IMG/VR virus record: IMGVR_UViG_3300021400_004213
Strand: one strand, 5' to 3'
From: an uncultured virus (IMG/VR IMGVR_UViG_3300021400_004213)
Taxonomy: Duplodnaviria > Heunggongvirae > Uroviricota > Caudoviricetes
Length of the DNA stretch: 64,000 nt
Shown: positions 1 through 64,000 of the stretch, piece by piece
Layout of the letters: each line of letters begins with the position of its first letter
How positions within the stretch are numbered: position 1 is the stretch's first letter
Position numbers and translations under genes: made by a program
Notes under the pieces: model-generated
Database searches by the model: none
Told to the model about the DNA's origin: nothing
Seen by the model: the letters and a program-made list of their open reading frames with translations, nothing else

Positions 1-2924
1 GTAAAAATGCTACCCTTTTTGGAATAATTGTTGGGACGCAAGGTTCCACCAACACCAATCAGGAACTTCTGGTCCGCAAGCTGACCTGAAGTAGCGCCGT
101 TTCCATCGAAATGGACGGTATACTGAAGTCTATCATACTTGTAAGTGACGACAGTGCTTCCATCTGCTGCTAACGTTACAGTCTGTGTAGACGGAACCGT
201 AAAGCCTTCATAAGACTTGACAGCTGGTGTCACAGCCGAACCTGCTTCACCATACAGACGCTCCTTTTCTGTCAAGCCATACCCAGATAAATCATAGGCT
301 TGCTGATGATGCTCCACGAAGTAACGTGTTGTTCCTTCAGCAGTCCAAATTGCATAAAGAGTTTTGGTTGTCCCTAACTCTGCAATGTTAATTTCTTCTC
401 CTGGCTGATATGTCGGCTCTGTTGCAGCCTTATCTTCAGACCAACCCATAAGGAACTGCGTACCATGCTGACAAACATCCTCATCTAACGTGTTAAATGA
501 ATGAACTCCTTCAGATTCCGTAAACGTAATCTTAGTATCTCCAGAAATCACACCACCATTGGCATCAAACACAACGTATCCATTTGGATCATGCTCATAC
601 CACGTCCATGTACCAGCCATTTCCGACGTATATTTAGTTGCTAAATCATCCCTCGTAAATGGACCAAACGCCTCGTCTTCACGAATCCACTCTCCTGTAT
701 AAGGCACAGTACTTGACGCATATGGCATATGATTAGTACAGCCAGCACTCATATCAGCAAAAAACTCAGGTCCTATCACAATCTTCTTTGGCGAACAGTT
801 AAAAAACATACGTGCACAACCATTGCCATTATAACCTTGATCTTTAAGATTAGACATATCAAAATTCGAAACGTCCAAATACTCAAGCTTTGAACAGCCC
901 CTGAACATCTCAACCATATTTTCCACGGAACTTGTAACAAAAGTTGACAAATCAAGAGATTCAACAGACGTACAACCATAGAAAGTTTCATACATATTCG
1001 TTACGACAGATGTGTCTAATTTTGCTAAATCAAAATCAGTACAATTGCTAAAATTAGAAAACCAATATGACATACTTGTTGGCTTAACAGCATCAACAAA
1101 CTGAACCTTTTTTACTTTAGAAGCAACTGAACCCCAATTACGACTACCAGTCGTTTCACTTGCAGTAAAAATTGTACCTGTATATTCTTCACCACTGTCA
1201 CTACGCACCGTACCTGTCGTATTGTTCTTATATACAGCTTTTTCACGTACGATACTCAATGTACCTGTTTCTTCATCAAATACACCATAAACATTTGAAC
1301 TCGGCTCCAACGTCCAAGTTCCAGCCATAACACTCTCATAATTATCACGCAATTCAGCAGGTGTGTACGGACCGAAAGATCCTTCCTTCCTAGACCAAAG
1401 TCCCGTATACGAAGGCGTATTTGTTGGAAGTTGCGTCCAATAATGATCATAACTTTCTGTAGATATGTTACCTTTAAACGTAAAATTCGGACCGAGTTTC
1501 ACCTCATATAACGATGAACAATCCGAGAACATAATATAAAAATTAGAAACGTTCTTCGTATTAAATGATGATAAATCCAATGTTTTCAAACTTCCACATC
1601 TATAAAACATTCCATTCATATCTATTACTCTATTTGTGTTGAAGTTCGAAAGATCCAAATTTTCTACACCACATGCAGAAAACATGGATTTCATAGTCGT
1701 AACTTTAGATGTATCAAAATTAGATAACTGAAGATCTTTTATGCTACTACACTCATAAAACAAGCCAGACATATTCCTAACATTAGATGTATTAAAATTC
1801 GAAACATCTAATTCTTTCACATGCAAATTACCAAACATATAACTCATATCAGTTACTTTTGAAGTATCGAAATGAGTAATATCAAGAGATGGCAACGCAC
1901 GACACCAATAAAACATCTTACTCATATTCGTAACAGATGATGTGTTAAATGATGAAATGTCCAAATTTTTCATATATTGTAATTCGTCAAACATTTCTTG
2001 CATGGTCGTTACTTTACTAGTATCAAAGTTAGAAAGATCAAGCGACGTAAACGCACTATTTTTATAACCACACATGCTAAACATATATGACATATCAAGA
2101 ACATTTGACGTATCAAACGAAGACAAATCAAGACTTCCAACATTTGTCATCGAACGGAACATACCACTCATGTTTGTCACTGATGAAGTATTGAAATGAC
2201 TAACATCAATTGTCTTCAAAGCAGAACAAAAAGAGAACATTCTAGCCATATTTTTAACATTGGATGTATCAAAATGTGTAACATCAAGAGATGTCAACGC
2301 TTGACAAAAATCAAACATATTACTCATATCAGTTACATTGCTGGTATCAAAATGTGTAACATCCAAATTTGTCAACTTCATGAGATTATAAAACATATAA
2401 GACATGCTTGTTACTTTTGATGTATCCCACCCAGTCAAATTCAAATTTACCAATGCTTGACAACCATTGAACATTCGATTCATATTCGTCACATTTGACG
2501 TATCAAATGTAGACAAATCTAAACTTGTCAACTTCCAACAACCATAAAACATATCGCGCATATCTGTGGCAGCACTTGTATCCAGATTCTTCAAATCCAT
2601 CTGAGTACAGTTCTGAAATTCAGCAAACATACGATAACAACCTGTTGATGTTTTAACACCAGGTTCAACTACAATTTTCGTTACAGTTGTACTCGAATAA
2701 CCAGTAACACTATCCCAAGGTGCATCATATGACTCAAACGATTCAAGCGTTCCACTCACACCATCAGTAGGATAAATCCTTAAAGTGCCGTTTTTAACTT
2801 CCCAGGAACAAGTTCCAGAAGTACCTGAAGTTTCAGCAGCATAAACCGTGTCTACACCACCAAAGAATGTAAACAATCCAATTCCAATCATAATGGCCAT
2901 TAAGAAGCCTAAAATCCTTTTCAT
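1..2924 (-). CDS. Secreted BspA/DUF285-type leucine-rich-repeat surface protein (3' partial, runs off the window)
   Basis: Missing from the ORF track because it has no stop in the window. ATG at 2924 with GGAGGT RBS. Begins MKRILGFLMAIMIGIGLFTFFGGVDTVYAA (signal peptide), then many 'LDxSxFDTSxVTxMxxMF' repeats, 'YTGxW..GP..MAGTW' modules and a 'YVVFDANGG' InlB-B/Flg_new-like repeat. Confidence 0.85.
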   Translation of the reverse strand, partial: MKRILGFLMAIMIGIGLFTFFGGVDTVYAAETSGTSGTCSWEVKNGTLRIYPTDGVSGTLESFESYDAPWDSVTGYSSTTVTKIVVEPGVKTSTGCYRMFAEFQNCTQMDLKNLDTSAATDMRDMFYGCWKLTSLDLSTFDTSNVTNMNRMFNGCQALVNLNLTGWDTSKVTSMSYMFYNLMKLTNLDVTHFDTSNVTDMSNMFDFCQALTSLDVTHFDTSNVKNMARMFSFCSALKTIDVSHFNTSSVTNMSGMFRSMTNVGSLDLSSFDTSNVLDMSYMFSMCGYKNSAFTSLDLSNFDTSKVTTMQEMFDELQYMKNLDISSFNTSSVTNMSKMFYWCRALPSLDITHFDTSKVTDMSYMFGNLHVKELDVSNFNTSNVRNMSGLFYECSSIKDLQLSNFDTSKVTTMKSMFSACGVENLDLSNFNTNRVIDMNGMFYRCGSLKTLDLSSFNTKNVSNFYIMFSDCSSLYEVKLGPNFTFKGNISTESYDHYWTQLPTNTPSYTGLWSRKEGSFGPYTPAELRDNYESVMAGTWTLEPSSNVYGVFDEETGTLSIVREKAVYKNNTTGTVRSDSGEEYTGTIFTASETTGSRNWGSVASKVKKVQFVDAVKPTSMSYWFSNFSNCTDFDLAKLDTSVVTNMYETFYGCTSVESLDLSTFVTSSVENMVEMFRGCSKLEYLDVSNFDMSNLKDQGYNGNGCARMFFNCSPKKIVIGPEFFADMSAGCTNHMPYASSTVPYTGEWIREDEAFGPFTRDDLATKYTSEMAGTWTWYEHDPNGYVVFDANGGVISGDTKITFTESEGVHSFNTLDEDVCQHGTQFLMGWSEDKAATEPTYQPGEEINIAELGTTKTLYAIWTAEGTTRYFVEHHQQAYDLSGYGLTEKERLYGEAGSAVTPAVKSYEGFTVPSTQTVTLAADGSTVVTYKYDRLQYTVHFDGNGATSGQLADQKFLIGVGGTLRPNNYSKKGSIF

Positions 2925-2972
2925 AGCAAAATACCTCCATGTATTTCCGTTCAAAATATTCCGATAAAATAA

Positions 2973-3013
2973 ATCAGCGGAGAACAGGCATATCACAGCC
3001 TGCCTCCGCTGAT
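2973..3013 (-). terminator. Intrinsic terminator after the giant adhesin gene
   Basis: ATCAGCGGAG...CTCCGCTGAT inverted repeat with a T-rich tail on the minus strand. Confidence 0.65.
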
Positions 3014-3042
3014 AAATTAATTATTCAGCATCATTTTTGCTG

Positions 3043-6000
3043 TTAATTACTCTCATTTCCTTGTGTTGAAGCCGTAGTATCAGCACCACTACCAGGATTT
3101 TCTCTCTCAGGTGCCTGACTCAGCTCGAACTCTGTAATCATTCCATCATCTGGAACAGTACCGTCTTCACCAATCAGAACAACCTTAAATGTAAATGTCT
3201 GATTCGGATCAGCATCATCAGGATTCGTCACATACTTCGAAACGGAAAGAGAACCATTCTTCAAAGTGTTCTTGAATACAGGAAGTTCACCCTCTTCGGT
3301 ATTCCAACCTGAAATTTTCTGAATCTTACCTGTACCACCACACGCTTCACAACCACGTACTAATGTGATATTGACATAAAAACCATTATCACTTGCATTA
3401 AGTTCAATACTTAAAGATACATACTGTCCAATTAACGTTTCAGGTAACATACTTTCCAAATCATTAATAATAGTTGTATCGCTTCCGTCATATGAAATCG
3501 AATCATTCGTAATCGACTCCAGATATGCTATCAAATCATTATCAGAAGATAACCCCTTAACATCTTTTATAAGATTAATGGCTGCATCCGAATTTGACAC
3601 AGGTATATCATTATCAGCAGCATCTTTACATATAGCTTCACCTGGCACTATCACAGCAGCACCTGTTTCTGAGTCTGTGTCAAATTCAATTGATAACGTA
3701 GTCTGATAATTTAAAATACCATCATCAGTACCATTACCACTACCATCACATACAGAACATACTTCTTCCTCTACAATCGGCGTAGCAGGTGTCTGACTGA
3801 AACTCAAAGTTCCGTCACCGTTATCATAAACGGTAACCTGGTATCCATAGACACTACCATCATAGTTCACAGTCGGATCAGATCCAGCCTGCTCACGAAT
3901 TGCATAATGATAGGTCTTACCAATATCAGCCTGTGTATACTTCAAAGCAGGGAACACAACCGTTCCATCAGCTTTGTTTGTAACAATCATGTCAGTCTCT
4001 TCCTCTGTTTCAGGATCCTTCTGCTTCATGATGTTACCTTCTTCATCCATCAGGACAAAGCTGAACTCGCCATCCTTCAGGTCACGGCCCTTCAGTGTCT
4101 TCCAAGCACGCAGCGTCAGTTCACCTTCCGCCTTATACTCGTTCACAAACTCAGGCTTTACGTCATCCTCAAGTGCTTCCTTCTCGTATTCACCAGTCAG
4201 GAAGTCAATTGTTACAGGAATCGGCTTCTCAGTCTCAGGATTAGTCGGAACGATAATCTTCGAAACTTCCTTGGTAATACCAAGAGTTCCATCTGCATTA
4301 TCAACTACCGTAACCTTTACTTCGTAGATAGATTCATCATAGATGTAACCATCCTTACCTGTATTGGTCTCACGTAAGTAGTAGACATGCTCGCCAACAT
4401 CCTTCTGCGTATAACGAATTGCACCAAACGTCACAGGAGCATTCGAATGCTCCACAGGACCCTCATTGGTCTCTTCGTCCACATATACAGTTTCCGTAGG
4501 TCTACTAGAAGTAGCTGTACGAATCGACTTAGATGTCATATTGCCATCTTCGCCTTCGACAAGCTCAAACAACTCAAATCTAAACTGATATGTCTTCAGT
4601 TCACGATTCTTCAAAGTCTTCAGAGCTTCCATCTGGAATCTGCCGTTTGCAGCATACGTATTTACGAAATCGGCTCTTGAAGTGCCATTCGGCTGAATCG
4701 TACCCGTAAAGGTATCCTTATCAGGCGTAAATCCAGCAGCCTCAGACTCTTTCACAGAGTAATTCACATATTCAGGAATCTCAGTAATATGAATCGTCTG
4801 ACCACCCTTAATCTTCAGAACACTATCACAAGTAACAGTGCCTGTAGCTACTTCCTCAGTAACAGTCTTCTTGACCATTTCATGAGTTTCAGGGTCTTCC
4901 TCTTCAACAACCTTTTCCTCTGTAATCACATACGGCATCTCATCTGTCACAGGAACAGCATCATCGCCAGCACCCTTGACAAAACTAAATGTCAACTCAA
5001 ACTCAACATCTGCAGAAGCATCTGTTGTATCCTTCACGGTCTTTGTAACATACATATCACCGAATGGATGATATGTATTCACCAATGTACGACCATCTTC
5101 AGCAACTTCTGTTGTATAAGACTTACCAGCAACCTCAGATATACGCTCTTCAACCGTATATTCTACTTCTTCACCGTTCATATACTTATACAAATTCTTG
5201 AAGCTATAAGACCAATTACCGTCTTTATCAGGGCGGATTGTCTGCTGCTGAATATAGTTTCCATTTGCATACAGGAGAACCTGGATGGCAGTCGGACGAG
5301 CATCCTCGTGACCTTCATCACCAACCCATGTCTTCTGTCCATCTACGCTAACACGTTCAGGCTCATGTTTATTTGTTACAGTAATAACGCCATCCTTGAT
5401 TGCGGAATAAGATGCTTTATAACCATCAATCGAATCTTCCTTGATCGTATAGATATAAGCATTTCCTTCAGGATCACAATAAGGAATGTTCTCAAACTTC
5501 ACTTCATATGGATCATCAGAAGCCTTCAGTGTCTTTGCAAGTCCTGTATCAACATCATTACGATACAAATGAAGTGTGATTTCCTCAGGGCGCTTACCAT
5601 CACGGTTATCACCGTCGTCCCAGACCTTCGTTACAACAAGGCTATATTCTTCCAGACCAACCTTCGTATAATCCTTACGAACAAAGCTGTTGCTCTCGGC
5701 CTCAGAACCCTGGATGCGCTTATCAATCGTCGTTGCTGTCAAATAAACATTGTTATACGCCATAGCGCTATCGCCCCATGCACCCTTCTGAGAAATATAC
5801 TCAGTAGCGGCTTCACCAGACGGAGCACGCATATTCACAATGACAACAGCAGACTCTTGTTCATCAAGTACAAAATCTGTACCATCAGCACGCTTAGACA
5901 TATCAATAGCAATTGCATGAACCTTTGCCATATCGCCAGTATAGCTTGTAGCAGGAACCCAAATTTCAGGGTCACTCAAGTTCATATTTGTCGGATTACC

Positions 6001-9000
6001 GATGTTCGGATTTGTCTCATCAGAAAGCTGCAGATTGTCAACCAAACTGTAATAAACAACAGGTGCACAACCAGCTTCGCGTAACTGAGAAACATCAACG
6101 CTAATCAATTCACCTCTCCAAGTTGCAGCATTAATATCAATCTCGTCATTACCTTGACCAGCCTTGAAGTTCTCCAAAGAATCATAAATAATCATATTCT
6201 TTGTCTGAGTATCTGAATCAGGCATCATACGCAGACGATACTGATAAATACCACCCGTATAAACAGTACGCTTATTCTGATCAGGTTCTTTGTAATACAA
6301 ACCTGAAGACCACCAACCATCACGATTGGTCTGAACTTCCTTCTGCAGAGATACTCTAGCAGCCGTCTCTACGTCCAGGTTTACATATGTACCTGCATAT
6401 ACAAAGCTCGGAGTATCGCGATTAGGATTCAAATCTGTCATTGCTTCCTTCTCGGCATCATCCTCAAATGCATTTGCTGTAACAACGTTATTATTCGTTG
6501 TCAAATCATCCAATTCACCCTTGTAATTCTCAACAGAACCAAGAACATCCTTGCTACTCTCAAAGGCAATGACGTTATGGATATTCTTACCATAGTCAGC
6601 CATCGAAACGAAATCATAAGTAGCTTCGAACGTAATTGTGATCATATCTTCATAATATGTCACATCACTTGGCTTATAAGTAGTCGTCACAGGAGTCAAA
6701 TCTGCTTCAACAACCAAAAGGGTTCTACCTGTACCCTTATAATCGCCAATGGTATATGCCTTGGTAATCGTATCCTTATCACGAAGTTTGATGGTATCCA
6801 TCAAAGGTGTAACACCCTTCGGAAGAAGGTCATACCAAATACCATGGTTTTCAGACTTCAATTCGCCGCTGGCAATAGCATCTTCATACGTAGCACGATC
6901 AGCAATAAAGCTTCTCTCCTCTACCTTACCAGTAAAGTGAACATGCACTAAATTGTTATCGTAATCTACTTCTTTGACACTATAATCTGCTGTCTTAGAC
7001 GGGAATACAGACAAGTCTGTTGTATAACCACGAAGGCTATCATATCCATCCTTTTCAATAGTCAGAATATGCGCATTCGGTGTGTGGGTATCTTCTGCAC
7101 CATAATCAACATCCATCTTTGCACCATTCCATACAGGCATCGACGGCGTATAATTATGTTCAAACAATCCAGTTACAACATTCCGAATCAAATCGGTCGG
7201 ATGTAATGTCACATTGACACGCAGGTCATAATGAATACCTGCCAAAGAAGACGTTACAATACTACGAATATTCGTCGTATCTGTCGGCAGAGGAATAATA
7301 TTCCCTTCAACAGCTTCGCCAGACACTAAAGTACTTACCTGGCTACCACTCTGCCAAGATACCGTAGCAACCTCTTCCCAAGTCTCAGAGTTATTTCTCT
7401 GAACCTCAATCGTCACATCAGGACGATGCGACAAATCATTATCAGTGCTGTACAAGAATGTACCATCACCAGCATACTTCGCGGTCCAAGAACCATCCTC
7501 ATTAATATTATGAGGAACACCATCCATGATGGAGAAGGTCGATACTTCAACAGACTTAAAGTCATAATCCTGAAGAGGAGTCAGCTTTGCACCATTTCGA
7601 ATCGGTGTCAAACCTGTATCTGTTGTCGTAACAGTAAGCGGACGTCTGAAGTAATTACTCTTAATACGAGAAGATTCAGCGGTAACAGGATCCTGCGGAT
7701 CATACGTCCACGGCATCTGATAACCAAGGGTATCAATCGTATAAGAAAGCTCTACGTCCTTACCATCTCTCAGATGATTCAATGCTGCAGGATAAATACC
7801 ATAGTACCCATTATCATCAATGAAATGATCATTATATGTATATGTGTACTTATGAGTATAATACGTCGGGTCGTTGTCATTACCATTCTTCCAAATCATG
7901 AAGTGTCCAGTAGGATCCTGCCACTTCGGATCAGAATAACTCCAACGTACCATACCATCCGCTTCAGCAGTAGTTACAAGCTGCGGGTCAACTTCACCAG
8001 TAGCCTTATTCTCGGCCTGTGGATCAACCTCAGTCAACGTATACTTCACCTTATTATGGAAGTCATAATTCGTATCAGGCTCAAACTGCGAAATTGGATA
8101 TACAACATCAGCGTACAGATAACCTGTACGATCACTCGTATAATTCTTCAGATACTCATTGTATACAGCCGTATAGCTACCATCACCATTATCGGTAACC
8201 TGCCAGTTACCACTGGAGAATGGACGGAACATCTGCTGATATTCATCATCAATCGTATCTTCGACATCAATGGTATACATCGTATTACCATACCGATAAG
8301 CCCACATATACCAAGAAACAACAACGAAGTATTCTTCCTCAGGCCACTTATTTCTGACTTCCTGCGGCATATCAGAAGCCTTCAGAATTTTCGTTTCGTT
8401 ATACTGACGCTTATTCGCTGCAGTAATCTTTGCTTCCGTATCAAACTGAGCCGTCACGGAATTAGAACGCAGTGCAATCAAATTACCAGCATGAGTTACA
8501 ACCTCGATGTATGCATCAAACGGAGCCGTCTCCTGCATATCAACAAGTTCATGAGGAATCAAATCATAGATACCAAACTCAATATAACCTTTGGTAGCAG
8601 CACTCATACGGCGAGTATTTGTCAATACATAATTGTCGCCAACAAGTTTCCAGTTGAAATCCTGCTTTGTGGAAGGATCTTCAGGATATGGAATAACCAT
8701 CGTACCATAATCCTTACCATCACGATTCTTGAAGATATAAGCAGGAACTGTGATCATGATGTCGCCAGCTTCATAATTATGCTCACCAGACAGAGCATAG
8801 TTTACACGCAGACGAACACGCTGCTTACTATCGTCACTTGGCTTAACGTAAAGAATCTCGTCGGAACCATTATCTACTGTATCCTCTGTCATCCAACGGA
8901 CACTAATAGATTCAATATTGGAACCATCCAACTGACGAGGAATTTCAGATTCCACACTGTCATCAGCAGCTTTCGCTACATCATTAACAAGATTTCTTGC

Positions 9001-10713
9001 AATCTCATTAGCAGTATTACCTTCGTTTTCAACTTCAGTAAGACCACTTTCATCTGCCAGTTTGTCAACAGCGGCATTTGTATCAACTGCTAATTTACCA
9101 TGCAAACCAAGAGCAGATACTCGACTCTTTACTACAAAATCAAGATCTGACATCTCTTCAAGATCAACAGTTGTTTCAGCCTCTGTTTCTGGCTCAGTCT
9201 CTTCCTCGCCAGCCTTTTCAACAAACGCAAACGGAGAGAAAGAACTTGTATTGAAGCTTACGCTATTGCGATCTGCATTGTAAATAAATTCAAGTTCTTC
9301 AATCTTACTTGTATCGGACTGCCAACCATCCACCAGATGAAGCAAAACTGCATCCTCAGGCAGCACAATACCGTTAATTACAACATGATAAACACTTGCA
9401 TCAGAATCAATATTCTTGATGTCGAATGCCTTATAAATAGCACGACCATTCAGATATTCATCAAGAGCTGTTAAAATAGCATCATCCTGACGAATAATTT
9501 CTGAATTATCACCGTAATCATACGTTTCAGATGCACGTTCCATAACACGAACGTTCACTTCTTGACCATTGATAATAGCCTTGAAATATGTTCCAGGAAC
9601 ATCTACATCCTCATAACTAGACGCTGCATAAGAAGACTCTGTTTCAATTGTTGCTTCTGTAACAGCTTCTGTTTCTGTTTCATCTTCAGCAACTGTTTCT
9701 CCCTGAGAAGCAGTCTCTTCCTGAGATACCGTTTCTTCCTGCGAAACTTCAGTCTCAGAAGACGTCTCATCACCACTTCCTGAACCGACGAAAACAGTTC
9801 TTACATCAGCATCATCTTCTGTAGTCTCAGCTTCAGCAGTCTCTTCAACAGCCTCAGTATCGTTAGTCACAGAAGAATCTTCCTGTGCTATTTCTACTGA
9901 ACCATCATCCATTGTTGTAAACACAGTGGTTTCTTCAGCTGCAGACTCTTCAATCGTCTCCTCAGTTGTCGTATCTTCAACTATTTCTTCTGTTTCAGGT
10001 TCTTCAGCCTTCTCAGCGAAACCAAACGGAGAGAATGTCTTCGTAGTGAAGGAAACCTCATGACGATCTTTATCATAGAAATATTCTATTTCTTCGATCT
10101 TACTTTCGTCATACTCCCAACCATCTGCAAAATGCAGGAGTACAGCATCCTCAACAGGATCAACATCCTTCAGAGTAACATAGTATGTGTAATCATCATC
10201 ATGTTCAGACGCATACTCGTCTTCGTAATCAATGTCAAACACATCATAGAGATCTCTATCTTCCAGATAATCTTTGATATCATCGATTACTTTCGTATCT
10301 TCTGCGACACGATCGCGATTTTCATCCGTGATTTCATACACATCATCTTCATGTTCCAATAAACGAGCCTTCACATCTTCGCCATTAATGACAGCATCGT
10401 TGTAAACACTTGTGTCCATTGGTTCATTCACTGTCTCAGGTTCTGCCTGAATTACATCCGATTGAACTTCAGTTTCATAAGAAACTTCTGTTTCAACAGG
10501 CATTCCACTTTCAGAATCTGACTCATCGATTACCTCCGAAACGAATTCTGGAACATACTCTTCAGAAGTCGACTCTGTTTCAATCTCACCAGATGGAACA
10601 GGTTCTTCGGCCCTCGTCAAGGATGGCGCAATTGTCGTCGCCACCATTAATACAGCCAAGAGCAAAGCCAGAAAGGATTTCTTTGGAATCTTTTCGTTCT
10701 TCCAATAACGCAT
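3043..10713 (-). CDS. Giant secreted adhesin-like protein (~2556 aa) with Cna-B and FctA/Spy0128-like Ig domains, no C-terminal anchor
   Basis: Start moved to MRYWKNEK (GGAGG RBS). Signal peptide, acidic N-terminus with a duplicated domain, Cna-B repeats ('VTKVWDDGDNRDGKRPEEI', 'GQKTWVGD..RPTAIQV'), FctA-like repeats ('KTLKGRDLKDGEFSF'). No LPxTG or TM segment at the end. Confidence 0.85.
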   Translation of the reverse strand: MRYWKNEKIPKKSFLALLLAVLMVATTIAPSLTRAEEPVPSGEIETESTSEEYVPEFVSEVIDESDSESGMPVETEVSYETEVQSDVIQAEPETVNEPMDTSVYNDAVINGEDVKARLLEHEDDVYEITDENRDRVAEDTKVIDDIKDYLEDRDLYDVFDIDYEDEYASEHDDDYTYYVTLKDVDPVEDAVLLHFADGWEYDESKIEEIEYFYDKDRHEVSFTTKTFSPFGFAEKAEEPETEEIVEDTTTEETIEESAAEETTVFTTMDDGSVEIAQEDSSVTNDTEAVEETAEAETTEDDADVRTVFVGSGSGDETSSETEVSQEETVSQEETASQGETVAEDETETEAVTEATIETESSYAASSYEDVDVPGTYFKAIINGQEVNVRVMERASETYDYGDNSEIIRQDDAILTALDEYLNGRAIYKAFDIKNIDSDASVYHVVINGIVLPEDAVLLHLVDGWQSDTSKIEELEFIYNADRNSVSFNTSSFSPFAFVEKAGEEETEPETEAETTVDLEEMSDLDFVVKSRVSALGLHGKLAVDTNAAVDKLADESGLTEVENEGNTANEIARNLVNDVAKAADDSVESEIPRQLDGSNIESISVRWMTEDTVDNGSDEILYVKPSDDSKQRVRLRVNYALSGEHNYEAGDIMITVPAYIFKNRDGKDYGTMVIPYPEDPSTKQDFNWKLVGDNYVLTNTRRMSAATKGYIEFGIYDLIPHELVDMQETAPFDAYIEVVTHAGNLIALRSNSVTAQFDTEAKITAANKRQYNETKILKASDMPQEVRNKWPEEEYFVVVSWYMWAYRYGNTMYTIDVEDTIDDEYQQMFRPFSSGNWQVTDNGDGSYTAVYNEYLKNYTSDRTGYLYADVVYPISQFEPDTNYDFHNKVKYTLTEVDPQAENKATGEVDPQLVTTAEADGMVRWSYSDPKWQDPTGHFMIWKNGNDNDPTYYTHKYTYTYNDHFIDDNGYYGIYPAALNHLRDGKDVELSYTIDTLGYQMPWTYDPQDPVTAESSRIKSNYFRRPLTVTTTDTGLTPIRNGAKLTPLQDYDFKSVEVSTFSIMDGVPHNINEDGSWTAKYAGDGTFLYSTDNDLSHRPDVTIEVQRNNSETWEEVATVSWQSGSQVSTLVSGEAVEGNIIPLPTDTTNIRSIVTSSLAGIHYDLRVNVTLHPTDLIRNVVTGLFEHNYTPSMPVWNGAKMDVDYGAEDTHTPNAHILTIEKDGYDSLRGYTTDLSVFPSKTADYSVKEVDYDNNLVHVHFTGKVEERSFIADRATYEDAIASGELKSENHGIWYDLLPKGVTPLMDTIKLRDKDTITKAYTIGDYKGTGRTLLVVEADLTPVTTTYKPSDVTYYEDMITITFEATYDFVSMADYGKNIHNVIAFESSKDVLGSVENYKGELDDLTTNNNVVTANAFEDDAEKEAMTDLNPNRDTPSFVYAGTYVNLDVETAARVSLQKEVQTNRDGWWSSGLYYKEPDQNKRTVYTGGIYQYRLRMMPDSDTQTKNMIIYDSLENFKAGQGNDEIDINAATWRGELISVDVSQLREAGCAPVVYYSLVDNLQLSDETNPNIGNPTNMNLSDPEIWVPATSYTGDMAKVHAIAIDMSKRADGTDFVLDEQESAVVIVNMRAPSGEAATEYISQKGAWGDSAMAYNNVYLTATTIDKRIQGSEAESNSFVRKDYTKVGLEEYSLVVTKVWDDGDNRDGKRPEEITLHLYRNDVDTGLAKTLKASDDPYEVKFENIPYCDPEGNAYIYTIKEDSIDGYKASYSAIKDGVITVTNKHEPERVSVDGQKTWVGDEGHEDARPTAIQVLLYANGNYIQQQTIRPDKDGNWSYSFKNLYKYMNGEEVEYTVEERISEVAGKSYTTEVAEDGRTLVNTYHPFGDMYVTKTVKDTTDASADVEFELTFSFVKGAGDDAVPVTDEMPYVITEEKVVEEEDPETHEMVKKTVTEEVATGTVTCDSVLKIKGGQTIHITEIPEYVNYSVKESEAAGFTPDKDTFTGTIQPNGTSRADFVNTYAANGRFQMEALKTLKNRELKTYQFRFELFELVEGEDGNMTSKSIRTATSSRPTETVYVDEETNEGPVEHSNAPVTFGAIRYTQKDVGEHVYYLRETNTGKDGYIYDESIYEVKVTVVDNADGTLGITKEVSKIIVPTNPETEKPIPVTIDFLTGEYEKEALEDDVKPEFVNEYKAEGELTLRAWKTLKGRDLKDGEFSFVLMDEEGNIMKQKDPETEEETDMIVTNKADGTVVFPALKYTQADIGKTYHYAIREQAGSDPTVNYDGSVYGYQVTVYDNGDGTLSFSQTPATPIVEEEVCSVCDGSGNGTDDGILNYQTTLSIEFDTDSETGAAVIVPGEAICKDAADNDIPVSNSDAAINLIKDVKGLSSDNDLIAYLESITNDSISYDGSDTTIINDLESMLPETLIGQYVSLSIELNASDNGFYVNITLVRGCEACGGTGKIQKISGWNTEEGELPVFKNTLKNGSLSVSKYVTNPDDADPNQTFTFKVVLIGEDGTVPDDGMITEFELSQAPERENPGSGADTTASTQGNESN

Positions 10714-10774
10714 AGAATCTTTGCCTCCTATCTTTAGATTTCTACATGTAGAGATACTTGTGGACAAACAAATA

Positions 10775-11031
10775 GAGCGGTAAACAGAAAACGACAGTTA
10801 CTGTCATCATCTGCTCACCGCTCGTAACTTCTCAGTCCGATGTCTTGATGTGACTTGCTATACTCTTTTTTTTCAAAAGATATACAGCTATGCTGGATTA
10901 TATAACATAATCCTTCGCGCCACAGACGTGTAGGTGCTGTATCCATCTTCGTAAAGCTACCACACTTTACGAATCCCGAAATGGACTTATCAGGTCTTAC
11001 GCTTTACACCGCCGTCTGCCATTCCATCGGA
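10775..11031 (-). promoter_or_regulatory. Structured 5' leader with terminator (riboswitch/attenuator-like)
   Basis: Multi-stem fold closed by TCCGATG/CATCGGA, then a long G.U-containing hairpin (10775-10823) with a U-rich tail before the adhesin RBS. Candidate promoter TTGATT-17-TAAAAT at 11097-11069. Confidence 0.55.
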
Positions 11032-11116
11032 TTTATACTCGTGAACCACAATATTCTATTGACACTACATTTTAACATGAAAAGTCTTAAAAATCAATAC
11101 ATCTTCCAATTATTCT

Positions 11117-13948
11117 TCAGTTCTGATCCTCTACATACCAGTAGATGTTCTCAGAAATTGGCATTCCGTTCTCGTTCGTGAACTCAATCTCAAACGTGAA
11201 TGTATCGTCCTTGTTTGCCTCGGTCACATCGGCGTTTTTCGTAACCTTCAAAACGCCTGGACGAGTTTTGTTATTAAACATTACGCCATCATCATCGTAG
11301 GTAACTTCCGCCGCTAATTTTGAATTGCCTGATGAAACAATCATATAATATCCATAATTTGCCATATCAGAATATGGACCATTTGGATAATATCCTTGCG
11401 ATGGTGAATATGCATAACTCTTATATAACACACTTAATGAATCGCCTTCAACATCAAATTCATCTACCAAATACTCTTGATCCTTCCCAGGCTGATAAGA
11501 ATACTGTCTCAATGCTGTCCTTGTATTAAAATCAGCACTATATGTCTGTGTATGCACTGCATCATGTGCACCCCGCCATATATAAAACTCACCACGAGGG
11601 TTCGTATACTTCACAGTCACATGTAACTTCTCAGCACCTGGAATCGTAAGCACATCAGTATAATACTGATTACTTACGTAATCGCCCTGCTTCTCACCAG
11701 CATCATTCAAATTATCAGTGTGTGAATACAACGTCGTTCCTTCGCTAAGCACATTTTCTTTCACAAGAACCCTAACTGTTTCTTCATGTGCATCATAATC
11801 CATACTATCATCATGAGGATCTATCTCACGAATAATATAAGTATGTTCTCCAAGTTCATCCCTTGTATATTCAATAGGGTCAAACTGGATGAAACCACCA
11901 TCAAGTACAGACTTTGTCTGTATCACATTACGGTTTTCATCAAGAAGTTCAAACGTATATGTTCCTTCCTTTGCAGGATGTCCATCTAACTTCTTTGTGC
12001 CTGTAAACTGTACCGTCACAATACCTGGCTGATACCTATTCCAGAATGTGGCTGCTGATTCTTCAAGAGCCTCGATCACGCCAGATGCATTTTCTTGCTG
12101 AACAAGCACCCATCCGTCAGGTGTAAGTTCATAGACTTGATATGACGTTCCTGCTGGAATGTCCTTAAATGTTGCCTTTTCACCAGCTTTAATCTGAAAC
12201 TCAAACTGACCTTCGTTCATTTGAACAGACGAATCACGTTTCTTCCAAACAGCTGTCAAAACAACATTTTCACTTGCATCATAAGTATTTGCAGGAATAA
12301 CACCACCATCAACATATGTATGACCTTTTCCATCGTCCCAATGATCAAACTCATACGTATAAGCAAAGAACTTATTATTTGGCAATACATAATCATTCCT
12401 AATAGGCAATGAAGTAACAGGACGCATAGCACCAGAACCATTTTCGCCAGCATCAAATGTAATATTATAACCTGGTGCATCCCATACCCATGTACCTGCC
12501 ATGCCATCTTGATAATTCGAAGCTAATACACTCGGTGCATACGGTCCATATTCACCATCGTTACGAATCCACATGCCTGTATATCGAACACCCTCATATT
12601 CCGTCGGAGGAACTGGTAAACAAGACGTATTATTATAATTACCTGATACCCAAGGGCCACCAGGACCTAATGTAACTTCTTGCAAAGAAGGACAATTCGT
12701 AAACAAATCATTCACAGAAGTGGCATTCACACAATTCACACCAGACATATTCAATGTTTTCAAAGAAGAACAATAATAAAACATCTCTGAAATATCCATG
12801 ACATTCGTTGTATCAATACCACGAACATCAAGATGCTTTAATTTTCCACAACCCGCAAACATCATGCGACATTGTTCCAAATTAGGTGTATTCCATGTAG
12901 ACATATCAACATCTTCTAATTGATTGCAATATGAGCAAAAACGAACAAGATTTACTATGCCATCTACTGTATCATCAGACCATGTCTCCAAACCAATAAT
13001 CCGTTTTAATTGAGACGAATAACCAAAAACTTCCTCAGCATTAGTCAGAGCAGGCATATCCCAATTTGATACATCAATTTCACGAACAGCGCTTGAATAA
13101 TTAAACATCTGTTTTATTGTAGTAACAGTATTTGAATGCCAACCTGGAATATATACATATGAACCCTTTGTATAATCACCATTTGTTTGCCTAAATGCAT
13201 TATCCAAAGACGTAACGCCATCTAAATTCCAATCAGCCGCATTTACAGTACCACCACCAAAAGCAAACATATAATATAAAGATGTCAATTTACCAAAAGA
13301 CCATCGAGGTATGTCCAAAACAGTCGTCCCTTTACGAGCATAAAACATATATATTACATTTTCCAAATTAGACCAATGCAAATCAGGCGCAATTAAATGC
13401 GCATTTCCTGAATGAAACCAACGATATGTATCTTTAACATTACTAACATTCCAACCTGTAATATTAATCACATCAATATCACAAGACTCAAACATTGCAC
13501 GCATGCTAGTAACAGATTCTACATTAAAGCTTTGCAGATCTAATTCACCAGCAATTTTACAACCGTAAAACATAGACGACATACTTGTGACATTGCTTGT
13601 GTCAAAACCAGATGCATCAAATGATACGAGATTTGATAAGCCATTAAACATGTTCTGAACGCCACCCGTACCACGAACAACACCATCAAATCGAACCGAT
13701 TTGATATCAGCCCTATAATCATACCAAGGCCAAGTATTACGCGTTGCGGCATCTGCCAAAACCTGCTCTGTTCCATCACCGATTATCAATTCATAATCAG
13801 ATGTAATGCGCCAATCTACACCATCGTATGTTCCAGACGCAATATCATCCGCTGCTTTTACCGTATGCGTCCCAAACAAGGCAAACAAACCAGCGCATAT
13901 CATAAATGCCAGCAACAAGCTTAATATACATTGTATTCCTTTCTTCAT
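11117..13948 (-). CDS. Secreted BspA/DUF285 LRR surface protein with Flg_new-like repeat and FctA-like domain
   Basis: Start MKKGIQ (GGAGGT RBS), signal peptide, 'FDTSNVTSMSSMF' repeats, 'YNITFDAG..LTAVW' repeat, 'GTKKLDGHPAKEGTYTFEL' FctA-like domain. No anchor. Confidence 0.85.
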   Translation of the reverse strand: MKKGIQCILSLLLAFMICAGLFALFGTHTVKAADDIASGTYDGVDWRITSDYELIIGDGTEQVLADAATRNTWPWYDYRADIKSVRFDGVVRGTGGVQNMFNGLSNLVSFDASGFDTSNVTSMSSMFYGCKIAGELDLQSFNVESVTSMRAMFESCDIDVINITGWNVSNVKDTYRWFHSGNAHLIAPDLHWSNLENVIYMFYARKGTTVLDIPRWSFGKLTSLYYMFAFGGGTVNAADWNLDGVTSLDNAFRQTNGDYTKGSYVYIPGWHSNTVTTIKQMFNYSSAVREIDVSNWDMPALTNAEEVFGYSSQLKRIIGLETWSDDTVDGIVNLVRFCSYCNQLEDVDMSTWNTPNLEQCRMMFAGCGKLKHLDVRGIDTTNVMDISEMFYYCSSLKTLNMSGVNCVNATSVNDLFTNCPSLQEVTLGPGGPWVSGNYNNTSCLPVPPTEYEGVRYTGMWIRNDGEYGPYAPSVLASNYQDGMAGTWVWDAPGYNITFDAGENGSGAMRPVTSLPIRNDYVLPNNKFFAYTYEFDHWDDGKGHTYVDGGVIPANTYDASENVVLTAVWKKRDSSVQMNEGQFEFQIKAGEKATFKDIPAGTSYQVYELTPDGWVLVQQENASGVIEALEESAATFWNRYQPGIVTVQFTGTKKLDGHPAKEGTYTFELLDENRNVIQTKSVLDGGFIQFDPIEYTRDELGEHTYIIREIDPHDDSMDYDAHEETVRVLVKENVLSEGTTLYSHTDNLNDAGEKQGDYVSNQYYTDVLTIPGAEKLHVTVKYTNPRGEFYIWRGAHDAVHTQTYSADFNTRTALRQYSYQPGKDQEYLVDEFDVEGDSLSVLYKSYAYSPSQGYYPNGPYSDMANYGYYMIVSSGNSKLAAEVTYDDDGVMFNNKTRPGVLKVTKNADVTEANKDDTFTFEIEFTNENGMPISENIYWYVEDQN

Positions 13949-14351
13949 ATTGAAACACCTCCATAAGCCTTTCATTCTTGTTTGTCCTATCAGATTAACG
14001 CCCTATAACTATTGACGCTTAACTATTCATAGTAAACATGCTCAACCTAAGCATAACCGAAAATGACTGATTTTTCAAGATATATTTCATATATTTCGAC
14101 ATTATCATCAAAAATCTTGATAACTAATTATCTATTTATTTCTACAACATATATAACATATATAACCACATTCTCTACACAATATATAAATTCGTGAAAG
14201 TTCTACAACTACTACACCTCTAAAAGCGAGGAGGTGATAATACATGCCTCTCTCACTTTCACGAGCGTGAGACAGAAACAATTGGCGTGAGATGAACATC
14301 TACTCGTCATTCACCACCATTTAAACTATAAAATGAGGTAATTACACTGAT

Positions 14352-14801
14352 ATGAAACATAGTAAAAAATCAAAAACTATGGCCATTATAACATTATTAA
14401 TAATAGCTATCGCTACAACACCATTAAAAACGCAGGCTAAAGAAGAGCCTGCTATGGATGCTGAATCTATTCAGATGATAAATATGATAAACACAGAAAG
14501 AGCCTCTCTTGGATTATCACAACTCCAAATTGACCCTATATTATATAATTACACAATAATCAGAGCTGCAGAAAGTACTCAAGTCTTTTCCCATACTCGG
14601 CCAGACGGAAGTCCATATTATTCTATAAATCCAAATTTAATTTGGGGCGAATTACTCGCATATGGATACGGCTCGGCGGATATGTCATTTAACGCCTTAA
14701 AGAATGATCCACCACATTACTACGTAATGACAAATCCGAACTTTAATAAAATTGGTGTTTATCATATTGACGATCACTACGCCATTTTATTAGGCTTCTA
14801 A
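14352..14801 (+). CDS. Secreted CAP/SCP-domain protein
   Basis: Signal peptide and 'INTERASLGL', 'FSHTRPDGS', 'HYYVMTNPNFNKIGV' motifs. Followed by a terminator at 14830-14860. Confidence 0.8.
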   Translation: MKHSKKSKTMAIITLLIIAIATTPLKTQAKEEPAMDAESIQMINMINTERASLGLSQLQIDPILYNYTIIRAAESTQVFSHTRPDGSPYYSINPNLIWGELLAYGYGSADMSFNALKNDPPHYYVMTNPNFNKIGVYHIDDHYAILLGF

Positions 14802-15041
14802 AAAAAAAAATAACGAAAACTACAAAGACGCAACCTCAATTCACCGAGGTTGCTTCTTTTTTGCCATACCCAATAATTTACAATTAATACTACAAAACAA
14901 TTTATTTTTCGATATAATAAAAACACACAAAACAAAAAAACCTTATCTATACTAAAATTACACATCTACAACGAGAGTAATCACACATCATAACATTCTA
15001 TACGTTGTAGATGTTATATACTTACACTTGGAGGGAATTTC

Positions 15042-16280
15042 ATGATCTCATTTGACATTCTAAAAAAGAATGATCCAGAATTGTACGGTTACATGGAGGC
15101 AGAACTCAATCGCCAACGCAATACGATTGAACTTATCGCTTCTGAGAACTTTGTCAGTCCTACCGTATTGCAAGCAATGGGTAGTCACCTGACAAACAAA
15201 TATGCTGAAGGCTATCCTGGAAAGCGATATTACGGTGGCTGCGCGAATGTCGATATGATCGAAGACCTCGCCAGAAATAGGCTGAAAGCCTTATTCGGTG
15301 CAGATCACGCAAACGTCCAACCCCATTCAGGCGCACAAGCCAACATGGCTGTGTATTTCGCCCTGCTCAATCCAGGTGATACAGTCGTCGGCATGAATCT
15401 CGCCCACGGCGGACACCTGACACATGGTTCGCCTGTCAACATGAGCGGCAAATACTTCAATTTCGTACCTTATGGCGTTTCTACAGAAACGGAACAGATT
15501 GACTACGATGCTCTCGCAGATCTTGTCAAAACTGTTCATCCGAAATTAATTGTGGCAGGCGCATCTGCCTACCCACGTATCATTGATTTCGAGCGAATCG
15601 GGCAAATTGCCAAAGACAATAATACCTTGCTCATGGTCGATATGGCACATATCGCAGGACTTGTTGCAGCAGGCTTGCACCCAAGTCCCATTCCATACGC
15701 AGATGTTGTGACAAGCACAACTCACAAAACGCTTCGTGGACCTCGCGGCGGCATTATTCTTTGTAAAGAGCAATTTGCAAAGGCTATCGACAAAGCCGTT
15801 TTTCCTGGCACACAAGGTGGACCACTCATGCACGTCATTGCTGGCAAAGCAGCTTGCTTTGGCGAAGCCTTAAAACCCGAATTCGTCGAATATCAAAAGC
15901 AAATCCTTGCTAACGCAAAAGCTCTCGCCGAGACTTTGCAAAAGCGAAATCTCAGACTCGTATCTGGAGGAACCGACAATCATCTTATGCTTGTCGATCT
16001 GACTGAAACAGGACACACGGGAAAAGAAGTGGAAACATGGCTTGATGAAGCCAATATCACAGTAAATAAAAACACCATTCCAAACGAAACCAAAAGCCCG
16101 TTCATCACAAGCGGCATTCGTATTGGGACATCTGCTGTGACATCACGTGGTTTCACCGAAGAAGACATGTTTGTCATCGGCAATCTTATCGCCGACATCG
16201 CACATCATGGCGAAACGGCAATTCCCTGTGCGAAGAATATCGTTCAGAGATTGGTTAAAGACCATCCTCTGTACGAATAA
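15042..16280 (+). CDS. glyA: Serine hydroxymethyltransferase
   Basis: [28 protein letters not shown] and [12 protein letters not shown] (PLP lysine) motifs. Confidence 0.97.
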
Positions 16281-16361
16281 TTACTTATCGTAAATTCACA
16301 AACGAAAAGGACGTCACAAAATGGCGTCCTTTTCCCATACACGCAGAAAGGACACAATCTC

Positions 16362-16625
16362 ATGCCTACGCTTGCCGACAAAGAACTTGCAGATGAAATC
16401 TTCAAGATGACCAACGAAAAGACAAAAGCTGAACTTATCAATTTCATTGAAAAACAGACAGTAATCATCAAACAACTCCGTAGTTTAGATGAACCCGAAG
16501 AAGTAGAAGATTCCTATCTTCTTGGAGTTTGTCCTGCTTGTTCCAAAATAACCAATCAAATTGAATCACCATATCGTTGTCGCTATTGCGGAAAATCTTT
16601 AATTTGGAAAGGAGACAAATCATGA
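16362..16625 (+). CDS. Small phage-type Zn-ribbon protein
   Basis: CPAC...CRYCG motifs; RBS present. Confidence 0.7.
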   Translation: MPTLADKELADEIFKMTNEKTKAELINFIEKQTVIIKQLRSLDEPEEVEDSYLLGVCPACSKITNQIESPYRCRYCGKSLIWKGDKS

Positions 16626-17125
16626 AATACACAATCTCAGCCACTGAACACGACGGCTTTGATACTCGCACAATGAGCATCGAACTTGAAGTCTTCAAAG
16701 AAGACATCGACGTTCTTGATGCCATCAAAGAAGCCTGCCGTGAATATACAACCACAGAAAACGGTCTTAAGACCTATATTGGAAACTGTGATTGTTTCAA
16801 CTGGGCAGACTTTGACATGTACGTACCCAATGAAATCTGCGAAAAATACGGTTTTCGCAAGATTAAGTCAGATGTTAGCAACATCGACGTAAATTGGGAC
16901 GAACAGCTCGTCGACGACCCTGCATTCCTTGTTACCAATATTGATTGGGACACTGACGGAAAAGAGGTCGAAGACCTTCCTGAAGATTACTACGTTCTTC
17001 TCTCCGAACTTCTCTATGATGATGAAGAGCTTGGCGACGTTAACGTAGAAGAACTGAAGGATCGCGTTGCCGATTATCTTTCAGATAAATTCGGCTGGTG
17101 CATTAATGGTTTGGTCATCAATTGA
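16622..17125 (+). CDS. Acidic hypothetical protein
   Basis: AAGGAG RBS before MKYTIS; ATGA overlap with the upstream gene. Confidence 0.7.
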   Translation: MKYTISATEHDGFDTRTMSIELEVFKEDIDVLDAIKEACREYTTTENGLKTYIGNCDCFNWADFDMYVPNEICEKYGFRKIKSDVSNIDVNWDEQLVDDPAFLVTNIDWDTDGKEVEDLPEDYYVLLSELLYDDEELGDVNVEELKDRVADYLSDKFGWCINGLVIN

Positions 17126-17164
17126 CCAAACTAAAAGAAAACGTTATCGTAAAGGAGAAACCTA

Positions 17165-17593
17165 ATGGGCCTCACCATTTACTCAAAGAATTTAAGTAAT
17201 GACCTCGGTTCTGGCGGTTTCTACCGCCTACGCAAAACAATTGCAGGACTCTGTCCTGACGAAATCAAAAAGCACTACATGCTTCTTGCCGATCATTACT
17301 ATAATATCCAAATCAAAGATCCTGGATTCAAAAAATACGATGCCGAAACAGAACGAATTTATCAAAAATATCGGTCTAAATACGGCAAAGTCATTGACTT
17401 CCTCTGGGCACCTGATTTGGATTACGAACTCACATACGGCACAGCAGGTCAACTTCTCCGACTTATCGGAGACTATGATGACTCTATCATCTATGGTTAT
17501 GCTGGCTGGGGTGATAAAGCCATGCGTTTTCACCATTTCAAAGAAATTTTGGCTGATGCATATCAGACCAAATCAAAATGGGGATGGCGTTAA
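17165..17593 (+). CDS. Hypothetical protein
   Basis: AAGGAG RBS, 142 aa. Confidence 0.7.
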   Translation: MGLTIYSKNLSNDLGSGGFYRLRKTIAGLCPDEIKKHYMLLADHYYNIQIKDPGFKKYDAETERIYQKYRSKYGKVIDFLWAPDLDYELTYGTAGQLLRLIGDYDDSIIYGYAGWGDKAMRFHHFKEILADAYQTKSKWGWR

Positions 17594-17641
17594 AACAACA
17601 CATTCAAACGTCCCAACAAATAATGAAAGGAGCCGAAGGCA

Positions 17642-17947
17642 GTGACAACTAAAGTCGTAAAAGCCATTCAAGTGACGAATCAGTCACTTTCCATAGACAT
17701 CTTCAATGATTTATGTGACGAATTGTCATGCCTTCGACATCACTGTCACGATTATAGAATATGGCACGATTTTGATCCTGCCATTCACAATCGTTATTGG
17801 CAATCAACCACATATCTCGATTCCGAGACAACATTGATTGATGCCACCTATGAAGCCGTGTCTAACACAACTAAAACGTTCTGCAAACAACACGACTTCC
17901 CAGAAACATCTGTACTGATTGAAATCAAGACCTATGATCTTGATTAA
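17642..17947 (+). CDS. Hypothetical protein
   Basis: AAGGAG RBS, GTG start. Confidence 0.55.
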   Translation: MTTKVVKAIQVTNQSLSIDIFNDLCDELSCLRHHCHDYRIWHDFDPAIHNRYWQSTTYLDSETTLIDATYEAVSNTTKTFCKQHDFPETSVLIEIKTYDLD

Positions 17948-17974
17948 CAACCATCTCAATCGAAAGGAGATATC

Positions 17975-18559
17975 ATGATCCAGACACTCTATCCACCGTT
18001 TCGCCATTGGAGCGAAACTGGCACTATTTGGATTTATTCCGATCCGCATTTCTCTGACGAGGATATGCCGCCATGGTCTAAACGCCCCAGCGACGACGAA
18101 CAGGTTGCTTCCATCAACAAATTCGTCGGTCGGAAAGATACGCTTATCATTCTTGGCGATATCGGAAACCTTGAAGTCGCAAAGCGCCTTCGCGGATATA
18201 AAGTCCTCTTGTGTGGAAACCACGACAAAGGAGGTACTATCTATGAAACCATCTTCAATGAGGTTTATACAGGACCTCTCATGATTTCTGACAAAATCCT
18301 TTTGTCTCATGAGCCTGTCGATGTGCCTTGGGCATTCAACATTCACGGACATGATCACAACGGCACTTCGTTTGTTGATAATCACCACCTCAATGTCTGT
18401 AGTGATGTTATCGGCTACAAACCGCTCAACTTTAATCAGTTTATCAAGAGCGGAGCCCTTGCTAAAGTAACTTCCATTCATCGCCTCACGATTGATAAAC
18501 AGACCAAAAAGGCCAAAGACAGAAAGACAAAAGGACTTTCCAAATGGGAAAAGTCCTAA
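17975..18559 (+). CDS. Calcineurin-like metallophosphoesterase (phage type)
   Basis: SDPHF, LGD, GNHD, SHEP and HGHDH motifs. Confidence 0.85.
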   Translation: MIQTLYPPFRHWSETGTIWIYSDPHFSDEDMPPWSKRPSDDEQVASINKFVGRKDTLIILGDIGNLEVAKRLRGYKVLLCGNHDKGGTIYETIFNEVYTGPLMISDKILLSHEPVDVPWAFNIHGHDHNGTSFVDNHHLNVCSDVIGYKPLNFNQFIKSGALAKVTSIHRLTIDKQTKKAKDRKTKGLSKWEKS

Positions 18560-18707
18560 CCATAAATAGTTGGGACAAGTCATAGAACCGTCCATAAATG
18601 AAACGAGTTCACCTAAAAAAGACTTGTCCCAATCTATTTACTATGTTATAATGCTCATCCAGATAACTCGAAAACTGAACAACTTTAATGCATAAAGGAG
18701 GAAACTC

Positions 18708-19130
18708 ATGACCGAAGAACGGTTGAAACCCGTCAAATATGACGAGAACCTTTCAGAATTCGACTTAAATCTCACAGCACCTTGCGATGACCGTTTAATG
18801 ACTAAACTGACCCTCGACGACTATGACTGGATGACCTATACCTTCGAAACATGGCTTCCAACAAAAACACAAGGAATGCTATATGTCAAAGTCGAATATG
18901 TTGGAACGACATCATCCATAATGATTGTCAACCAAGATAAAAATAACACTAATTCTGTTGTTCATAAAATCACATTCGACACAGAATTATTCAAGGATTT
19001 CATTAAAGACTATCTGACAAAGCATATGGCGCAATGGGATTCCACATATGCTTTCTGCGGAGAAGAAGAAGCCGTTAACTTTTTCAATACGATAATCGAA
19101 AATCATACCGATTATATTATCGAAGAATAA
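18708..19130 (+). CDS. Hypothetical protein
   Basis: AAGGAGG RBS; TGnTATAAT promoter at about 18644-18652. Confidence 0.7.
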   Translation: MTEERLKPVKYDENLSEFDLNLTAPCDDRLMTKLTLDDYDWMTYTFETWLPTKTQGMLYVKVEYVGTTSSIMIVNQDKNNTNSVVHKITFDTELFKDFIKDYLTKHMAQWDSTYAFCGEEEAVNFFNTIIENHTDYIIEE

Positions 19131-19580
19131 AACAAAAAGAAAACGACATACATGACTTATACAGAAGGCACGCCTAATAGCGCGCCGAGATAAAAAATAG
19201 GACCTGCACAGGTACCACAGTCATGATATTGTCTCCTTACGTGATATAAATAGTGCTCAGACGAAAGCCTGGGCACTATTTGTTTTTTACCATCGAGTGC
19301 AAAATTAAGGGTCTGCACTCTTTAAGAAACGAATAATTTACTCTGTCTACACAGAACAAAATACTACGGGAGAAAAGGTGAAGGCTATGAGAACCTCCTT
19401 TCTAAATTGACGTAACTAACCTACCACCACCTCCTTAGAACGCTCTGTCTATGACGGAGCGTTCTTCTTTTTTATTTCATATATCAATACAAAGTATCAA
19501 AAAGGGCTGGACTTTCCCTTTATAACAATATATAATATAAAAAGAAAAATATTTTAGGCCAAAAGAAAGGAGTTTATCTC

Positions 19581-20012
19581 ATGCCACCTATTGTCTTCTA
19601 TATAGGAATTGGAGGTATTTCATTCCTCTTAATTGCTTACGCAGTAATGGAATTGGCAAGGCCGTGGCCCACCCATTCCAAAGAACGTGCTAAGAAAAAG
19701 CACGATGAAAAAGTCGCAAAGCGACACGCTGAACGCGATGAAATCCTTGAAGAGGCTATTGAAGCCGACAAGATGTATCAGAAACTGACATCTGACGAAA
19801 ACTTCGAACAAGCCTTTGAAAGTGAAGATCCAACGTCAACTGAAGAAGAAATTGACGAAACGGAAGATACTGAAACTATCAGCAGACCAAATACAGATAG
19901 CAAACCTATTGAAGTATTAAACGATTCCGACATTTCGATCGAAGACGCACCTGTCGATGAAGAACTGCACGAGGAGGATACACTGGAGGTGTCCAAGAAT
20001 GATGAAGAATAA
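19581..20012 (+). CDS. Membrane-anchored protein with acidic tail
   Basis: N-terminal TM segment; AAGGAG RBS. Confidence 0.7.
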   Translation: MPPIVFYIGIGGISFLLIAYAVMELARPWPTHSKERAKKKHDEKVAKRHAERDEILEEAIEADKMYQKLTSDENFEQAFESEDPTSTEEEIDETEDTETISRPNTDSKPIEVLNDSDISIEDAPVDEELHEEDTLEVSKNDEE

Positions 20013-20400
20013 AAAATTATCTATCATTCTTACTATTGCAGCTTTTGCATTGTGTATCGGATCAATGATCCTGATCACAGCTAATGCTTTTGCCTCATCA
20101 CCCAAAACTGCTGAGGAAATCACCGACGGAAGATGCAACGACGTTTATGGATATGAAGAATTTGGCGATTTTATTTCCACCGACATGATGGATAAAATCC
20201 TGCCGACTCATCTCTCAAAATACATTTACGTTGAGATGCCGTATGGCGGATGTATGGCCAAACGAAATCCTATTTCTGCCGTTGATGAAAAAGGGGACAT
20301 CCTGTATCAAATGAAGGTTATACAGCCCCATGTTATTTACGTCAATATAGATGGCCGCTGCACAGCATATCGCGTCATCGAAAATAACACAACAAAATAA
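19999..20400 (+). CDS. Secreted or membrane hypothetical protein
   Basis: GGAGGT RBS before MMKNKK; hydrophobic signal segment. Confidence 0.65.
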   Translation: MMKNKKLSIILTIAAFALCIGSMILITANAFASSPKTAEEITDGRCNDVYGYEEFGDFISTDMMDKILPTHLSKYIYVEMPYGGCMAKRNPISAVDEKGDILYQMKVIQPHVIYVNIDGRCTAYRVIENNTTK

Positions 20401-20423
20401 TCACCACGAAAGGAAAGTCCATT

Positions 20424-20663
20424 ATGCCCAACATGAATTATGAAGAAGTCCAATTCACCGTTGAGCAGGAACTCGGAACCCTGCCTTCAAAAGGTCGCTG
20501 GAAGAAAAAAGTCCGTTTCATCAAATGGGGAGACAGACAAACTGAAGCAAAGCTGGACATTCGACCATGGAGTAACGATGATTCCCAGTGGGGAAAAGGT
20601 CTTACTTTCACCAGAGACGAGCTTATTGAGCTGAAAAAAATCCTGGATAGTGTCGAACTATAA
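20424..20663 (+). CDS. PC4/YdbC-family ssDNA-binding protein
   Basis: 'LGTL...W.K.V..I.W...KLDIRPW...WGKGLTFT.DEL..LK' pattern. Confidence 0.85.
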   Translation: MPNMNYEEVQFTVEQELGTLPSKGRWKKKVRFIKWGDRQTEAKLDIRPWSNDDSQWGKGLTFTRDELIELKKILDSVEL

Positions 20664-20807
20664 CAAATAAAACAATATATAATATAAAAAAACTCGCAGC
20701 CCTGATGACAAGTCATTGGGGCTGCTCGTTTTCTTTGTTATATTTCAAAACGGTAAAAACGATAAAACAAATCATTGAAAAACTCCTTAAGACAAAAAAA
20801 CACAAGT

Positions 20808-20884
20808 GTTTGTAGAGCGTTCCGCTCTGGAGTGCGAACAACGGTTCGCTTGCGAGTGTTAATATGAAGAAAATAAAATTCTTC
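20808..20884 (+). promoter_or_regulatory. Conserved structured leader, motif A copy 1
   Basis: Three hairpins and conserved linkers shared with 30959-31033. Confidence 0.6.
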
Positions 20885-20927
20885 GATAACTCATACTTCG
20901 TATTCAAACAGAAAGGACTTAACTAAA

Positions 20928-21128
20928 ATGATGAACAGATTTTCCGCTGCTACCGTAGCTGCCAAGATTACTGGCGTTGACAAGAACGAGATCCTGAAGA
21001 ACTGGAGAAAGGGTGCTGCTCCGAGCGGCAAGACCCTCAATGCCATTATCGTGGCAAACCAGCTGCTCAAGGGAACGTTCCACAAGAGCGCTGAGCCTGC
21101 GACCGAAGAAGACGTCGTAGAAGGCTAA
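20928..21128 (+). CDS. Small protein, paralog of 31074-31271
   Basis: RBS, own terminator (21140-21175), alignable with the 65-aa ORF. Confidence 0.75.
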   Translation: MMNRFSAATVAAKITGVDKNEILKNWRKGAAPSGKTLNAIIVANQLLKGTFHKSAEPATEEDVVEG

Positions 21129-21361
21129 CAAAGCTTTCAAGGGTACTCTCATACGAGAGTGCCCTCTTTTTTTTCTTTTCCTAAAACAAAACACTATAAC
21201 AATATTTGTAAAACAATCACTTAAAACAAAAAATAAAACAAAAGTGTGAGGCGACCTGTCACTCATAACAGGTCTTACGAGAGTAATTTCGAAAAATTAC
21301 AGCCGTCCATGGCTGATTAAAATAAATATTTTAAAAATTTCAATTAAGAAAGGAGGGCATC

Positions 21362-21595
21362 ATGCTCGCATTGATCTACATGGCCTTATGGCTAATTGGA
21401 ATTTATCACGCTGTTGCCTTCCTGGGCCTTGGTGTGATCTCTAAATTCCTTATTTTTTCCAGATTTGGTCTTTTCCGTATCATCATGCGACCGAAAGAAA
21501 CTGGAAAAAGCGCTGCTAAAATGCTGCGCAATACACTTCGGCACGGAATAATTGCTACACTCTGTGTCATTGGCATCATTTTATTGAACATCTGA
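21362..21595 (+). CDS. Small membrane protein
   Basis: AAGGAGG RBS; two hydrophobic segments. Confidence 0.65.
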   Translation: MLALIYMALWLIGIYHAVAFLGLGVISKFLIFSRFGLFRIIMRPKETGKSAAKMLRNTLRHGIIATLCVIGIILLNI

Positions 21596-21607
21596 GAGGA
21601 GAACATC

Positions 21608-21868
21608 ATGGCTAACAAATATCTCACCGAAAAAAGAGTAGAGCGTCTGACCGCTCTGTGCGGCAAATACATCGTCATTGCCGACAACAGCAGGCAGGAA
21701 GGCGAATGCCTCTACCTGCAGGACGAAACGCTCGTCCGCCCTACTGACGCTAAGGTCAGCGTCTGGACCAGATTTCTGGTCAATGCCAAAGGCTTCGAGA
21801 CCGCTGACGAAGCCAAGGCTGCAGCAGCTAAGTTCCGCTACGGACACCCGCGCATTGCGCAGGTTTAA
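21608..21868 (+). CDS. Hypothetical protein
   Basis: GAGGAG RBS; bidirectional terminator at 21925-21955. Confidence 0.7.
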   Translation: MANKYLTEKRVERLTALCGKYIVIADNSRQEGECLYLQDETLVRPTDAKVSVWTRFLVNAKGFETADEAKAAAAKFRYGHPRIAQV

Positions 21869-21962
21869 TCAGCGTTTAACGCCCGCCTTTACAGGTGGGC
21901 TATAATTTTTTTTTACTATAACAAAAAGCACCCATGACGGGTGCTTCTTTTTTATACAGGAT

Positions 21963-22745
21963 TTAATCCAAGATGCAATCTGTGGTAAATCCTGAAATGT
22001 ATGGGTCGATATATGTTCGCTTGTCAGGAACTCGCCTCAAAGTCCAACATTCCAAAGGAATATCTGCCGCTTTACACAGTTCTACGCCCTGTGCAGACAC
22101 AGAACCTGTGTCAATGAAAACTTCATTTTCTTTCGTTTTCAATAACTCAGCGGCAGATATAACATCACGACCCACACTGCTCGAAATCAGACCGAGTCGT
22201 GCTGTCGGATTATATTTGCTTATCCACCGCAAATATTGAAAATCATAAGAAATCCATGTCGTATCGTCGGATAAACCCGCCGATGAAATCATATCGACAA
22301 GGATTTTCATTTGTTCTTTCGTATACGAAGAATAATTCTTAATATCGACATATGGCGATAATTTGTGATCAGCACAAAACGCCACAAAGTCTTCAAACAA
22401 CAATATTTTGCTACCACTAAAACTTATTGATTGAATTTCACGAAGTGTCAACTCTTCGACAAAGCCTTGACCATCGCTAATGTCATCCACTTTGACATCA
22501 TGAATGCAAATCGGAATATTATCCTTCGTAAAACGAACATCTGTCTCGACATATTCAAATCCAGCATTTGCTGCGTTTTCATATGCCAATAAACTATTAT
22601 CTGGTGCGTCGTACCCACGATGCGCAATTACGCGAACATTCGAAAAATCATGTGCCTGACTCGGCAACAGCGCAATCACGAACAATAAACCAGCTAAAAA
22701 AAGCAAAATGCCAATGCTGATTAGAAATCTTGTACGTTTATTCAA
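21963..22745 (-). CDS. Membrane-anchored glycerophosphodiester phosphodiesterase
   Basis: IAHRG, 'ETDVRFTKD', 'HD' and terminal 'GFTTD' motifs; N-terminal TM segment. Confidence 0.88.
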   Translation of the reverse strand: MNKRTRFLISIGILLFLAGLLFVIALLPSQAHDFSNVRVIAHRGYDAPDNSLLAYENAANAGFEYVETDVRFTKDNIPICIHDVKVDDISDGQGFVEELTLREIQSISFSGSKILLFEDFVAFCADHKLSPYVDIKNYSSYTKEQMKILVDMISSAGLSDDTTWISYDFQYLRWISKYNPTARLGLISSSVGRDVISAAELLKTKENEVFIDTGSVSAQGVELCKAADIPLECWTLRRVPDKRTYIDPYISGFTTDCILD

Positions 22746-22767
22746 AACAATTCTCCTACTATTCCAT

Positions 22768-23715
22768 TCACTTCAATTCGTCCATGATAAAATATCGGGG
22801 ACGATTCTTTGACTCGATATATGTCTTTCCGACATATATCCCCACAATACCCAAAGCAATCAGCAAGAAACCTGCCAAAAGCCATATGGATAATAATATC
22901 CAATGACTAATACTGACGGTATGTCCAATGATTGCCAAAACAATCATCGCAATACCAACACCAAGCCCCACAAGGCAGGACAGACCGCCAAGTATCATAA
23001 TCCAAAACAACGGTTTTATGGAAAATGAAGTAATACCATCTATCGCAAGCGATAACATTTTCCATAAACCATATTTGCTTTCGCCAGCATCTCTTTCTTT
23101 GCGACTAAAATAAACATAATCTATGTTGTATCCCAAATTGGGAATCAGTCCACGCAAAAAGAGGTTCGTTTCTTTATATTGCAAACAACTCATCAAAGCA
23201 CGCTTTGATAATAAACGATAATCAGCATGGTCATAAATGGTTGGGGCGCCACAAAATTCCATAAATTTGTAAAATGCGTGTGCTGTAAATCGCTTCAAAA
23301 ACGTATCGGTCTTACGATCCGAACGTACACCACACACGATATCGGCACCACCAACAAACTTTTCGACCATTACATCGATGGCATCAATATCATCTTGCAA
23401 ATCACAATCTAATGATATGATTGCATCAGCGTAAGATGCTGCATGTTCCATACCAGCCCACAACGCTGTTTGATGCCCTCGATTGTGGCTGAGTCGAATT
23501 GCTTTCATGTTCGAATAGGTCGAACATAATGTTTCCATAACTCCCCATGTGTTATCTGTCGAACCATCATCGACCAGTAACACATATGATGCAGAATGAA
23601 CTCGATCTGTACTAATCAAAGTGTTCAATTTTTGTACCAAAATTGGACCAGAAATAGGCAGCATCTCTTGTTCATTATAGCAAGGAATTACCAAGCTTAA
23701 AATCGGTTTATTCAT
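22768..23715 (-). CDS. GT2 polyprenol-phosphate glycosyltransferase (GtrB/YkoT-like)
   Basis: VIPCYNE, VDDGSTD, DCDLQD, DYRLLS and R..GESKY motifs; two C-terminal TM segments. Confidence 0.9.
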   Translation of the reverse strand: MNKPILSLVIPCYNEQEMLPISGPILVQKLNTLISTDRVHSASYVLLVDDGSTDNTWGVMETLCSTYSNMKAIRLSHNRGHQTALWAGMEHAASYADAIISLDCDLQDDIDAIDVMVEKFVGGADIVCGVRSDRKTDTFLKRFTAHAFYKFMEFCGAPTIYDHADYRLLSKRALMSCLQYKETNLFLRGLIPNLGYNIDYVYFSRKERDAGESKYGLWKMLSLAIDGITSFSIKPLFWIMILGGLSCLVGLGVGIAMIVLAIIGHTVSISHWILLSIWLLAGFLLIALGIVGIYVGKTYIESKNRPRYFIMDELK

Positions 23716-23716
23716 G

Positions 23717-24400
23717 TTAAGCCTCCTTATGACACATCACCATATATTGTGCCCCTAAAGGGATTTTTCTTAACAGTACATCCGTAAAACGCATGAACCG
23801 TAATTGCTTGGGCCAGAAAATAATATAACGACTTTCAACCTTAGGAAAGACCAAAGATGTGAGTTGCTTGCTTTCCTTCACAGAAAGCATCACAGCATCC
23901 TTGTCCATTGGACAAGCATCAACCGAGCGTTTCGTTAAAAAATTCAGCATGTTATGCTCAATAATAATCAACACGCCACCAGGCTTCACTCGATGAGCTG
24001 CATCTAACATCACATCAGATCTTTCATCCAATGTTACATGATGTAACATCGTAATTAATAAAACAACATCATAATCTGCATCTAAATCATCACGATTTGA
24101 TACAAAACGATTATGGTCGTGTAATAATGTCAGAGAAACATTTGCAATCGAATCCTTCGAAATATCATATCCATGAATTACCATGTTCGGATATACATCT
24201 TGAATTGCTTGCGATAAACATCCGATTCCACAACCATAATCTAACAGCTTATGACATTGTTTTAAATAAGGTCTTAAGTAGAATAATTTATACTGCTCGA
24301 AATAAGCATGATCACTTCCTGGAAGAATCATACCTTTTTCTAACATTTTATCGTAATTGCTGGCATATGAATCAAATTCAGCATTATCATTCAACGGCAT
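23717..24400 (-). CDS. Class I SAM-dependent methyltransferase
   Basis: LDYGCGIG, GYDIS, LHH and KPGG motifs. Confidence 0.88.
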   Translation of the reverse strand: MPLNDNAEFDSYASNYDKMLEKGMILPGSDHAYFEQYKLFYLRPYLKQCHKLLDYGCGIGCLSQAIQDVYPNMVIHGYDISKDSIANVSLTLLHDHNRFVSNRDDLDADYDVVLLITMLHHVTLDERSDVMLDAAHRVKPGGVLIIIEHNMLNFLTKRSVDACPMDKDAVMLSVKESKQLTSLVFPKVESRYIIFWPKQLRFMRFTDVLLRKIPLGAQYMVMCHKEA

Positions 24401-24423
24401 ACATAGAACGCCCCCTTTATGAA

Positions 24424-25938
24424 TTATTTCAGTCGGAATAAAATAATGTCATCACCCGTGGAAAGGGTGGTAGACTCCACTACATCATATTTCGATGATA
24501 ATATCTCGCCATAAAGAGAACTTTCCACAGGATAAATGCCTTGCCCGATTGAATAATCAGTCCATTCAGAGTATAACACATAATCAGGCAGATTTGAACA
24601 AAAATCAGCATAAATCTTCTGCTTTTCTTCGGGACTGATATCAGCAACAACAAGCTGATACAAAAAATATTTGTTATTTGGCAAATGATCGTATTGCAAA
24701 TACAACTTGTTCTGTCGAGGTTCATTTATCGTTAAAACACTGGCTTCTTTTGGAATCTCATCAAAATACGAATCACATATCGCTGTTACCTCAGGATTCT
24801 CCGTTAATGATGGATCCATACAAAATGATAACCAAGCCAATGAATCGCTGATTGATAATAACAAAATCAGCCCCAAGACAAGAACACTCGACATATGTTC
24901 TTTGCAATATACACATAATTCAACCCATATTAAGAAAAATATGGGTATGAAAATGGAAAAATAATGTACATATCGTGCTGTTCCAAAGAACACATATAAA
25001 AATCCAGCAAAGCATGGTACGATAATGAAGAAAAGCATCCGAAATGCTTTATTCTTCCAATATTGATAGCCAAGAACAAAAGATCCTATCGACAATGTCG
25101 AAAAAGCTGTGATTGCAGCTAATAACATATCTAACGAAATATCAGAACGATCGGACATTGACGAAGCCACATACCGAAAATTATAAATCAATGTGGCATA
25201 CCACATATCAGACAATAAGCCATGCGTCCAAAAATAAATGCTAAATGGCACAATAGGAGTAGCGATACCACCAATACCAGCTAAAAGCGTAAAACCAATA
25301 TTTTTCCATTGTTTCTGGCTTAATAAATAACAGCCAACAGCAAATGTACAAAATATCAAATAAATGGCATTGGATGGTCTGCTCATAATACAAATACCAA
25401 TCGCTAAGCCTAAAACATAGCCATATAATGGCTTAAAGGTTTGATCATTTGAAAGAGCAAATGCATAAATGCAATATGTGGCTGCAGCTAAATAAGGCAA
25501 ACACCATTCTGATTGAGTGTTACCTGCATACCACGTACCGAGACCAAAAATCAAAATGCTCATTGATGTCCAAAACAGACTAGCTTTATTCGACAATCGT
25601 AGAGCAACAATTTTATAAAAAAAATAGAACGTCACAAACAGATTTATAATCTCTAACGCCCATAACACCGTCTTACCACCTAACGCGTAAGCCAGCATAT
25701 TAATAAAAAAAACATAAGGTCCTTTACTATCCCATAAATCCCGATAGGGAAGAAGACCATTTGCCCAACCTTTACCTATAATCTCAAATTGAGAGGCATC
25801 ATGACAATAATGTGGTCCAAAAATCGGAGATGATACTCCAGAGACAATTGAAATTGTCACAAATGATGCCAAAAATAATATCAAAATAACATATAAAGAT
25901 ATGCGTTTATCATCGCATACTGTCGTTTTCGCCATCAT
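24424..25938 (-). CDS. Multi-TM GT-C-fold glycosyltransferase (ArnT/PMT-like)
   Basis: 'D..QF..IG..W..G.LPYRDLWDSKGP' loop and about 10 or more TM segments. Confidence 0.75.
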   Translation of the reverse strand: MMAKTTVCDDKRISLYVILILFLASFVTISIVSGVSSPIFGPHYCHDASQFEIIGKGWANGLLPYRDLWDSKGPYVFFINMLAYALGGKTVLWALEIINLFVTFYFFYKIVALRLSNKASLFWTSMSILIFGLGTWYAGNTQSEWCLPYLAAATYCIYAFALSNDQTFKPLYGYVLGLAIGICIMSRPSNAIYLIFCTFAVGCYLLSQKQWKNIGFTLLAGIGGIATPIVPFSIYFWTHGLLSDMWYATLIYNFRYVASSMSDRSDISLDMLLAAITAFSTLSIGSFVLGYQYWKNKAFRMLFFIIVPCFAGFLYVFFGTARYVHYFSIFIPIFFLIWVELCVYCKEHMSSVLVLGLILLLSISDSLAWLSFCMDPSLTENPEVTAICDSYFDEIPKEASVLTINEPRQNKLYLQYDHLPNNKYFLYQLVVADISPEEKQKIYADFCSNLPDYVLYSEWTDYSIGQGIYPVESSLYGEILSSKYDVVESTTLSTGDDIILFRLK

Positions 25939-26335
25939 CTAACCTCCAATTCTACTCATTTATGAACATAATAATACAGAATCATTAAAAAATCAACCTA
26001 AAAACAACAAAAGAAATAGTGAGAATGCCGACCTACGAGATAGGTCGGCTCTTTCTTCCAGTCTAAATTTACACAACATACAAGGAGGGATTGTCAAAAG
26101 ACAATTATCGTGCTATAGTAATAGCACGAGAAAGACTGATAAGTGTGAGAAAAAGTACTGCAACCTGAACTGTACGGACATCGCAACCTATAACACCCCC
26201 ATCAGACGAGATAAAAAATGAAACAGAGTGAGAGGTACACAACCTCAACGGTTCTGTTCGATATAGAGTGAAAATCATTCGATTTCCTATTGATAATAAA
26301 TAATAAATAATAAAAAGAAAGGACGGTGAACTCAG

Positions 26336-26548
26336 ATGATTATACTCTTCGTAATTTCCTTTGGAGCTGGCATCATTATGATGTTCACTGGCTTTGTTCG
26401 CTCCGCAACAGTACACAGCGGTGTACTTAATCACTTTGATAATAGCAAAATGGCTCACAAAGTCAGAAAGATTCGCCTTAGAAGGCACTGGCTTATCACC
26501 CTTGCCTTATTCGCAATTGCGATCTACGCAGGCTTGAATCTCTATTAA
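26336..26548 (+). CDS. Small two-TM membrane protein
   Basis: Hydrophobic ends; terminator downstream. Confidence 0.55.
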   Translation: MIILFVISFGAGIIMMFTGFVRSATVHSGVLNHFDNSKMAHKVRKIRLRRHWLITLALFAIAIYAGLNLY

Positions 26549-26812
26549 GCTCATAACATTCGCTCTTCCAACAAAGGAGGAGCGAATTTTTTTTATCAAA
26601 AGAAAACAAACATATACGCCTTAACAACATCACCATCCTTCAAAAAAATAGTTAAAACTATACACTAAAACAAAAACACTGTCGATTCTCTTTATTTCAG
26701 AATATCATTGACTACCACTAAGAAATAAACCAGATAATATGTATGAAAAAATACGGGAGTTAATATGTTCCAACATGGAACCACATAAAACAAAAGGAGA
26801 TTATAATAAGTC

Positions 26813-27046
26813 ATGACAACTCTCAAGAAAATTGGAAATTACCTGCTCGCTGGACTCTACCTGCTCGTCGTCGTTCTCTTCTTCCTGATTAAAAACCTCG
26901 CCGTTGGCATCGTCAAAGCCGTTATTAAAGCGGTCAAAACGACCAAGACTCAGGTTCTGGCAACACTTCAGAAGAAGCGCGACTCAGTCGAAGATACAGA
27001 AACCATTCCTGCTATCATCAAAGACGTCGTGCAGCCTACTGCCTAA
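26813..27046 (+). CDS. Small membrane protein
   Basis: AAGGAG RBS, TM segment, terminator at 27062-27097. Confidence 0.65.
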   Translation: MTTLKKIGNYLLAGLYLLVVVLFFLIKNLAVGIVKAVIKAVKTTKTQVLATLQKKRDSVEDTETIPAIIKDVVQPTA

Positions 27047-27573
27047 TGTCCTTTCCTATCAAGTAGCACGTCAATAAGGCGTGCTACTTCTTTTTTTCAT
27101 ATTCAAAAACCCTCTATGAACACCAAAAAATACTCTAAATCCATCATTTTCTATTTTGCGATAAAATACGGATTGAATACGGCCCAAACAGTTTGTTTCC
27201 TTCAGTACTTCGAAACAACTGAATTTTACATTTTCCAATTCATCTTTTTAAAAATAATGGCGCCTTATTTTTTGCTTGTTCAGTTTCTTATAACAAAACG
27301 GTTCAACATTTCTTTTCGAACCTCACCACCAGCGCGTACCGCCTAATACTTGCAGTATAAGAACAAAGTTCAAAAGTGCAGTTAAAACCTGCTACGGGTG
27401 AAATTCCGAAAAATGTCAATGCAGAACAAAGAGGAGAATAAAAATGACTATGAAAAACGGAAAGATCATCATCACATTAGAAGATAGACGGAAAGCTCTG
27501 GAAGCTGCTCGTTCCTGATACAACAAATAAAACAAAAGTCCTCTCGCCCAAAGAACGGGAGGACATCTTTTTT

Positions 27574-28035
27574 TTATTCACCAAACTGCGAGCCTTTATC
27601 AGCTCCATCAACAATACCTGAAATATCAGGCAAAGCTCTTGTCGACCGATTTTCCTTGTCAACAAACTCTACAGCATTGGTTTTACTACGAGACACATTA
27701 GATTTCTTTTCCATTTTATCTTCGATGGAATTTTCTGATTTTGACGCCTGCTGACTCAAATTCTGAATACCAGCTTGTGTTGTCTTACGAACCTCGTCTA
27801 TCTTAGCTGAAACCAATCCACCCAAGACATGTGGAGGCATGACATCGGGACGGTCCGTTGTATGTCCAGCACCATGATCCATCATTTCCAATGTTTTCTT
27901 CAAATCAAAATTATGATCCTCGACAGCATTCCGTTTCTGCTTAATCTCGTTTCCCTTATCACCAGCTAAAGACATAGCATCTTGATGAATCATACTTCTA
28001 GCTTCTTCTCGAAGTTCCTGTGGTGTTTTCGCCAT
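27574..28035 (-). CDS. Hypothetical protein
   Basis: AGGAGG RBS before MAKTPQ; terminator at about 27537-27575. Confidence 0.7.
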   Translation of the reverse strand: MAKTPQELREEARSMIHQDAMSLAGDKGNEIKQKRNAVEDHNFDLKKTLEMMDHGAGHTTDRPDVMPPHVLGGLVSAKIDEVRKTTQAGIQNLSQQASKSENSIEDKMEKKSNVSRSKTNAVEFVDKENRSTRALPDISGIVDGADKGSQFGE

Positions 28036-28357
28036 AATCAACATCCTCCTTCTTTTCATCTATCAAACAGTGCAACTTTATCAGCACTATCTCAGAAATA
28101 AATGAGCTTTATGTGTCATAATTCTTATCACTAATAGCATATCATTAAATCTTTAGAACGCAAGATATTATATTTTCATAATAATGCCACACATAGATGA
28201 GAAACTCATCAATTATTCTTACTCGCCAGATTCATAAATGAACAAAAAATAAAACAAAAGAATGTGATTTCATCACATTTTGCGGGTGTCTTTATGAAAC
28301 CCATCAATACACCGATGAGAATCGCAATATCGTCATCCATAGGAAAGGAGACTTATT

Positions 28358-28573
28358 ATGACTAACAATAACTACTTCGATTCTTTCGACTGCCAGGTTC
28401 AGTGCGAAGAACTCTACAACGAAGAAGACTTCGAAATGGAACAGCTTCAGGCTGACTTCGCTAAATGGCAGGACGAACATCCTGACCTCGCGGCAGCCCT
28501 CGATGCTGAGGACTACTGGGACGCGTTCTTCAAATGGGACGCTCAGTACAACCAGCAGCAGTCAAACCAGTAA
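28358..28573 (+). CDS. Small highly acidic protein
   Basis: AAGGAG RBS; 18 D/E in 71 aa. Confidence 0.75.
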   Translation: MTNNNYFDSFDCQVQCEELYNEEDFEMEQLQADFAKWQDEHPDLAAALDAEDYWDAFFKWDAQYNQQQSNQ

Positions 28574-28651
28574 TATAACTAAATAGAGCTTAAGGCACAG
28601 CCCATAGGCTGTGCCTATGTTCGTTTCACACGAAATAGAAAGGAGACCTTT

Positions 28652-28981
28652 ATGACCATTTCGTTTGAATGCATCACAAACACTGACATGCCGTGGATTA
28701 ACACAGCAACTTTCTTCACCAACAGGGGTGAACTCATCATCGACAGAGATAGTACAGAATACACGTACAATCCCATTACAGGCAAACTGTCGATGGACTG
28801 GAAAAACGTTTATATCTGGGACGGACATGAACCCAACTATAACATTCCAGACGAATTCTTCGAACAGCCCATTCTCAAAAAGCTGGAAGTCGAAGACGAC
28901 GCTCCTGTAGGCTACGAAATCAAATGTATCCACTGTTATATTGACGGGACAGAAATACCCTCAATAGCTTTATACGATTAA
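28652..28981 (+). CDS. Hypothetical protein
   Basis: AAGGAG RBS. Confidence 0.7.
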   Translation: MTISFECITNTDMPWINTATFFTNRGELIIDRDSTEYTYNPITGKLSMDWKNVYIWDGHEPNYNIPDEFFEQPILKKLEVEDDAPVGYEIKCIHCYIDGTEIPSIALYD

Positions 28982-29090
28982 ATAACTTACAGAACAGAAT
29001 GCTGTGCTAGAAGAATAGCGCAGCATCTTTTTTACGGGAGAGATAAAGTCACGTACTGCTCACCGAACCCAAGAAAGGAATGTGAATATC

Positions 29091-29549
29091 ATGAATAAGG
29101 TGACCACAGAATATGAAGACAATCTGCTCAACATCAAGAACCTCATCATTCAACTCGTGATCTTTATCGCCAGTACAATCACTATCATCAACTTAATGAA
29201 CGCATCATTCGATATCGTGAATTATCACGATCAGTTTACGACAATGTTGATGATACTCGCTGTGATAGGAATGGCATTTGTAGTACGTTCTATTACATCT
29301 GCCAATATTATAGCCTACGCAGTATTCGGAATTCTCAGCTCACTTCTGACAGTCATACTTTCAATTATGGTGCATTTCATCATCCTGTATCACACTTTCA
29401 GCATAGAAATTCCGTTTGCAATCTTCGGAACATTCGTCCTGATTATATGTATACCAATAAATGCACTTATTGGATATGTTGTTGCCGAGCAATTCGATCT
29501 CAAAATTATCAAGGATAATTACAAGCTCGATTATTACTCACACATATAA
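29091..29549 (+). CDS. Four-TM membrane protein
   Basis: Four hydrophobic segments. Confidence 0.65.
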   Translation: MNKVTTEYEDNLLNIKNLIIQLVIFIASTITIINLMNASFDIVNYHDQFTTMLMILAVIGMAFVVRSITSANIIAYAVFGILSSLLTVILSIMVHFIILYHTFSIEIPFAIFGTFVLIICIPINALIGYVVAEQFDLKIIKDNYKLDYYSHI

Positions 29550-29568
29550 ACGAAAGGAAAGATAACTC

Positions 29569-29979
29569 ATGGGACAGTGTTACTCTGTCGAAGCTCGCTT
29601 CAATTTCAAGAACAATGATCCATCATCTTTTTGCCAGATCATCAAAGATGAGATTGCCGATAGAAACGGTAAATCTGCTATCTTTGACCTCGATAGAGGT
29701 GATTTGAACGACCCGTTTGGTTGCTTCAAAATTATGACTGCAAAAGATGCCGTGCAGAGCACGGACGGAACATGGTATGCCGATTTCAGCGGATCCTACG
29801 GCTGGGAATCTGTCATGATTGAAATCTTCCAGCACGCCGCTAAAGAACTGGACGATGGTTCTGTCATCACCATCTATCCAGATTATGATTCCACAGAAAT
29901 CGCAGTCAAAAACGGAAAAGTCGTTACGTCCTATATCGAATCAAAAGAGAACGAAGAAGACGAGGACGACGAAGAATGA
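29569..29979 (+). CDS. Phage-type hypothetical protein
   Basis: RBS; acidic tail. Confidence 0.7.
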   Translation: MGQCYSVEARFNFKNNDPSSFCQIIKDEIADRNGKSAIFDLDRGDLNDPFGCFKIMTAKDAVQSTDGTWYADFSGSYGWESVMIEIFQHAAKELDDGSVITIYPDYDSTEIAVKNGKVVTSYIESKENEEDEDDEE

Positions 29980-30023
29980 TGAAATAGCACTCATCAACAA
30001 TGTCGTTCAGTTAAGGAGAGAAT

Positions 30024-30308
30024 ATGACAAACTCAGAAGTATTTAAAGAATATAACACTGAACAATGGGTAATAGAACAGAACTTATGCTTTCTGTTACA
30101 GACCTATTGGGAAGAACATGGCAAAAAGGCGATTGAACAAGCCAAAAACGGATACATCACCCGTGATATGCCTTGCAATCCCGTAAGTTTCGTCAAAAAA
30201 TTCATGAAAGCCGAAACTCTGTGTGATGTAGAATACGCAGAAAAATCAAAAATCTCCACTATCGAAAACAACATAATAGAAGATGCAGATTTTATAGAAT
30301 TACCTTAA
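30024..30308 (+). CDS. Hypothetical protein
   Basis: AAGGAG RBS; terminator at 30320-30353. Confidence 0.65.
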   Translation: MTNSEVFKEYNTEQWVIEQNLCFLLQTYWEEHGKKAIEQAKNGYITRDMPCNPVSFVKKFMKAETLCDVEYAEKSKISTIENNIIEDADFIELP

Positions 30309-30414
30309 CTTAATAACATGGCACTCATCGAAACGATGGGTGCCTCTTTTTTTACTAACCTAACTCCAACCTCTACCCTAACCAAACAAAACCTCAAAAA
30401 AATAAATAAGTAGC

Positions 30415-30658
30415 GGGGTAAGTATAATAGTCTTTGCAGCCTTCTGGCCGTCAGCCATACAGGCTTCCAAGCTGGCAGGCGCCTTGTCCCTTAGAACAAC
30501 CTCGCTCAGCGGGTTGTTTAGGGAACTTGATATTACCTGGGCTTCTCCTTACAAAACATAACTCTCTCTTTCTCCCCACACCGAAGCCCAACTCACTGTC
30601 CGTGTTCTTAGATATATATAGTTACACCACATCCGTGGCGGACTATCATACTCACCCC
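30415..30658 (-). ncRNA. Putative ~245-nt multibranched structured RNA or ssDNA element
   Basis: 18-bp closing stem whose two mismatches are G.U/G.T on the minus strand; several internal hairpins. Confidence 0.45.
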
Positions 30659-30958
30659 TTCTTATAAAACAAAAATAGAAGAGTTCGACATACCGTAGCT
30701 AACCCTTTACACATTTACTTTCCCTCAAATATTACCTAAAAAGGGAGCGCTCCTTACGTCGCTTTCGGGAGTAATCATGATAAAGTGGTAGTCTAAAGCG
30801 GGATGACAACCCGAAGGTACCGTCCGTATAAGAAATCGTCAATCTTATACAATCGGTAAGGGGACACCGTAACCACTCAAGCCCCTATAATCGAAACCTC
30901 ATCAGAAGATGGGGTTTCGTTTTTTCAGAACATAAAAAAATCTTGTAAAAAACAATTC

Positions 30959-31033
30959 GTTTGTGAGCTAAAGCTCACTGGAGCGCATGCGTTGCATGCT
31001 TGCCGAGTGTTATTACGAAGAAAAAAGTTCTTC
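30959..31033 (+). promoter_or_regulatory. Conserved structured leader, motif A copy 2
   Basis: Counterpart of 20808-20884 with compensatory stem changes. Confidence 0.6.
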
Positions 31034-31073
31034 AAAAATAATAAATAACTGCAAAGCAGAAAAGGAGATAAAC

Positions 31074-31271
31074 ATGAATAACTACGCTCGCAATTACAAA
31101 GTCGCAACTCAGAAGGCCGCTACCGTATGCAACGTCGCCGTTGAAGACGTTCGTGCAAACTATCGCAAGGTCAATGATGCTCCGAAGGGCATCAAGCGTG
31201 CTTGCATCCTCGCTCACCGCATCATGAAGGGCTATGACAAGGCCCCTGCGGTTGAGACCGTCGAACAGTAA
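31074..31271 (+). CDS. Small protein, paralog of 20928-21128
   Basis: AAGGAG RBS before MNNYARN; terminator downstream. Confidence 0.75.
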   Translation: MNNYARNYKVATQKAATVCNVAVEDVRANYRKVNDAPKGIKRACILAHRIMKGYDKAPAVETVEQ

Positions 31272-31926
31272 AATAATAAAAGAAGCACTCTAAAGTGATG
31301 GCAGGTGATAGCGCGCATCCAAGAGTGCTTCTTCTTTTTTTATTTCATAAAACAAAACTTCATATTATAACAAAATATAACAAAGTTTTAATATGGCACA
31401 CCCCCAAAAAACGTGGGTGTGCCTCCTTTTTATAACAATGTGCGATGACTAAACCTTCGTTATGTCATCGCCTGGAAATTGCACTCTGCTGTTGCAGATT
31501 GTTGCAATTTCACAACCTATCTATAAAAGAATATGGCATATCCTAACTCCGATGGATATGCCTTGAAAATGTGGCGTGGCACTTCAAAATGCCCACGCCC
31601 CCATATATGCTGTACCATTTTTGCGAAGCAACTATCTCAAAAATAGCACCTGTCACTTTTTTGTTTTAACAGGTGCGTCAGGGAGGAGCGCTTTTTTGCG
31701 CTCCCCCAAAATTTCTGCTGTCAAGAACTGAGGTCCTCGGGCATCCCTTGGCGCAGCCCTCGGTATCGTTTCTGTTTGGGCATTTCTTATATACAGCCTT
31801 CAATAATTAAGAACATGTCCACCTATAGCAGGTGGACTCATTATTTCATGCTGTGGGTAGCGGGGTCGTTTTACGCACCAATGGTGGTGCTATTTCTCGC
31901 ATCCCGCGAAAGGAGATTTTGTTGTT

Positions 31927-32529
31927 ATGATCATGGATATTCTCAATCTGCCTACTGTTCACACTGTAGCTTTCACAGGTCGCAGACCGAAAGACCTTCT
32001 CGGTTATAAGGCTGAGCCTTACGAAAAGGCCATTTCGGCAACCGAAATCGTCCTTAACGCTCTCTGGCTGCGAGGTGCGTCCCGTTTCGTCTCTGGCGGA
32101 GCACAAGGATTTGATCAGATTGCATTTCATGCAGTCCATCATCTGAAATCTTATCATCCTGAGATTCAGAACATCCTTGACGTACCTTGCTCCACCCAGG
32201 CCGACCGCTGGGCTGAAAAAGGCGTTTTCAGCCGCGAAGAGTACAACGCAATTGTGAATGCTGCTGACTCTGTCAACATCATTGATTCCACAATTACGGC
32301 ATCTTCTGATTCCAAAGAGGTTTCTCGTGCGATGCACATGAGAAACCATGCTATGGTTGATGCCTGCGATGTTCTCGTCGCTCTCGTTCCTGCTGGCGAG
32401 GAACTTACCCACGGTGGGACCTTTGCGACCATCCAGTACGCAAAATCCCAGAAAAAGACGATCATCTACCTGAAGTATCGTCTCTCTACTTCCGTTGATA
32501 TCGTTGATGTCGAGGTGGCCTCCTTATGA
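31927..32529 (+). CDS. SLOG-superfamily protein (YpsA/DUF1273-like)
   Basis: 'VAFTGRRP', 'SGGAQGFDQ', 'RNHAMVD' and 'GGT..TIQYA' motifs. Confidence 0.85.
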   Translation: MIMDILNLPTVHTVAFTGRRPKDLLGYKAEPYEKAISATEIVLNALWLRGASRFVSGGAQGFDQIAFHAVHHLKSYHPEIQNILDVPCSTQADRWAEKGVFSREEYNAIVNAADSVNIIDSTITASSDSKEVSRAMHMRNHAMVDACDVLVALVPAGEELTHGGTFATIQYAKSQKKTIIYLKYRLSTSVDIVDVEVASL

Positions 32530-32810
32530 GGTCACCTCTTTTTTTTCTGTGATAAAAACTAAAACAAAAGTAAAACAAAAAGAAATGCCCAACGCAACAA
32601 TCTATCTCAGTTCCAACTTTCGCCCGTATTCAAGAACACACCTATTTTGACATGGTGTGTGCCGAACTTTCATTTCATTCTCTACCCCAAGATCGAGTAA
32701 AACAAAAAACACTCTCCGTTTTATCGGGGAGTGTTTCTTTTTTTCTTCGGCGAGCCATTTTAAACACATTAGGCTCGCCACGTCCTCGTCTATAGATATA
32801 TCCTTTCGCA

Positions 32811-32912
32811 ACTCATTTTCATCACTTTATGCCATTTCATAAGAGCGATGCTTCGCATCTAACGGGCGCATTTATGTCTTTATCAAATGCCATATTGTGA
32901 AAGGAGATTCAT
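32811..32912 (+). repeat. Conserved leader, motif B copy 1
   Basis: Near-duplicate of 33619-33722, ending at the RBS. Confidence 0.75.
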
Positions 32913-33539
32913 ATGACACCTGCAATGAAAATTCGTAAATATTCCAGACCCAATGTCTCTGATCAGGAACTTCGTGACAAAATTAATCATGGCGATTATG
33001 AATATCGTGTCTACGAAGAAAAACCCGCAGCTGACTTCTTCCTTGCACCGTTATTCGTAGAAACCATCCAGACACAGAAGTCATTCAACGAAGCAAAAAT
33101 TCGTGAAGACTATAACGTGCCTGATGATTATCGTGATTTCTATTGCTCGTATTCATATAACAAAACAGTTGAATGCTCCTTCAGAGGACATTGGGGCAAA
33201 AACATCACGTTGACGATTCCGATGGACATCTTCGAAGCCACCTACATCATCTATACCGACAAACCTGTATTTGTCGTTAAAACAGAGACCGTGTATACGT
33301 GGCTGAATGATCACACGGTATCCAAAATGATGCACGATGCATATCACACAGATAACGATATCTTTGCACCCATTACAGATGAGATTTGGGATATCCTGGA
33401 TAAGCACGAACATATTGGATACCTCAGAGATGAATATGCTCCTCAGGCTGGTGAGGAATGTATCTTCGCCTATGATGATGCACTGTATGGGCAAGATGAT
33501 TACAATTATGCTCTCCTTGAGGGTATGATGGCATACTGA
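32913..33539 (+). CDS. Hypothetical protein
   Basis: AAGGAG RBS, 208 aa, terminator downstream. Confidence 0.75.
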   Translation: MTPAMKIRKYSRPNVSDQELRDKINHGDYEYRVYEEKPAADFFLAPLFVETIQTQKSFNEAKIREDYNVPDDYRDFYCSYSYNKTVECSFRGHWGKNITLTIPMDIFEATYIIYTDKPVFVVKTETVYTWLNDHTVSKMMHDAYHTDNDIFAPITDEIWDILDKHEHIGYLRDEYAPQAGEECIFAYDDALYGQDDYNYALLEGMMAY

Positions 33540-33618
33540 TCCTTAAGGCTCACCGTCTTTTTGATGGTGGGCCTTTCGTTTCGAAAGAATATTACAACAA
33601 ATACGTTTATCCGTTTCC

Positions 33619-33722
33619 ACTCATTTTCATCCCACTACACCATTTCATAAGAACGATGCTTCGCATCTGACGGGTGTATTGATGTCATCATCAAATGTCA
33701 TCTCATGAAAGGAGATATAACA
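33619..33722 (+). repeat. Conserved leader, motif B copy 2
   Basis: Near-duplicate of 32811-32912. Confidence 0.75.
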
Positions 33723-33956
33723 ATGAAAATCGTTGCAACTTGCCCTCTCTGTGGAGAAACTCACTACCTCGACCTTATCGATGATGAGTTCGAACTGTTC
33801 AAACTCTACGAGGCTGGCTTCGGCCATATCCAGGATATGCTTCCGATGCTCAACCCTACCGAGCGCGAGTTTCTCATGACTGGCTATTGTCCCAATTGCC
33901 AGAAAATGCTCTTCGGTGTGGATACCACAACCGACTGCATCCATCCAGACGAATAA
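33723..33956 (+). CDS. Small Zn-binding phage-type protein
   Basis: CPLCG...ERE.L.TG.CPNCQ..LFG pattern. Confidence 0.75.
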   Translation: MKIVATCPLCGETHYLDLIDDEFELFKLYEAGFGHIQDMLPMLNPTEREFLMTGYCPNCQKMLFGVDTTTDCIHPDE

Positions 33957-36411
33957 CAAACGCTTCAGGCTCATCGGTGTTACCGAGTGAGCCATTTTTT
34001 TCTAAACATACATACGACCCATTCTAAAGCAGAGTGGGGTCGTACTTTTAATGATATAACAAAAATCATCTCTCCCCGAAATCTCGGTTCGACATCAATC
34101 TGTCGATTCCTTCACTTCGTTCAAATTCGTATCTTCACTAACTTAATCACTTCACTCATTCACCGACATCTTATTTCTTCTAAAAGTGCAAAATCTGTAA
34201 CTTCCTGTTTTTCCATTTCTTTGCAGGTCCTCACTGATCTACCTGCTACGAAATTACAAAACAACATCGTCTCCTCACCCCCGACGACACGCCTTTTTGA
34301 ACCACTAACACGGGCGTCAGATTTTGCTTAAAAAGAGGAAAAAAGACCACCTCAGACCAAAATAAATGAGTAGTAAATTGGACTTAAAATGGACATAAAA
34401 TAAACGATTTAAGTCCATTTAATTATCGTTTTATGGACTTAAAATGGCCAAACAAAGTCCATTTTACTATTCAAAAACGGTCGATTTATGTCCATAAAAC
34501 TACTCAAAAACTCGGTCTGAAAACAAAGTTTCGAGGGGCATCTGACGATGCTTTCGGGTGTCATTATGAAATAGGTACGGCAAACGCTGCACAAAGTACG
34601 GGTCATATGGAGGCTGATTCGCTCCCTTCTAGGCTTAGGAAAACGCAACGGACCGAATAATACCAAAGTTCGCTAAAATTAAAAATTTCAAAAATTCCAT
34701 TTTTCATTTTCCTCCTTTCCTCCCTCTACTTGAAAGAGTTCTGTGATTACTCCTCATCACAGTGCTCTTTCTTTTTTTTCTTATAAAACAAAACACAACA
34801 ACTTTTTCTTTTTTAGTATTTTTGTTTTTAGCTGAAGCTAAAAACGCCCCAGTTTCAAAACCTGGGGACTGCCCACCCTCCATCCCCCAAATCTTACTCC
34901 GTTTCGTAACAATAAAAACCGCTCTTAACAACATCGCGGAATAACAAAAAATACAAGTGTCGGTGTGATACTTTTATGTCGAAATTGCGTGGCCGTCTCG
35001 CAAAACACTTTGGAATTTCTAACAGAAATACAAAAATTGCGAAATCTCCTATTTCTTCGAAATCAGCCTACGTCAGAGTTTCTCGAAATCATCCATTTCG
35101 CAATTTTTCATGGATCAACTTTAAACGGACAAGCCACGTCCACCAGCAATTAATTCTTCATTTCGTGTGCTTCGCCACGACATGATAACACGACAAAAAG
35201 CACACACCTCTAAATCACGCAGCAACATAAAGTTACTGCATCTCGATGTTCCCACATCGAAATGCTAATGTCTGTCTTTTGGGAGCTTCCAAAGAGCCAA
35301 ACATGCGTTACGGAGAATCGCACCATTTGCGTCGAAACGCTAAATTCGGTGCGATAAAAAACATCCCGAGTTGTTCGTTTCGTTAATCACTCATCGAACA
35401 AAAATGTAACTAAAGTTACTGCGGGATGTAAAACAAAAAAAGGCCAAAAACACGATGCACACGTTACACAGGTGCATCTTAATTTTTGTCCGAAAAAAGT
35501 GGGCCTTAACACCCAGAATAGCTTGCCAAAACGTCCATAAATGGACGTTGTGACAACCTGCGTCATCCATGCCCCTTGCATGGTGACGAGTGGGTGAGTC
35601 CCACACTCACTCAAATGGCGTTTAGTGACAAGTTGTTACAACTCGTCACATAATTTTCCGCCATTTTCGTGTGGCACGTTCACATACTTTCAGTAAGTGT
35701 ACGAGCCAATCTCTCGTGAATTCCCTTGACGGGCCTTGCACGAGAGAAATAAAACAAAAAAGGGCATAAGGGGTCGTGACGCAGATTCGTTACACTCATC
35801 CGCGCCCAGCATAGCTGGTACGACCTTCGTAGCCCGTCACTAACGCTCCGTTCTACTCGCCTTTACGCCTACGGCTGCAAGGCCCTCACTGCGAAACGTA
35901 ACGTCACTTCATGACGCCCCGTTTCTTGCCCTTCGCATTCTGCTACGGGTGCCCAAACTGATCCGATTTCGTCGTCTCAGAAAAAAAGAAAAACACAAAA
36001 TACTGATATGTCATGTATGAACGCAATTACATAGCATCCGAATGTTTCAAACTTCGCCTAAACGCAACATAGTTGCATTGTGGCTTCAGAAAACAACATC
36101 CTTATGCAAAAGTAAACTACATTGCGTAAATACTATGATCCGAATATAACATTATCGACTCATATCATATCAGACGATGATTCATAAAATGACAAAACGA
36201 ATCTTTTGATAAAATTATGATGGATTAAAAAATCCATCAAACGATAAATTACCGCTACGCTATTTTGTTCCAAAATTAACTTATCGAGTATCTTCAAGAA
36301 TCGAAAGAAATCTGAATCATCTTATTTTGAGTTTTTCAATAAAACAAAAAGCCGATACAAAAGTATCAGCCCTTCTAACGAAGACATCATTTACTAACGC
36401 GCATGATGTTG

Positions 36412-36675
36412 GTGAGAAAACATAATGAGTGAGATAAAACAGTGAGGGAACATAATCTGCGATTATGGCGTGAGATTAAAAAGTAAAACTTTTTGAGTGA
36501 GACAAATGAGTGAGAAAACATACTGAGTGAGAATAAAACAGAAGTGTGAGGTAGTAAAACAAAACAGCGTGAGTAAAAAAGTGAGAAAAGCAGTGAGAAA
36601 AGAAATTGTCCAAAATCCAAAATTTCGTAAAAAACAATTCGCACCAAAATGAGCGAAACGACATATTTCAGTGAG
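36412..36675 (+). repeat. Cluster of 12 co-oriented GTGAG motifs
   Basis: Counted directly at 36412, 36429, 36442, 36470, 36497, 36510, 36527, 36546, 36569, 36581, 36593 and 36671. Confidence 0.7.
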
Positions 36676-36940
36676 AGTAAAATCGTTCCATTTATATCCC
36701 TTATTTGAGGATTTGTCACATCCGAAAACAGCTAGATTATACACCTGAAGATGCACCGACAGAAACGCACCGAAAAGCGGCGCGATCACCCCTCGAAAAC
36801 CCGTCGGGCCGACCGAAAATATCGAAAATAATTTCCGAAATGATTTCACGAAATATTTACCGAAATGATTTCCAAAAACATTTCTCAAAAATAGCAACAA
36901 AAAACCGCCCCATTTCTGGGACGGCCTTTTGATACGTCAA

Positions 36941-37789
36941 TCATTCATTTTCGTCATCGGAGTTACCATATCCATCATCACCGAAATGCTTTCTTTTCTC
37001 ATCGAGATAATTCTCGAATTGCTGCATTCCGCCGACTTTGAAAATCTTATCAAATAGCAAAACGCGATATTTATACATAAAGCATAATCCGATAAATGTT
37101 ATCACATAACCTGCAACAGCAACATAAATTGACCAATTTGCTGAGAACACATAAATCACGGCGCACGCATTAAATAGAATATGGAAAATCACACAATACC
37201 TGAATAAGCCAGTATATTCATAAATGATAGATATGAATAATGAGATCATCATGGCAACAGGCAAATGCATCAACGTACCGTGACTTAATGCAAACAATCC
37301 GCCCGAAACCACATATGCCACAGGGAAGGAAAACTTCTCTCGGCAAAGTCGGAAGATTCCGAAACGATACAGAAGTTCCTCTGCAAGCGGACCGACCGAA
37401 ATTGCCATAATGACATAAAACCAAACTTCCATTTCTGACATTTCCTTATATATCTCTGTAGCGCCAGCTGTCGGAGCAACTGTTGCAATATAATTGCCAA
37501 CGTACTCAGAGAACATATAAGCGCAGAAAAAGATCATCAAGAATGCGCCCCAGCCGAAAATCGAAAACTTCAATTTATGTGTCTCAAGGGTACGTGTCTT
37601 TCGATAAGAAAGACACCAATACCCAAGTAACAAGGATGCGATAACATCAAGAACAAGGCTTGAAACGATTGCACTCGGAATGAACAATGCACAGCATATG
37701 CCAAGTGCAAAATATCCCATAAAGAGAAGAATGGGGAGAAGCAATGAGCGAGCCCATGGCCTCTTGAAAAATGTCTTCAACTTAGTCAT
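36941..37789 (-). CDS. CPBP/Abi (CAAX-type) intramembrane metalloprotease
   Basis: 'PLAEELLYR', 'FALSH' and 'HILFN' motifs; multiple TM segments. Confidence 0.88.
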   Translation of the reverse strand: MTKLKTFFKRPWARSLLLPILLFMGYFALGICCALFIPSAIVSSLVLDVIASLLLGYWCLSYRKTRTLETHKLKFSIFGWGAFLMIFFCAYMFSEYVGNYIATVAPTAGATEIYKEMSEMEVWFYVIMAISVGPLAEELLYRFGIFRLCREKFSFPVAYVVSGGLFALSHGTLMHLPVAMMISLFISIIYEYTGLFRYCVIFHILFNACAVIYVFSANWSIYVAVAGYVITFIGLCFMYKYRVLLFDKIFKVGGMQQFENYLDEKRKHFGDDGYGNSDDENE

Positions 37790-37800
37790 AACGCACCCCC

Positions 37801-39744
37801 TCAACCCATGTCAATCACGTTATCGGAACTATCGCTATTCAACATCGTCATGACACTATCTTCACCACGCTGATCCATCTCAGACGGCAGACTTCCCATA
37901 AACTGTACAGTCCGATATCCGTTCCATTCATTGAGATTCAACTTACCACGAATCGAAATTAAATCAGGCATCAAATCCTTCTTAATCTCACCAGGGAAAT
38001 AATCCGCTTGATGGAAACAAATCAACACAAGACCATGCGGCAAAACGGCTTTAATGTGAGACTTCTCTTTACCCAAATAGGTCCAAATGGTATCACGAGG
38101 ATTGAACTCAAGTTCAATATCTGGCTCAGGGAAAGAAGCACCAAATGGACGATACGTATCAAGTTCCATAAGGAAGTCTTCGAACAACTCAACATCAATG
38201 TCTGTATCCGCATCTGGGTCAATCGTCGAAATCCTAAAATCAGGTTTCGCCTCAAGTGCAAGTCCACTATCGATAGCCTTCTGCTTACGAATCTTGATCT
38301 CAGTTGGAAGATATTCCTTCACAAACTCACAATCAAGATAACTATCAAACGTCACACCAAATGCGACTTCATGTCCTGCAGGGTGAATACCACCATGACC
38401 CAATTTCTTCTCACGCCATGTTGATACAATCTCCAAAAATGGGAACCAAGAAGGACACCTACCAGAGCCTACAAAGCCATCAATAATATTGCCGTCTTTG
38501 TCCCTTCTTGGACCAACAACAAATGCTGGTTCACCCGTTTGTGACAAGATACGCTGCGCCAACAAACCGCAAACACCTGGAATCACATTCGTGATATAAA
38601 TGTACGGTGCAAATGGCTGATCTGCGTCAGGAGCAAGCATAGCTTCCATCGTATCATTGACCAAAGACTTACGTTCTTCCGTCAACTCCAAGATATACTT
38701 CATCGCTTCAGCAGCTTCTTCAGGACCACCGAAGAACACACTATACGCAGAATCAATTGTCTTGCCCATTCTCTTCACAGAGTTAAAAGCAGGAGCAAGA
38801 TAATAACCGAAAAACTGCTCATCAATAGATTCCGAATCGGTAATCTTACCAGCTTCGCAGAATGCCTTCATAGCGACAAACAGTCCTGCAAAAGCACGAC
38901 GATAAATCTCGCAACCAGGCAACATATTCACGACTTCTGGTTCTCCATTGTCGTAAATCAAACGACAGATACCAATGGCATCCTTAATCAACGGACGATT
39001 CTCATACCACACAGGCATCGAATCGGAAACCGTACCGAAACCTGCGAACACACGAAGTCGCTCAATCTGTGTCACCATAAAGGTATCACAGTACAATTCT
39101 GCGTAACGATGAAGCACCAAATAGAGCACATGTGCACCACAAATGCCATCGAAATAACGGTCAGATTCTTCAAAATCATAAACCTCTTCCTCAGCATTAT
39201 TTGCTTCAGAAGAACCAACGGAATCAACCTTAACGGAATTCAAAGTCTGCCGCATAACATCACAAACTGGGTCCACAATAACACTTGCATTCGGCTCATT
39301 CACTTGACCATTGCTAATCATCGGATGATGGTGATCTGTCACCAACATTTCGACAGCATGGTTCATCGCATACGTGACACCATCAAATGCCGTAATGCCT
39401 ACGTCAGCAGTCACAATAGCCTTCGTATCAGGATACTGCTCATCACTCAAAAGGTGCTGAATATCCTTCTTACCGAAGCCATAAGCTTCTGTAGACGGCA
39501 GATAAAGAGCTACGTTGAATCCAAGTTCTGCAAGACCTGCATAACCCACAACGCCACTCATAATACCATCCATATCAAAATCAGTGAGGAGTGTAACACG
39601 ATTCTGCGCATCATGATGACGCTTCAGATGGGCACACATCTCATCGATATGTTCTGGTAAAGCATGATTACAAGACATAATCTTCTGAAAGAATTCATCC
39701 GTGTATCCACGGTTCTTCCACATCGTTTCAATCAATCTATTCAT
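37801..39744 (-). CDS. recJ: RecJ-like DHH ssDNA exonuclease
   Basis: DFDMDG, TADVG, TDHH, GTVSD, GSGR, GH..AFG and RPFG motifs; start MNRLIE overlaps the upstream stop. Confidence 0.85.
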   Translation of the reverse strand: MNRLIETMWKNRGYTDEFFQKIMSCNHALPEHIDEMCAHLKRHHDAQNRVTLLTDFDMDGIMSGVVGYAGLAELGFNVALYLPSTEAYGFGKKDIQHLLSDEQYPDTKAIVTADVGITAFDGVTYAMNHAVEMLVTDHHHPMISNGQVNEPNASVIVDPVCDVMRQTLNSVKVDSVGSSEANNAEEEVYDFEESDRYFDGICGAHVLYLVLHRYAELYCDTFMVTQIERLRVFAGFGTVSDSMPVWYENRPLIKDAIGICRLIYDNGEPEVVNMLPGCEIYRRAFAGLFVAMKAFCEAGKITDSESIDEQFFGYYLAPAFNSVKRMGKTIDSAYSVFFGGPEEAAEAMKYILELTEERKSLVNDTMEAMLAPDADQPFAPYIYITNVIPGVCGLLAQRILSQTGEPAFVVGPRRDKDGNIIDGFVGSGRCPSWFPFLEIVSTWREKKLGHGGIHPAGHEVAFGVTFDSYLDCEFVKEYLPTEIKIRKQKAIDSGLALEAKPDFRISTIDPDADTDIDVELFEDFLMELDTYRPFGASFPEPDIELEFNPRDTIWTYLGKEKSHIKAVLPHGLVLICFHQADYFPGEIKKDLMPDLISIRGKLNLNEWNGYRTVQFMGSLPSEMDQRGEDSVMTMLNSDSSDNVIDMG

Positions 39745-39947
39745 TTCTGTTCCCTCTCCTTTCTTAATCGAGAGACCCAAGACCTGACTGTCGCAGGTGC
39801 AACTCCATATAATTCAGCAAGTTCATAACATGTACTATTCTTATAACGCCAGATTAATTCATCTGGATCAGGTCGAGACGAAGCTGGACCTCGTTTCTTC
39901 TTGGGTATCTCAGGCGGAGTAGGCTGCTTTTTCCTAAAATTAGACAT
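39741..39947 (-). CDS. Small helix-turn-helix DNA-binding protein
   Basis: 'ELAELYGVAPATVRSWVSRLR'. AAGGAG RBS; promoter TTGCAA-17-TATACT upstream. Confidence 0.8.
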   Translation of the reverse strand: MSNFRKKQPTPPEIPKKKRGPASSRPDPDELIWRYKNSTCYELAELYGVAPATVRSWVSRLRKEREQK

Positions 39948-40059
39948 AAACCTAAACTCTCCTTTCATCCCAATTAGTATAACATAAACTGCAACAAATT
40001 GCAACACTCAAATCAAAAAAATTTCCTGATAAATGAAACATTTACCAGGAAACTAATTC

Positions 40060-41601
40060 TTAGCGTAAATCTGCACTGGACAAGTCCAAAACTAACGTAT
40101 CGTCCGTTGTACGATTATGCAAATCTTCCGCACGGATATTTTGATTCGACCATGCCTCATCAACATCCTCTGTATTTTGCGTCTCAACGATTGACAAATA
40201 TACCAATTCATCGCCTCTGACATACTGCCATAGCTCTTCAAGATTAGGTATAACAAAATTCACGGATGATGGGTCTGAACCGAGAAGCAGACCGTTAGAA
40301 AATACAAATACTCCGTCACGAGGGGAACTTCCAGAATAGATACCTGGCATCACAGACGACCACGCCGTATACGTTCCGAGTGAGATAGGAAATGTTGCGA
40401 TAACCGCATCATTATTATATACAGACAAATAGCCAGTCGATTTATTAATCTCCAAAGTCTTACCGATATTTAAGACAGACCCTGAATACAGCTCAGGAAC
40501 TGTCCCATCTGTAGACACCTGTTCGAAATCCGAAATGATCTTGTCTGCGACAATACCAGTCCATGAATCAAAAGCGAATGAAAACAAAGTTTCATTCACA
40601 GGACTTCCATGGAACGTCAAAACTGACATAGGTGGTACAGAAGCATGATCTGCAATAAACTGTTTGAGAGAAGTTCGATCCATAATAATATTATGTTCCT
40701 CATCAAGCGTCAAATACGATTTGATCTCACTCGGACCAAATGTATAGGAAAACGCTGGAGAAGAATAGGTGAGAGTAGTAGAACAAAGTGAGTTCCATTC
40801 ATCTGCACGACGCTGTATGGCTTCATCATACGCGACAAAATATGCATTTGTATAAAAGTCCGTATTCCTTAAGTCAAGCTCTCGACGTCCAGCCTTAATG
40901 GCTTCGATAATAAGTTCTCGACCCTTGGCTACATCTCTTCGGGTAGATGCTTGACCAGGAACATATTTGAGGAGTCCATCTGACGTCATTTCTAACGTGC
41001 CGACAGTACCATCGTGATCTTCTGGTACTTGATTAAAGGCTATACTAATTGCCAGCTTTGCCGACATATCGTCATAATTAGACGAAACGACACTTTCATA
41101 TTCATGCGTGTCATACATTTCAAATATCCATTTGAAACAATCTTGTTTCGACATATGAACACCAGGACGAGGCTCAATCGAAGTTGAAAACTTCAAATCA
41201 GACTGAGTGAGTACAATATCACCTTCACGAAGATGAACCAAAAGTTCATAACGCGAACTATCATCGCCTTTTAAAACCTGCGTTGCAGCACTCGTGGTTA
41301 AGCCTGAGACATCAATACCATTAATAGTAGAGTGAGGATAAAAATGAAACATATAATATACTGCACCAATACAATATGAAGCAGCTAAAAAGACAATCAA
41401 CACCAACAATACAACAGATGTTGTTCCAATTGCAAAACTATAAGCTCGTTCAGACCTATCATCGCTATACAGATCAAGATCATCATCGTCGTATTCATCG
41501 TCCTCATCTAAATCTTGATACACTGATAAGTCACCGAGTTTTGGTGTCTTCTTTTGAGAAGAATTATATGTTTCTGTGTGAGACGTATGTAATTTCTTCA
41601 T
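40060..41601 (-). CDS. Membrane-anchored peptidoglycan-binding (VanW/YkuD-associated PG_binding_4-like) protein
   Basis: N-terminal TM segment followed by 'HFYPHSTINGIDVSGLT..A'. The C-terminus is YkuD-like but no HxxC catalytic motif is visible. Confidence 0.55.
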   Translation of the reverse strand: MKKLHTSHTETYNSSQKKTPKLGDLSVYQDLDEDDEYDDDDLDLYSDDRSERAYSFAIGTTSVVLLVLIVFLAASYCIGAVYYMFHFYPHSTINGIDVSGLTTSAATQVLKGDDSSRYELLVHLREGDIVLTQSDLKFSTSIEPRPGVHMSKQDCFKWIFEMYDTHEYESVVSSNYDDMSAKLAISIAFNQVPEDHDGTVGTLEMTSDGLLKYVPGQASTRRDVAKGRELIIEAIKAGRRELDLRNTDFYTNAYFVAYDEAIQRRADEWNSLCSTTLTYSSPAFSYTFGPSEIKSYLTLDEEHNIIMDRTSLKQFIADHASVPPMSVLTFHGSPVNETLFSFAFDSWTGIVADKIISDFEQVSTDGTVPELYSGSVLNIGKTLEINKSTGYLSVYNNDAVIATFPISLGTYTAWSSVMPGIYSGSSPRDGVFVFSNGLLLGSDPSSVNFVIPNLEELWQYVRGDELVYLSIVETQNTEDVDEAWSNQNIRAEDLHNRTTDDTLVLDLSSADLR

Positions 41602-42200
41602 TAGAACTTCTGGCCTCCCATCGTTAAAATCAATTACATCACTAATAATATATCAAAAACCCTCATAAATCAAGAGAAAAAAACAAAGAAAGTGAGAACA
41701 ATCTTACACAAAATAAAGAAGTGAACCGAGAGAAGGTATGAATAAGACACACCCGTATGAAGTGAAGCAATTCACTTCCACATACTCATATGAGAAAAAC
41801 ACGTCGCTTGCTTCATAGCAGTGCGGCGTATTTTTTACTACGGTTCGAAACAACCATCACGGCCCAATGGACCGCTTCTTTAAGAATCCACAAGATTAAG
41901 ATACACATAATTATTCAATCAAAAAAGAGGTCCCAAAACGGTGGCAGATGTGACTTTGTCACACTGTCACACTTTTTTTCGAGACCCTTTATATAAAAAC
42001 GTAAATTGCACGAAAAATGATCGAAAAAATAAAATCGAAATATTTCACAAAATGATTTCTAAAAACATTTATACATAATTTCACGAAAATACACAAAGCA
42101 TTCCGTACTAATCTCGCATGAATTGACTTAAAAAAATGTGTGACAAATGTGACAAAATATAAAAATAAGTAATTTAACCGCTTAAATACTACATTTTCGA

Positions 42201-42724
42201 TGTCACACTTTTTAAAATAAAGTGTGACAAAATATAGAATTACATTCCATCGAAATTCTAAAAGACCCGCTCCTACACTGTATTTTTCGGAATGGCACAG
42301 AATGTCACACTTTTTCTGTAAATGTGTGACAAAACGAGTCAAAACGACCCTCAAAACGAGAAAATCTTCGTTTTCCACATCGCTGGTGTGTATACCAACT
42401 GCAACAAACTGCAACATTTTTGAAGAGTTTTCTGGACATAAAAAGTCCATTTAATGGACTTAAAACGAACATTTAATTGTCGTTTAATGTCACACTTATG
42501 TCCATTAAACTCACCATTTATTCATCGAAAACTTAATTTTCATTCATCCAGATTCGTCGCAAATCTCTCAAAAACGCCTCTGTCACACATTTTTGTCACA
42601 CTTTTTGAAAAAAAGTGCGACATACCGTAAAAAACGGAAAAACACGCTCTAATACTACATTTGTTACGAAATTCCACATTTTCTTCAAATTTACGTGTCA
42701 CACTTTTCAAAACAAAGTGTGACA
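42201..42724. repeat. Four TGTCACAC-N13-GTGTGACA inverted-repeat sites (candidate replication origin)
   Basis: Sites at 42201, 42303, 42594 (right arm GTGCGACA) and 42696, with extra half-sites nearby. Directly upstream of the helicase gene. Confidence 0.75.
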
Positions 42725-43073
42725 AAATAAACGACTAGTATTCCAACCCAACATTCTGCATATTATGCACAAACCATGAATAACTATGCATAAAACAAAA
42801 ATAAAATTAAAACTAAAACTTTACAATAAAATAAACCGAAAACAAAACGCGCAAGCGCTATGCGGGGGAAGCTGCACACAGCCCGCCTGACTTTCAACAA
42901 AAATTCAACGGCGTGCATTTTATCGGTTGATTTAATTATCAATCCGTGATATGATAAGAACAGATTGATAAATGAGCATAAAACACCCGATTTATGCTCT
43001 CACGAACCATTATCATTCACACTAAATTGATAGAAAAGAGACCAGAAAATTAAAGAAGAAAGAGGAAAACCAA

Positions 43074-44765
43074 ATGGCAAACAGTATCAATGAGATACTG
43101 CGAAAAGCAACAACGGACTACCTCGCCGCCATGAACAGGAATGCACCGCCGTTACCTTCAGTGACAGAACAGGATCTGCTCACCAACATGAAGCATGATA
43201 TTCAGTCGGAGAACGCAATCAGAACTCAGGCACACGAGCCTAAGCTCAAAGTGCCAGATAAACTCGCACCCGTACAGATTGCTGAAATTGTAGCATATTT
43301 CTATCCGATATACTGTATAAGAACAGGAGGTGAAGGATCTGACAGGTCATATGACTTGTTAGCCCTGTATCAGTCACAGGGGCCAAATGAAGGCATTTAC
43401 GTGACGGATGACGAAACAATCCGAGCATTGCTAAGGCAGTATAACTACACAATCACATCGCATGAAGTGACTGAATGCATCACTGTATTGCGAGAGATTG
43501 TACCTCGAAAGGAACGTTGTCATGACAGAAATCTTATTGCTGTCAACAACGGTATTTTTGACTATGACACAAAAACACTCCTTCCGTTTACTCCTGATCT
43601 TGTGTTTATGTCGAAGTCACGTGTTAACTATATACAGAACCCAACGAACCCCATCATTCACAACGACGAAGATGGGACTGATTGGGACGTTGAATCTTGG
43701 ATGAAAGAACTTTCTGACGATCCAGAAGTCGTCAATCTCTTATGGGAAGTCCTTGGAGCCATTATTCGCCCTCTTGTTCCATGGAACAAATCGGCATGGT
43801 TCTATTCAGAAACAGGAAATAATGGCAAAGGCACCTTATGCGAACTGATGCGTCAGCTTTGTGGCGAAGGATCCTATGCATCCGTACCACTTGCAGACAT
43901 GGGTAAAGACTTCGCACTCGAACCTTTAACCAGAGCATCAGCCATCATCGTAGATGAGAACGATGTCGGAACCTTCATCGATAAGGCTGCCAACGTCAAA
44001 GCAATTATCACAAATGACGTCCTTCCTATTAATAGAAAGTTCAAGACACCAATTGCATTCAAGTTCTATGGGTTCATGGTACAATGCCTTAATGAAATGC
44101 CTAAGGTAAAGGATAAGTCTGATTCATTCTTTAGGCGACAGCTTTTCATACCGTTTACGAAATGCTTTACGGGTATTGAACGAAAATACATTAAAGCGGA
44201 TTATCTCCACCGTTCCGATGTATTAGAATACGTTCTTCACCGTGTACTCCATATGGATTATTACGCTCTGTCTGAACCTGATGCTTGCAAGAAAGCACTG
44301 GCAGAATATCGTGATTACAATGATCCTGTAAGACAGTTCCTTGATGACATCTTATCCGAAGTCAAATGGGATTTCTTGCCATTCACGCTGCTTTACCAAA
44401 TGTATCAAGCATGGTTCAACCAGTATGTTCCATCTGGTAAAATTCAGAGCCGTAACACTTTTATAAACGATATTGTTCAGGCACTCATGAAAAATACTCA
44501 ATGGGAGTGCCGTGACAAGACCAAGGCTGTTCGAATGAGCAAAATGATGACAGCATGCGAACCACTTCTCGAAAAATACAATCTGAAAGATTGGATGAAT
44601 CCAAAATATGCCAACAAGTTTACGGCAAGTATGGAAGACAAGTGTACGCCTGCTCCAGGACAATATAATAGCCTGAGATATAGAGGTATCAATCGTCGTT
44701 TTGCTACAACAAATCCGAACCAGCCATTATGGATAGAAGACGATGAAACTGAAAATGACGGGTAA
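43074..44765 (+). CDS. SF3 helicase (P4/D5-family primase-helicase C-terminal type)
   Basis: D5_N-like 'IAVNNGIFD', Walker A GNNGKGT, Walker B IVDE, motif C 'CLNEMP', and 'FFRR'. Confidence 0.88.
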   Translation: MANSINEILRKATTDYLAAMNRNAPPLPSVTEQDLLTNMKHDIQSENAIRTQAHEPKLKVPDKLAPVQIAEIVAYFYPIYCIRTGGEGSDRSYDLLALYQSQGPNEGIYVTDDETIRALLRQYNYTITSHEVTECITVLREIVPRKERCHDRNLIAVNNGIFDYDTKTLLPFTPDLVFMSKSRVNYIQNPTNPIIHNDEDGTDWDVESWMKELSDDPEVVNLLWEVLGAIIRPLVPWNKSAWFYSETGNNGKGTLCELMRQLCGEGSYASVPLADMGKDFALEPLTRASAIIVDENDVGTFIDKAANVKAIITNDVLPINRKFKTPIAFKFYGFMVQCLNEMPKVKDKSDSFFRRQLFIPFTKCFTGIERKYIKADYLHRSDVLEYVLHRVLHMDYYALSEPDACKKALAEYRDYNDPVRQFLDDILSEVKWDFLPFTLLYQMYQAWFNQYVPSGKIQSRNTFINDIVQALMKNTQWECRDKTKAVRMSKMMTACEPLLEKYNLKDWMNPKYANKFTASMEDKCTPAPGQYNSLRYRGINRRFATTNPNQPLWIEDDETENDG

Positions 44766-44996
44766 AACGTGTAAAACAAAACTTACAAAACATACACTGC
44801 GTATGAGTAAGAAAGTTTCTCTGTTTTACCCGTCATAAAAAAACGAAAGACACCACCCAATCCTCACGATCTTATATGAAACACACCACGGTATAGAATG
44901 TGAAGATACTATATATCTTCTACAACATATATAAAATATACACACAATACAAAACCGTGTTAAAAATATGTTTCATAGGGAAAGGAAGAAGACCTA

Positions 44997-47900
44997 ATGA
45001 TAAAAGCCGATTTTTATGATATTGAGTCGCTTCGTAATTTATTTACGTTAGCGAACTTCCACGATAATGAAGACCCAACACAAACTGTGATTGACCTTTA
45101 CTATCTTTGCGACGATGAAGATAAGCTCTTCTCAGAGCCAGATTGGCAAGACAAAATGCGTGACCGCATTTATATGCGAAATCTGAACTTCTCAGGACGT
45201 GTCTACTTTAAAAATTTAAAGAAGGAAGTCCACGCAGAACATCTTGCAAAGACATTTGGTCTTTCCGATGCCAGGTTCATGAATGACCCTGACGAAAAGT
45301 CCAACTACAAACCTGAATTCCGCATCGTATGCGATACTGATCCAGAATATGACGATACGATATATCCTTACTTCTTTGGATATAACTCCTATAATTATGA
45401 TACGACCATGCTCGCATATTACTTCAGCGAAGTTTGGGATCCAGCAAGAACAAAATTCGAAAACGGAGCGCAAACAGCGGCTCTGCCTTGTCGATTCACT
45501 CCTAAAATCACGGCAGCAAAGCTCCGTGAATTCAACGATTTTCTGTTCACACCGCATTACAAGAATGCAATGCCTTCTGCATTAGCATACAATCCTGAAC
45601 GTGGCAATCGTCCTGACTACAGTACGAACGCTTGGCGTATCAGAAAAAACATGCTCATGTCTGGACGACATCTCGATGTTGCACGACTGAACGAAAAACA
45701 ATCCAAAGTTGGATTGAAACGACTCCTCGGCATGCTCGGCTGGCAGATTCTTGAATCTGACAAACTTGACACAGGTCTTGATACTATCGAGACACCAGAC
45801 CAGCTCTACGATCTTGTCGCGTATAACATTTCTGATGTTGTCAATCTGAAGAACCTGTTCTATCACAGCCAGTACCAAGCCCAGTTTGAACTGAAGAAGG
45901 GACTGCTGGCGACCTATCCTGAACTTGTCTACCTTCAGCAGAGTAAAGGATATAAGCCGCACATCAGCCAGAAAACGGTTCGTTCCGACCGTCTGACCAT
46001 CGACTCTTCGTCAGCCCAGTTTGCTACGAAATCTCTGTGTCCATATGGCCACTTGAGGGATATCGAAACAGTAAGTTTCAACTATCCTTCTGAAAATCAA
46101 GCAAAGATCATGGGCATACCACAGATCAATGTACTGGAAGAAGCTAAGAAATTCTTCTATGGTTTGTATCCACAGCCAGAACTGCGCTCGCAGTTCGATG
46201 TTATCTACAACTTCTATAAAAATATAGAAGGTCGTAACTTCAACGACTCAGACACTTACATGGAAGACTTCGTCTATCAGAACCCTGACGGCACAATGCA
46301 TCAGCCACGTACCGCTGAGAAGTTAGCTGAAGTAGCCAAAGAAGGCTCCGTCAACACCTGCTTACCATACTTTGATAAAGACGGTAAGCCAACCTCTTGT
46401 TTCGTATTATTCTCAACAGGTGGTGTACACGGTGCTGAGTTCAATGTCGAACTATACAATAGCGACGTTGAAGCATGGAACGCAATGATGGCAGATATGG
46501 AAGAAGCAAAGCGTCAGTATCCTGACCCTGTAGAACTTCGTAAAGCCAGAAAGATTATCATGCCTGATGGCAGAGAACTCGGCTATAACGTGTTCCTTAA
46601 CAGTCCACGTATTGCCGATTCGACTTACAAAGATTTTGAAAAGAAAAAGCCCATGCTCTTCAAAGAGAGCAAGAGCGGTGGTTGGTCACTGAATCCAAAG
46701 TACACTTTCACTTCAACATGTGAAGCCAACCATGAGGACTTTACGTCCTACTATCCAAATCTTCTTCGTCGTATGGAAGCATTCTTTAACAAGGGTCTTG
46801 GATACGACAGATATGCTGAAATTTTCCAGCAAAAGCAGGATTTTGGTAAATATATGAAAGACAAAGCCCGTCCAGCAGACGAGAGAGAACACTATCGTAT
46901 CCTTCGTGAAGGAACGAAATTGGTTCTTAACTCTGCATCTGGTGCTGCAGACGCCATGTTCGAGAACAACATTCGTGTCAATAACCAGATTATTTCCATG
47001 CGATGCATCGGACAGCTGTTCTCATGGCGTATCGGACAGGCACAGTCATTCGCTGGAGCCAAGATTCCCTCTACAAACACAGATGGTCTGTATTCAGTCA
47101 TGGAGGAAACTCTCAACAATGCAATTTTGGAGAAAGAATCTGCAAACATTGGTGTTGATATCGAACCAGAACCACTGTACCTTATTTCTAAGGATGCCAA
47201 TAACCGTATCGAAATCGATGAGGATACAGGCAAGATTATTAGTGCTTCAGGCGGTACAACAGGTTGCCGCAAGGGGCCCAACCCGACAAAGTCATTGGCA
47301 CATCCAGCCATCATTGACTGGGCACTGACAGAATACCTGATCATCGCAGCAAAAGAACAAAATGGCATTAGCATGTCGTCACCATTTAACAATGACATTG
47401 GTCGCAGCATCTTAGAAAGAGCATTGACCGAATTTGACAAGGTTCAGACATTGCTGATGTTCCAGAACATTATCGCATCTTCATCAAGCTCTATTACTTA
47501 CATTTACGGCAAACGTGACGACGAGGACGAACCGATCGTTCTTCAGAACTACAACAGAATGTTCATTATGAAAGACGGTACGCCTAACACCATGCATTTA
47601 TGGAATGCCGCTGCTCGTGTCGTCACACCTGCCATGAAGAAAAAGAGAGCCAAGGACAATCTGCGTCCAACGGCAGAGCCTGACCCAGATGCCTTCATCG
47701 TACTGAAAGCAAACGGAGAGACAATCAACGGTAAACCGCTCGATAAACTGTCCAATCTGTATCCAGATAAGGATATTGTCACCAAGAAGGTTACGAACAT
47801 CGAACCTGAATGGGATATTCTGATTGACAATAGAGACCTTTACATGCTTTCAGATACAGACTTCCAGTTCATCATTGATAACATCGATATTGAGAAGTAT

Positions 47901-48011
47901 CTCAAAATGCTCGATAATGCTTATACGAACAACTGGATGAACAAAATCCCTGGCGTTGAATATGCCGAGGTTACCGAATCTGAAGAAGATGAGGACACAG
48001 GTGACGAATAA
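44997..48011 (+). CDS. Family-B-like DNA polymerase with 3'-5' exonuclease
   Basis: Exo I 'YDIES', Exo II 'GYNSYNYD', Exo III 'YNISDV'; Pol A 'DFTSYYPN', Pol B 'KLVLNSASG', Pol C 'NTDG'. Confidence 0.88.
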   Translation: MIKADFYDIESLRNLFTLANFHDNEDPTQTVIDLYYLCDDEDKLFSEPDWQDKMRDRIYMRNLNFSGRVYFKNLKKEVHAEHLAKTFGLSDARFMNDPDEKSNYKPEFRIVCDTDPEYDDTIYPYFFGYNSYNYDTTMLAYYFSEVWDPARTKFENGAQTAALPCRFTPKITAAKLREFNDFLFTPHYKNAMPSALAYNPERGNRPDYSTNAWRIRKNMLMSGRHLDVARLNEKQSKVGLKRLLGMLGWQILESDKLDTGLDTIETPDQLYDLVAYNISDVVNLKNLFYHSQYQAQFELKKGLLATYPELVYLQQSKGYKPHISQKTVRSDRLTIDSSSAQFATKSLCPYGHLRDIETVSFNYPSENQAKIMGIPQINVLEEAKKFFYGLYPQPELRSQFDVIYNFYKNIEGRNFNDSDTYMEDFVYQNPDGTMHQPRTAEKLAEVAKEGSVNTCLPYFDKDGKPTSCFVLFSTGGVHGAEFNVELYNSDVEAWNAMMADMEEAKRQYPDPVELRKARKIIMPDGRELGYNVFLNSPRIADSTYKDFEKKKPMLFKESKSGGWSLNPKYTFTSTCEANHEDFTSYYPNLLRRMEAFFNKGLGYDRYAEIFQQKQDFGKYMKDKARPADEREHYRILREGTKLVLNSASGAADAMFENNIRVNNQIISMRCIGQLFSWRIGQAQSFAGAKIPSTNTDGLYSVMEETLNNAILEKESANIGVDIEPEPLYLISKDANNRIEIDEDTGKIISASGGTTGCRKGPNPTKSLAHPAIIDWALTEYLIIAAKEQNGISMSSPFNNDIGRSILERALTEFDKVQTLLMFQNIIASSSSSITYIYGKRDDEDEPIVLQNYNRMFIMKDGTPNTMHLWNAAARVVTPAMKKKRAKDNLRPTAEPDPDAFIVLKANGETINGKPLDKLSNLYPDKDIVTKKVTNIEPEWDILIDNRDLYMLSDTDFQFIIDNIDIEKYLKMLDNAYTNNWMNKIPGVEYAEVTESEEDEDTGDE

Positions 48012-48095
48012 ATCATCACCTCAATTGCGTACGAATGTCCTCTGCAGTCAAATGCAGGGGACATTTTGTATGCATAGAAAAGGAAAATTATCATT

Positions 48096-48431
48096 ATGAA
48101 CACCAAACTTGACGTCAACAAACTCCAATTGGATGAATATGATGCCATTTTCTATACAGATGAAAAAGATGACTCGTACCAACTTGTCACCAATTTCAAA
48201 TTTGAGGATTTGTTCCTTTATGTCCAAGCCATTCACATCTATCAACAGCGGAATGGCAAAGCAAAGCTACAAATCACCCAAAAGGCACCATATTGGGACC
48301 AATACTACAAGCATTTTGCCATCTTAGATGACTGCTATGCTTTATGGTGTGCTCGCACACCAGAAGGCACGGACCTAAAGGACTTCTGGAACATTTATAA
48401 ACGGGAGGTGAAACCCTATGGGAAAACCTGA
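48096..48431 (+). CDS. Hypothetical protein
   Basis: RBS; overlaps the next gene. Confidence 0.65.
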   Translation: MNTKLDVNKLQLDEYDAIFYTDEKDDSYQLVTNFKFEDLFLYVQAIHIYQQRNGKAKLQITQKAPYWDQYYKHFAILDDCYALWCARTPEGTDLKDFWNIYKREVKPYGKT

Positions 48432-48738
48432 AGGACAAGTTGAAGATTATCTCATCAAACGATGTGAAGAACACAACTTCCTTTGCTATAAATTCGTTTC
48501 CCCAGGACGAAACGGTGTACCTGACCGAATTGTCATCGGCAGGGGACACACCGTATTTATAGAACTAAAGGCACCAAACGGAACGCCTTCTGCACAGCAA
48601 ATTCTCAATGCGAAACGCATGACCGCAGCAGGAGCTGACGTTCGTTTCTGTTTCTCAAAAGAAGCAATCGACGAATTCTTCGAAGAAGCATTAACATGGA
48701 AAAATCGAAAGAAAAAAACTTTCGAACCACCGATATAA
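48418..48738 (+). CDS. VRR-NUC domain nuclease
   Basis: 'E..VE..L', 'KFVSPG.NGVPDR', 'FIELKAP.G..S.QQ' motifs. Confidence 0.9.
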   Translation: MGKPEGQVEDYLIKRCEEHNFLCYKFVSPGRNGVPDRIVIGRGHTVFIELKAPNGTPSAQQILNAKRMTAAGADVRFCFSKEAIDEFFEEALTWKNRKKKTFEPPI

Positions 48739-48761
48739 CTAAAGGAAGGGAATAACAAACT

Positions 48762-49724
48762 ATGACTCGGTTTGACACTGAAAATGCCCCTAAACAGCAA
48801 ATCAAGACAATCACAAGGATTATCCGCATTGCTGTCATTGCCGTCATCGCCATTATCATCGTTTTCTCATCATTCTATAACATCTCAGAACAAGAAAACG
48901 GCGTCGTAACGATGTTCGGACAAGTCCTTCGCACCGATACTGCAGGACTTCACTTCAAGATTCCGCTCGTCCAGCGCGTACACAAAGTCGATATCACGAC
49001 ACATGGTACGGGTATCGGATATAACGTCTCACCTGAAGGACAGAATATCGTAGATACCATGGATGGCATCATGATCACAAAAGACTTTAATCTCGTCAAC
49101 ATTGATTTCTACTTGGAATATAGGATCACAGATCCCGTAGCATATCTTTATAATTCCAAGAATCCAGAAGAAATCATGCACAACATCACCATGTCAGCCA
49201 TTCGTAGTACCGTTGTCAACTACACTGTAGACGAATGTATGACAACAGGTAAGTCCTCAATTCAATCCGACGTAAAAAGTCGCATCATTGAGGAACTTAA
49301 TCAGCATAATATCGGCTTGTCAGTCGTCAATATTACAATCCAAGATGCTGAACCGCCAACACAAGAAATTATCAACGCCTTCAAGGCAGTTGAAACGGCA
49401 AAACAGGGTGCCGATACCAAGCTAAACGAAGCACACAAGTACAGTAACGAACAGCTTCCTATGGCTAGAGCCGAGGCTGACCGCATTACACAGCAAGCGG
49501 AAGCCCAGAAAGCAGCTCGTATTGCTGAAGCAGAAGGTCAGGTTGCTCGTTTCACAGCAATGTACGAAGAATACAAAAAGAATCCAGACCTTACAAAACG
49601 TCGTATGTTCTATGAAGCCTTAGAGGACGTCCTTCCGTCACTTAAGATTATCATCACGGACGGATCAACTGAGACTGTATTGCCTCTTGATAACTTTGCA
49701 AACTTTCCAAATACTACCGAATAA
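48762..49724 (+). CDS. hflK: FtsH modulator HflK (SPFH)
   Basis: TM segment, 'GVVTMFG', 'MITKDFNLV', 'IQDAEPP..AF..V' and 'AEGQVARF...EY' motifs. Confidence 0.85.
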   Translation: MTRFDTENAPKQQIKTITRIIRIAVIAVIAIIIVFSSFYNISEQENGVVTMFGQVLRTDTAGLHFKIPLVQRVHKVDITTHGTGIGYNVSPEGQNIVDTMDGIMITKDFNLVNIDFYLEYRITDPVAYLYNSKNPEEIMHNITMSAIRSTVVNYTVDECMTTGKSSIQSDVKSRIIEELNQHNIGLSVVNITIQDAEPPTQEIINAFKAVETAKQGADTKLNEAHKYSNEQLPMARAEADRITQQAEAQKAARIAEAEGQVARFTAMYEEYKKNPDLTKRRMFYEALEDVLPSLKIIITDGSTETVLPLDNFANFPNTTE

Positions 49725-49740
49725 GAGAGGATAACACATC

Positions 49741-50619
49741 ATGAATAAGAAAAATATTATCATTCCAAGTGTCATTACAATAATTATCCTCCTTTGTCTT
49801 ATTGGCAATCCGTTTTATACAGTAAAACCGAACGAATACGTCGCCATAAGACAGTTCGGTAAGATTGTTAATGTTGCCGACACACCTGGTTTGCACGTAA
49901 AGACACCGTTCATCCAATCTACGCAGCACATATCGGCTGCTACCATTCTTTACGATATTCCTGCATCTGACGTTATCACACGTGATAAGAAATCCATGAT
50001 TTCCGATAACTACGTCTTATGGCATGTTATAGATGCTCGTCTGTATGCACAGACACTCAACGCCATCGACGCCAGAGCAGAGGAACGAATTGAAGCTGCT
50101 GTTTACAACTCACTGAAGAAATTCATTTCTTCAATGACACAAGAAGAAATCATCGCTGCACGTGGTAACACACTTGACACCATGGTCACTGAAGATGCAA
50201 ACAAAGACATCGGCATTTACGGTATTGAAATTACCGAAAGCAAAATCAAGGCACTTGATTTGCCTGATGACAACAAAGCCGCCGTCTTTACTCGTATGAT
50301 TTCTGAACGTGAAAACATCGCAGCATCCTACACTGCAGAAGGTGATGAGGCGGCACAGAAGATCCGTAATGATACGGACAAAGAAGCCACCATCATCAAG
50401 GCTGAAGCCGAAAAGAAGGCTGCTCAGTTGATTGCCGAAGGCGAAGCAGAATATATGAACATCCTGCAGGAAGCCTATAACACAACAGACAAGGCTGATT
50501 TCTACAATTACATTCGAGGATTAGATGCTTTACGCGTCACCCTAAAGGGTTCCAACAAGACCCTTATCTTAGATAAGGATTCCGAACTCGTTAAAATCAT
50601 CTACGGCACATTGGATTAA
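49741..50619 (+). CDS. hflC: FtsH modulator HflC (SPFH)
   Basis: 'QFGKIV..PGLH.K.PF', 'ITRDKK', 'RMISER..IA..Y.AEG' and 'FYNYIR.L' motifs. Confidence 0.88.
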   Translation: MNKKNIIIPSVITIIILLCLIGNPFYTVKPNEYVAIRQFGKIVNVADTPGLHVKTPFIQSTQHISAATILYDIPASDVITRDKKSMISDNYVLWHVIDARLYAQTLNAIDARAEERIEAAVYNSLKKFISSMTQEEIIAARGNTLDTMVTEDANKDIGIYGIEITESKIKALDLPDDNKAAVFTRMISERENIAASYTAEGDEAAQKIRNDTDKEATIIKAEAEKKAAQLIAEGEAEYMNILQEAYNTTDKADFYNYIRGLDALRVTLKGSNKTLILDKDSELVKIIYGTLD

Positions 50620-50695
50620 AACATAATTCAAAAAAAGAGGTCGTCTCAAAACAAGGCGACCTCTTTTCACATTCATGAAAAGGAGAGATAACACA

Positions 50696-51019
50696 ATGAC
50701 CTACGAATTTGATTGGACTGATTTTACAGAATCGTCTTTAAAGAAACTCAATGCTCGCAAAGAAGTTCCTGAAGATGAGCTTGTCGGTTTTCTGCCTGTG
50801 AAAACAGACATTGGCATGTTTCTTGTCGATATTCATTACTACAAGTACGATTCATCCGACAATGGATTTGATCTTGAAATATACAAATCCAACGACATGC
50901 TCATGCATACCGCTTGGCTTGATGGTCTTAAAGACATCAAATCAGCCACAAACTATGATAGATTTTGTCACAGAACTGAAAATCTCATCATAGAGTTCCT
51001 GAAAGGATACTACGAATGA
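50696..51019 (+). CDS. Hypothetical protein
   Basis: AAGGAG RBS before MTYEF. Confidence 0.65.
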   Translation: MTYEFDWTDFTESSLKKLNARKEVPEDELVGFLPVKTDIGMFLVDIHYYKYDSSDNGFDLEIYKSNDMLMHTAWLDGLKDIKSATNYDRFCHRTENLIIEFLKGYYE

Positions 51020-51171
51020 AATACATATTTGACCTAACTGAAATCCGCACACAGCACAATATCGAAATTGATGCTGAAAGCGAAGAAGAAGCCTACGGCA
51101 TCGTCCTTGAAATCTACAAGCAGGATACTGCCGTCTATGACGAAAAAGACGTCCAAATCACACCTGCATAA
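51016..51171 (+). CDS. Small protein (51 aa; not in ORF track)
   Basis: MKYIFDLTEIRTQHNIEIDAESEEEAY...; ATGA overlap; RBS. Confidence 0.55.
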   Translation: MKYIFDLTEIRTQHNIEIDAESEEEAYGIVLEIYKQDTAVYDEKDVQITPA

Positions 51172-51211
51172 ACAAACTAACCCAGCATAACAAACATAAA
51201 GGAGAAATTCT

Positions 51212-51400
51212 ATGAAGTGGCTTACTTTATTTAATAAACTCGGCAAACAACCTGCAACAAAACTGCAGAAACAAACCATTTATGCTGTTTTATATGATAA
51301 AAAGTCGCACAAATATGAGCGTCGTTATCTTTGTCTCAAGTATGATTCACAGAACCGACCCTATTTTATAGAAGAACTTCCGAAAGACAAACTAATATAA
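51212..51400 (+). CDS. Small basic hypothetical protein
   Basis: AAGGAG RBS. Confidence 0.6.
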   Translation: MKWLTLFNKLGKQPATKLQKQTIYAVLYDKKSHKYERRYLCLKYDSQNRPYFIEELPKDKLI

Positions 51401-51518
51401 CGTAACTCTATAGATATCATAGATGACATAGATAGCATAGACGATATACATCATATACATCATATATAGCATATACATCTTCTATACGAGAGTTACTTAA
51501 AAACAAAGGAGAACAAAC

Positions 51519-51884
51519 ATGGAACGCATTATTATCTGTGGTACTCGCGCCTTTGATAATTACCAGCTTTTGTGTCAAACACTGGATCAAATCATAACCA
51601 ATCCATCTGACGCTGAGATTATCTCAGGACGAGCAAGAGGCGCCGACACACTCGGAGAACGCTACGCCAAAGAACATAACATTCCATTAGTTATGTTCCC
51701 AGCACAATGGAATCTGTATGGCAAATCCGCAGGAATCAGACGAAACGCTGAAATGCTAAAGTATGCCAAACAGAAAAATCCCGTCGTCATTGCATTTTGG
51801 GATGGAATCAGCCATGGCACCAAAAACATGATTGACATTTCCCGTAAAGCAAAAGCAACGGTTCATGTCATTCAATATGACTAA
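51519..51884 (+). CDS. SLOG-family protein (DUF2493/YspA-like)
   Basis: 'IIICGTR.F', 'ISG.ARGAD', 'GKSAG.RRN.EM' and 'FWDG.SHGT.NMI' motifs. Confidence 0.85.
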   Translation: MERIIICGTRAFDNYQLLCQTLDQIITNPSDAEIISGRARGADTLGERYAKEHNIPLVMFPAQWNLYGKSAGIRRNAEMLKYAKQKNPVVIAFWDGISHGTKNMIDISRKAKATVHVIQYD

Positions 51885-51894
51885 AGGAGATACT

Positions 51895-52152
51895 ATGCAA
51901 CAGACATACACACCATTAGGAATATGTGCCAAACTGATTACATTTGATATTGACGATAACAACGTCGTCACAAATGTACAGTTTACAGGCGGTTGCAACG
52001 GCAATCAAAAAGCAATTGCATCGCTTATTGACGGCATGACCGCCGACGAAATCAGAGCCAAGCTCGAACACATTCGTTGCGGTAACAAACCGACATCTTG
52101 TGCGCATCAACTCTGTATTGCCTTAAAACAGGCAACCGAAACTGACGAATAA
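51895..52152 (+). CDS. TIGR03905-like TSCPD-domain protein
   Basis: 'P.GIC..I.F', 'F.GGCNGN' and 'I.CG.KPTSC..QL' motifs. Confidence 0.85.
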   Translation: MQQTYTPLGICAKLITFDIDDNNVVTNVQFTGGCNGNQKAIASLIDGMTADEIRAKLEHIRCGNKPTSCAHQLCIALKQATETDE

Positions 52153-52180
52153 TCTTATTTTCGAAAGGAGAGCTGTCACA

Positions 52181-52486
52181 ATGGCTATTCGTGCACGACA
52201 TGCTACCAAAATGTTCGACACACTTGCGAACATTGAACAAGAACTCGAAAACGAGTTAGGGGAGTGCAATGCACCATATCGTTCTGAAGAACGAAAATCT
52301 TATATGGTGAAATTCTTTACCACAGCAATTGAGAAACTCAATGCACATCCCAAAATCGAAAAGAAAGACATCACACAACGACTTCTCGACATGCTCGAAA
52401 ACGAGAACTATCATCGCATGTATGCCGTCTGTGAAATCTGGACCAATAGGTCTACGATTGAACACGAAGCATATCTTTTCGGATGA
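52181..52486 (+). CDS. Hypothetical protein
   Basis: AAGGAG RBS. Confidence 0.65.
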   Translation: MAIRARHATKMFDTLANIEQELENELGECNAPYRSEERKSYMVKFFTTAIEKLNAHPKIEKKDITQRLLDMLENENYHRMYAVCEIWTNRSTIEHEAYLFG

Positions 52487-52504
52487 CCACAAAGGAGAAT
52501 CCCG

Positions 52505-52729
52505 ATGAGAGACACCAAAATTCACCCACGATGGTCAAAACACAAAATTGACGAAACATATGATCACATGAAGCCGTACTTCAAAGAAGATACAAAGCTT
52601 CATACCATGTGTGCTGGATGTCCACATTTCAAAGGATCCGACCATAGCTACGCAGACTGCAAAGGAAAAATGTGTTTCACATTCTACCTTGCATATGAAT
52701 ATCTTGAATGGTCAAGTTCCTATGACTAA
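52505..52729 (+). CDS. Small Cys/His-rich protein
   Basis: CAGC..H..C..C pattern; RBS. Confidence 0.6.
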   Translation: MRDTKIHPRWSKHKIDETYDHMKPYFKEDTKLHTMCAGCPHFKGSDHSYADCKGKMCFTFYLAYEYLEWSSSYD

Positions 52730-52767
52730 TTCCTCAAAATAAAACCTCACGAAAGGAGACAAGTCCT

Positions 52768-52926
52768 ATGGACAAAGAAAAATTAATGGATTTAAAAGAA
52801 CTTCTCGACGAACTTATCGGCGAGAACGAACCTTCTGACGAAGATTTAGATTTCGATGATGATGCCATCGAAATGTATGCTGCAATGCATAATCTTCGAG
52901 AAGCCATGGAAGAATGTGGTTTCTAA
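52768..52926 (+). CDS. Small acidic protein (52 aa; not in ORF track)
   Basis: AAGGAG RBS; MDKEKLMDLKELLDEL...ECGF. Confidence 0.65.
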   Translation: MDKEKLMDLKELLDELIGENEPSDEDLDFDDDAIEMYAAMHNLREAMEECGF

Positions 52927-53349
52927 ATGAAAACCCAAACAATATTAGGTCACAAACCAAAAGTACCAAATAAATATGGACTTATTGGAAGTGACATAAA
53001 CCATATGGTACTTCTTGACCGAACCAATGTTGGAAAACCAACATTTTGGCGAAACAACGTCATCAACGCATGGTGCATCAGCGCTTCCTCAGGAAACGAC
53101 CTTGCTGGTGATGAATTTTGGCTCGGTATCTACGATGAACCATATCATCAAAAATTGGTCAGAGCGTATTTCACGTCATATGGCGGAATGTGTGGCTATG
53201 ATTTTTCAAAATTCTACGAACCATCTGAGATTGAAAATCTCGATGATCTACACATTCAAGAAAAAGCGCTCAAAGTTCTCAATGAACTTATCGACAAAGG
53301 CATTATTGAAATCCACAGACCAAGTGGGAAGAGGATAGTAGCAAAATAA
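52927..53349 (+). CDS. Hypothetical protein
   Basis: Abuts the upstream stop; 140 aa. Confidence 0.7.
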   Translation: MKTQTILGHKPKVPNKYGLIGSDINHMVLLDRTNVGKPTFWRNNVINAWCISASSGNDLAGDEFWLGIYDEPYHQKLVRAYFTSYGGMCGYDFSKFYEPSEIENLDDLHIQEKALKVLNELIDKGIIEIHRPSGKRIVAK

Positions 53350-53440
53350 CATCTTTGCGGAAAATCCATATTAAACGAAAAGATATAGACAAATGCCTTC
53401 ACTTATGGTATAATACCGCCATAAATGGAGGTTTTTGTTT

Positions 53441-54466
53441 ATGAGTAATCGAAATCAAACAGATTTATACTTTTCGGACAAAGTACGAATGATGTTGGAA
53501 AAACAACCAAACATTATTCGCAAATACATGCGTTCCATTCATAATATAACATCTCCACGGACACAATACGAGTATCTTAAAGACATACTTCGGTATATCA
53601 CGTGGATATCTCCCAGCGAACCTATCACAACATCCCTTCTGGATGCACAGACAAAAACTGATATCGAAGACTATCTCGAATATCTCGAACACTACGTCGA
53701 TGAGAACGGAAAAGAACATACAAACGACAGAACGAGCCTCAAGCGCAAACTCTCGGCATTACGTCGTTTCTTTGCATGGCTCTTCGAATCAGATCTTATC
53801 GCCTCTGACGAATCACGAAAAGTCAGTCTTCCAAAGACACACAAAAAGGAAATTGTTCGTATGAATACGAACGAAACCAATAATTTCCTCAACAGCATTG
53901 AAGCAGGATCTGCTATGTCTAAACGAGAACAAGATTATCATAAACTACAATCTGTTCGTGACACAGCCATCGCCTACCTCATGCTTTCCACAGGAATTCG
54001 TGTGTCAGAATGTGCTGAACTTGACGTAAAAGATATTGACATGACAGAATCATGCATTCATATTGTTCGTAAAGGCGGAAATGAATCCACAGTGTATTTT
54101 TCCGACGAAGCATCCGCATACCTTCAAGCATGGCTTGAGCAACGAGCCAACTTGAAAGGATTAAGTGACGAGGAAACTGCCCTTTTCCTATCCTCCAGGA
54201 AAAAGCGTATGTCCGTTCGCACCATTGAAACTATGATTACCAAATACGCTCTTCGAAGCGTACCATCAAAACACATTACGCCGCATAAGTTGCGCAGTAC
54301 ATTTGCTACGCAATTGTATCAGGCAACAGGCGATATTTATCTAGTTGCTGAAACGCTCGGTCATAAAGACATTACGACCACCAAAGAGCATTACGCTCAA
54401 TTGGACGACCAGCGCAAAAAAGATAATAGAAACAAGGTTCAACTACGTGAGCCTTGGCATAAATAA
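53441..54466 (+). CDS. Tyrosine recombinase (XerC/XerS-like)
   Basis: R (GIRVSE), K (RKGG), HKLR, LGH and Y catalytic residues. Promoter TAGACA-17-TATAAT at 53386-53414. Confidence 0.92.
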   Translation: MSNRNQTDLYFSDKVRMMLEKQPNIIRKYMRSIHNITSPRTQYEYLKDILRYITWISPSEPITTSLLDAQTKTDIEDYLEYLEHYVDENGKEHTNDRTSLKRKLSALRRFFAWLFESDLIASDESRKVSLPKTHKKEIVRMNTNETNNFLNSIEAGSAMSKREQDYHKLQSVRDTAIAYLMLSTGIRVSECAELDVKDIDMTESCIHIVRKGGNESTVYFSDEASAYLQAWLEQRANLKGLSDEETALFLSSRKKRMSVRTIETMITKYALRSVPSKHITPHKLRSTFATQLYQATGDIYLVAETLGHKDITTTKEHYAQLDDQRKKDNRNKVQLREPWHK

Positions 54467-54496
54467 AATTCTTCAGAACCCAAGGAGGAACATAAT

Positions 54497-55126
54497 TTGA
54501 TTACGCGAAAAGACAATCCAAACGCAGAGCAATATGACAAACATTTGCTCACATTCCGCGATGTATCAGAAGACATTGAAAAACTTGCTGATGACTATCG
54601 CACACAAATGTTACTCGGCGTTGCAATTGCAGCAGTCGGGTTAATCCTATTCGTTATTCTATTCGGCTTAGTCATTGCATCAGGCTTCATGAGATGGTTC
54701 TTTATCATCCTTGGTCTTGCTGTAACAGCATTTGGCGGACTTCATGCTTACAAGATGAAGAGTTTCGTGGATTTAATAACCACCACAGCCAAAAACGCAA
54801 GTAACGGAAATTTCACCATTTCTGAAGACAGAATCGTCAAGAAATGGGCATATAACGAAAAAATTGGCTTAAACACACGACTTACGTACTGTGTAAGAAC
54901 CATCACACAGAATCAACCAGTCGATATACCTGCGGTTGTATATCAACACGCTATTCCTGGCGATGTAATTTATCTCGTTCACACTCCATCCATCGAAGGC
55001 ATTCTCTACGCTTACTTAGGTAAGTCAACAGACCTTGATAAGGACCTTATAGAACGCACAGTCAAATACGATACACGGAATGATGAAGCATTGAGTCGTG
55101 AAATTGCCAAAGAACAACAAACATAA
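54497..55126 (+). CDS. Two-TM membrane protein
   Basis: AAGGAGG RBS, TTG start, terminator at about 55138-55175. Confidence 0.7.
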   Translation: MITRKDNPNAEQYDKHLLTFRDVSEDIEKLADDYRTQMLLGVAIAAVGLILFVILFGLVIASGFMRWFFIILGLAVTAFGGLHAYKMKSFVDLITTTAKNASNGNFTISEDRIVKKWAYNEKIGLNTRLTYCVRTITQNQPVDIPAVVYQHAIPGDVIYLVHTPSIEGILYAYLGKSTDLDKDLIERTVKYDTRNDEALSREIAKEQQT

Positions 55127-55284
55127 CATCACTAAAAGAGACGTCGGGTCCAAATATGACTCGGCGTCTTTTTTCATACACACATAAAACAAACTAAAAC
55201 AAATACAACAATACACTTTACGGGAGGTTAAAAGACGGTACAACCTATTTTGCAACCACCCGCATAAGAAAGGACGATAACTCT

Positions 55285-55485
55285 ATGTTCAACGAAATTA
55301 ACCTCATTATCACCTATCATTCAGAACCTGAGGAAAAACCATTTTATACTGTCAAACAGACATTTCCCGATACAGAATCAGTCATATCACAAAGTACCTT
55401 TTCCGATAACGTCGACGAGCTAAAACGCCTCGTCAATGACATTATCGATACTAATTTCAAAGAAAGGATCGAAGACAACACATGA
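55285..55485 (+). CDS. Hypothetical protein
   Basis: RBS; overlaps the next gene. Confidence 0.6.
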   Translation: MFNEINLIITYHSEPEEKPFYTVKQTFPDTESVISQSTFSDNVDELKRLVNDIIDTNFKERIEDNT

Positions 55486-55958
55486 AAATCGCATTCTTCG
55501 ATATGGACGGTACCATCGCCGCACCGAGATATCTTGACAAAGGGAAACCTGTCATTGGCTTTGATGCACAAGGATGGATTAACTTCTGTAATGAAATACA
55601 GCCTGACGCCTATGCTATCTGTGAAGTTATCCAGCCTGTCGTAGACTTCGCTAAACAACTCAAAGAAAAAGGATATATCCTTTATATCCTTACCATGTCA
55701 TTATCAGAGGCCGAAGAAATCTCCAAAAGAAATTTCGTTCGACAGATGAAACTGGATACCATATTCAATGATATCCTGTTCACACCAGACGATGACGCAA
55801 AACTCATCGTCATGGCATCTTGTGCAAACAAATACCATATTCCAAAGGAATTTTGTATGCTTGTCGAAGATACCTACTCTACCCTACTCAAAGCTCACGA
55901 AGCAGGCTTTCAGGCAGTCCATATCAGTAACATCCTAACGGACACCATCACCTGTTAA
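55482..55958 (+). CDS. HAD-superfamily hydrolase
   Basis: 'FFDMDGTI' motif I, ILT, K and 'LVEDT' motifs. Confidence 0.85.
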   Translation: MKIAFFDMDGTIAAPRYLDKGKPVIGFDAQGWINFCNEIQPDAYAICEVIQPVVDFAKQLKEKGYILYILTMSLSEAEEISKRNFVRQMKLDTIFNDILFTPDDDAKLIVMASCANKYHIPKEFCMLVEDTYSTLLKAHEAGFQAVHISNILTDTITC

Positions 55959-55978
55959 CATCACGAAAGGAGATACTC

Positions 55979-56371
55979 ATGATCGAACCAAAAAAGCTCA
56001 CAAAAAAAGAAAAAGATCGCAACAAAAAACTCATGGAAGAAATCATTCGATATCTTTGTAAACATGACTTATTCTACGATATCTTTCTCTACACCAACGG
56101 ACGTAAATATTCATCCGAAGAGAATCCCAATGCCATTGAATGTATTGCATACGGTTATAAATATTATGACTATGGTGAATGGGATGTAATCAAACAGATT
56201 GAATACAATAACCCCAACACCATAACAATGACATTCGAAGGACCTCTTTACGACGCTTATAACGGATATGTATCCCATCCGCACGCCGAAGAGGATATTC
56301 AGAAAATCGCCGACAAATACGGCCTCTATCCTGAACAGGGTTATGCCTGGTCACTTGCATTCTACGAATAA
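55979..56371 (+). CDS. Phage-type hypothetical protein
   Basis: RBS; 'MTFEGPLY...KYGLY.EQG.AWSL' pattern. Confidence 0.7.
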   Translation: MIEPKKLTKKEKDRNKKLMEEIIRYLCKHDLFYDIFLYTNGRKYSSEENPNAIECIAYGYKYYDYGEWDVIKQIEYNNPNTITMTFEGPLYDAYNGYVSHPHAEEDIQKIADKYGLYPEQGYAWSLAFYE

Positions 56372-56385
56372 AGGAGTATACAGAC

Positions 56386-56556
56386 ATGAATTCATTCAAC
56401 ATTTACTTCAGCGACCTCAATGAGGACGCACAGAAACGACTTCTCGATTTTGTCGGTGCCAAATCAGCAAAAGACATGAATTGGGACATGGATATTCTTC
56501 CGATTGCCATCTTCGATGTCGAACAGGAAGTGGACGAAACGGATTCTGAAGAATGA
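56386..56556 (+). CDS. Small acidic protein (56 aa; not in ORF track)
   Basis: AAGGAG RBS; MNSFNIYFSDLNEDAQKRLL... Confidence 0.65.
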   Translation: MNSFNIYFSDLNEDAQKRLLDFVGAKSAKDMNWDMDILPIAIFDVEQEVDETDSEE

Positions 56557-56771
56557 AAAAACGCTTCGGAATATTGCATCCGAAGCGCCGTTTCTCACAC
56601 TTATGAAAGAGACAGAAAAGAAGAAAACCATGAACGAAAACGAATCACACCCGCATGTATCTTCGCCTTCTATCAATACTATATCACAGCTGATTTGAAA
56701 AATCAAGAGAAAAAATTCCAAATCATCTCAAAAATCAATATTTTTTCGAGACCATAACGAAAGGAGCGTCT

Positions 56772-57623
56772 ATGTCAGAATACAAAACCCTCCATTTCTC
56801 AATCGAAGGTGACTTTATCACCAACCTAGCACGCGAAAAGTTGTATTACAACAACGATCTTTTCGGTGCTGTCCAGCTATTACTTTCCTGCCTCGTTACC
56901 GATGAATTAACAGAATGTGCTCGTATTGGACTTGCTGTCAAAATTCTTGACGGCAAGATGAAAATCACAGGAACATATCCAAACGAAGATTATCGTATCA
57001 CCGAAGATACAAACGATAATCCAAAGCATACACTAAAATATTGGCTTGAAAATATCACATCTCGTCTAAAAGATGCAGAAACATCTCGTGACCGTCTTGT
57101 TCGTCAGATGAACTTCCTCCAAGACAACATGAAACGATCTGACCGCCAATATTATAATCGTCTATGGCAAGACGAAATCGATGAAGATTCACAAATCTTC
57201 ATGATCGAACCATTACCAACAACACATCTTTTCAAAGCGATGGGAATTGACGACGAAGACCCTGTCGCCAGTTTTACGGAACGATTCATGTCCAACTCAA
57301 CAGACGATTATGGATGGTTGGATAGAAACGGTGATTTTCACCCTGTAGACTGGGGAGAACACCAAAACTTCGCCTATCAATGGCTCAAAGAACACGACGA
57401 ACTCCCCGAAGATGAGTTCGGAGAACGCCTATTTCATGGAAATGAAGGCGACATTCTCATTCAAAAAGGCTGGATTCTATTACATAACCCAGCACTTGGT
57501 GTTGCTACACCAACCTATGAACCGTCGGTACATATCACTCGTAAACAAAAGGACTTCCTATTTGACTACTATACACAACGCAATCGTCCTGACCTTGCAT
57601 TCAAATACTTTGAACTATCCTAA
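56772..57623 (+). CDS. Phage-type hypothetical protein
   Basis: RBS; 'GWLDRNGDF...WGEH...KGWILLH' segment. Confidence 0.75.
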   Translation: MSEYKTLHFSIEGDFITNLAREKLYYNNDLFGAVQLLLSCLVTDELTECARIGLAVKILDGKMKITGTYPNEDYRITEDTNDNPKHTLKYWLENITSRLKDAETSRDRLVRQMNFLQDNMKRSDRQYYNRLWQDEIDEDSQIFMIEPLPTTHLFKAMGIDDEDPVASFTERFMSNSTDDYGWLDRNGDFHPVDWGEHQNFAYQWLKEHDELPEDEFGERLFHGNEGDILIQKGWILLHNPALGVATPTYEPSVHITRKQKDFLFDYYTQRNRPDLAFKYFELS

Positions 57624-57637
57624 AGGAGATCAAACCT

Positions 57638-57844
57638 ATGAAAACTGTAACCTTCGGTATGATTTGGCAGGTCTACGGAAAACAGACCATCGAAGTTCCT
57701 GACGATCTCGATACAACGAACGAAGAAAACGTTCGGGATTATCTCAGAGACAACTGGGCTGACATTCCGCTGCCTACCGACAGCGATTACGTCGCAGAAT
57801 CCGACGAATTGGACGAACTCGTCCCTATTGAAGTCAGCAACTAA
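57638..57844 (+). CDS. Small acidic protein
   Basis: AAGGAG RBS. Confidence 0.7.
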   Translation: MKTVTFGMIWQVYGKQTIEVPDDLDTTNEENVRDYLRDNWADIPLPTDSDYVAESDELDELVPIEVSN

Positions 57845-57870
57845 AAACATAAAACAGAAAGGAGTTCATT

Positions 57871-58056
57871 ATGAACGGACTCAACGCACGTATTTGGATC
57901 AACAATGATGACATCTATGAAGCTGTCAGTCTTCTCGATGAAAACTTCATCGACAACGACATTGACGACGGCGATCGCATCATGGTGTCCGAAGACGACC
58001 TTGACGAAGCGGTCACAATCCTTGAAGACGCAGGATTTGATGTGGACGTCATCTGA
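57871..58056 (+). CDS. Small extremely acidic protein
   Basis: AAGGAG RBS; 19 D/E versus 2 basic residues in 61 aa. Confidence 0.7.
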   Translation: MNGLNARIWINNDDIYEAVSLLDENFIDNDIDDGDRIMVSEDDLDEAVTILEDAGFDVDVI

Positions 58057-58076
58057 CGAAAGGACCTCAAATTCAC

Positions 58077-58349
58077 ATGAACGAAAAATTACCAGATAAC
58101 ATTGCCTACACGATTGAAACTCGTGATCTTAACGGCAAAAGAGAAACACATGCATTCGAATCAAGAGAAAAATTCTATGAATGGGCACTCGACGTAGACC
58201 AGAACAAGTATGGTCCTGCCTATGAAATCGAAATCCTCTTGATTACATGTGCAATTCCCGTAAACGGAACCTATGAACAGAGCATACTCTTCTGCTCTCT
58301 TGTCCATCCAGCACTATACTGGAGCGAACTTGTCGCATATCTTGCATAA
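58077..58349 (+). CDS. Hypothetical protein
   Basis: RBS. Confidence 0.6.
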
Positions 58350-58369
58350 CACTGAAAGGAGATATATCA

Positions 58370-58951
58370 ATGCCACTCATTCCTAATGTAATTCAGAGAA
58401 CCACAAACGGAGAACGTGCCTATGACCTCATGTCACGCCTTCTTCAGGATCGCATTATCATGCTCACCGAAGAAGTGACTGATGCCTCTGCATCCGTCAT
58501 TTGTGCCGAACTCCTCTATCTTGAGTCTATCGACCCCACCAAGGATATCCAGCTGTATATCAACAGTCCTGGCGGATCTGTAACAGCAGGTCTTGCCATC
58601 TATGACACAATGAACTTCGTTAAATGTGACGTGAGTACAATCTGTATGGGTATGGCTGCGAGCATGGGGGCTTTCCTTCTTTCCTCAGGCACGAAAGGAA
58701 AGCGTTTCTGCTTGCCCAATGCCGAAGTCATGATTCACCAGCCTCTTGGCGGCGCTCAGGGACAGGCAACGGACATTCAGATCCATGCTGAACACATCCT
58801 TCGTACCAAAAAGAGACTCACCCAGATTCTCGCAAATAACGCAGGTTGCGACTACGAGAAGATGGCTGCTGCGTGCGAACGTGACAACTTCCTGACGGCT
58901 GAAGAAGCCCTCGATTTCGGTCTCATCGACCAGATTGTCACCACAAAGTAA
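58370..58951 (+). CDS. clpP: ATP-dependent Clp protease proteolytic subunit
   Basis: 'YINSPGGSV', 'AASMGA' (Ser), 'MIHQP' (His) and 'ERD' (Asp) motifs. Confidence 0.96.
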
Positions 58952-59026
58952 AAACACGCAATGATGGGGGTACTACAACACGCAGTGCTCCCACTTTTTA
59001 TTTCAATAAAAAGGAGTAATGAAATT

Positions 59027-59359
59027 ATGATTGCGACCACCCGTCAGACCGACAAACTTCGATATATCTACCTTGGTCGAACAGTACACGATAAATACGT
59101 GTATCTCGAATCTGACTTAGCGCCTAATCAGATTATTAATCGCACACAACGAAAAATCCTTACAGAGAAATCCTTCATACCCGACCCAACAGATTGGGGC
59201 GGCTGCGATGACCTCAAACGCGTCTGCAAACTCATGTCAATCATACCACGAGATCATCTTCCACTTACCGAAAACCTCACATTTTACGGTACAGATTATG
59301 ACCATGGTCATGAATACAACTGGTCTATCGAAGTCAATATGATTGTCACAGTACAATGA
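59027..59359 (+). CDS. Hypothetical protein
   Basis: AAGGAG RBS before MIATT. Confidence 0.55.
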   Translation: MIATTRQTDKLRYIYLGRTVHDKYVYLESDLAPNQIINRTQRKILTEKSFIPDPTDWGGCDDLKRVCKLMSIIPRDHLPLTENLTFYGTDYDHGHEYNWSIEVNMIVTVQ

Positions 59360-59431
59360 TTTCACCAATTGCGTAATACTCCCAGCCATGTTATCATATA
59401 AATACGAAAACATCAGCAAAGGAGAATAGCT

Positions 59432-59806
59432 ATGAGTCTAAACTGGATACACACATCGGTTTATGCGCCTAAGCCAATTCTCGAAGAATTGCACACCGCA
59501 CTTAAACCGCACGTCCACAAAGCGGACGATTTGAGCATCAACATCGATAAAGAAGGTAAACCATATCTCTTTACCGACACATGGGAAGAAGATGCTCTGA
59601 ATAAGAATCTCGAAGATATTTCCAAGAAACATCCTACAGAAAATATCGGCATCCGATACATGAGTTCTTCTCCTGATACATACCATGAAATCAAGACTCA
59701 TTATCTCAACGGACAAGAGACCGTTGATAGCGACAAAGTCGACCGAATCTTAGATCTTGAAGAAGATATGAATAAATATATGGATCCCGAATCCACACTC
59801 GGCTAA
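59432..59806 (+). CDS. Hypothetical protein
   Basis: Promoter-like TTGCGT...TATCAT, RBS and terminator. Confidence 0.65.
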   Translation: MSLNWIHTSVYAPKPILEELHTALKPHVHKADDLSINIDKEGKPYLFTDTWEEDALNKNLEDISKKHPTENIGIRYMSSSPDTYHEIKTHYLNGQETVDSDKVDRILDLEEDMNKYMDPESTLG

Positions 59807-59890
59807 AGCCACATTCATATCATCTAACCAACAAAAAAAGCGACAGAGTTTTTACACTCTGTCGCTTTTCATATAGACATTAGAAAGGAG

Positions 59891-60850
59891 ATGTTTTTCA
59901 TTAATATGACCACACAAGATATTATACAGTATCTCAACCAAAAATGCAAGTTAATTCTTGCAGGATATGGCGGTTCTCACGCCTATGGCACAAACATTCC
60001 GACCTCCGATATTGATATCCGAGGTATCTACATCAACCCTGAAGATGAAATCCTTGGAATGAAAGCCGACTCAGAACAAATTACCATTCCTAACGAAGAT
60101 GTAGTGATTTACAGCATTCGAAAAATGTTCAATCTACTCTCCAAATGTAACCCAAATGTGATCGAGATCCTCGGCCTTCGTCCAGAAGACTATCTCTTCT
60201 TATCCGACGAAGGACAACTCATTCTCGACAACAAAGAAATCTTCCTTTCCAAGCAAGCTATCTTTACATTTGGTAGTTACGCAAAAGCGCAACTTAATAG
60301 ACTGATGAACAAATCAGGTCGAGCCAAAGAAGCTGTAACAGAGAACGAAACACGCTCTCTTCAAAAAGTCATCACCCACATCAAACAGCAAGAATCACTA
60401 CAAAACATAAGGGTAGAATTTATTAACGAGACACCAACCCTGTACATTAACGAAACCATGCCAATAGAACAATTCTATCGTGTATCTCAAGAATTGCTTA
60501 ATGTACACTCAGACTACAGAAGATCCGTGAGAAATGACAAAGCCACTGACCACGGCAAACTGCCGAAACATATGATGCATCTTATCAGACTCTATATGAT
60601 GGGCAGTGACATACTTGATAAACATGAAATCATCACGTATCGTTCCGAAGAACACGACCTTCTGATGGACATTCGTAATGGAAAGTACATGTGTAATGAT
60701 GGTATTACACCATCACCAGAATTTGAGAAGTTGATTCAAGAATATACTATCAAATTCGAAAACGCTGCTCTTCATTCTACCCTTCCTGACAAACCGAACA
60801 TGCAGGCCATCAACAACCTACTCATTCGTATTTTACGAAAATACTACTAA
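59891..60850 (+). CDS. Pol-beta-superfamily nucleotidyltransferase (phage YcgL/RlaP-like)
   Basis: 'GGSHAYGTN..SDIDIRG', 'NPN.IE.L' and 'K..MHLIRL' motifs. Confidence 0.85.
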   Translation: MFFINMTTQDIIQYLNQKCKLILAGYGGSHAYGTNIPTSDIDIRGIYINPEDEILGMKADSEQITIPNEDVVIYSIRKMFNLLSKCNPNVIEILGLRPEDYLFLSDEGQLILDNKEIFLSKQAIFTFGSYAKAQLNRLMNKSGRAKEAVTENETRSLQKVITHIKQQESLQNIRVEFINETPTLYINETMPIEQFYRVSQELLNVHSDYRRSVRNDKATDHGKLPKHMMHLIRLYMMGSDILDKHEIITYRSEEHDLLMDIRNGKYMCNDGITPSPEFEKLIQEYTIKFENAALHSTLPDKPNMQAINNLLIRILRKYY

Positions 60851-60870
60851 AACAAAAAAAGGAGAACAAA

Positions 60871-61647
60871 ATGAACTTCAAAGATTTCGATACGCAAATG
60901 AGAGCCTTTGAGCAGTCATTAGACCAATGCATTCCTGACGGAACCTACATGGTCGCGCGTCTCGATGGACACGGCTTTTCCAAATTCACCAAAAAGATCG
61001 ACTATAAAAAGCCATTCGACATTGAGTTCCACAATCTCATGTCACACGTCTTACAGACGCTTATGCGCCAATCGAATCTTCAAATTATCTACGGCTATAC
61101 ACAATCGGACGAAATTTCACTCTTATTCGCACCGAACGAACAAGCCTTTAGCCGAAAGACCCGTAAGTACAATTCGTTACTTGCTGGTCTTGCCAGCGCA
61201 GCGGCATCGACGTATCTCAACCAGATCGTTACATTCGACTGCCGCATCATTCCTCTTCCTGATGTAAATCGTGTACACGATTACTTCATCTGGCGCCGTC
61301 TCGACGCCTATCGAAATGCAATCAACGGATATTGCTACTGGACATCTCGCCAAGAAGACAAAATGTCCGCTCGCCAAGCTACATCACTTCTCAAAGAGAA
61401 GGATATCGCCTGGAAATACCAGTTTCTTGCAGACCACGACATTGACATCAACACCATTCCATCTTGGCAGAAGTTTGGTATTGGCATGAAATTTCATACC
61501 GTCACCAAGGAAGCATACAACCCCATTACAAACGAAACAGGAACCTGTTTGCGTAGAGAACTGGAAACCATTGGCATCCTGCCATCTAATCCAGACTACC
61601 GTCAGATGCTTTCTGACATTCTCCGAGATGCACAGAAGTCAAAGTAA
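60871..61647 (+). CDS. Thg1-like 3'-5' nucleotidyltransferase (TLP)
   Basis: 'VARLDGHGFSKFT', 'KPFD', 'YTQSDEISL', 'FDCR' and 'WR..D..RN' motifs. Confidence 0.92.
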   Translation: MNFKDFDTQMRAFEQSLDQCIPDGTYMVARLDGHGFSKFTKKIDYKKPFDIEFHNLMSHVLQTLMRQSNLQIIYGYTQSDEISLLFAPNEQAFSRKTRKYNSLLAGLASAAASTYLNQIVTFDCRIIPLPDVNRVHDYFIWRRLDAYRNAINGYCYWTSRQEDKMSARQATSLLKEKDIAWKYQFLADHDIDINTIPSWQKFGIGMKFHTVTKEAYNPITNETGTCLRRELETIGILPSNPDYRQMLSDILRDAQKSK

Positions 61648-61805
61648 ATCAATGAGGGGATGGACAAGTCCTATCCCCTCATTCTACAAAATTTTCTATG
61701 CAGAAAATTGCTTCTTTCGTTGACTTTACAACACATATATGGTAAAGTATACTCATATATGAATGTTTTACACTATGCCACTTGTGATCAAAGGAGATAA
61801 ACAAT

Positions 61806-62207
61806 ATGAAATTCTATCCATGCCTCGTTATCACCAAAGAGGAATTGTACAATGCGGGGTGTCCCACCATTGAATTCAAGAACGGTCGGTTAACCGACCC
61901 ATCCATTGAACCCGTCATTGAAGACTACTGCCGTATGCCTGTCGTTAGTGTTCGTGAATCCACTCGTGACGAAAATGAAATCTTCGTTTTTGCAGCAGAC
62001 GGCTACATTCAGAAAAATCCTATGACAGGTAAGCGCTCTGTCGTTCTGATCGGCGCATACGACCCGCTCAAGGTTGTCTTAACAGACATTTTCGAAGAAC
62101 ATCCCGACAGAGATCCTTACGAAGTCTTCTGCTCCTATTCGTATCAGACAGACATTAACATCCAGTTAGATCTTCAGCACTGGGTTCGTGACGAATATAA
62201 GAAATAA
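61806..62207 (+). CDS. Hypothetical protein
   Basis: TTGACT...TAAAGT/TATACT promoter region; RBS. Confidence 0.65.
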   Translation: MKFYPCLVITKEELYNAGCPTIEFKNGRLTDPSIEPVIEDYCRMPVVSVRESTRDENEIFVFAADGYIQKNPMTGKRSVVLIGAYDPLKVVLTDIFEEHPDRDPYEVFCSYSYQTDINIQLDLQHWVRDEYKK

Positions 62208-62275
62208 TCCATAGCCGTATGGCTCCCAAAAAGGAACATACGGCCTATTGCCGTATAATCAAGAAAGGAGCCACT

Positions 62276-62440
62276 ATGGAAATTAAAGTGAATGACGACA
62301 CATATCGTGTCATTTCTACCAAGCCCATATCAAACACTGATATTGACAAGATCAAAGATGCTATTCTCTTACGAGAAGCGCAGAAAACGCAGAAACCAAA
62401 GACTTCGTCTAAAAAGTTCTGCGTAATCATCAAGAAATAA
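62276..62440 (+). CDS. Small basic protein
   Basis: AAGGAG RBS before MEIKVN. Confidence 0.55.
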   Translation: MEIKVNDDTYRVISTKPISNTDIDKIKDAILLREAQKTQKPKTSSKKFCVIIKK

Positions 62441-62465
62441 AGAACAGAAATGGAGTTTAGATACA

Positions 62466-63893
62466 ATGCAAACAAATCAAATGAAGATACCTCTTCATGA
62501 TTATCAAATCTATGCAAAAGATTTTGTACTCCAACATCCATATTGTGGTCTGTTCTTAAAAATGGGTCTCGGCAAAACAAGTATTGTCCTCGAAGCCTTA
62601 TGGGAATTAAATCCCACCGAACATGTCCTCGTTGTTGCCCCTAAGACCATTGCCCGATGTACATGGGTCAATGAAATTGACAAATGGCAAATGCCATTCC
62701 GTACGCAATCACTGGTTGTAAACGAACGTGGCAAACAACTGACACGAAAGAAACGTGACGAAATTTACGATACGATTTCTTCTGCACCACCCACGGTGTA
62801 TTTCATAAACCGAGAGATGATAAATGACTTATATAAACGCTTTCCAAGCACCAAGAAGTCAAACATCTGGCCGTTTAGAACCATTATCATTGACGAAAGT
62901 CAATCTTTCAAATCGTATAACTCAGTTCGTTTCAAAACGATGAAAAAGATCAGACCTTGGGTTTCTCGTATCGTTCTACTCACGGGCTCCCCTGCCCCCA
63001 AAAGTCTTGAAGACTTATGGGCACAAATCTGGATCCTTGACATGGGCAGACGATTAGAAACAACCATCACGAAATATCGTGAACGGTATTTCAATCCAGG
63101 GATAATCGTAAACAATTACCCTGTAAGTTGGAAACCAAAGTGGGGTGCTGAAGATGAAATCTACGATAAAATCTCTGATATCGTAATTTCCATGAAAAAT
63201 AAATACATTCAGCTACCACCACTAACATTTAACCCTGTTACTGTGACAATGGATGACGAAGCGCAAGCTCGTTACAAAACACTCATGAAAGAGAGTGTAC
63301 TGGAAATCAACGGTGAAACCATTGAAGCCGTTAATGCTGCCGTCTTATCAGCAAAGCTGTCACAGATGGCAAGCGGTGCAATTTACACCAACGCAAAAAC
63401 GGTAACTTATGAAACTATTCACACAAGCAAAGCTGAAATGTGTGAATATATCATCAATAATACGCCTGACAACGTCATTATTGCATATCATTTCAAAAGT
63501 GACCGAGAGATGATTATCAATCATCTAAGCAGCGTCGGAATTACCGCTATAGACTTTGACGGATCGCCAGAAATGGAACGAGCATGGAACGAAAAGAAAA
63601 TTCCTGTGCTACTCCTCCAACCCGCATCCTGTGGACACGGCTTGAATCTTCAAGAAGGAGGACATACCTTAATCTGGTATACGCTTCCATGGTCACTTGA
63701 ACACTACGAGCAAACAAATGCTCGTATTTATAGACAAGGACAAACAGAACCTGTGATTATCCATCAATTACTTACCAAAGGAACGATTGATACTCGCATC
63801 CTGAAGGCTCTCAGACTCAAAGACATGAGTCAAGAAAGACTCATTGCGGCTGTTGAAGCAACTGTAAATAACGAACCAGACGAAACAATATAA
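62466..63893 (+). CDS. SNF2-family (phage-type) helicase
   Basis: 'LHDYQ', 'MGLGKT', 'IIDES', 'LTGSP', 'GHGLNLQ' and 'Q..ARIYRQGQ' motifs. Confidence 0.92.
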   Translation: MQTNQMKIPLHDYQIYAKDFVLQHPYCGLFLKMGLGKTSIVLEALWELNPTEHVLVVAPKTIARCTWVNEIDKWQMPFRTQSLVVNERGKQLTRKKRDEIYDTISSAPPTVYFINREMINDLYKRFPSTKKSNIWPFRTIIIDESQSFKSYNSVRFKTMKKIRPWVSRIVLLTGSPAPKSLEDLWAQIWILDMGRRLETTITKYRERYFNPGIIVNNYPVSWKPKWGAEDEIYDKISDIVISMKNKYIQLPPLTFNPVTVTMDDEAQARYKTLMKESVLEINGETIEAVNAAVLSAKLSQMASGAIYTNAKTVTYETIHTSKAEMCEYIINNTPDNVIIAYHFKSDREMIINHLSSVGITAIDFDGSPEMERAWNEKKIPVLLLQPASCGHGLNLQEGGHTLIWYTLPWSLEHYEQTNARIYRQGQTEPVIIHQLLTKGTIDTRILKALRLKDMSQERLIAAVEATVNNEPDETI

Positions 63894-63910
63894 TGGAAAG
63901 GAGACGCACT

Positions 63911-64000
63911 ATGGAAATCAAAACCATTAATCGTATTTACGATGATAATGGTGTGGAATGTTGCGAAGGTGACACAGTGTTAATCCAAACACAAACGATG
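63911..64000 (+). CDS. Hypothetical protein (5' fragment, runs off the window)
   Basis: AAGGAG RBS, MEIKTINRIY... Confidence 0.5.
   Translation, partial: MEIKTINRIYDDNGVECCEGDTVLIQTQTM

Follow-up and report, generated by a model that had tools for sequence, protein, structure and literature searches.

The window, by which we mean the whole analysed stretch of 64,000 nucleotides (IMG/VR record IMGVR_UViG_3300021400_004213), carries three neighbouring genes on its minus strand: P0003 (3-2924), P0001 (3043-10713) and P0002 (11117-13975). Each has a GGAGG ribosome binding site, an ATG and a Sec-type signal peptide of its own, the last recognized by eye. P0001 and P0002 contain whole or partial copies of the CnaB-like domain DUF7601 (PF24547). 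In CnaB-type folds a Lys of the first strand and an Asn of the last strand form an isopeptide bond, catalysed by a Glu. A six-frame scan of the whole window gave three N-halves and two C-halves of such domains and no further ones. There are no tRNA genes in the window, and its SHMT is 56-63% identical to that of five related MAGs.

Domains of the three proteins

The P0001 ORF spans 3043-10767, with the true ATG at 10713 placed 9 nt downstream of GGAGG; start and signal peptide occupy 10603-10713, and the protein has 2556 aa. Its one intact DUF7601 domain, already noticed in the preliminary description and here called D0, lies at 4654-5058 (residues 1904-2038, profile positions 2-116 of 116, Pfam E 3.7e-13). 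Among the window pieces only D0 covers the whole profile within one chain, and its loop holds an insert of about 50 aa at the site where giant relatives carry leucine-rich repeat (LRR) heads. Two FctA-like stalk domains (two stretches of PF12892) occupy 3778-4632, and a pair of CxxCxGxG motifs flanks a variable insert of about 150 aa at 3289-3777. The protein ends, as had been claimed, in an orphan N-half, which we call N1 (3118-3261). Within its last 70 residues, residues 2505-2538 match DUF7601 profile positions 1-33 only; the Pfam E of 1.3e-3 is below the Pfam cut-off, and a purpose-built N-half HMM gives E 1e-13. The reactive Lys of N1 would be Lys2511 (3235-3237, counting from the TTG at 10767). 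N1 is followed by a tail of some 25 aa (3046-3117) and the stop codon (3043-3045). Searching the ESM Atlas with the distal 1140 aa of P0001 returned unnamed clusters only, and a PDB sequence search with D0 gave no significant match (best E 0.27, pilin PitB). The gene is covered by RNA-library contigs from three studies. In close strains the contigs diverge from the window directly after N1, and the 3' end of P0001 may therefore differ or be fused there.

P0002 has 952 aa from its first ATG and 943 aa from Met10, from which a signal peptide can be read (13853-13948). A BspA-type LRR head made of DUF285/PARCEL repeats follows at 12668-13657 (PF03382 E 1e-34; TIGR02167 E 2.3e-28). The Flg_new repeat reported ahead of the C-half holds as far as a Flg_new-like beta domain goes (12263-12469, AF2 strands with pLDDT 88-96), although it did not reach E 0.01 in Pfam; PF09479 is present at the equivalent place in P0179, a paralogue of P0003. 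This domain leads into the internal orphan C-half, C1, which comprises strands D-G (12029-12247): residues 579-648 match profile positions 44-116 only (Pfam E 3.6e-12), with Glu616 at 12128-12130 and Asn646 at 12038-12040. An FctA/Spy0128-like stalk domain (11267-12028; PF12892 and fold search) comes next, with a CUB-like sandwich inserted at 11324-11740. A fold search with the P0002 model (residues 152-407 of the model) gave Z 13.8 for FctB (5ttd_A/3klq_B) and Z 9.5 for CUB (5fwt), and a PDB sequence search with the stalk gave no significant match (best E 0.38, a proteasome subunit). P0002 then ends in a second orphan N-half, N2, with strands A-C (11129-11266). It lies within the last 45 residues (908-950, profile positions 2-44 only, Pfam E 9.2e-6) and contains Lys913 (11237-11239); three further residues precede the stop (11117-11119). 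Both halves of P0002 are thus as originally described, and since C1 corresponds to positions 44-116 and N2 to 2-44, they meet exactly at position 44. Because an N-half consists of three strands, including a conserved terminal aromatic one, it is some 45 aa long and not a short tag. No Rfam match was found at 10600-14400 of the window.

Of P0003 the contig holds the first 974 aa: a signal peptide, two LRR blocks (PF03382 E 2.5e-95; TIGR02167 E 2.4e-134), and Flg_new and MucBP-like repeats. Like P0002, it thus has the DUF285/PARCEL repeats of BspA-type proteins. It aligns with P0179 at 52% identity, and P0179 carries a second type of C-half, C2, as well as LPATG (Gram_pos_anchor PF00746, E 1.8e-9). 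P0003 is expected to go on past the contig end in the same way, with C2, stalk and LPXTG. Other proteins that combine an acceptor half with an anchor are P0027, P0032 and P0051. P0001 and P0002 have neither an LPXTG-like motif nor a C-terminal hydrophobic anchor, in agreement with the preliminary description, and no protein with a terminal N-half is anchored in either of two sets (0/39 and 0/16). A Pfam scan of the 31 ORFs at 14-64 kb of the window gave no sortase family.

Single-chain relatives and the age of the split

Related genomes encode single proteins of 4000-4800 aa with the order N1-(LRR head)-C1-FctA-N2-(LRR head)-C2. As one ORF, D0-FctA2-N1-(head)-C1-FctA-N2-(head)-C2, such a giant is present in 14 of 25 genome loci. 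One of them, P0059, is collinear at its residues 151-2007 with P0001, at 2187-2874 with P0002 and at 2946-3747 with P0179/P0003. The best 150 representatives include 47 balanced nested giants versus 16 terminal-N proteins. In the window the genes stand in the order module 2, 1, 3, unlike that of the giants. Some giants (L018, L024, L021) have a single nested N1-head-C1 between whole domains, and in L009 the natural chain is N1-head-C1-FctA-N2. Linkers that follow nested N-halves sometimes contain an LPXTG-like motif, as in L009; this was put down to chance, since 8 of 155 units have one compared with 3.2% of random windows.

The preliminary description had allowed that homologues might run on past the stops with full domains, the split then being a truncation or an assembly artefact. 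The giants do run on. Yet the split forms have their own ribosome binding sites and signal peptides and make up an old clade, which speaks for gene fission and not for an artefact: in an 83-row tree the seven terminal-N1 proteins are one branch with support 99, with identities down to about 47%. The split architecture is also kept among relatives, 30 of 55 for P0002 stopping no more than 16 aa past N2, and 6 of the 8 examined for P0001 stopping 23-32 aa past N1; five long relatives of P0002 extend 350-700 aa beyond N2 without a C2. A metagenome scan yielded an independent contig (L026) that is 100% identical to the window and ends at the same base; its other 14 loci held no half-domains, and a first genome scan with a single protein as query found nothing. 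Two MAG loci (L014 and L007) were rejected as independent splits; their downstream ORFs have no start and signal peptide, so that they are probably frameshifts.

The residues needed for the bond are all there, spread over different chains. Orphan N-halves keep the Lys in 60 of 60 cases; orphan C-halves keep the Glu in 83 of 83 and the Asn in 76 of 83, as paired halves do. Lys913, Glu616 and Asn646 are invariant in all 46 rows of the P0002 alignment (A1). D0 apart, the pieces on the different chains jointly cover the DUF7601 profile.

Proposed pairing of the halves

Taken together, these three neighbouring genes of a cattle-gut bacterium look like one giant surface adhesin made in separately secreted pieces. 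The pieces end in complementary halves of a self-crosslinking domain and probably join, and become covalently locked, once they are outside the cell. At the level of the genes the adhesin would have been divided into three secreted proteins, each break falling in the C-D loop of a DUF7601 domain (CnaB-like) of the stalk, at the place that the LRR head takes in giants. Following Sec export, N1, the Lys-carrying half of three strands at the C-terminus of P0001, would complete the Glu/Asn-bearing C1 of P0002. The N2 at the C-terminus of P0002 would dock in trans to the C2 of a P0003-type protein, itself presumably fixed to the wall by sortase through LPXTG. In each rebuilt domain a Lys-Asn isopeptide would form spontaneously and lock the chains, giving a covalent rod in the order wall-P0003-P0002-P0001 with an LRR head branching off at each joint. 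The middle place may be open to paralogues of P0002. This ordered assembly, running from P0001 through P0002 to a wall-anchored P0003-like base by two Tag/Catcher-like pairs, is the account towards which we lean.

Which N-half belongs to which C-half can be approached in several ways. By the bit scores of type models the half types are clear-cut (N1, 63 as N1 versus 27; C1, 114 versus 57; N2, 73 versus 25). Contiguous domains typed N1+C1 occur in five proteins and N2+C2 in two, while N2+C1 accounts for 1 of 363 contiguous domains; nine contiguous domains are typed N1+C2, which means that the specificity is not absolute. Tabulating candidate specificity residues for each half type gave no sharp picture. 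We also looked at covariation, learning contact columns from contiguous domains and applying them to nested pairs and to pairs made of a C-half and the next N-half across FctA. Nested N-head-C pairs covary (AUC 0.777-0.814, against 0.649 for a re-dealt null with a maximum of 0.707, and 0.831 for held-out real domains); the C-FctA-next-N pairs, at 0.598-0.62, show no covariation and do not rise above the null. The coupling score favours N1C1+N2C2 in 43 of 45 giants. For the halves in the window it is +3.5 for N1-C1 and -17.3 for N2-C1, and in 45 of 47 P0002-type proteins the protein's own C1 is better fitted by the N1 of P0001 than by its own N2. The test weakens under strict training, in which every domain typed N1, N2, C1 or C2 is removed: the favoured register is then ahead in 35-37 of 45 giants, and for the window the score of N1-C2 is slightly higher than that of N2-C2. 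Half types, contiguous domains and covariation across the head thus point to N1 pairing with C1 and N2 with C2, and not to P0002 N2 pairing with its own C1. Together with the conserved ends, the triad and the giants, this lends support to the earlier idea that a protein ending in a Lys-bearing half uses it to complete the Glu/Asn half of a second protein.

Among the alternatives, the one that survives best is that P0002 folds back on itself, N2 reaching over FctA to complete C1, so that the domain is circularly permuted. Proteins of the P0002 type would in that case be secreted LRR proteins that are free and self-contained, and only N1 would need a partner, for instance the C2 of P0003. Both halves do lie in one chain in all 32 of 32 P0002-type proteins, and the five long relatives mentioned above carry other domains, and no C2, after N2. 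In the window, strict training favours the sum N1C1+N2C2 at K 25 and 40 but the fold-back register at K 80. An AF2 monomer of P0002 residues 500-952 can be read both ways. The three strands of N2 have pLDDT 76-79; the Asn-bearing strand of C1, though invariant in the alignment, is left unplaced as coil with pLDDT below 50, which leaves the model without a confident closure in cis. The distance from Asn to Lys at the junction of FctA and N-half, 11-12 residues, equals that at ordinary rod junctions, and closure in cis would consequently seem to require a U-turn at both ends of FctA. Given also the pairing and covariation results above, we consider fold-back unlikely.

The reading first put forward, an anchorless head-to-tail polymer in which N2 enters the C1 of the next P0002-type protein, would give a sortase-independent LRR fibre capped by P0001. 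Such a chain needs one acceptor and one donor per subunit, which is what P0002-type proteins have, and the WxL pilus is predicted to contain, within the fibre, an adhesin that is both donor and acceptor (10.64898/2026.10.17.759780). There are, moreover, eight P0002 paralogues, several apparently on one 284-kb contig. Their connectors are 84-85% identical while their heads share 39%, so the proposed swapping of LRR heads is supported. The polymer itself does not fare so well: the type and covariation data oppose N2 with C1, the module is single and not tandem in giants, and there is a dedicated acceptor, C2, on a protein with an LPXTG anchor. With two half-type pairs and LPATG on P0179, an ordered, wall-anchored assembly fits better than an open polymer, which ranks behind fold-back in our estimation.

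Less probable again is pairing in trans by fold complementation with no covalent bond, or halves that merely cap neighbouring domains. BsaA fibres hold without the bond until heated (10.1101/2024.11.04.621531). Against this stands the triad, whose conservation in orphan halves equals that in whole domains, a fact with no easy explanation if the bond does not form. Finally, that the ORFs are the decayed or mis-assembled remains of a giant, their orphan halves idle, might be argued from the giants being the majority form, the pseudo-splits in MAGs and the gene order of the window, but it is very improbable given a ribosome binding site, ATG and signal peptide on each piece, stops conserved in 30 P0002 and 6 P0001 relatives, one old terminal-N1 clade, the retained triad, and the identical contig and RNA-library coverage.

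Comparison with known assemblies and possible meaning

The engineered CnaB-type splits SpyTag/SpyCatcher and SnoopTag/SnoopCatcher, like the window system at sequence level, divide one isopeptide domain and its reactive residues over two polypeptides, and SnoopTag shares with it the Lys on the donor and the Asn and catalytic Glu on the acceptor (PMC6539128). In the engineered 'polyproteams' two orthogonal pairs in series set the order, as N1:C1 and N2:C2 would (PMC6539128). Unlike Tag/Catcher donors, which are strands of 12-13 aa, the donor in the window is natural and a 45-aa half of three strands, its ligation being predicted only, and the cut lies in the C-D loop of the head insertion instead of beside the terminal strand (PMC6539128).

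Domain insertions in CnaA/CnaB pilins (RrgA, Cpa, GBS pilins) correspond to the giants, in which the LRR head is nested in a stalk loop (PMC12617251). An example in the same survey is Lys190/Glu263/Asn305, with Lys in the first strand, a catalytic Glu and Asn in the last strand (PMC12617251). Nested pilin insertions have both halves around the insert in one chain (PMC12617251), whereas in the window the break comes at the loop and the halves are on separate ORFs and different proteins. The word 'split' is absent from the text of this survey (PMC12617251), and in the open-access literature searched we found no natural example of a split CnaB or isopeptide domain.

BsaA fibres of Clostridium perfringens are built from secreted subunits by fold complementation with a spontaneous intermolecular Lys-Asn bond and a Glu, as proposed here (10.1101/2024.11.04.621531); archaeal threads (PMC9715654) and A-ENA sporesilk (PMC13111695) appear to be comparable. 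These are chains of identical subunits with a TasA-like or other fold and a single N-terminal donor strand (10.1101/2024.11.04.621531). In the window the donor is a C-terminal, three-stranded, CnaB-like half, its partners differ, and the assembly would be heteromeric, of defined order and sortase-anchored at its base. In the Elr/WxL pilus of Enterococcus faecalis, likewise Gram-positive, an LRR-type adhesin combines a variable payload with an attachment module that is invariant; the joints are made by fold complementation and the base is held by LPxTG and sortase. Its fold, however, is WxL, the donor-strand exchange is non-covalent, and a membrane chaperone, ElrE, takes part (10.64898/2026.10.17.759780). 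In the window no chaperone gene is evident and a covalent joint is predicted. Sortase-assembled pili (SpaA, RrgB, Spy0128) have FctA and CnaB stalk domains and covalent subunit links, as here. Their links, however, are made by a pilus sortase joining the LPXTG of each subunit to a pilin Lys; P0001 and P0002 lack this sorting signal, which P0179 has.

We give about even chances to the wider proposition that two orthogonal natural split CnaB-like pairs program the ordered, spontaneous covalent assembly of an adhesin of about 5000 residues, with interchangeable middle modules that let one stalk carry different LRR heads and with sortase needed for the base only. Should the pieces ligate in the predicted way, SpyTag and SnoopTag would have a counterpart in nature, with two ready orthogonal pairs and larger split points located in a loop. 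If true, it would also be a third Gram-positive route to multi-protein surface fibres, in addition to pilus sortases and donor-strand exchange. The scheme would account for the export of gut adhesins of 4000-5000 residues in manageable parts, and for the shuffling of binding heads without rebuilding the stalk. In rumen and gut genomes, many 'anchorless' LRR proteins of the BspA type could then be read as plug-in modules.

A stalk domain cut in two

Three large genes lie on the minus strand of the window in the order P0002 (11117-13975), P0001 (3043-10713) and P0003 (2924 to the contig end). P0001 and P0003 start with ATG, 8-9 nt behind GGAGG. All three products begin with a Sec-type signal peptide, as read by eye, and between P0002 and P0001 there are a promoter-like and a terminator-like site (consensus matches only). 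P0001 and P0002 both lack LPXTG-like motifs and C-terminal membrane anchors. In P0001, Pfam recognises two CnaB domains, one whole DUF7601 (residues 1904-2038) and two FctA domains behind a long distal stretch without annotation; in P0002 it recognises an LRR head of DUF285/PARCEL type, part of a DUF7601 and a single FctA domain. A fold search confirmed the P0002 stalk domain as FctB/Spy0128-type (Z 13.8).

A survey of isopeptide domains (PMC12617251) classes DUF7601 as CnaB-like and predicts a Lys/Glu/Asn triad for it. When protein pieces were scanned as fragments with its profile of 116 positions, residues 579-648 of P0002 matched positions 44-116 (E 3.6e-12), its last 45 residues positions 2-44 (E 9.2e-6), and the C-terminus of P0001 positions 1-33 (E 1.3e-3). 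In P0002 the pieces thus meet exactly at position 44, in an order reversed relative to the profile (the Glu/Asn-bearing C-half, C1, precedes the Lys-bearing N-half, N2), and P0001 has one N-half, N1, in surplus. The half domains reported in the preliminary description are therefore borne out; a six-frame scan with our own half-domain HMMs found no others in the window. Orphan halves keep the reactive residues as well as whole domains do: Lys is present in 60/60 orphan versus 176/177 paired halves, Glu in 83/83 versus 177/177, and Asn in 76/83 versus 171/177.

Several other features of the window deserve mention. Inside the FctA-type stalk domain of P0002, just ahead of its last strand, sits a CUB-like beta-sandwich (11324-11740, residues 746-884; Z 9.5 to the CUB domains of Kremen, PCPE-1 and neuropilin in a fold search), which is absent from the shorter paralogues P0014, P0016, P0017 and P0018. 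A stretch of P0001 (3289-3777, residues 2331-2493) consists of two CxxCxGxG motifs, whose spacing presumably recalls a DnaJ zinc finger, around an insert of about 150 aa. The motifs stand back to back in the 97%-identical P0060, and the stretch is missing from, or exchanged in, contigs of three other runs; it is thus a hypervariable cassette in an extracellular stalk. A small secreted protein of the CAP/SCP family is encoded divergently, directly upstream of P0002 (14352-14801). A phage- or mobile-element-like block (43074-63893) contains genes for a D5-type primase, a DNA polymerase-like protein, a tyrosine integrase, a ClpP-like head protease and an SNF2 helicase, together with an RNA-repair set (RlaP nucleotidyltransferase, Thg1-like and polynucleotide kinase-like proteins). 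The window has no tRNA genes.

Single-chain relatives and the age of the split

Scanning species genomes with an alignment of P0002-type sequences gave 25 loci, all from gut or rumen MAGs of Bacillota and Coriobacteriia. In 14 of them a single ORF of 3000-4800 codons follows a common grammar: distal region, whole DUF7601, two FctA, N-half, LRR head (400-970 aa), C-half, FctA, then N-half, second LRR head (600-800 aa), C-half, FctA and further whole domains, in some cases with an LPXTG-type signal at the end. The stalk domain is therefore a host for inserted heads; inserted domains are a known property of CnaA/CnaB domains, according to the survey (PMC12617251). A low-complexity linker rich in Gly, Asp, Asn and Thr lies between each N-half and its head (e.g. 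8300-8500 and 11000-11150 in locus L012). The site of this linker is that of the stop, RBS and signal peptide in the split forms.

One giant, P0059, is tiled collinearly by P0001 (151-2007), P0002 (2187-2874) and the P0003 paralogue P0179 (2946-3747), with the visible end of P0003 itself at 2964-3465. Judged by this tiling, the window reads as a giant cut just behind two N-halves and ahead of the heads, each piece having an added signal peptide.

The C-half/FctA unit is widespread, with 603 matches at E 1e-30 or better among 1.84 billion representatives. The best 150 of these include 47 balanced nested giants, 13 proteins of P0002 type, 17 with an orphan C-half plus anchor, and three with an N-half at the end after a nested unit. 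Among the last, P0407 has a clear signal peptide and a stop 5 aa behind the N-half, P0416 is suspected to be a frameshift product of locus L014, and P0413 may be truncated. The giant gene is interrupted directly behind N2 in two MAGs (L014:2162-15351 and L007:3-7069); the downstream frames have neither start codon nor signal peptide, and frameshifts or assembly errors at the low-complexity linker are likely.

Thirty of 55 P0002 relatives surveyed have one C-half, then one N-half, and a stop at most 16 residues later. Of the remaining 25, one has a 25-aa tail, two have tails of roughly 80 aa and one is a fusion; five run on for another 350-700 residues, six are stalk proteins with several domains, three have only C-halves, and in seven no halves could be detected. 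Eight P0001 relatives were compared, chosen as lacking an LRR head among the 120 matches listed; six end 23-32 residues behind that N-half, and the other two carry tails of 102-120 residues. The seven terminal-N1 rows group together on one branch (local support 99; FastTree, 83 D0-to-N1 units, D0 being the whole DUF7601 of P0001), and identities to P0001 fall to about 47% over the last 685 residues. Hence the split behind N1 is old and maintained, and the halves are not a truncation artefact. A separate metagenome contig matches at 100% identity and stops at the base where the window's contig stops. RNA-library contigs of three studies, one of them on the sample that is the probable source, cover the P0001 gene at 95-100%, which places it in RNA libraries and is not proof of transcription.

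Some variation is seen behind the N-halves. In P0008, P0012, P0013, P0015 and P0011, the 350-700 aa behind N2 consist of other domains, either CnaB plus DUF6273 or another LRR head, with no C-half among them; these would be donors with extra payload at the loop position. Leftwards of about 3046-3100, contigs from runs X4 and X10, 95-99% alike over P0001, diverge just behind N1, within the tail, that of X4 continuing for 2021 nt of different sequence; at this place close strains may carry a different neighbour or a fusion. An LPTG-like reading of the loose end is probably due to chance.

Which half pairs with which

Two registers can be considered. In register (a) every N-half joins the C-half on the far side of its head (N1 with C1, N2 with C2), which in the window gives trans joints P0001-P0002 and P0002-P0003. 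In register (b) C1 pairs with the next N2 over FctA as a permuted domain, and N1 with C2; P0002 would then be closed on itself. HMMs built from 18 giants separate the half types cleanly: the end of P0001 is typed as N1 (63 bits against 27 for the next type), the halves of P0002 as C1 (114 vs 57) and N2 (73 vs 25), and that of P0179 as C2 (99 vs 52). Ordinary contiguous N1+C1 domains occur in five representatives (gaps 28-52 aa) and contiguous N2+C2 in two; among 363 contiguous domains, typed pairs are N1C1 in 15, N2C2 in 16, N1C2 in 9 and N2C1, the pair that self-closure of P0002 needs, in just one. Loci L018, L024 and L021 have a lone nested N1-[head]-C1 flanked by whole domains.

Covariation across the heads points the same way. 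MI-APC on contiguous domains couples strand A (Lys) with strand G (Asn) in parallel register, and strand B with strand D. For 40 contact pairs taken from these domains, the AUC is 0.831 in held-out real domains and 0.814 in 155 nested N-[head]-C pairs (weighted; 0.777 unweighted, subsamples 0.768-0.785). Halves re-dealt among proteins give 0.649 (maximum 0.707), and the 354 C-FctA-next-N pairs fall below this, at 0.62 weighted and 0.598 unweighted. The AUC for register (a) exceeds that for (b) by 0.074 (0.038-0.110; bootstrap over 45 giants). A log-odds score on the contact pairs, which ranks true above swapped halves in 172/195 cross-validated cases, favours (a) in 43 of 45 giants (33-43 with other numbers of pairs). 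For the window it is +3.5 for N1-C1 and -17.3 for N2-C1; with the C2 of P0179 it is +0.5 for N2-C2 and -9.2 for N1-C2. In 45 of 47 P0002-type proteins, C1 is fitted better by the N1 of P0001 than by their own N2.

When contiguous domains typed N1, N2, C1 or C2 were left out of training (283/363 kept), (a) was still ahead in 35-37 of the 45 giants. Applied to the halves of the window itself, the sums then point to (a) when 25 or 40 pairs are used and to (b) with 80, the latter in agreement with self-closure, and N1-C2 scores slightly above N2-C2. Pairing specificity may therefore be partial, and N1 could fit C2 too.

An AF2 model of P0002 residues 500-952 (46 sequences; mean pLDDT 82.9, pTM 0.47) is confident for the Flg_new-like and FctA domains and gives four strands of C1 at pLDDT 71-82 and N2 as three strands at 76-79. 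The expected last, Asn-bearing strand of C1 is coil with pLDDT under 50, yet invariant in the alignment, so the model contains no confident closure in cis. At FctA-to-N-half junctions the Asn-to-Lys spacing is 11-12 residues, as at ordinary rod junctions, and a straight rod would thus fit better than a fold-back. We regard closure of P0002 on itself, the main rival reading, as improbable.

Anchoring and a possible assembly

None of 39 proteins ending with an N-half has an anchor, nor does any of 16 in the representative set. An orphan C-half with an LPXTG-type end is found in P0179, P0027, P0032 and P0051, the last three with an acceptor of C1 or C2 type. P0179 begins with a signal peptide, LRR blocks and Flg_new, continues with orphan C2, one FctA, a whole domain and two more FctA, and closes with LPATG and a membrane span (Gram_pos_anchor, E 1.8e-9). 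It shares 52% identity with P0003 across 674 aa, and by eye the final 40 visible residues of P0003 are the same in both; by this kinship P0003 would also have a C2 acceptor half and an anchor.

We consider a trans-ligating system of three pieces somewhat probable. After export, N1 of P0001 would complete C1 of a P0002-type protein, whose N2 would complete C2 of a wall-anchored P0003-type protein, and a Lys-Asn bond would form in each rebuilt CnaB-like domain. What is observed is the anatomy, its conservation, the homology to giants, the half types and the covariation across heads; docking in trans, the bond, the acceptor and anchor of P0003 and the exchange of middle modules are inferred. The mechanism proposed in the preliminary description, in which half of one protein completes that of another, was right in kind; its architecture was not. 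Instead of an open, anchorless polymer, the N1:C1 and N2:C2 types, the covariation across heads, and C2 with LPATG in P0179 point to an ordered and anchored assembly.

Such a system would be similar in principle to SnoopTag/SnoopCatcher, with Lys on the donor (PMC6539128), and to the exchange-and-lock of BsaA fibres (10.1101/2024.11.04.621531), and in overall logic to the WxL/Elr pilus, with its LRR adhesin, fold complementation and LPxTG base (10.64898/2026.10.17.759780). It is a member of none of them, being set apart by its CnaB-like fold, a C-terminal half domain as donor, different proteins as partners, a set order and natural origin. In the open-access literature searched, no account of a CnaB-type domain split in nature came to light, and the word 'split' is absent from the isopeptide domain survey (PMC12617251).

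In eight P0002 paralogues mean head identity is 39%, while C1 is 85% and N2 84% identical. The middle modules may thus be interchangeable, and the resulting rod would be the rod of the giants, with one head branching at every joint.

Follow-up and report, generated by a model that had tools for sequence, protein, structure and literature searches.

A hairpin-and-box module preceding many genes of a rumen Clostridia mobile element: a candidate element-specific promoter

The early promoters of coliphage N4, which are used by the virion RNA polymerase and drive small early genes, are described as inverted repeats with a 5–7 bp stem and a 3-base loop, extruded as a DNA hairpin by the start site; the variable stem bases need only pair, the polymerase reads hairpin bases −11, −10 and −8, and the start lies at a distance of 11 nt from the centre of the loop (PMC4496689). 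The element studied here resembles these promoters, on the features given in that account, only loosely. Its stems are of 5–8 bp, its triloops frequently read TTC in the sense direction (template, GAA) and, as in N4, pairing survives changes of stem sequence, here through compensatory substitutions, whereas the conserved bases lie in a 14–16-nt box downstream of the hairpin and not inside it, the spacing is fixed from the hairpin base (3–4 nt) with loops of 3 to 8 nt, and RNA contig 5′ ends are at least 40 nt from the centre of hairpin 2. Furthermore, no giant polymerase gene is seen in the window (the whole stretch of 64,000 nucleotides that was analysed), and the host belongs to a Clostridia lineage, that of N4 being Gram-negative.

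Extended −10 (TGn) promoters of the sigma-70/sigma-A type include phage promoters that lack a −35 element. Shared with these are a TG one base 5′ of an A/T-rich hexamer, no recognisable −35 and a promoter-like distance to the start codon, but here an invariant CGRG precedes the TG, an invariant G directly follows the hexamer, the −35 region holds a structured inverted repeat, and the box is only partly of the extended −10 kind, with T at −7 in 5/13 sites and C in 7/13. Like the promoters of T7/SP6-type single-subunit polymerases, the element has a contiguous conserved block that ends in A-pyrimidine and is followed by G and purine-rich GAA and, as in those with a 5′-terminal stem-loop, a hairpin begins exactly at the conserved G (p1, p2 and ORF 26813); the block is shorter, however, and the window yielded no gene for such a polymerase. 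In plasmid leading regions, single-stranded promoters of the Frpo type consist of long, imperfect hairpins by which a double-stranded −35/−10 is rebuilt. The present case shares with them the co-oriented blocks of small genes carried by a mobile element and the upstream DNA able to form hairpins, although the hairpins here measure 13–22 nt and leave the box single-stranded. A multi-hairpin intergenic element 5′ of a small gene also brings to mind the cis-regulatory leaders of Rfam, the nearest being wcaG RNA (RF01761), whose score, the best in Rfam, was 20.8 bits (E 3.2, copy 2 only; the gathering score is 42) and is taken as chance.

The window derives from a rumen mobile element, phage- or plasmid-like. 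Two copies of a three-hairpin element with conserved linkers, each 5′ of a 65–66-aa paralogue and then a terminator, had been proposed in the initial annotation, and all of these features were recovered (plus strand, unless stated otherwise). Unit 1 is limited at its 5′ side by the terminator-like hairpin of the preceding gene (20696..20725; 13 pairs and then a T-rich tail). Copy 1 comprises hairpin 1 (AGAGCG TTC CGCTCT; 20814..20828, arms 20814–20819/20823–20828; inverted-repeat check and ssDNA fold), followed by GGAGT; hairpin 2 (GCGAAC AACG GTTCGC; 20834..20849, arms 20834–20839/20844–20849); the proposed core promoter box CGAGTG-TTAATAT-G, 3 nt further 3′ (20853..20866); and hairpin 3, the palindrome GAAGAA-N7-TTCTTC, whose first base is the conserved G (20866..20884, arms 20866–20871/20879–20884). 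It is followed by p1 (66 aa; 20928..21128) and its terminator (21140..21165). Unit 2 is preceded by a terminator-like hairpin which is the 3′ end of a candidate ncRNA (30892..30919). In copy 2, hairpin 1 (GTGAGC TAAA GCTCAC; 30963..30978) may be drawn with an extra pair, GTGAGC(T)/(A)GCTCAC (30963–30969/30972–30978), and is followed by TGGAGC, hairpin 2 (GCATGC GTT GCATGC; 30985..30999, arms 30985–30990/30994–30999), the box CGAGTG-TTATTAC-G after 4 nt (31004..31017) and hairpin 3, GAAGAA-N5-TTCTTC (31017..31033, arms 31017–31022/31028–31033). The p2 gene (65 aa; 31074..31271) and a terminator with a conserved apical insert (about 31280..31333; also compared in relatives) complete the unit. 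Both copies have GTTTGT, TGGAG and TTGC(C)GAGTGTTAWTAY as linkers, and GAAGAA-N3-9-TTCTTC occurs four times in the window against 0.08 expected.

The suggestion that the stems differ while pairing is kept holds for hairpins 1 and 2 and fails for hairpin 3, the arms of which are identical between the two copies. Among seven homologous copies, helix 2 shows both-sided change in 4/6 pairs and one-sided change in none, with 97.6% of cells paired; in helix 3, by comparison, none of the 6 pairs covaries and 4 never vary. A covariance model made from copy 2 and four metagenomic orthologues, copy 1 being left out, recovered copy 1 with 37.6 bits (E 9e-8), and an Rfam scan of the element matched no family, in agreement with its having been called undescribed. 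Folded as ssDNA, either strand takes up the three hairpins as its structure of minimum energy (z −3.9, −4.2, −2.1, −3.6). The element is a genuine non-coding module, conserved and structured, in which changes compensate one another, and three-hairpin elements are conserved in related rumen mobile elements.

Much of it recurs elsewhere in the window. A short perfect hairpin, a gap of 3–4 nt and CGRGTG-WWAWYAY-G precede at least 8 window genes, most of them unrelated. Composite sites, defined as a perfect hairpin (stem ≥5 bp, loop 3–8) ending 2–6 nt before CGRGWG, number nine, whereas 100 dinucleotide shuffles gave a mean of 1.06 (sd 1.08, largest 5). No enrichment is seen for the box by itself (64 in the window, 66 in shuffles). 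At 8/9 sites the gap is exactly 3–4 nt, the background for any such hairpin within 2–8 nt being 5.6% (1024/18252 sampled positions), and a tenth site carries the box variant CGGGCG. Positions that played no part in the selection are also conserved: box+13 is G in 12/13 hairpin-associated sites (15/17 of all sites), box+11 is A in 11/13 (14/17) and box+12 a pyrimidine in 12/13 (15/17). That the non-homologous sites lack G-T pairs is partly circular, because the search criterion itself selected perfect stems. Seven of the eight clear window modules lie 47–154 nt 5′ of a start codon preceded by a Shine-Dalgarno sequence on the same strand.

The further modules are GACCTGT..ACAGGTC with CGAGAG-TAATTTC-G (21253..21290; 5′ of ORF 21362), AATGTGAT TTC ATCACATT with CGGGTG-TCTTTAT-G (28261..28296; 5′ of ORF 28358), GATGC TTC GCATC with CGGGCG-CATTTAT-G (32847..32876; 5′ of ORF 32913), the same hairpin with CGGGTG-TATTGAT-G (33655..33684; 5′ of a small ORF at about 33718), GCATC TGAC GATGC with CGGGTG-TCATTAT-G (34538..34568; no clear ORF 3′) and, on the minus strand, GAAGTGAA TTGC TTCACTTC with CGGGTG (41742..41778; upstream of ORF 40060-41601), each with a gap of 3 nt. 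The box CGGGAG-TTAATAT-G at 26754..26781 is without a short hairpin 5′, and the palindrome GTTCCA ACA TGGAAC starts from its conserved G. The sense-strand loop is often TTC (28261, 32847, 33655, related loci L007/L008 and copy 1 hairpin 1), which gives GAA on the template; triloops of the d(GNA) type have unusual stability in DNA. In the related locus L009 (1982–2057), hairpin 1, TGGAGC, hairpin 2 and box (44.4 bits, E 1.5e-9), without hairpin 3, lie 5′ of an unrelated 122-aa ORF. The association with a small-protein family was borne out in so far as both copies precede members of it, but the element is not private to the small protein, because hairpin 2 and the linker stand before unrelated genes and the L009 copy before the 122-aa gene.

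Assembled metatranscriptome contigs (three RNA runs) of four box-bearing genes start 27–65 nt 3′ of the box, and none contains hairpins 1 and 2. Those of p2 start at 31035 (run X17) and 31057 (X15), just 3′ of hairpin 3. For p1, depth is zero in bin 20500–20866 in all three runs and 17.6 within the ORF in X15. Contigs of ORF 26813 start at 26786 (X15) and about 26785 (X17 and X16, which align from 26793 with 8 unaligned letters before), i.e. at box+31, directly 3′ of the palindrome beginning at the conserved G, and that of ORF 28358 at 28310 (box+27). DNA run X2 is continuous across these places. Contig ends cannot show a transcription start and absent cover counts for little, so that the contig starts give a weak hint of a start downstream of the box; to that extent they lean towards an element lying upstream of the start, a position that the initial annotation had itself considered. 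Not every box is a promoter, because that at 30766 lies within an RNA contig (30738–30896).

We favour, with moderate confidence, the reading that the three-hairpin element is an element-specific promoter, with hairpin 2 at the −35 position, the box as core promoter and hairpin 3 at or across the transcript start. Each supposed leader would then be the region from which a monocistronic unit of a mobile element of uncultured rumen Clostridia is promoted, and the 14–16-nt core box, CGRGTG-WWAWYAY-G(AA), would serve many genes of the element, either as an extended −10-like sequence or with +1 at the conserved G. Hairpin 2, a GC-rich inverted repeat 3–4 nt 5′ of the box, would occupy the place of a −35 hexamer; its sequence appears free and its pairing maintained, and we infer that it acts as a DNA structure (extruded hairpin, cruciform or structure-specific contact) and not as RNA. 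The ssDNA hairpin, which the initial annotation had offered in brackets, forms part of this promoter reading as a possibility. Transcription is predicted to start within box+13 to box+31, at or shortly 3′ of the conserved G. Hairpin 3 might be a stem-loop at the 5′ terminus of the mRNA, in which case the first transcribed bases would fix its 5′ arm, or else a palindromic operator spanning +1; hairpin 1 and TGGAG may be an upstream accessory element of a subset of promoters, and the 65–66-aa proteins, which are basic, three-helix and possibly helix-turn-helix, would be the cargo of two such units. A dedicated polymerase or sigma factor that reads the box is hypothetical, because scans of 67 window ORFs with Pfam and of 20 with PHROGs revealed no gene for an RNA polymerase or a sigma factor. 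The promoter class appears to be undescribed.

The box could instead be an ordinary extended −10 promoter (TGn plus hexamer) of host sigma-A, the repeats being dsDNA operators for dimeric regulators that are never extruded; within that scheme p1/p2 may bind hairpin 3 across +1 in negative autoregulation. We regard this as unlikely, although several observations agree with it. TG stands one base before an A/T-rich hexamer (box+4 is T in 11/13 sites, box+5 G in 13/13), and hairpin 3, centred on the start predicted 7 nt 3′ of the hexamer, is invariant in spite of the low identity of the proteins and the full divergence of the other stems, as would fit sequence-specific recognition by a protein. 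The paralogy of p1 and p2 is weak (BLASTP E 4e-5, 35% identity over 51 aa), and among the six-frame ORFs of the window they are reciprocal best matches. Both are basic and match no annotated family; their AAK(V/I)TGV..(I/V)..N(Y/W)RK segment fits a helix-turn-helix pattern, and the sole, weak family-search matches were to such domains (RsmI_C for 5/39 members, best E 0.0025; DnaA domain IV, E 0.11). Against this, no helix-turn-helix family exceeded threshold for the small proteins, structural comparison gave no match (Foldseek, 0 at E ≤ 0.001; best VIA Z 4.8), and family members are encoded at locus L011 and in the Clostridia MAG loci without the GAAGAA/TTCTTC palindrome. Most sites also lack T at −7. 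Hairpin 2 has paired compensatory substitutions between close orthologues and unrelated sequences at about 10 putative promoters with the box distance exact, which a dimeric protein that reads sequence would not tolerate.

More doubtful still is a transcribed cis-acting 5′ leader RNA (riboswitch, attenuator, nut-like or small-protein site), the mRNA 5′ end after hairpin 3 arising by processing. The compensatory variation of hairpin 2 and partly of hairpin 1 would suit it, some copies (copy 2 and L009) have what might be taken for a weak sigma-70-like pair immediately 5′ of hairpin 1, the A/U-rich sequence in which the RNA 5′ ends fall, directly 3′ of a hairpin, could be an endonuclease site, and standard libraries could lose an 80-nt leader fragment. 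Among the Clostridia MAG relatives, C(TTCG)G, the classic stable RNA tetraloop, forms the loop of the hairpin 5′ of the box, and the Shine-Dalgarno sequence is enclosed in a hairpin; a plausible promoter lies further 5′, from which hairpin and box could be transcribed, and the loop favours an RNA role there. The window-type copies, however, are without GNRA or UNCG loops, the motif alone, folded as plus-strand RNA, is not significantly more stable than shuffles (z −1.6, −1.7), Rfam offers no match, and helix 2 has neither G-U intermediates nor one-sided changes. Between the upstream terminator and hairpin 1 no −35/−10 pair is conserved, its spacing differing or the pair missing among orthologues, and the candidate promoter 5′ of hairpin 1 is not kept in L007 or L010. 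The riboswitch or autoregulatory RNP of the initial annotation, whose interpretation overall is partly supported, is not upheld: the hairpin-and-box core precedes at least 8 genes, many unrelated and always at a promoter-like distance, no RNA contig includes hairpins 1–2 even though the ORFs are covered, and hairpin 3 does not covary.

That the hairpins are single-strand initiation, replication or recombination signals (G4/ssi-type priming, nick or attachment sites), intergenic by chance, is highly improbable. In favour of such signals are the equally good folding of the three successive hairpins on either DNA strand, the presence in the element of a D5-type primase-helicase, a polymerase-like protein, RecJ and a PC4-like ssDNA-binding ORF, and the location of the MAG relatives at tRNA or tmRNA integration sites. 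Against them, the modules are numerous (about 10 in 25 kb), always co-oriented with the downstream gene at 47–154 nt from its start codon, and have a conserved box and then RNA 5′ ends, which fits transcription better than priming or recombination.

Two smaller features concern p2. Its four close orthologues have AAAACAC in the A/T-rich part of the box, which is a further departure from an extended −10, and 5′ of the gene lies a small 5′UTR hairpin (CTGC AAA GCAG; 31049..31059), which in L010 reads CCGC/GCGG, a compensatory change.

Three inverted repeats, hairpins 1 to 3 from 5' to 3', are present in each of the two copies of the element (copy 1, 20808-20884; copy 2, 30959-31033), and the 6-bp repeats listed in the initial annotation were confirmed at their coordinates by reading of the window and by an inverted-repeat scan. 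The linkers are conserved as described, GTTTGT, TGGAG and TTGC(C)GAGTGTTAWTAY being common to both copies. The further claim, that the stems differ while pairing is kept, holds for hairpins 1 and 2 and fails for hairpin 3, whose arms (GAAGAA/TTCTTC) are identical in the two copies. The order of copy, small paralog and terminator was also borne out: the ORFs of p1 (66 aa; 20928-21128) and p2 (65 aa; 31074-31271) are both preceded by a Shine-Dalgarno sequence, and each has its own terminator. Terminator-like hairpins also lie upstream of copy 1 (20696-20725) and copy 2 (30892-30919), and the 20-32 kb region, with 34 terminator-like sites versus 9.4 expected, is a string of monocistronic units. 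Judged by their sequences, p1 and p2 are weak but real paralogues (35% identity, E 4e-5; reciprocal best matches among the ORFs of the window).

The p2-type terminators, found at 31280-31333 in the window and at about 660-718, 3204-3254 and 860-905 in the related loci L007, L009 and L010, possess a long stem that covaries (GCACTCT/AGAGTGC versus GCACCCT/AGGGTGC) and a conserved apical insert (..TGGCAGGTGATAGCGCGCA..), which is unusual in a plain terminator. A small hairpin in the p2 5'UTR, CTGC AAA GCAG (31049-31059), lies just 5' of the Shine-Dalgarno sequence and reads CCGC AAA GCGG in L010 (about 619-629), a compensatory change in a region covered by RNA contigs.

Relatives of the element were sought by pattern and by protein. 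The linker pattern TTGCSRAGTGTTA gave 47 matches in the window with up to three mismatches versus 57 expected, which is uninformative, and exact-pattern scans of viral contigs returned 5 and 32 matches, none homologous and all in coding sequence or ribosome-binding-site look-alikes. Protein-guided scans found no relatives among viral contigs (p1 and family alignments) or genome contigs (p2 subfamily); that of metagenome contigs yielded six loci. One (L006) is identical to the window at this locus, four (L007-L010) carry p2 orthologues (73-83% identity) together with the whole motif, and L011 (65% identity) retains only TGGAG and one hairpin. The covariance-model search proposed by the initial annotation was carried out with a model built from copy 2 and L007-L010. 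It recovered copy 1, which was outside the model, at 37.6 bits (E 9e-8), and a further copy at L009 1982-2057 (44.4 bits), which precedes an unrelated 122-aa ORF and has hairpin 1, TGGAGC, hairpin 2 and the conserved sequence following it (the box, CGRGTG-WWAWYAY-G) without hairpin 3; the window site 34509-34583 scored weakly. A weak match on the minus strand (61918-62017; 22.3 bits, E 8.6e-4), with an 8-bp hairpin, a TTC loop and CGAGTG, is antisense within ORF 61806-62204, where it may represent either an antisense promoter or a chance match.

The alignment of seven copies revealed that four of the six pairs of helix 2 had changed on both sides and none on one side, with 97.6% of cells paired; all seven changed cells went from Watson-Crick to Watson-Crick with no wobble intermediate. 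These paired changes indicate that the pairing of hairpin 2 is under selection, and the alignment supports pairing in RNA or DNA alike. Helix 3 showed no covariation, four of its six pairs never varying, which indicates that it is the sequence of hairpin 3 that is under selection. Helix 1 was only 70% paired, the alignment being partly off there owing to differing loop lengths; on visual inspection, the arms of hairpin 1 pair in both window copies as well as in L009 and L010, with degenerate versions in L007 and L008. The covariation score of the whole structure (0.274) exceeded those of all 500 shuffles and all slid registers.

The transcript data were assembled contigs, not reads, from three metatranscriptome runs (X15, X16, X17) and a DNA run (X2), and their ends and gaps are weak evidence. 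RNA contigs cover both ORFs, and none extends over hairpins 1-2 or the box. Those of p2 span 31035-31264 (X17) and 31057-31311 (X15). That of p1 starts at about 20909 in X17, its ORF reaching a depth of 17.6 in X15 (whose sample is also the source of the DNA run that best represents the stretch), with no contig depth at 20500-20866 in the three RNA runs. For ORF 26813 the contig start is 26786 in X15 and about 26785 in X17 and X16 (the alignment of each beginning at 26793, behind 8 unaligned letters), that is, at box+31 counted from the start of the box and directly 3' of a palindrome (26767-26781) which begins at the conserved G of the box (box+13). The X16 contig of ORF 28358 starts at 28310 (box+27), and the contigs of ORF 21362 start at 21343-21365. 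The boxes of the p1, p2, 26813, 28358 and 21362 units are contained in no RNA contig, while DNA run X2 is continuous through the places where RNA contigs start. The RNA contigs stop at or before terminators and cover the non-coding stretch 30738-30896, so they are transcript-like and not DNA carry-over. Between the upstream terminator and hairpin 1 no candidate promoter was conserved across the orthologues. The promoter is therefore placed inside the 'leader', in keeping with a consistent pattern of contig ends that are themselves weak evidence.

Directly upstream of copy 2 lies a candidate ncRNA of ~160-180 nt (30738-30896, plus strand), covered by an X17 RNA contig and flanked by a promoter-like site (30706-30733) and the terminator at 30892-30919. 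It has a predicted fold of -60.1 kcal/mol (z -4.07), is without an Rfam match, and is partly conserved at L009 about 2640-2830, with a tRNA-like T-arm sequence in which ARAGORN finds nothing.

The 'linker' of copies 1 and 2 is shared by other genes, upstream of their RNA-contig starts. The window was scanned for CGRGWG followed by A/T-rich sequence, and each box was tested for a perfect hairpin ending 2-8 nt upstream. Such a hairpin was present at 9 of 64 boxes (background 5.6%), in eight of the nine with a gap of exactly 3-4 nt, and the composite of hairpin and box was found 9 times versus 1.06 +/- 1.08 per dinucleotide shuffle (100 shuffles; at most 5); no enrichment over such shuffles was seen for the box by itself. 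At a tenth site (32847-32868) the box takes the variant form CGGGCG. Clear modules are located at 20853, 21278, 28283, 31004, 32863, 33671 and 34555 on the plus strand and at 41755 on the minus strand, seven of the eight being 47-154 nt upstream of a same-strand start codon. Boxes without a short hairpin occur at 26754 and 30766, and at 29035 and 19294, where the terminator of the preceding gene lies 8-10 nt upstream. Conservation extends to three positions outside the selection pattern of the scan: box+11 is A in 11 of 13 hairpin-associated sites (14 of all 17), box+12 a pyrimidine in 12 of 13 (15 of 17) and box+13 G in 12 of 13 (15 of 17), usually followed by AA. From recurrence and box-anchored conservation, the module is thus a hairpin, N3-4 and CGRGTG-WWAWYAY-G(AA); the 'conserved linker' of the initial annotation is the box, and hairpin 2 the hairpin upstream of the box. 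The module is real and conserved, and appears to be undescribed.

A second paralogous pair of promoter regions, 32820-32875 and 33625-33690, has ~55 nt in common, including an identical hairpin (GATGC TTC GCATC) and the box, and precedes ORF 32913 and a small ORF at about 33718, respectively. At 34538-34780 a module is followed by no convincing ORF before a terminator-like hairpin near 34740-34780, and this region may specify another small RNA.

The best-supported function of the module is that of a promoter, not of a leader RNA, and three readings of its start site are considered. In the first, TG at box+4/5 and a hexamer at box+7-12 would form an extended -10 element, with transcription starting near box+19/20 within the loop of hairpin 3. 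T is found at box+4 in 11 of 13 sites and G at box+5 in all 13, one base before the hexamer, and A at box+8 in nine; at the -7 position (box+12) T occurs in only 5 of 13 sites and C in seven, and in this the box departs from the -10 hexamer signature (A at -11, T at -7). The contigs start 8-12 nt past the start expected of an extended -10 promoter (6-8 nt after the hexamer), which is compatible with 5' loss in the libraries. In the second, the G at box+13 would be +1, and hairpin 3, or the 26813 palindrome, would be a 5'-terminal mRNA stem-loop starting at +1. The 5' arm of hairpin 3 would then be fixed by the initial transcribed sequence, which would explain its absent covariation; the block so read resembles single-subunit polymerase promoters. 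In the third, transcription would start at the contig ends, box+27 to +31, the middle of the second palindrome being 10-11 nt away, as in N4 geometry. Under all three, hairpins 1 and 2 and the box would be upstream of the start.

Structure-dependent promoters are, to our knowledge, known in detail only from N4-like phages. In PMC4496689, the N4 hairpin promoter is described as a 5-7 bp stem with a 3-base loop, in which the variable bases need only pair. The stems here are similar (5-8 bp, with pairing kept by compensatory changes), and in 7 of the 13 hairpin-associated sites the loop has 3 nt, the others having 4-8 nt. The TTC/GAA triloops resemble the GC-rich heptamer of the N4 promoter as described there (PMC4496689). 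The same text has bases read inside the N4 hairpin (-11 purine, -10G, -8G) and the start 11 nt from the loop centre (PMC4496689), whereas here no base of hairpin 2 is conserved across sites, the conservation resides in the box 3-4 nt downstream, and RNA contigs start at a distance of 40 nt or more from the middle of hairpin 2. N4-like spacing, 10-11 nt before the contig starts, is seen for the second palindrome alone (hairpin 3; 26767-26781). A comparison with literature on phage cruciform or hairpin promoters and on single-stranded plasmid promoters, at the level of brief description, gave no match.

Several observations count for a structure formed in DNA. Folded as DNA, either strand has the three hairpins as its minimum-energy structure (z down to -4.2), and the triloops associated with the box are mostly TTC on the sense strand, hence GAA on the template strand; a GAA-type loop is unusually stable in DNA. 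To these are added the absence of the hairpins from RNA contigs and of wobble pairs. We put forward, tentatively and as a rather unlikely reading, an undescribed promoter class in which a sequence-free, pairing-constrained DNA hairpin 3-4 nt upstream of CGRGTG-WWAWYAY-G would be extruded on the template strand (GAA-type triloops) and read by a dedicated polymerase or sigma factor encoded by the element. If true, it would be a Gram-positive parallel to the hairpin-promoter principle of N4, and many transcripts would begin with a +1 stem-loop. If the promoter reading of the module holds, the 'new riboswitch-like RNA' would become a 'new promoter architecture', with a structure-constrained hairpin replacing the -35 across a run of co-oriented small genes. 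The most interesting possibility is that a Gram-positive mobile element has a structure-dependent class of promoter; such an instance in Firmicutes elements, the second after N4-like phages and unrelated to them, would bear on early-gene timing in mobile elements and on supercoiling-sensitive transcription. Intergenic hairpins with compensatory changes beside conserved 'linkers' can mark promoters, and not necessarily leader RNAs.

The transcribed leader or riboswitch proposed by the initial annotation is not supported: the RNA contigs, which lack hairpins 1-2, lean against it, as do the lack of wobble intermediates, a plus-strand RNA fold that was not significant, and a helix 3 without covariation. 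An Rfam scan of the whole window gave no match at gathering score among 4227 families, as the annotation had anticipated of an undescribed motif; wcaG (20.8 bits versus a gathering score of 42) was rejected as chance. Features that count for RNA do occur in relatives from rumen Clostridia MAG contigs (L044-L054): directly next to CGGGTG is a hairpin with a C(TTCG)G loop, the Shine-Dalgarno sequence is enclosed within another hairpin, and a plausible promoter lies further upstream; in that lineage hairpin and box may be transcribed. A leader RNA is therefore retained, as a distinctly improbable alternative to a promoter.

Other explanations were rejected. The Frpo-type single-stranded DNA promoter is a long hairpin that reconstitutes double-stranded -35 and -10 elements, unlike the hairpins here, which are of 13-22 nt and do not include the box. 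A sigma-54 reading of TGGAG..TTGC was rejected because GG and GC are ~20 nt apart, not 12; a Bacteroidetes-type -33/-7 reading of GTTTG because of misfit spacing and genes with strong Shine-Dalgarno sequences; and an archaeal BRE/TATA reading because the relatives, which have tmRNA and SmpB, are bacterial MAGs. Hairpin 2 is not a terminator, since most copies lack a T-run and strong terminators are already present upstream, nor is the module a REP-like repeat, every hairpin having a sequence of its own.

In the MAG relatives (L044-L054) the p1-like gene adjoins tmRNA (L050, L053) or tRNA-Ala (L045, L046), and so behaves like a cassette placed at the border of integrated elements. A near-identical 140-nt block precedes the gene, with differing contexts further upstream; in L054 hairpin and box are deleted and the gene is frameshifted. 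The link of the element to the small protein is non-exclusive.

The small proteins have few relatives: 4 related 90%-identity clusters for p1 and 17 for p2, every one unnamed; a 22-member profile, run on 1.84 billion proteins, retrieved only 28 representatives at E <= 0.001, nearly all of 58-119 aa. No Pfam family matched at threshold, the best being RsmI_C (18 bits versus a cut-off of 27), an HTH domain that recurs as a weak match in 5 of 39 members; the best PDB profile match was likewise weak (DnaA HTH domain, E 0.11). Both proteins are basic, and their segment AAK(V/I)TGV...(I/V)..N(Y/W)RK fits a helix-turn-helix pattern. AlphaFold predicted three helices with confidence (pLDDT 85.7), for which structure and atlas searches gave no clear relative (Foldseek, no match at E <= 0.001; best VIA Z 4.8). 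This unannotated family of 28 representatives and the neighbouring candidate ncRNA are further uncharacterised parts.

Searches of 67 ORFs with Pfam and 20 with PHROGs in the 64-kb window identified neither a capsid nor a terminase, nor an RNA polymerase or sigma factor, and the window yielded no tRNA gene; PF00940 was absent from 5 MAG genomes and also from all 14 controls, hence uninformative. Megablast of 20000-32000 against phage records, and tblastn of p2 against phages and plasmids and of a 1004-aa ORF against phages, gave no match. The proteins recognised include large Cna_B/FctA/DUF285 surface proteins, serine hydroxymethyltransferase, a D5-type primase-helicase, a polymerase-like protein, RecJ, a tyrosine integrase, ClpP, Thg1, RlaP, an SNF2 helicase and two SLOG proteins. 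The metagenome runs containing the stretch are from bovine or other gut and the small-protein relatives sit in rumen Clostridia MAGs; the window is accordingly called an uncultured mobile element (phage- or plasmid-like) of rumen Clostridia. Among related contigs on record, the longest measures 93.8 kb. Three very large surface-protein genes on the minus strand (3043-10767, 3-2996 and 11117-13975), with Cna_B, FctA-isopeptide, DUF7601 and DUF285/LRR domains, are adhesin-like and more typical of Firmicutes plasmids or ICEs than of phage virions. Just upstream of copy 1, a 79-aa ORF (20424-20663, plus strand) shows a sub-threshold match (E 3.7e-4; 20.4 bits versus 25) to PC4, a ssDNA-binding transcriptional coactivator, and would be of possible interest if the DNA hairpins are functional.
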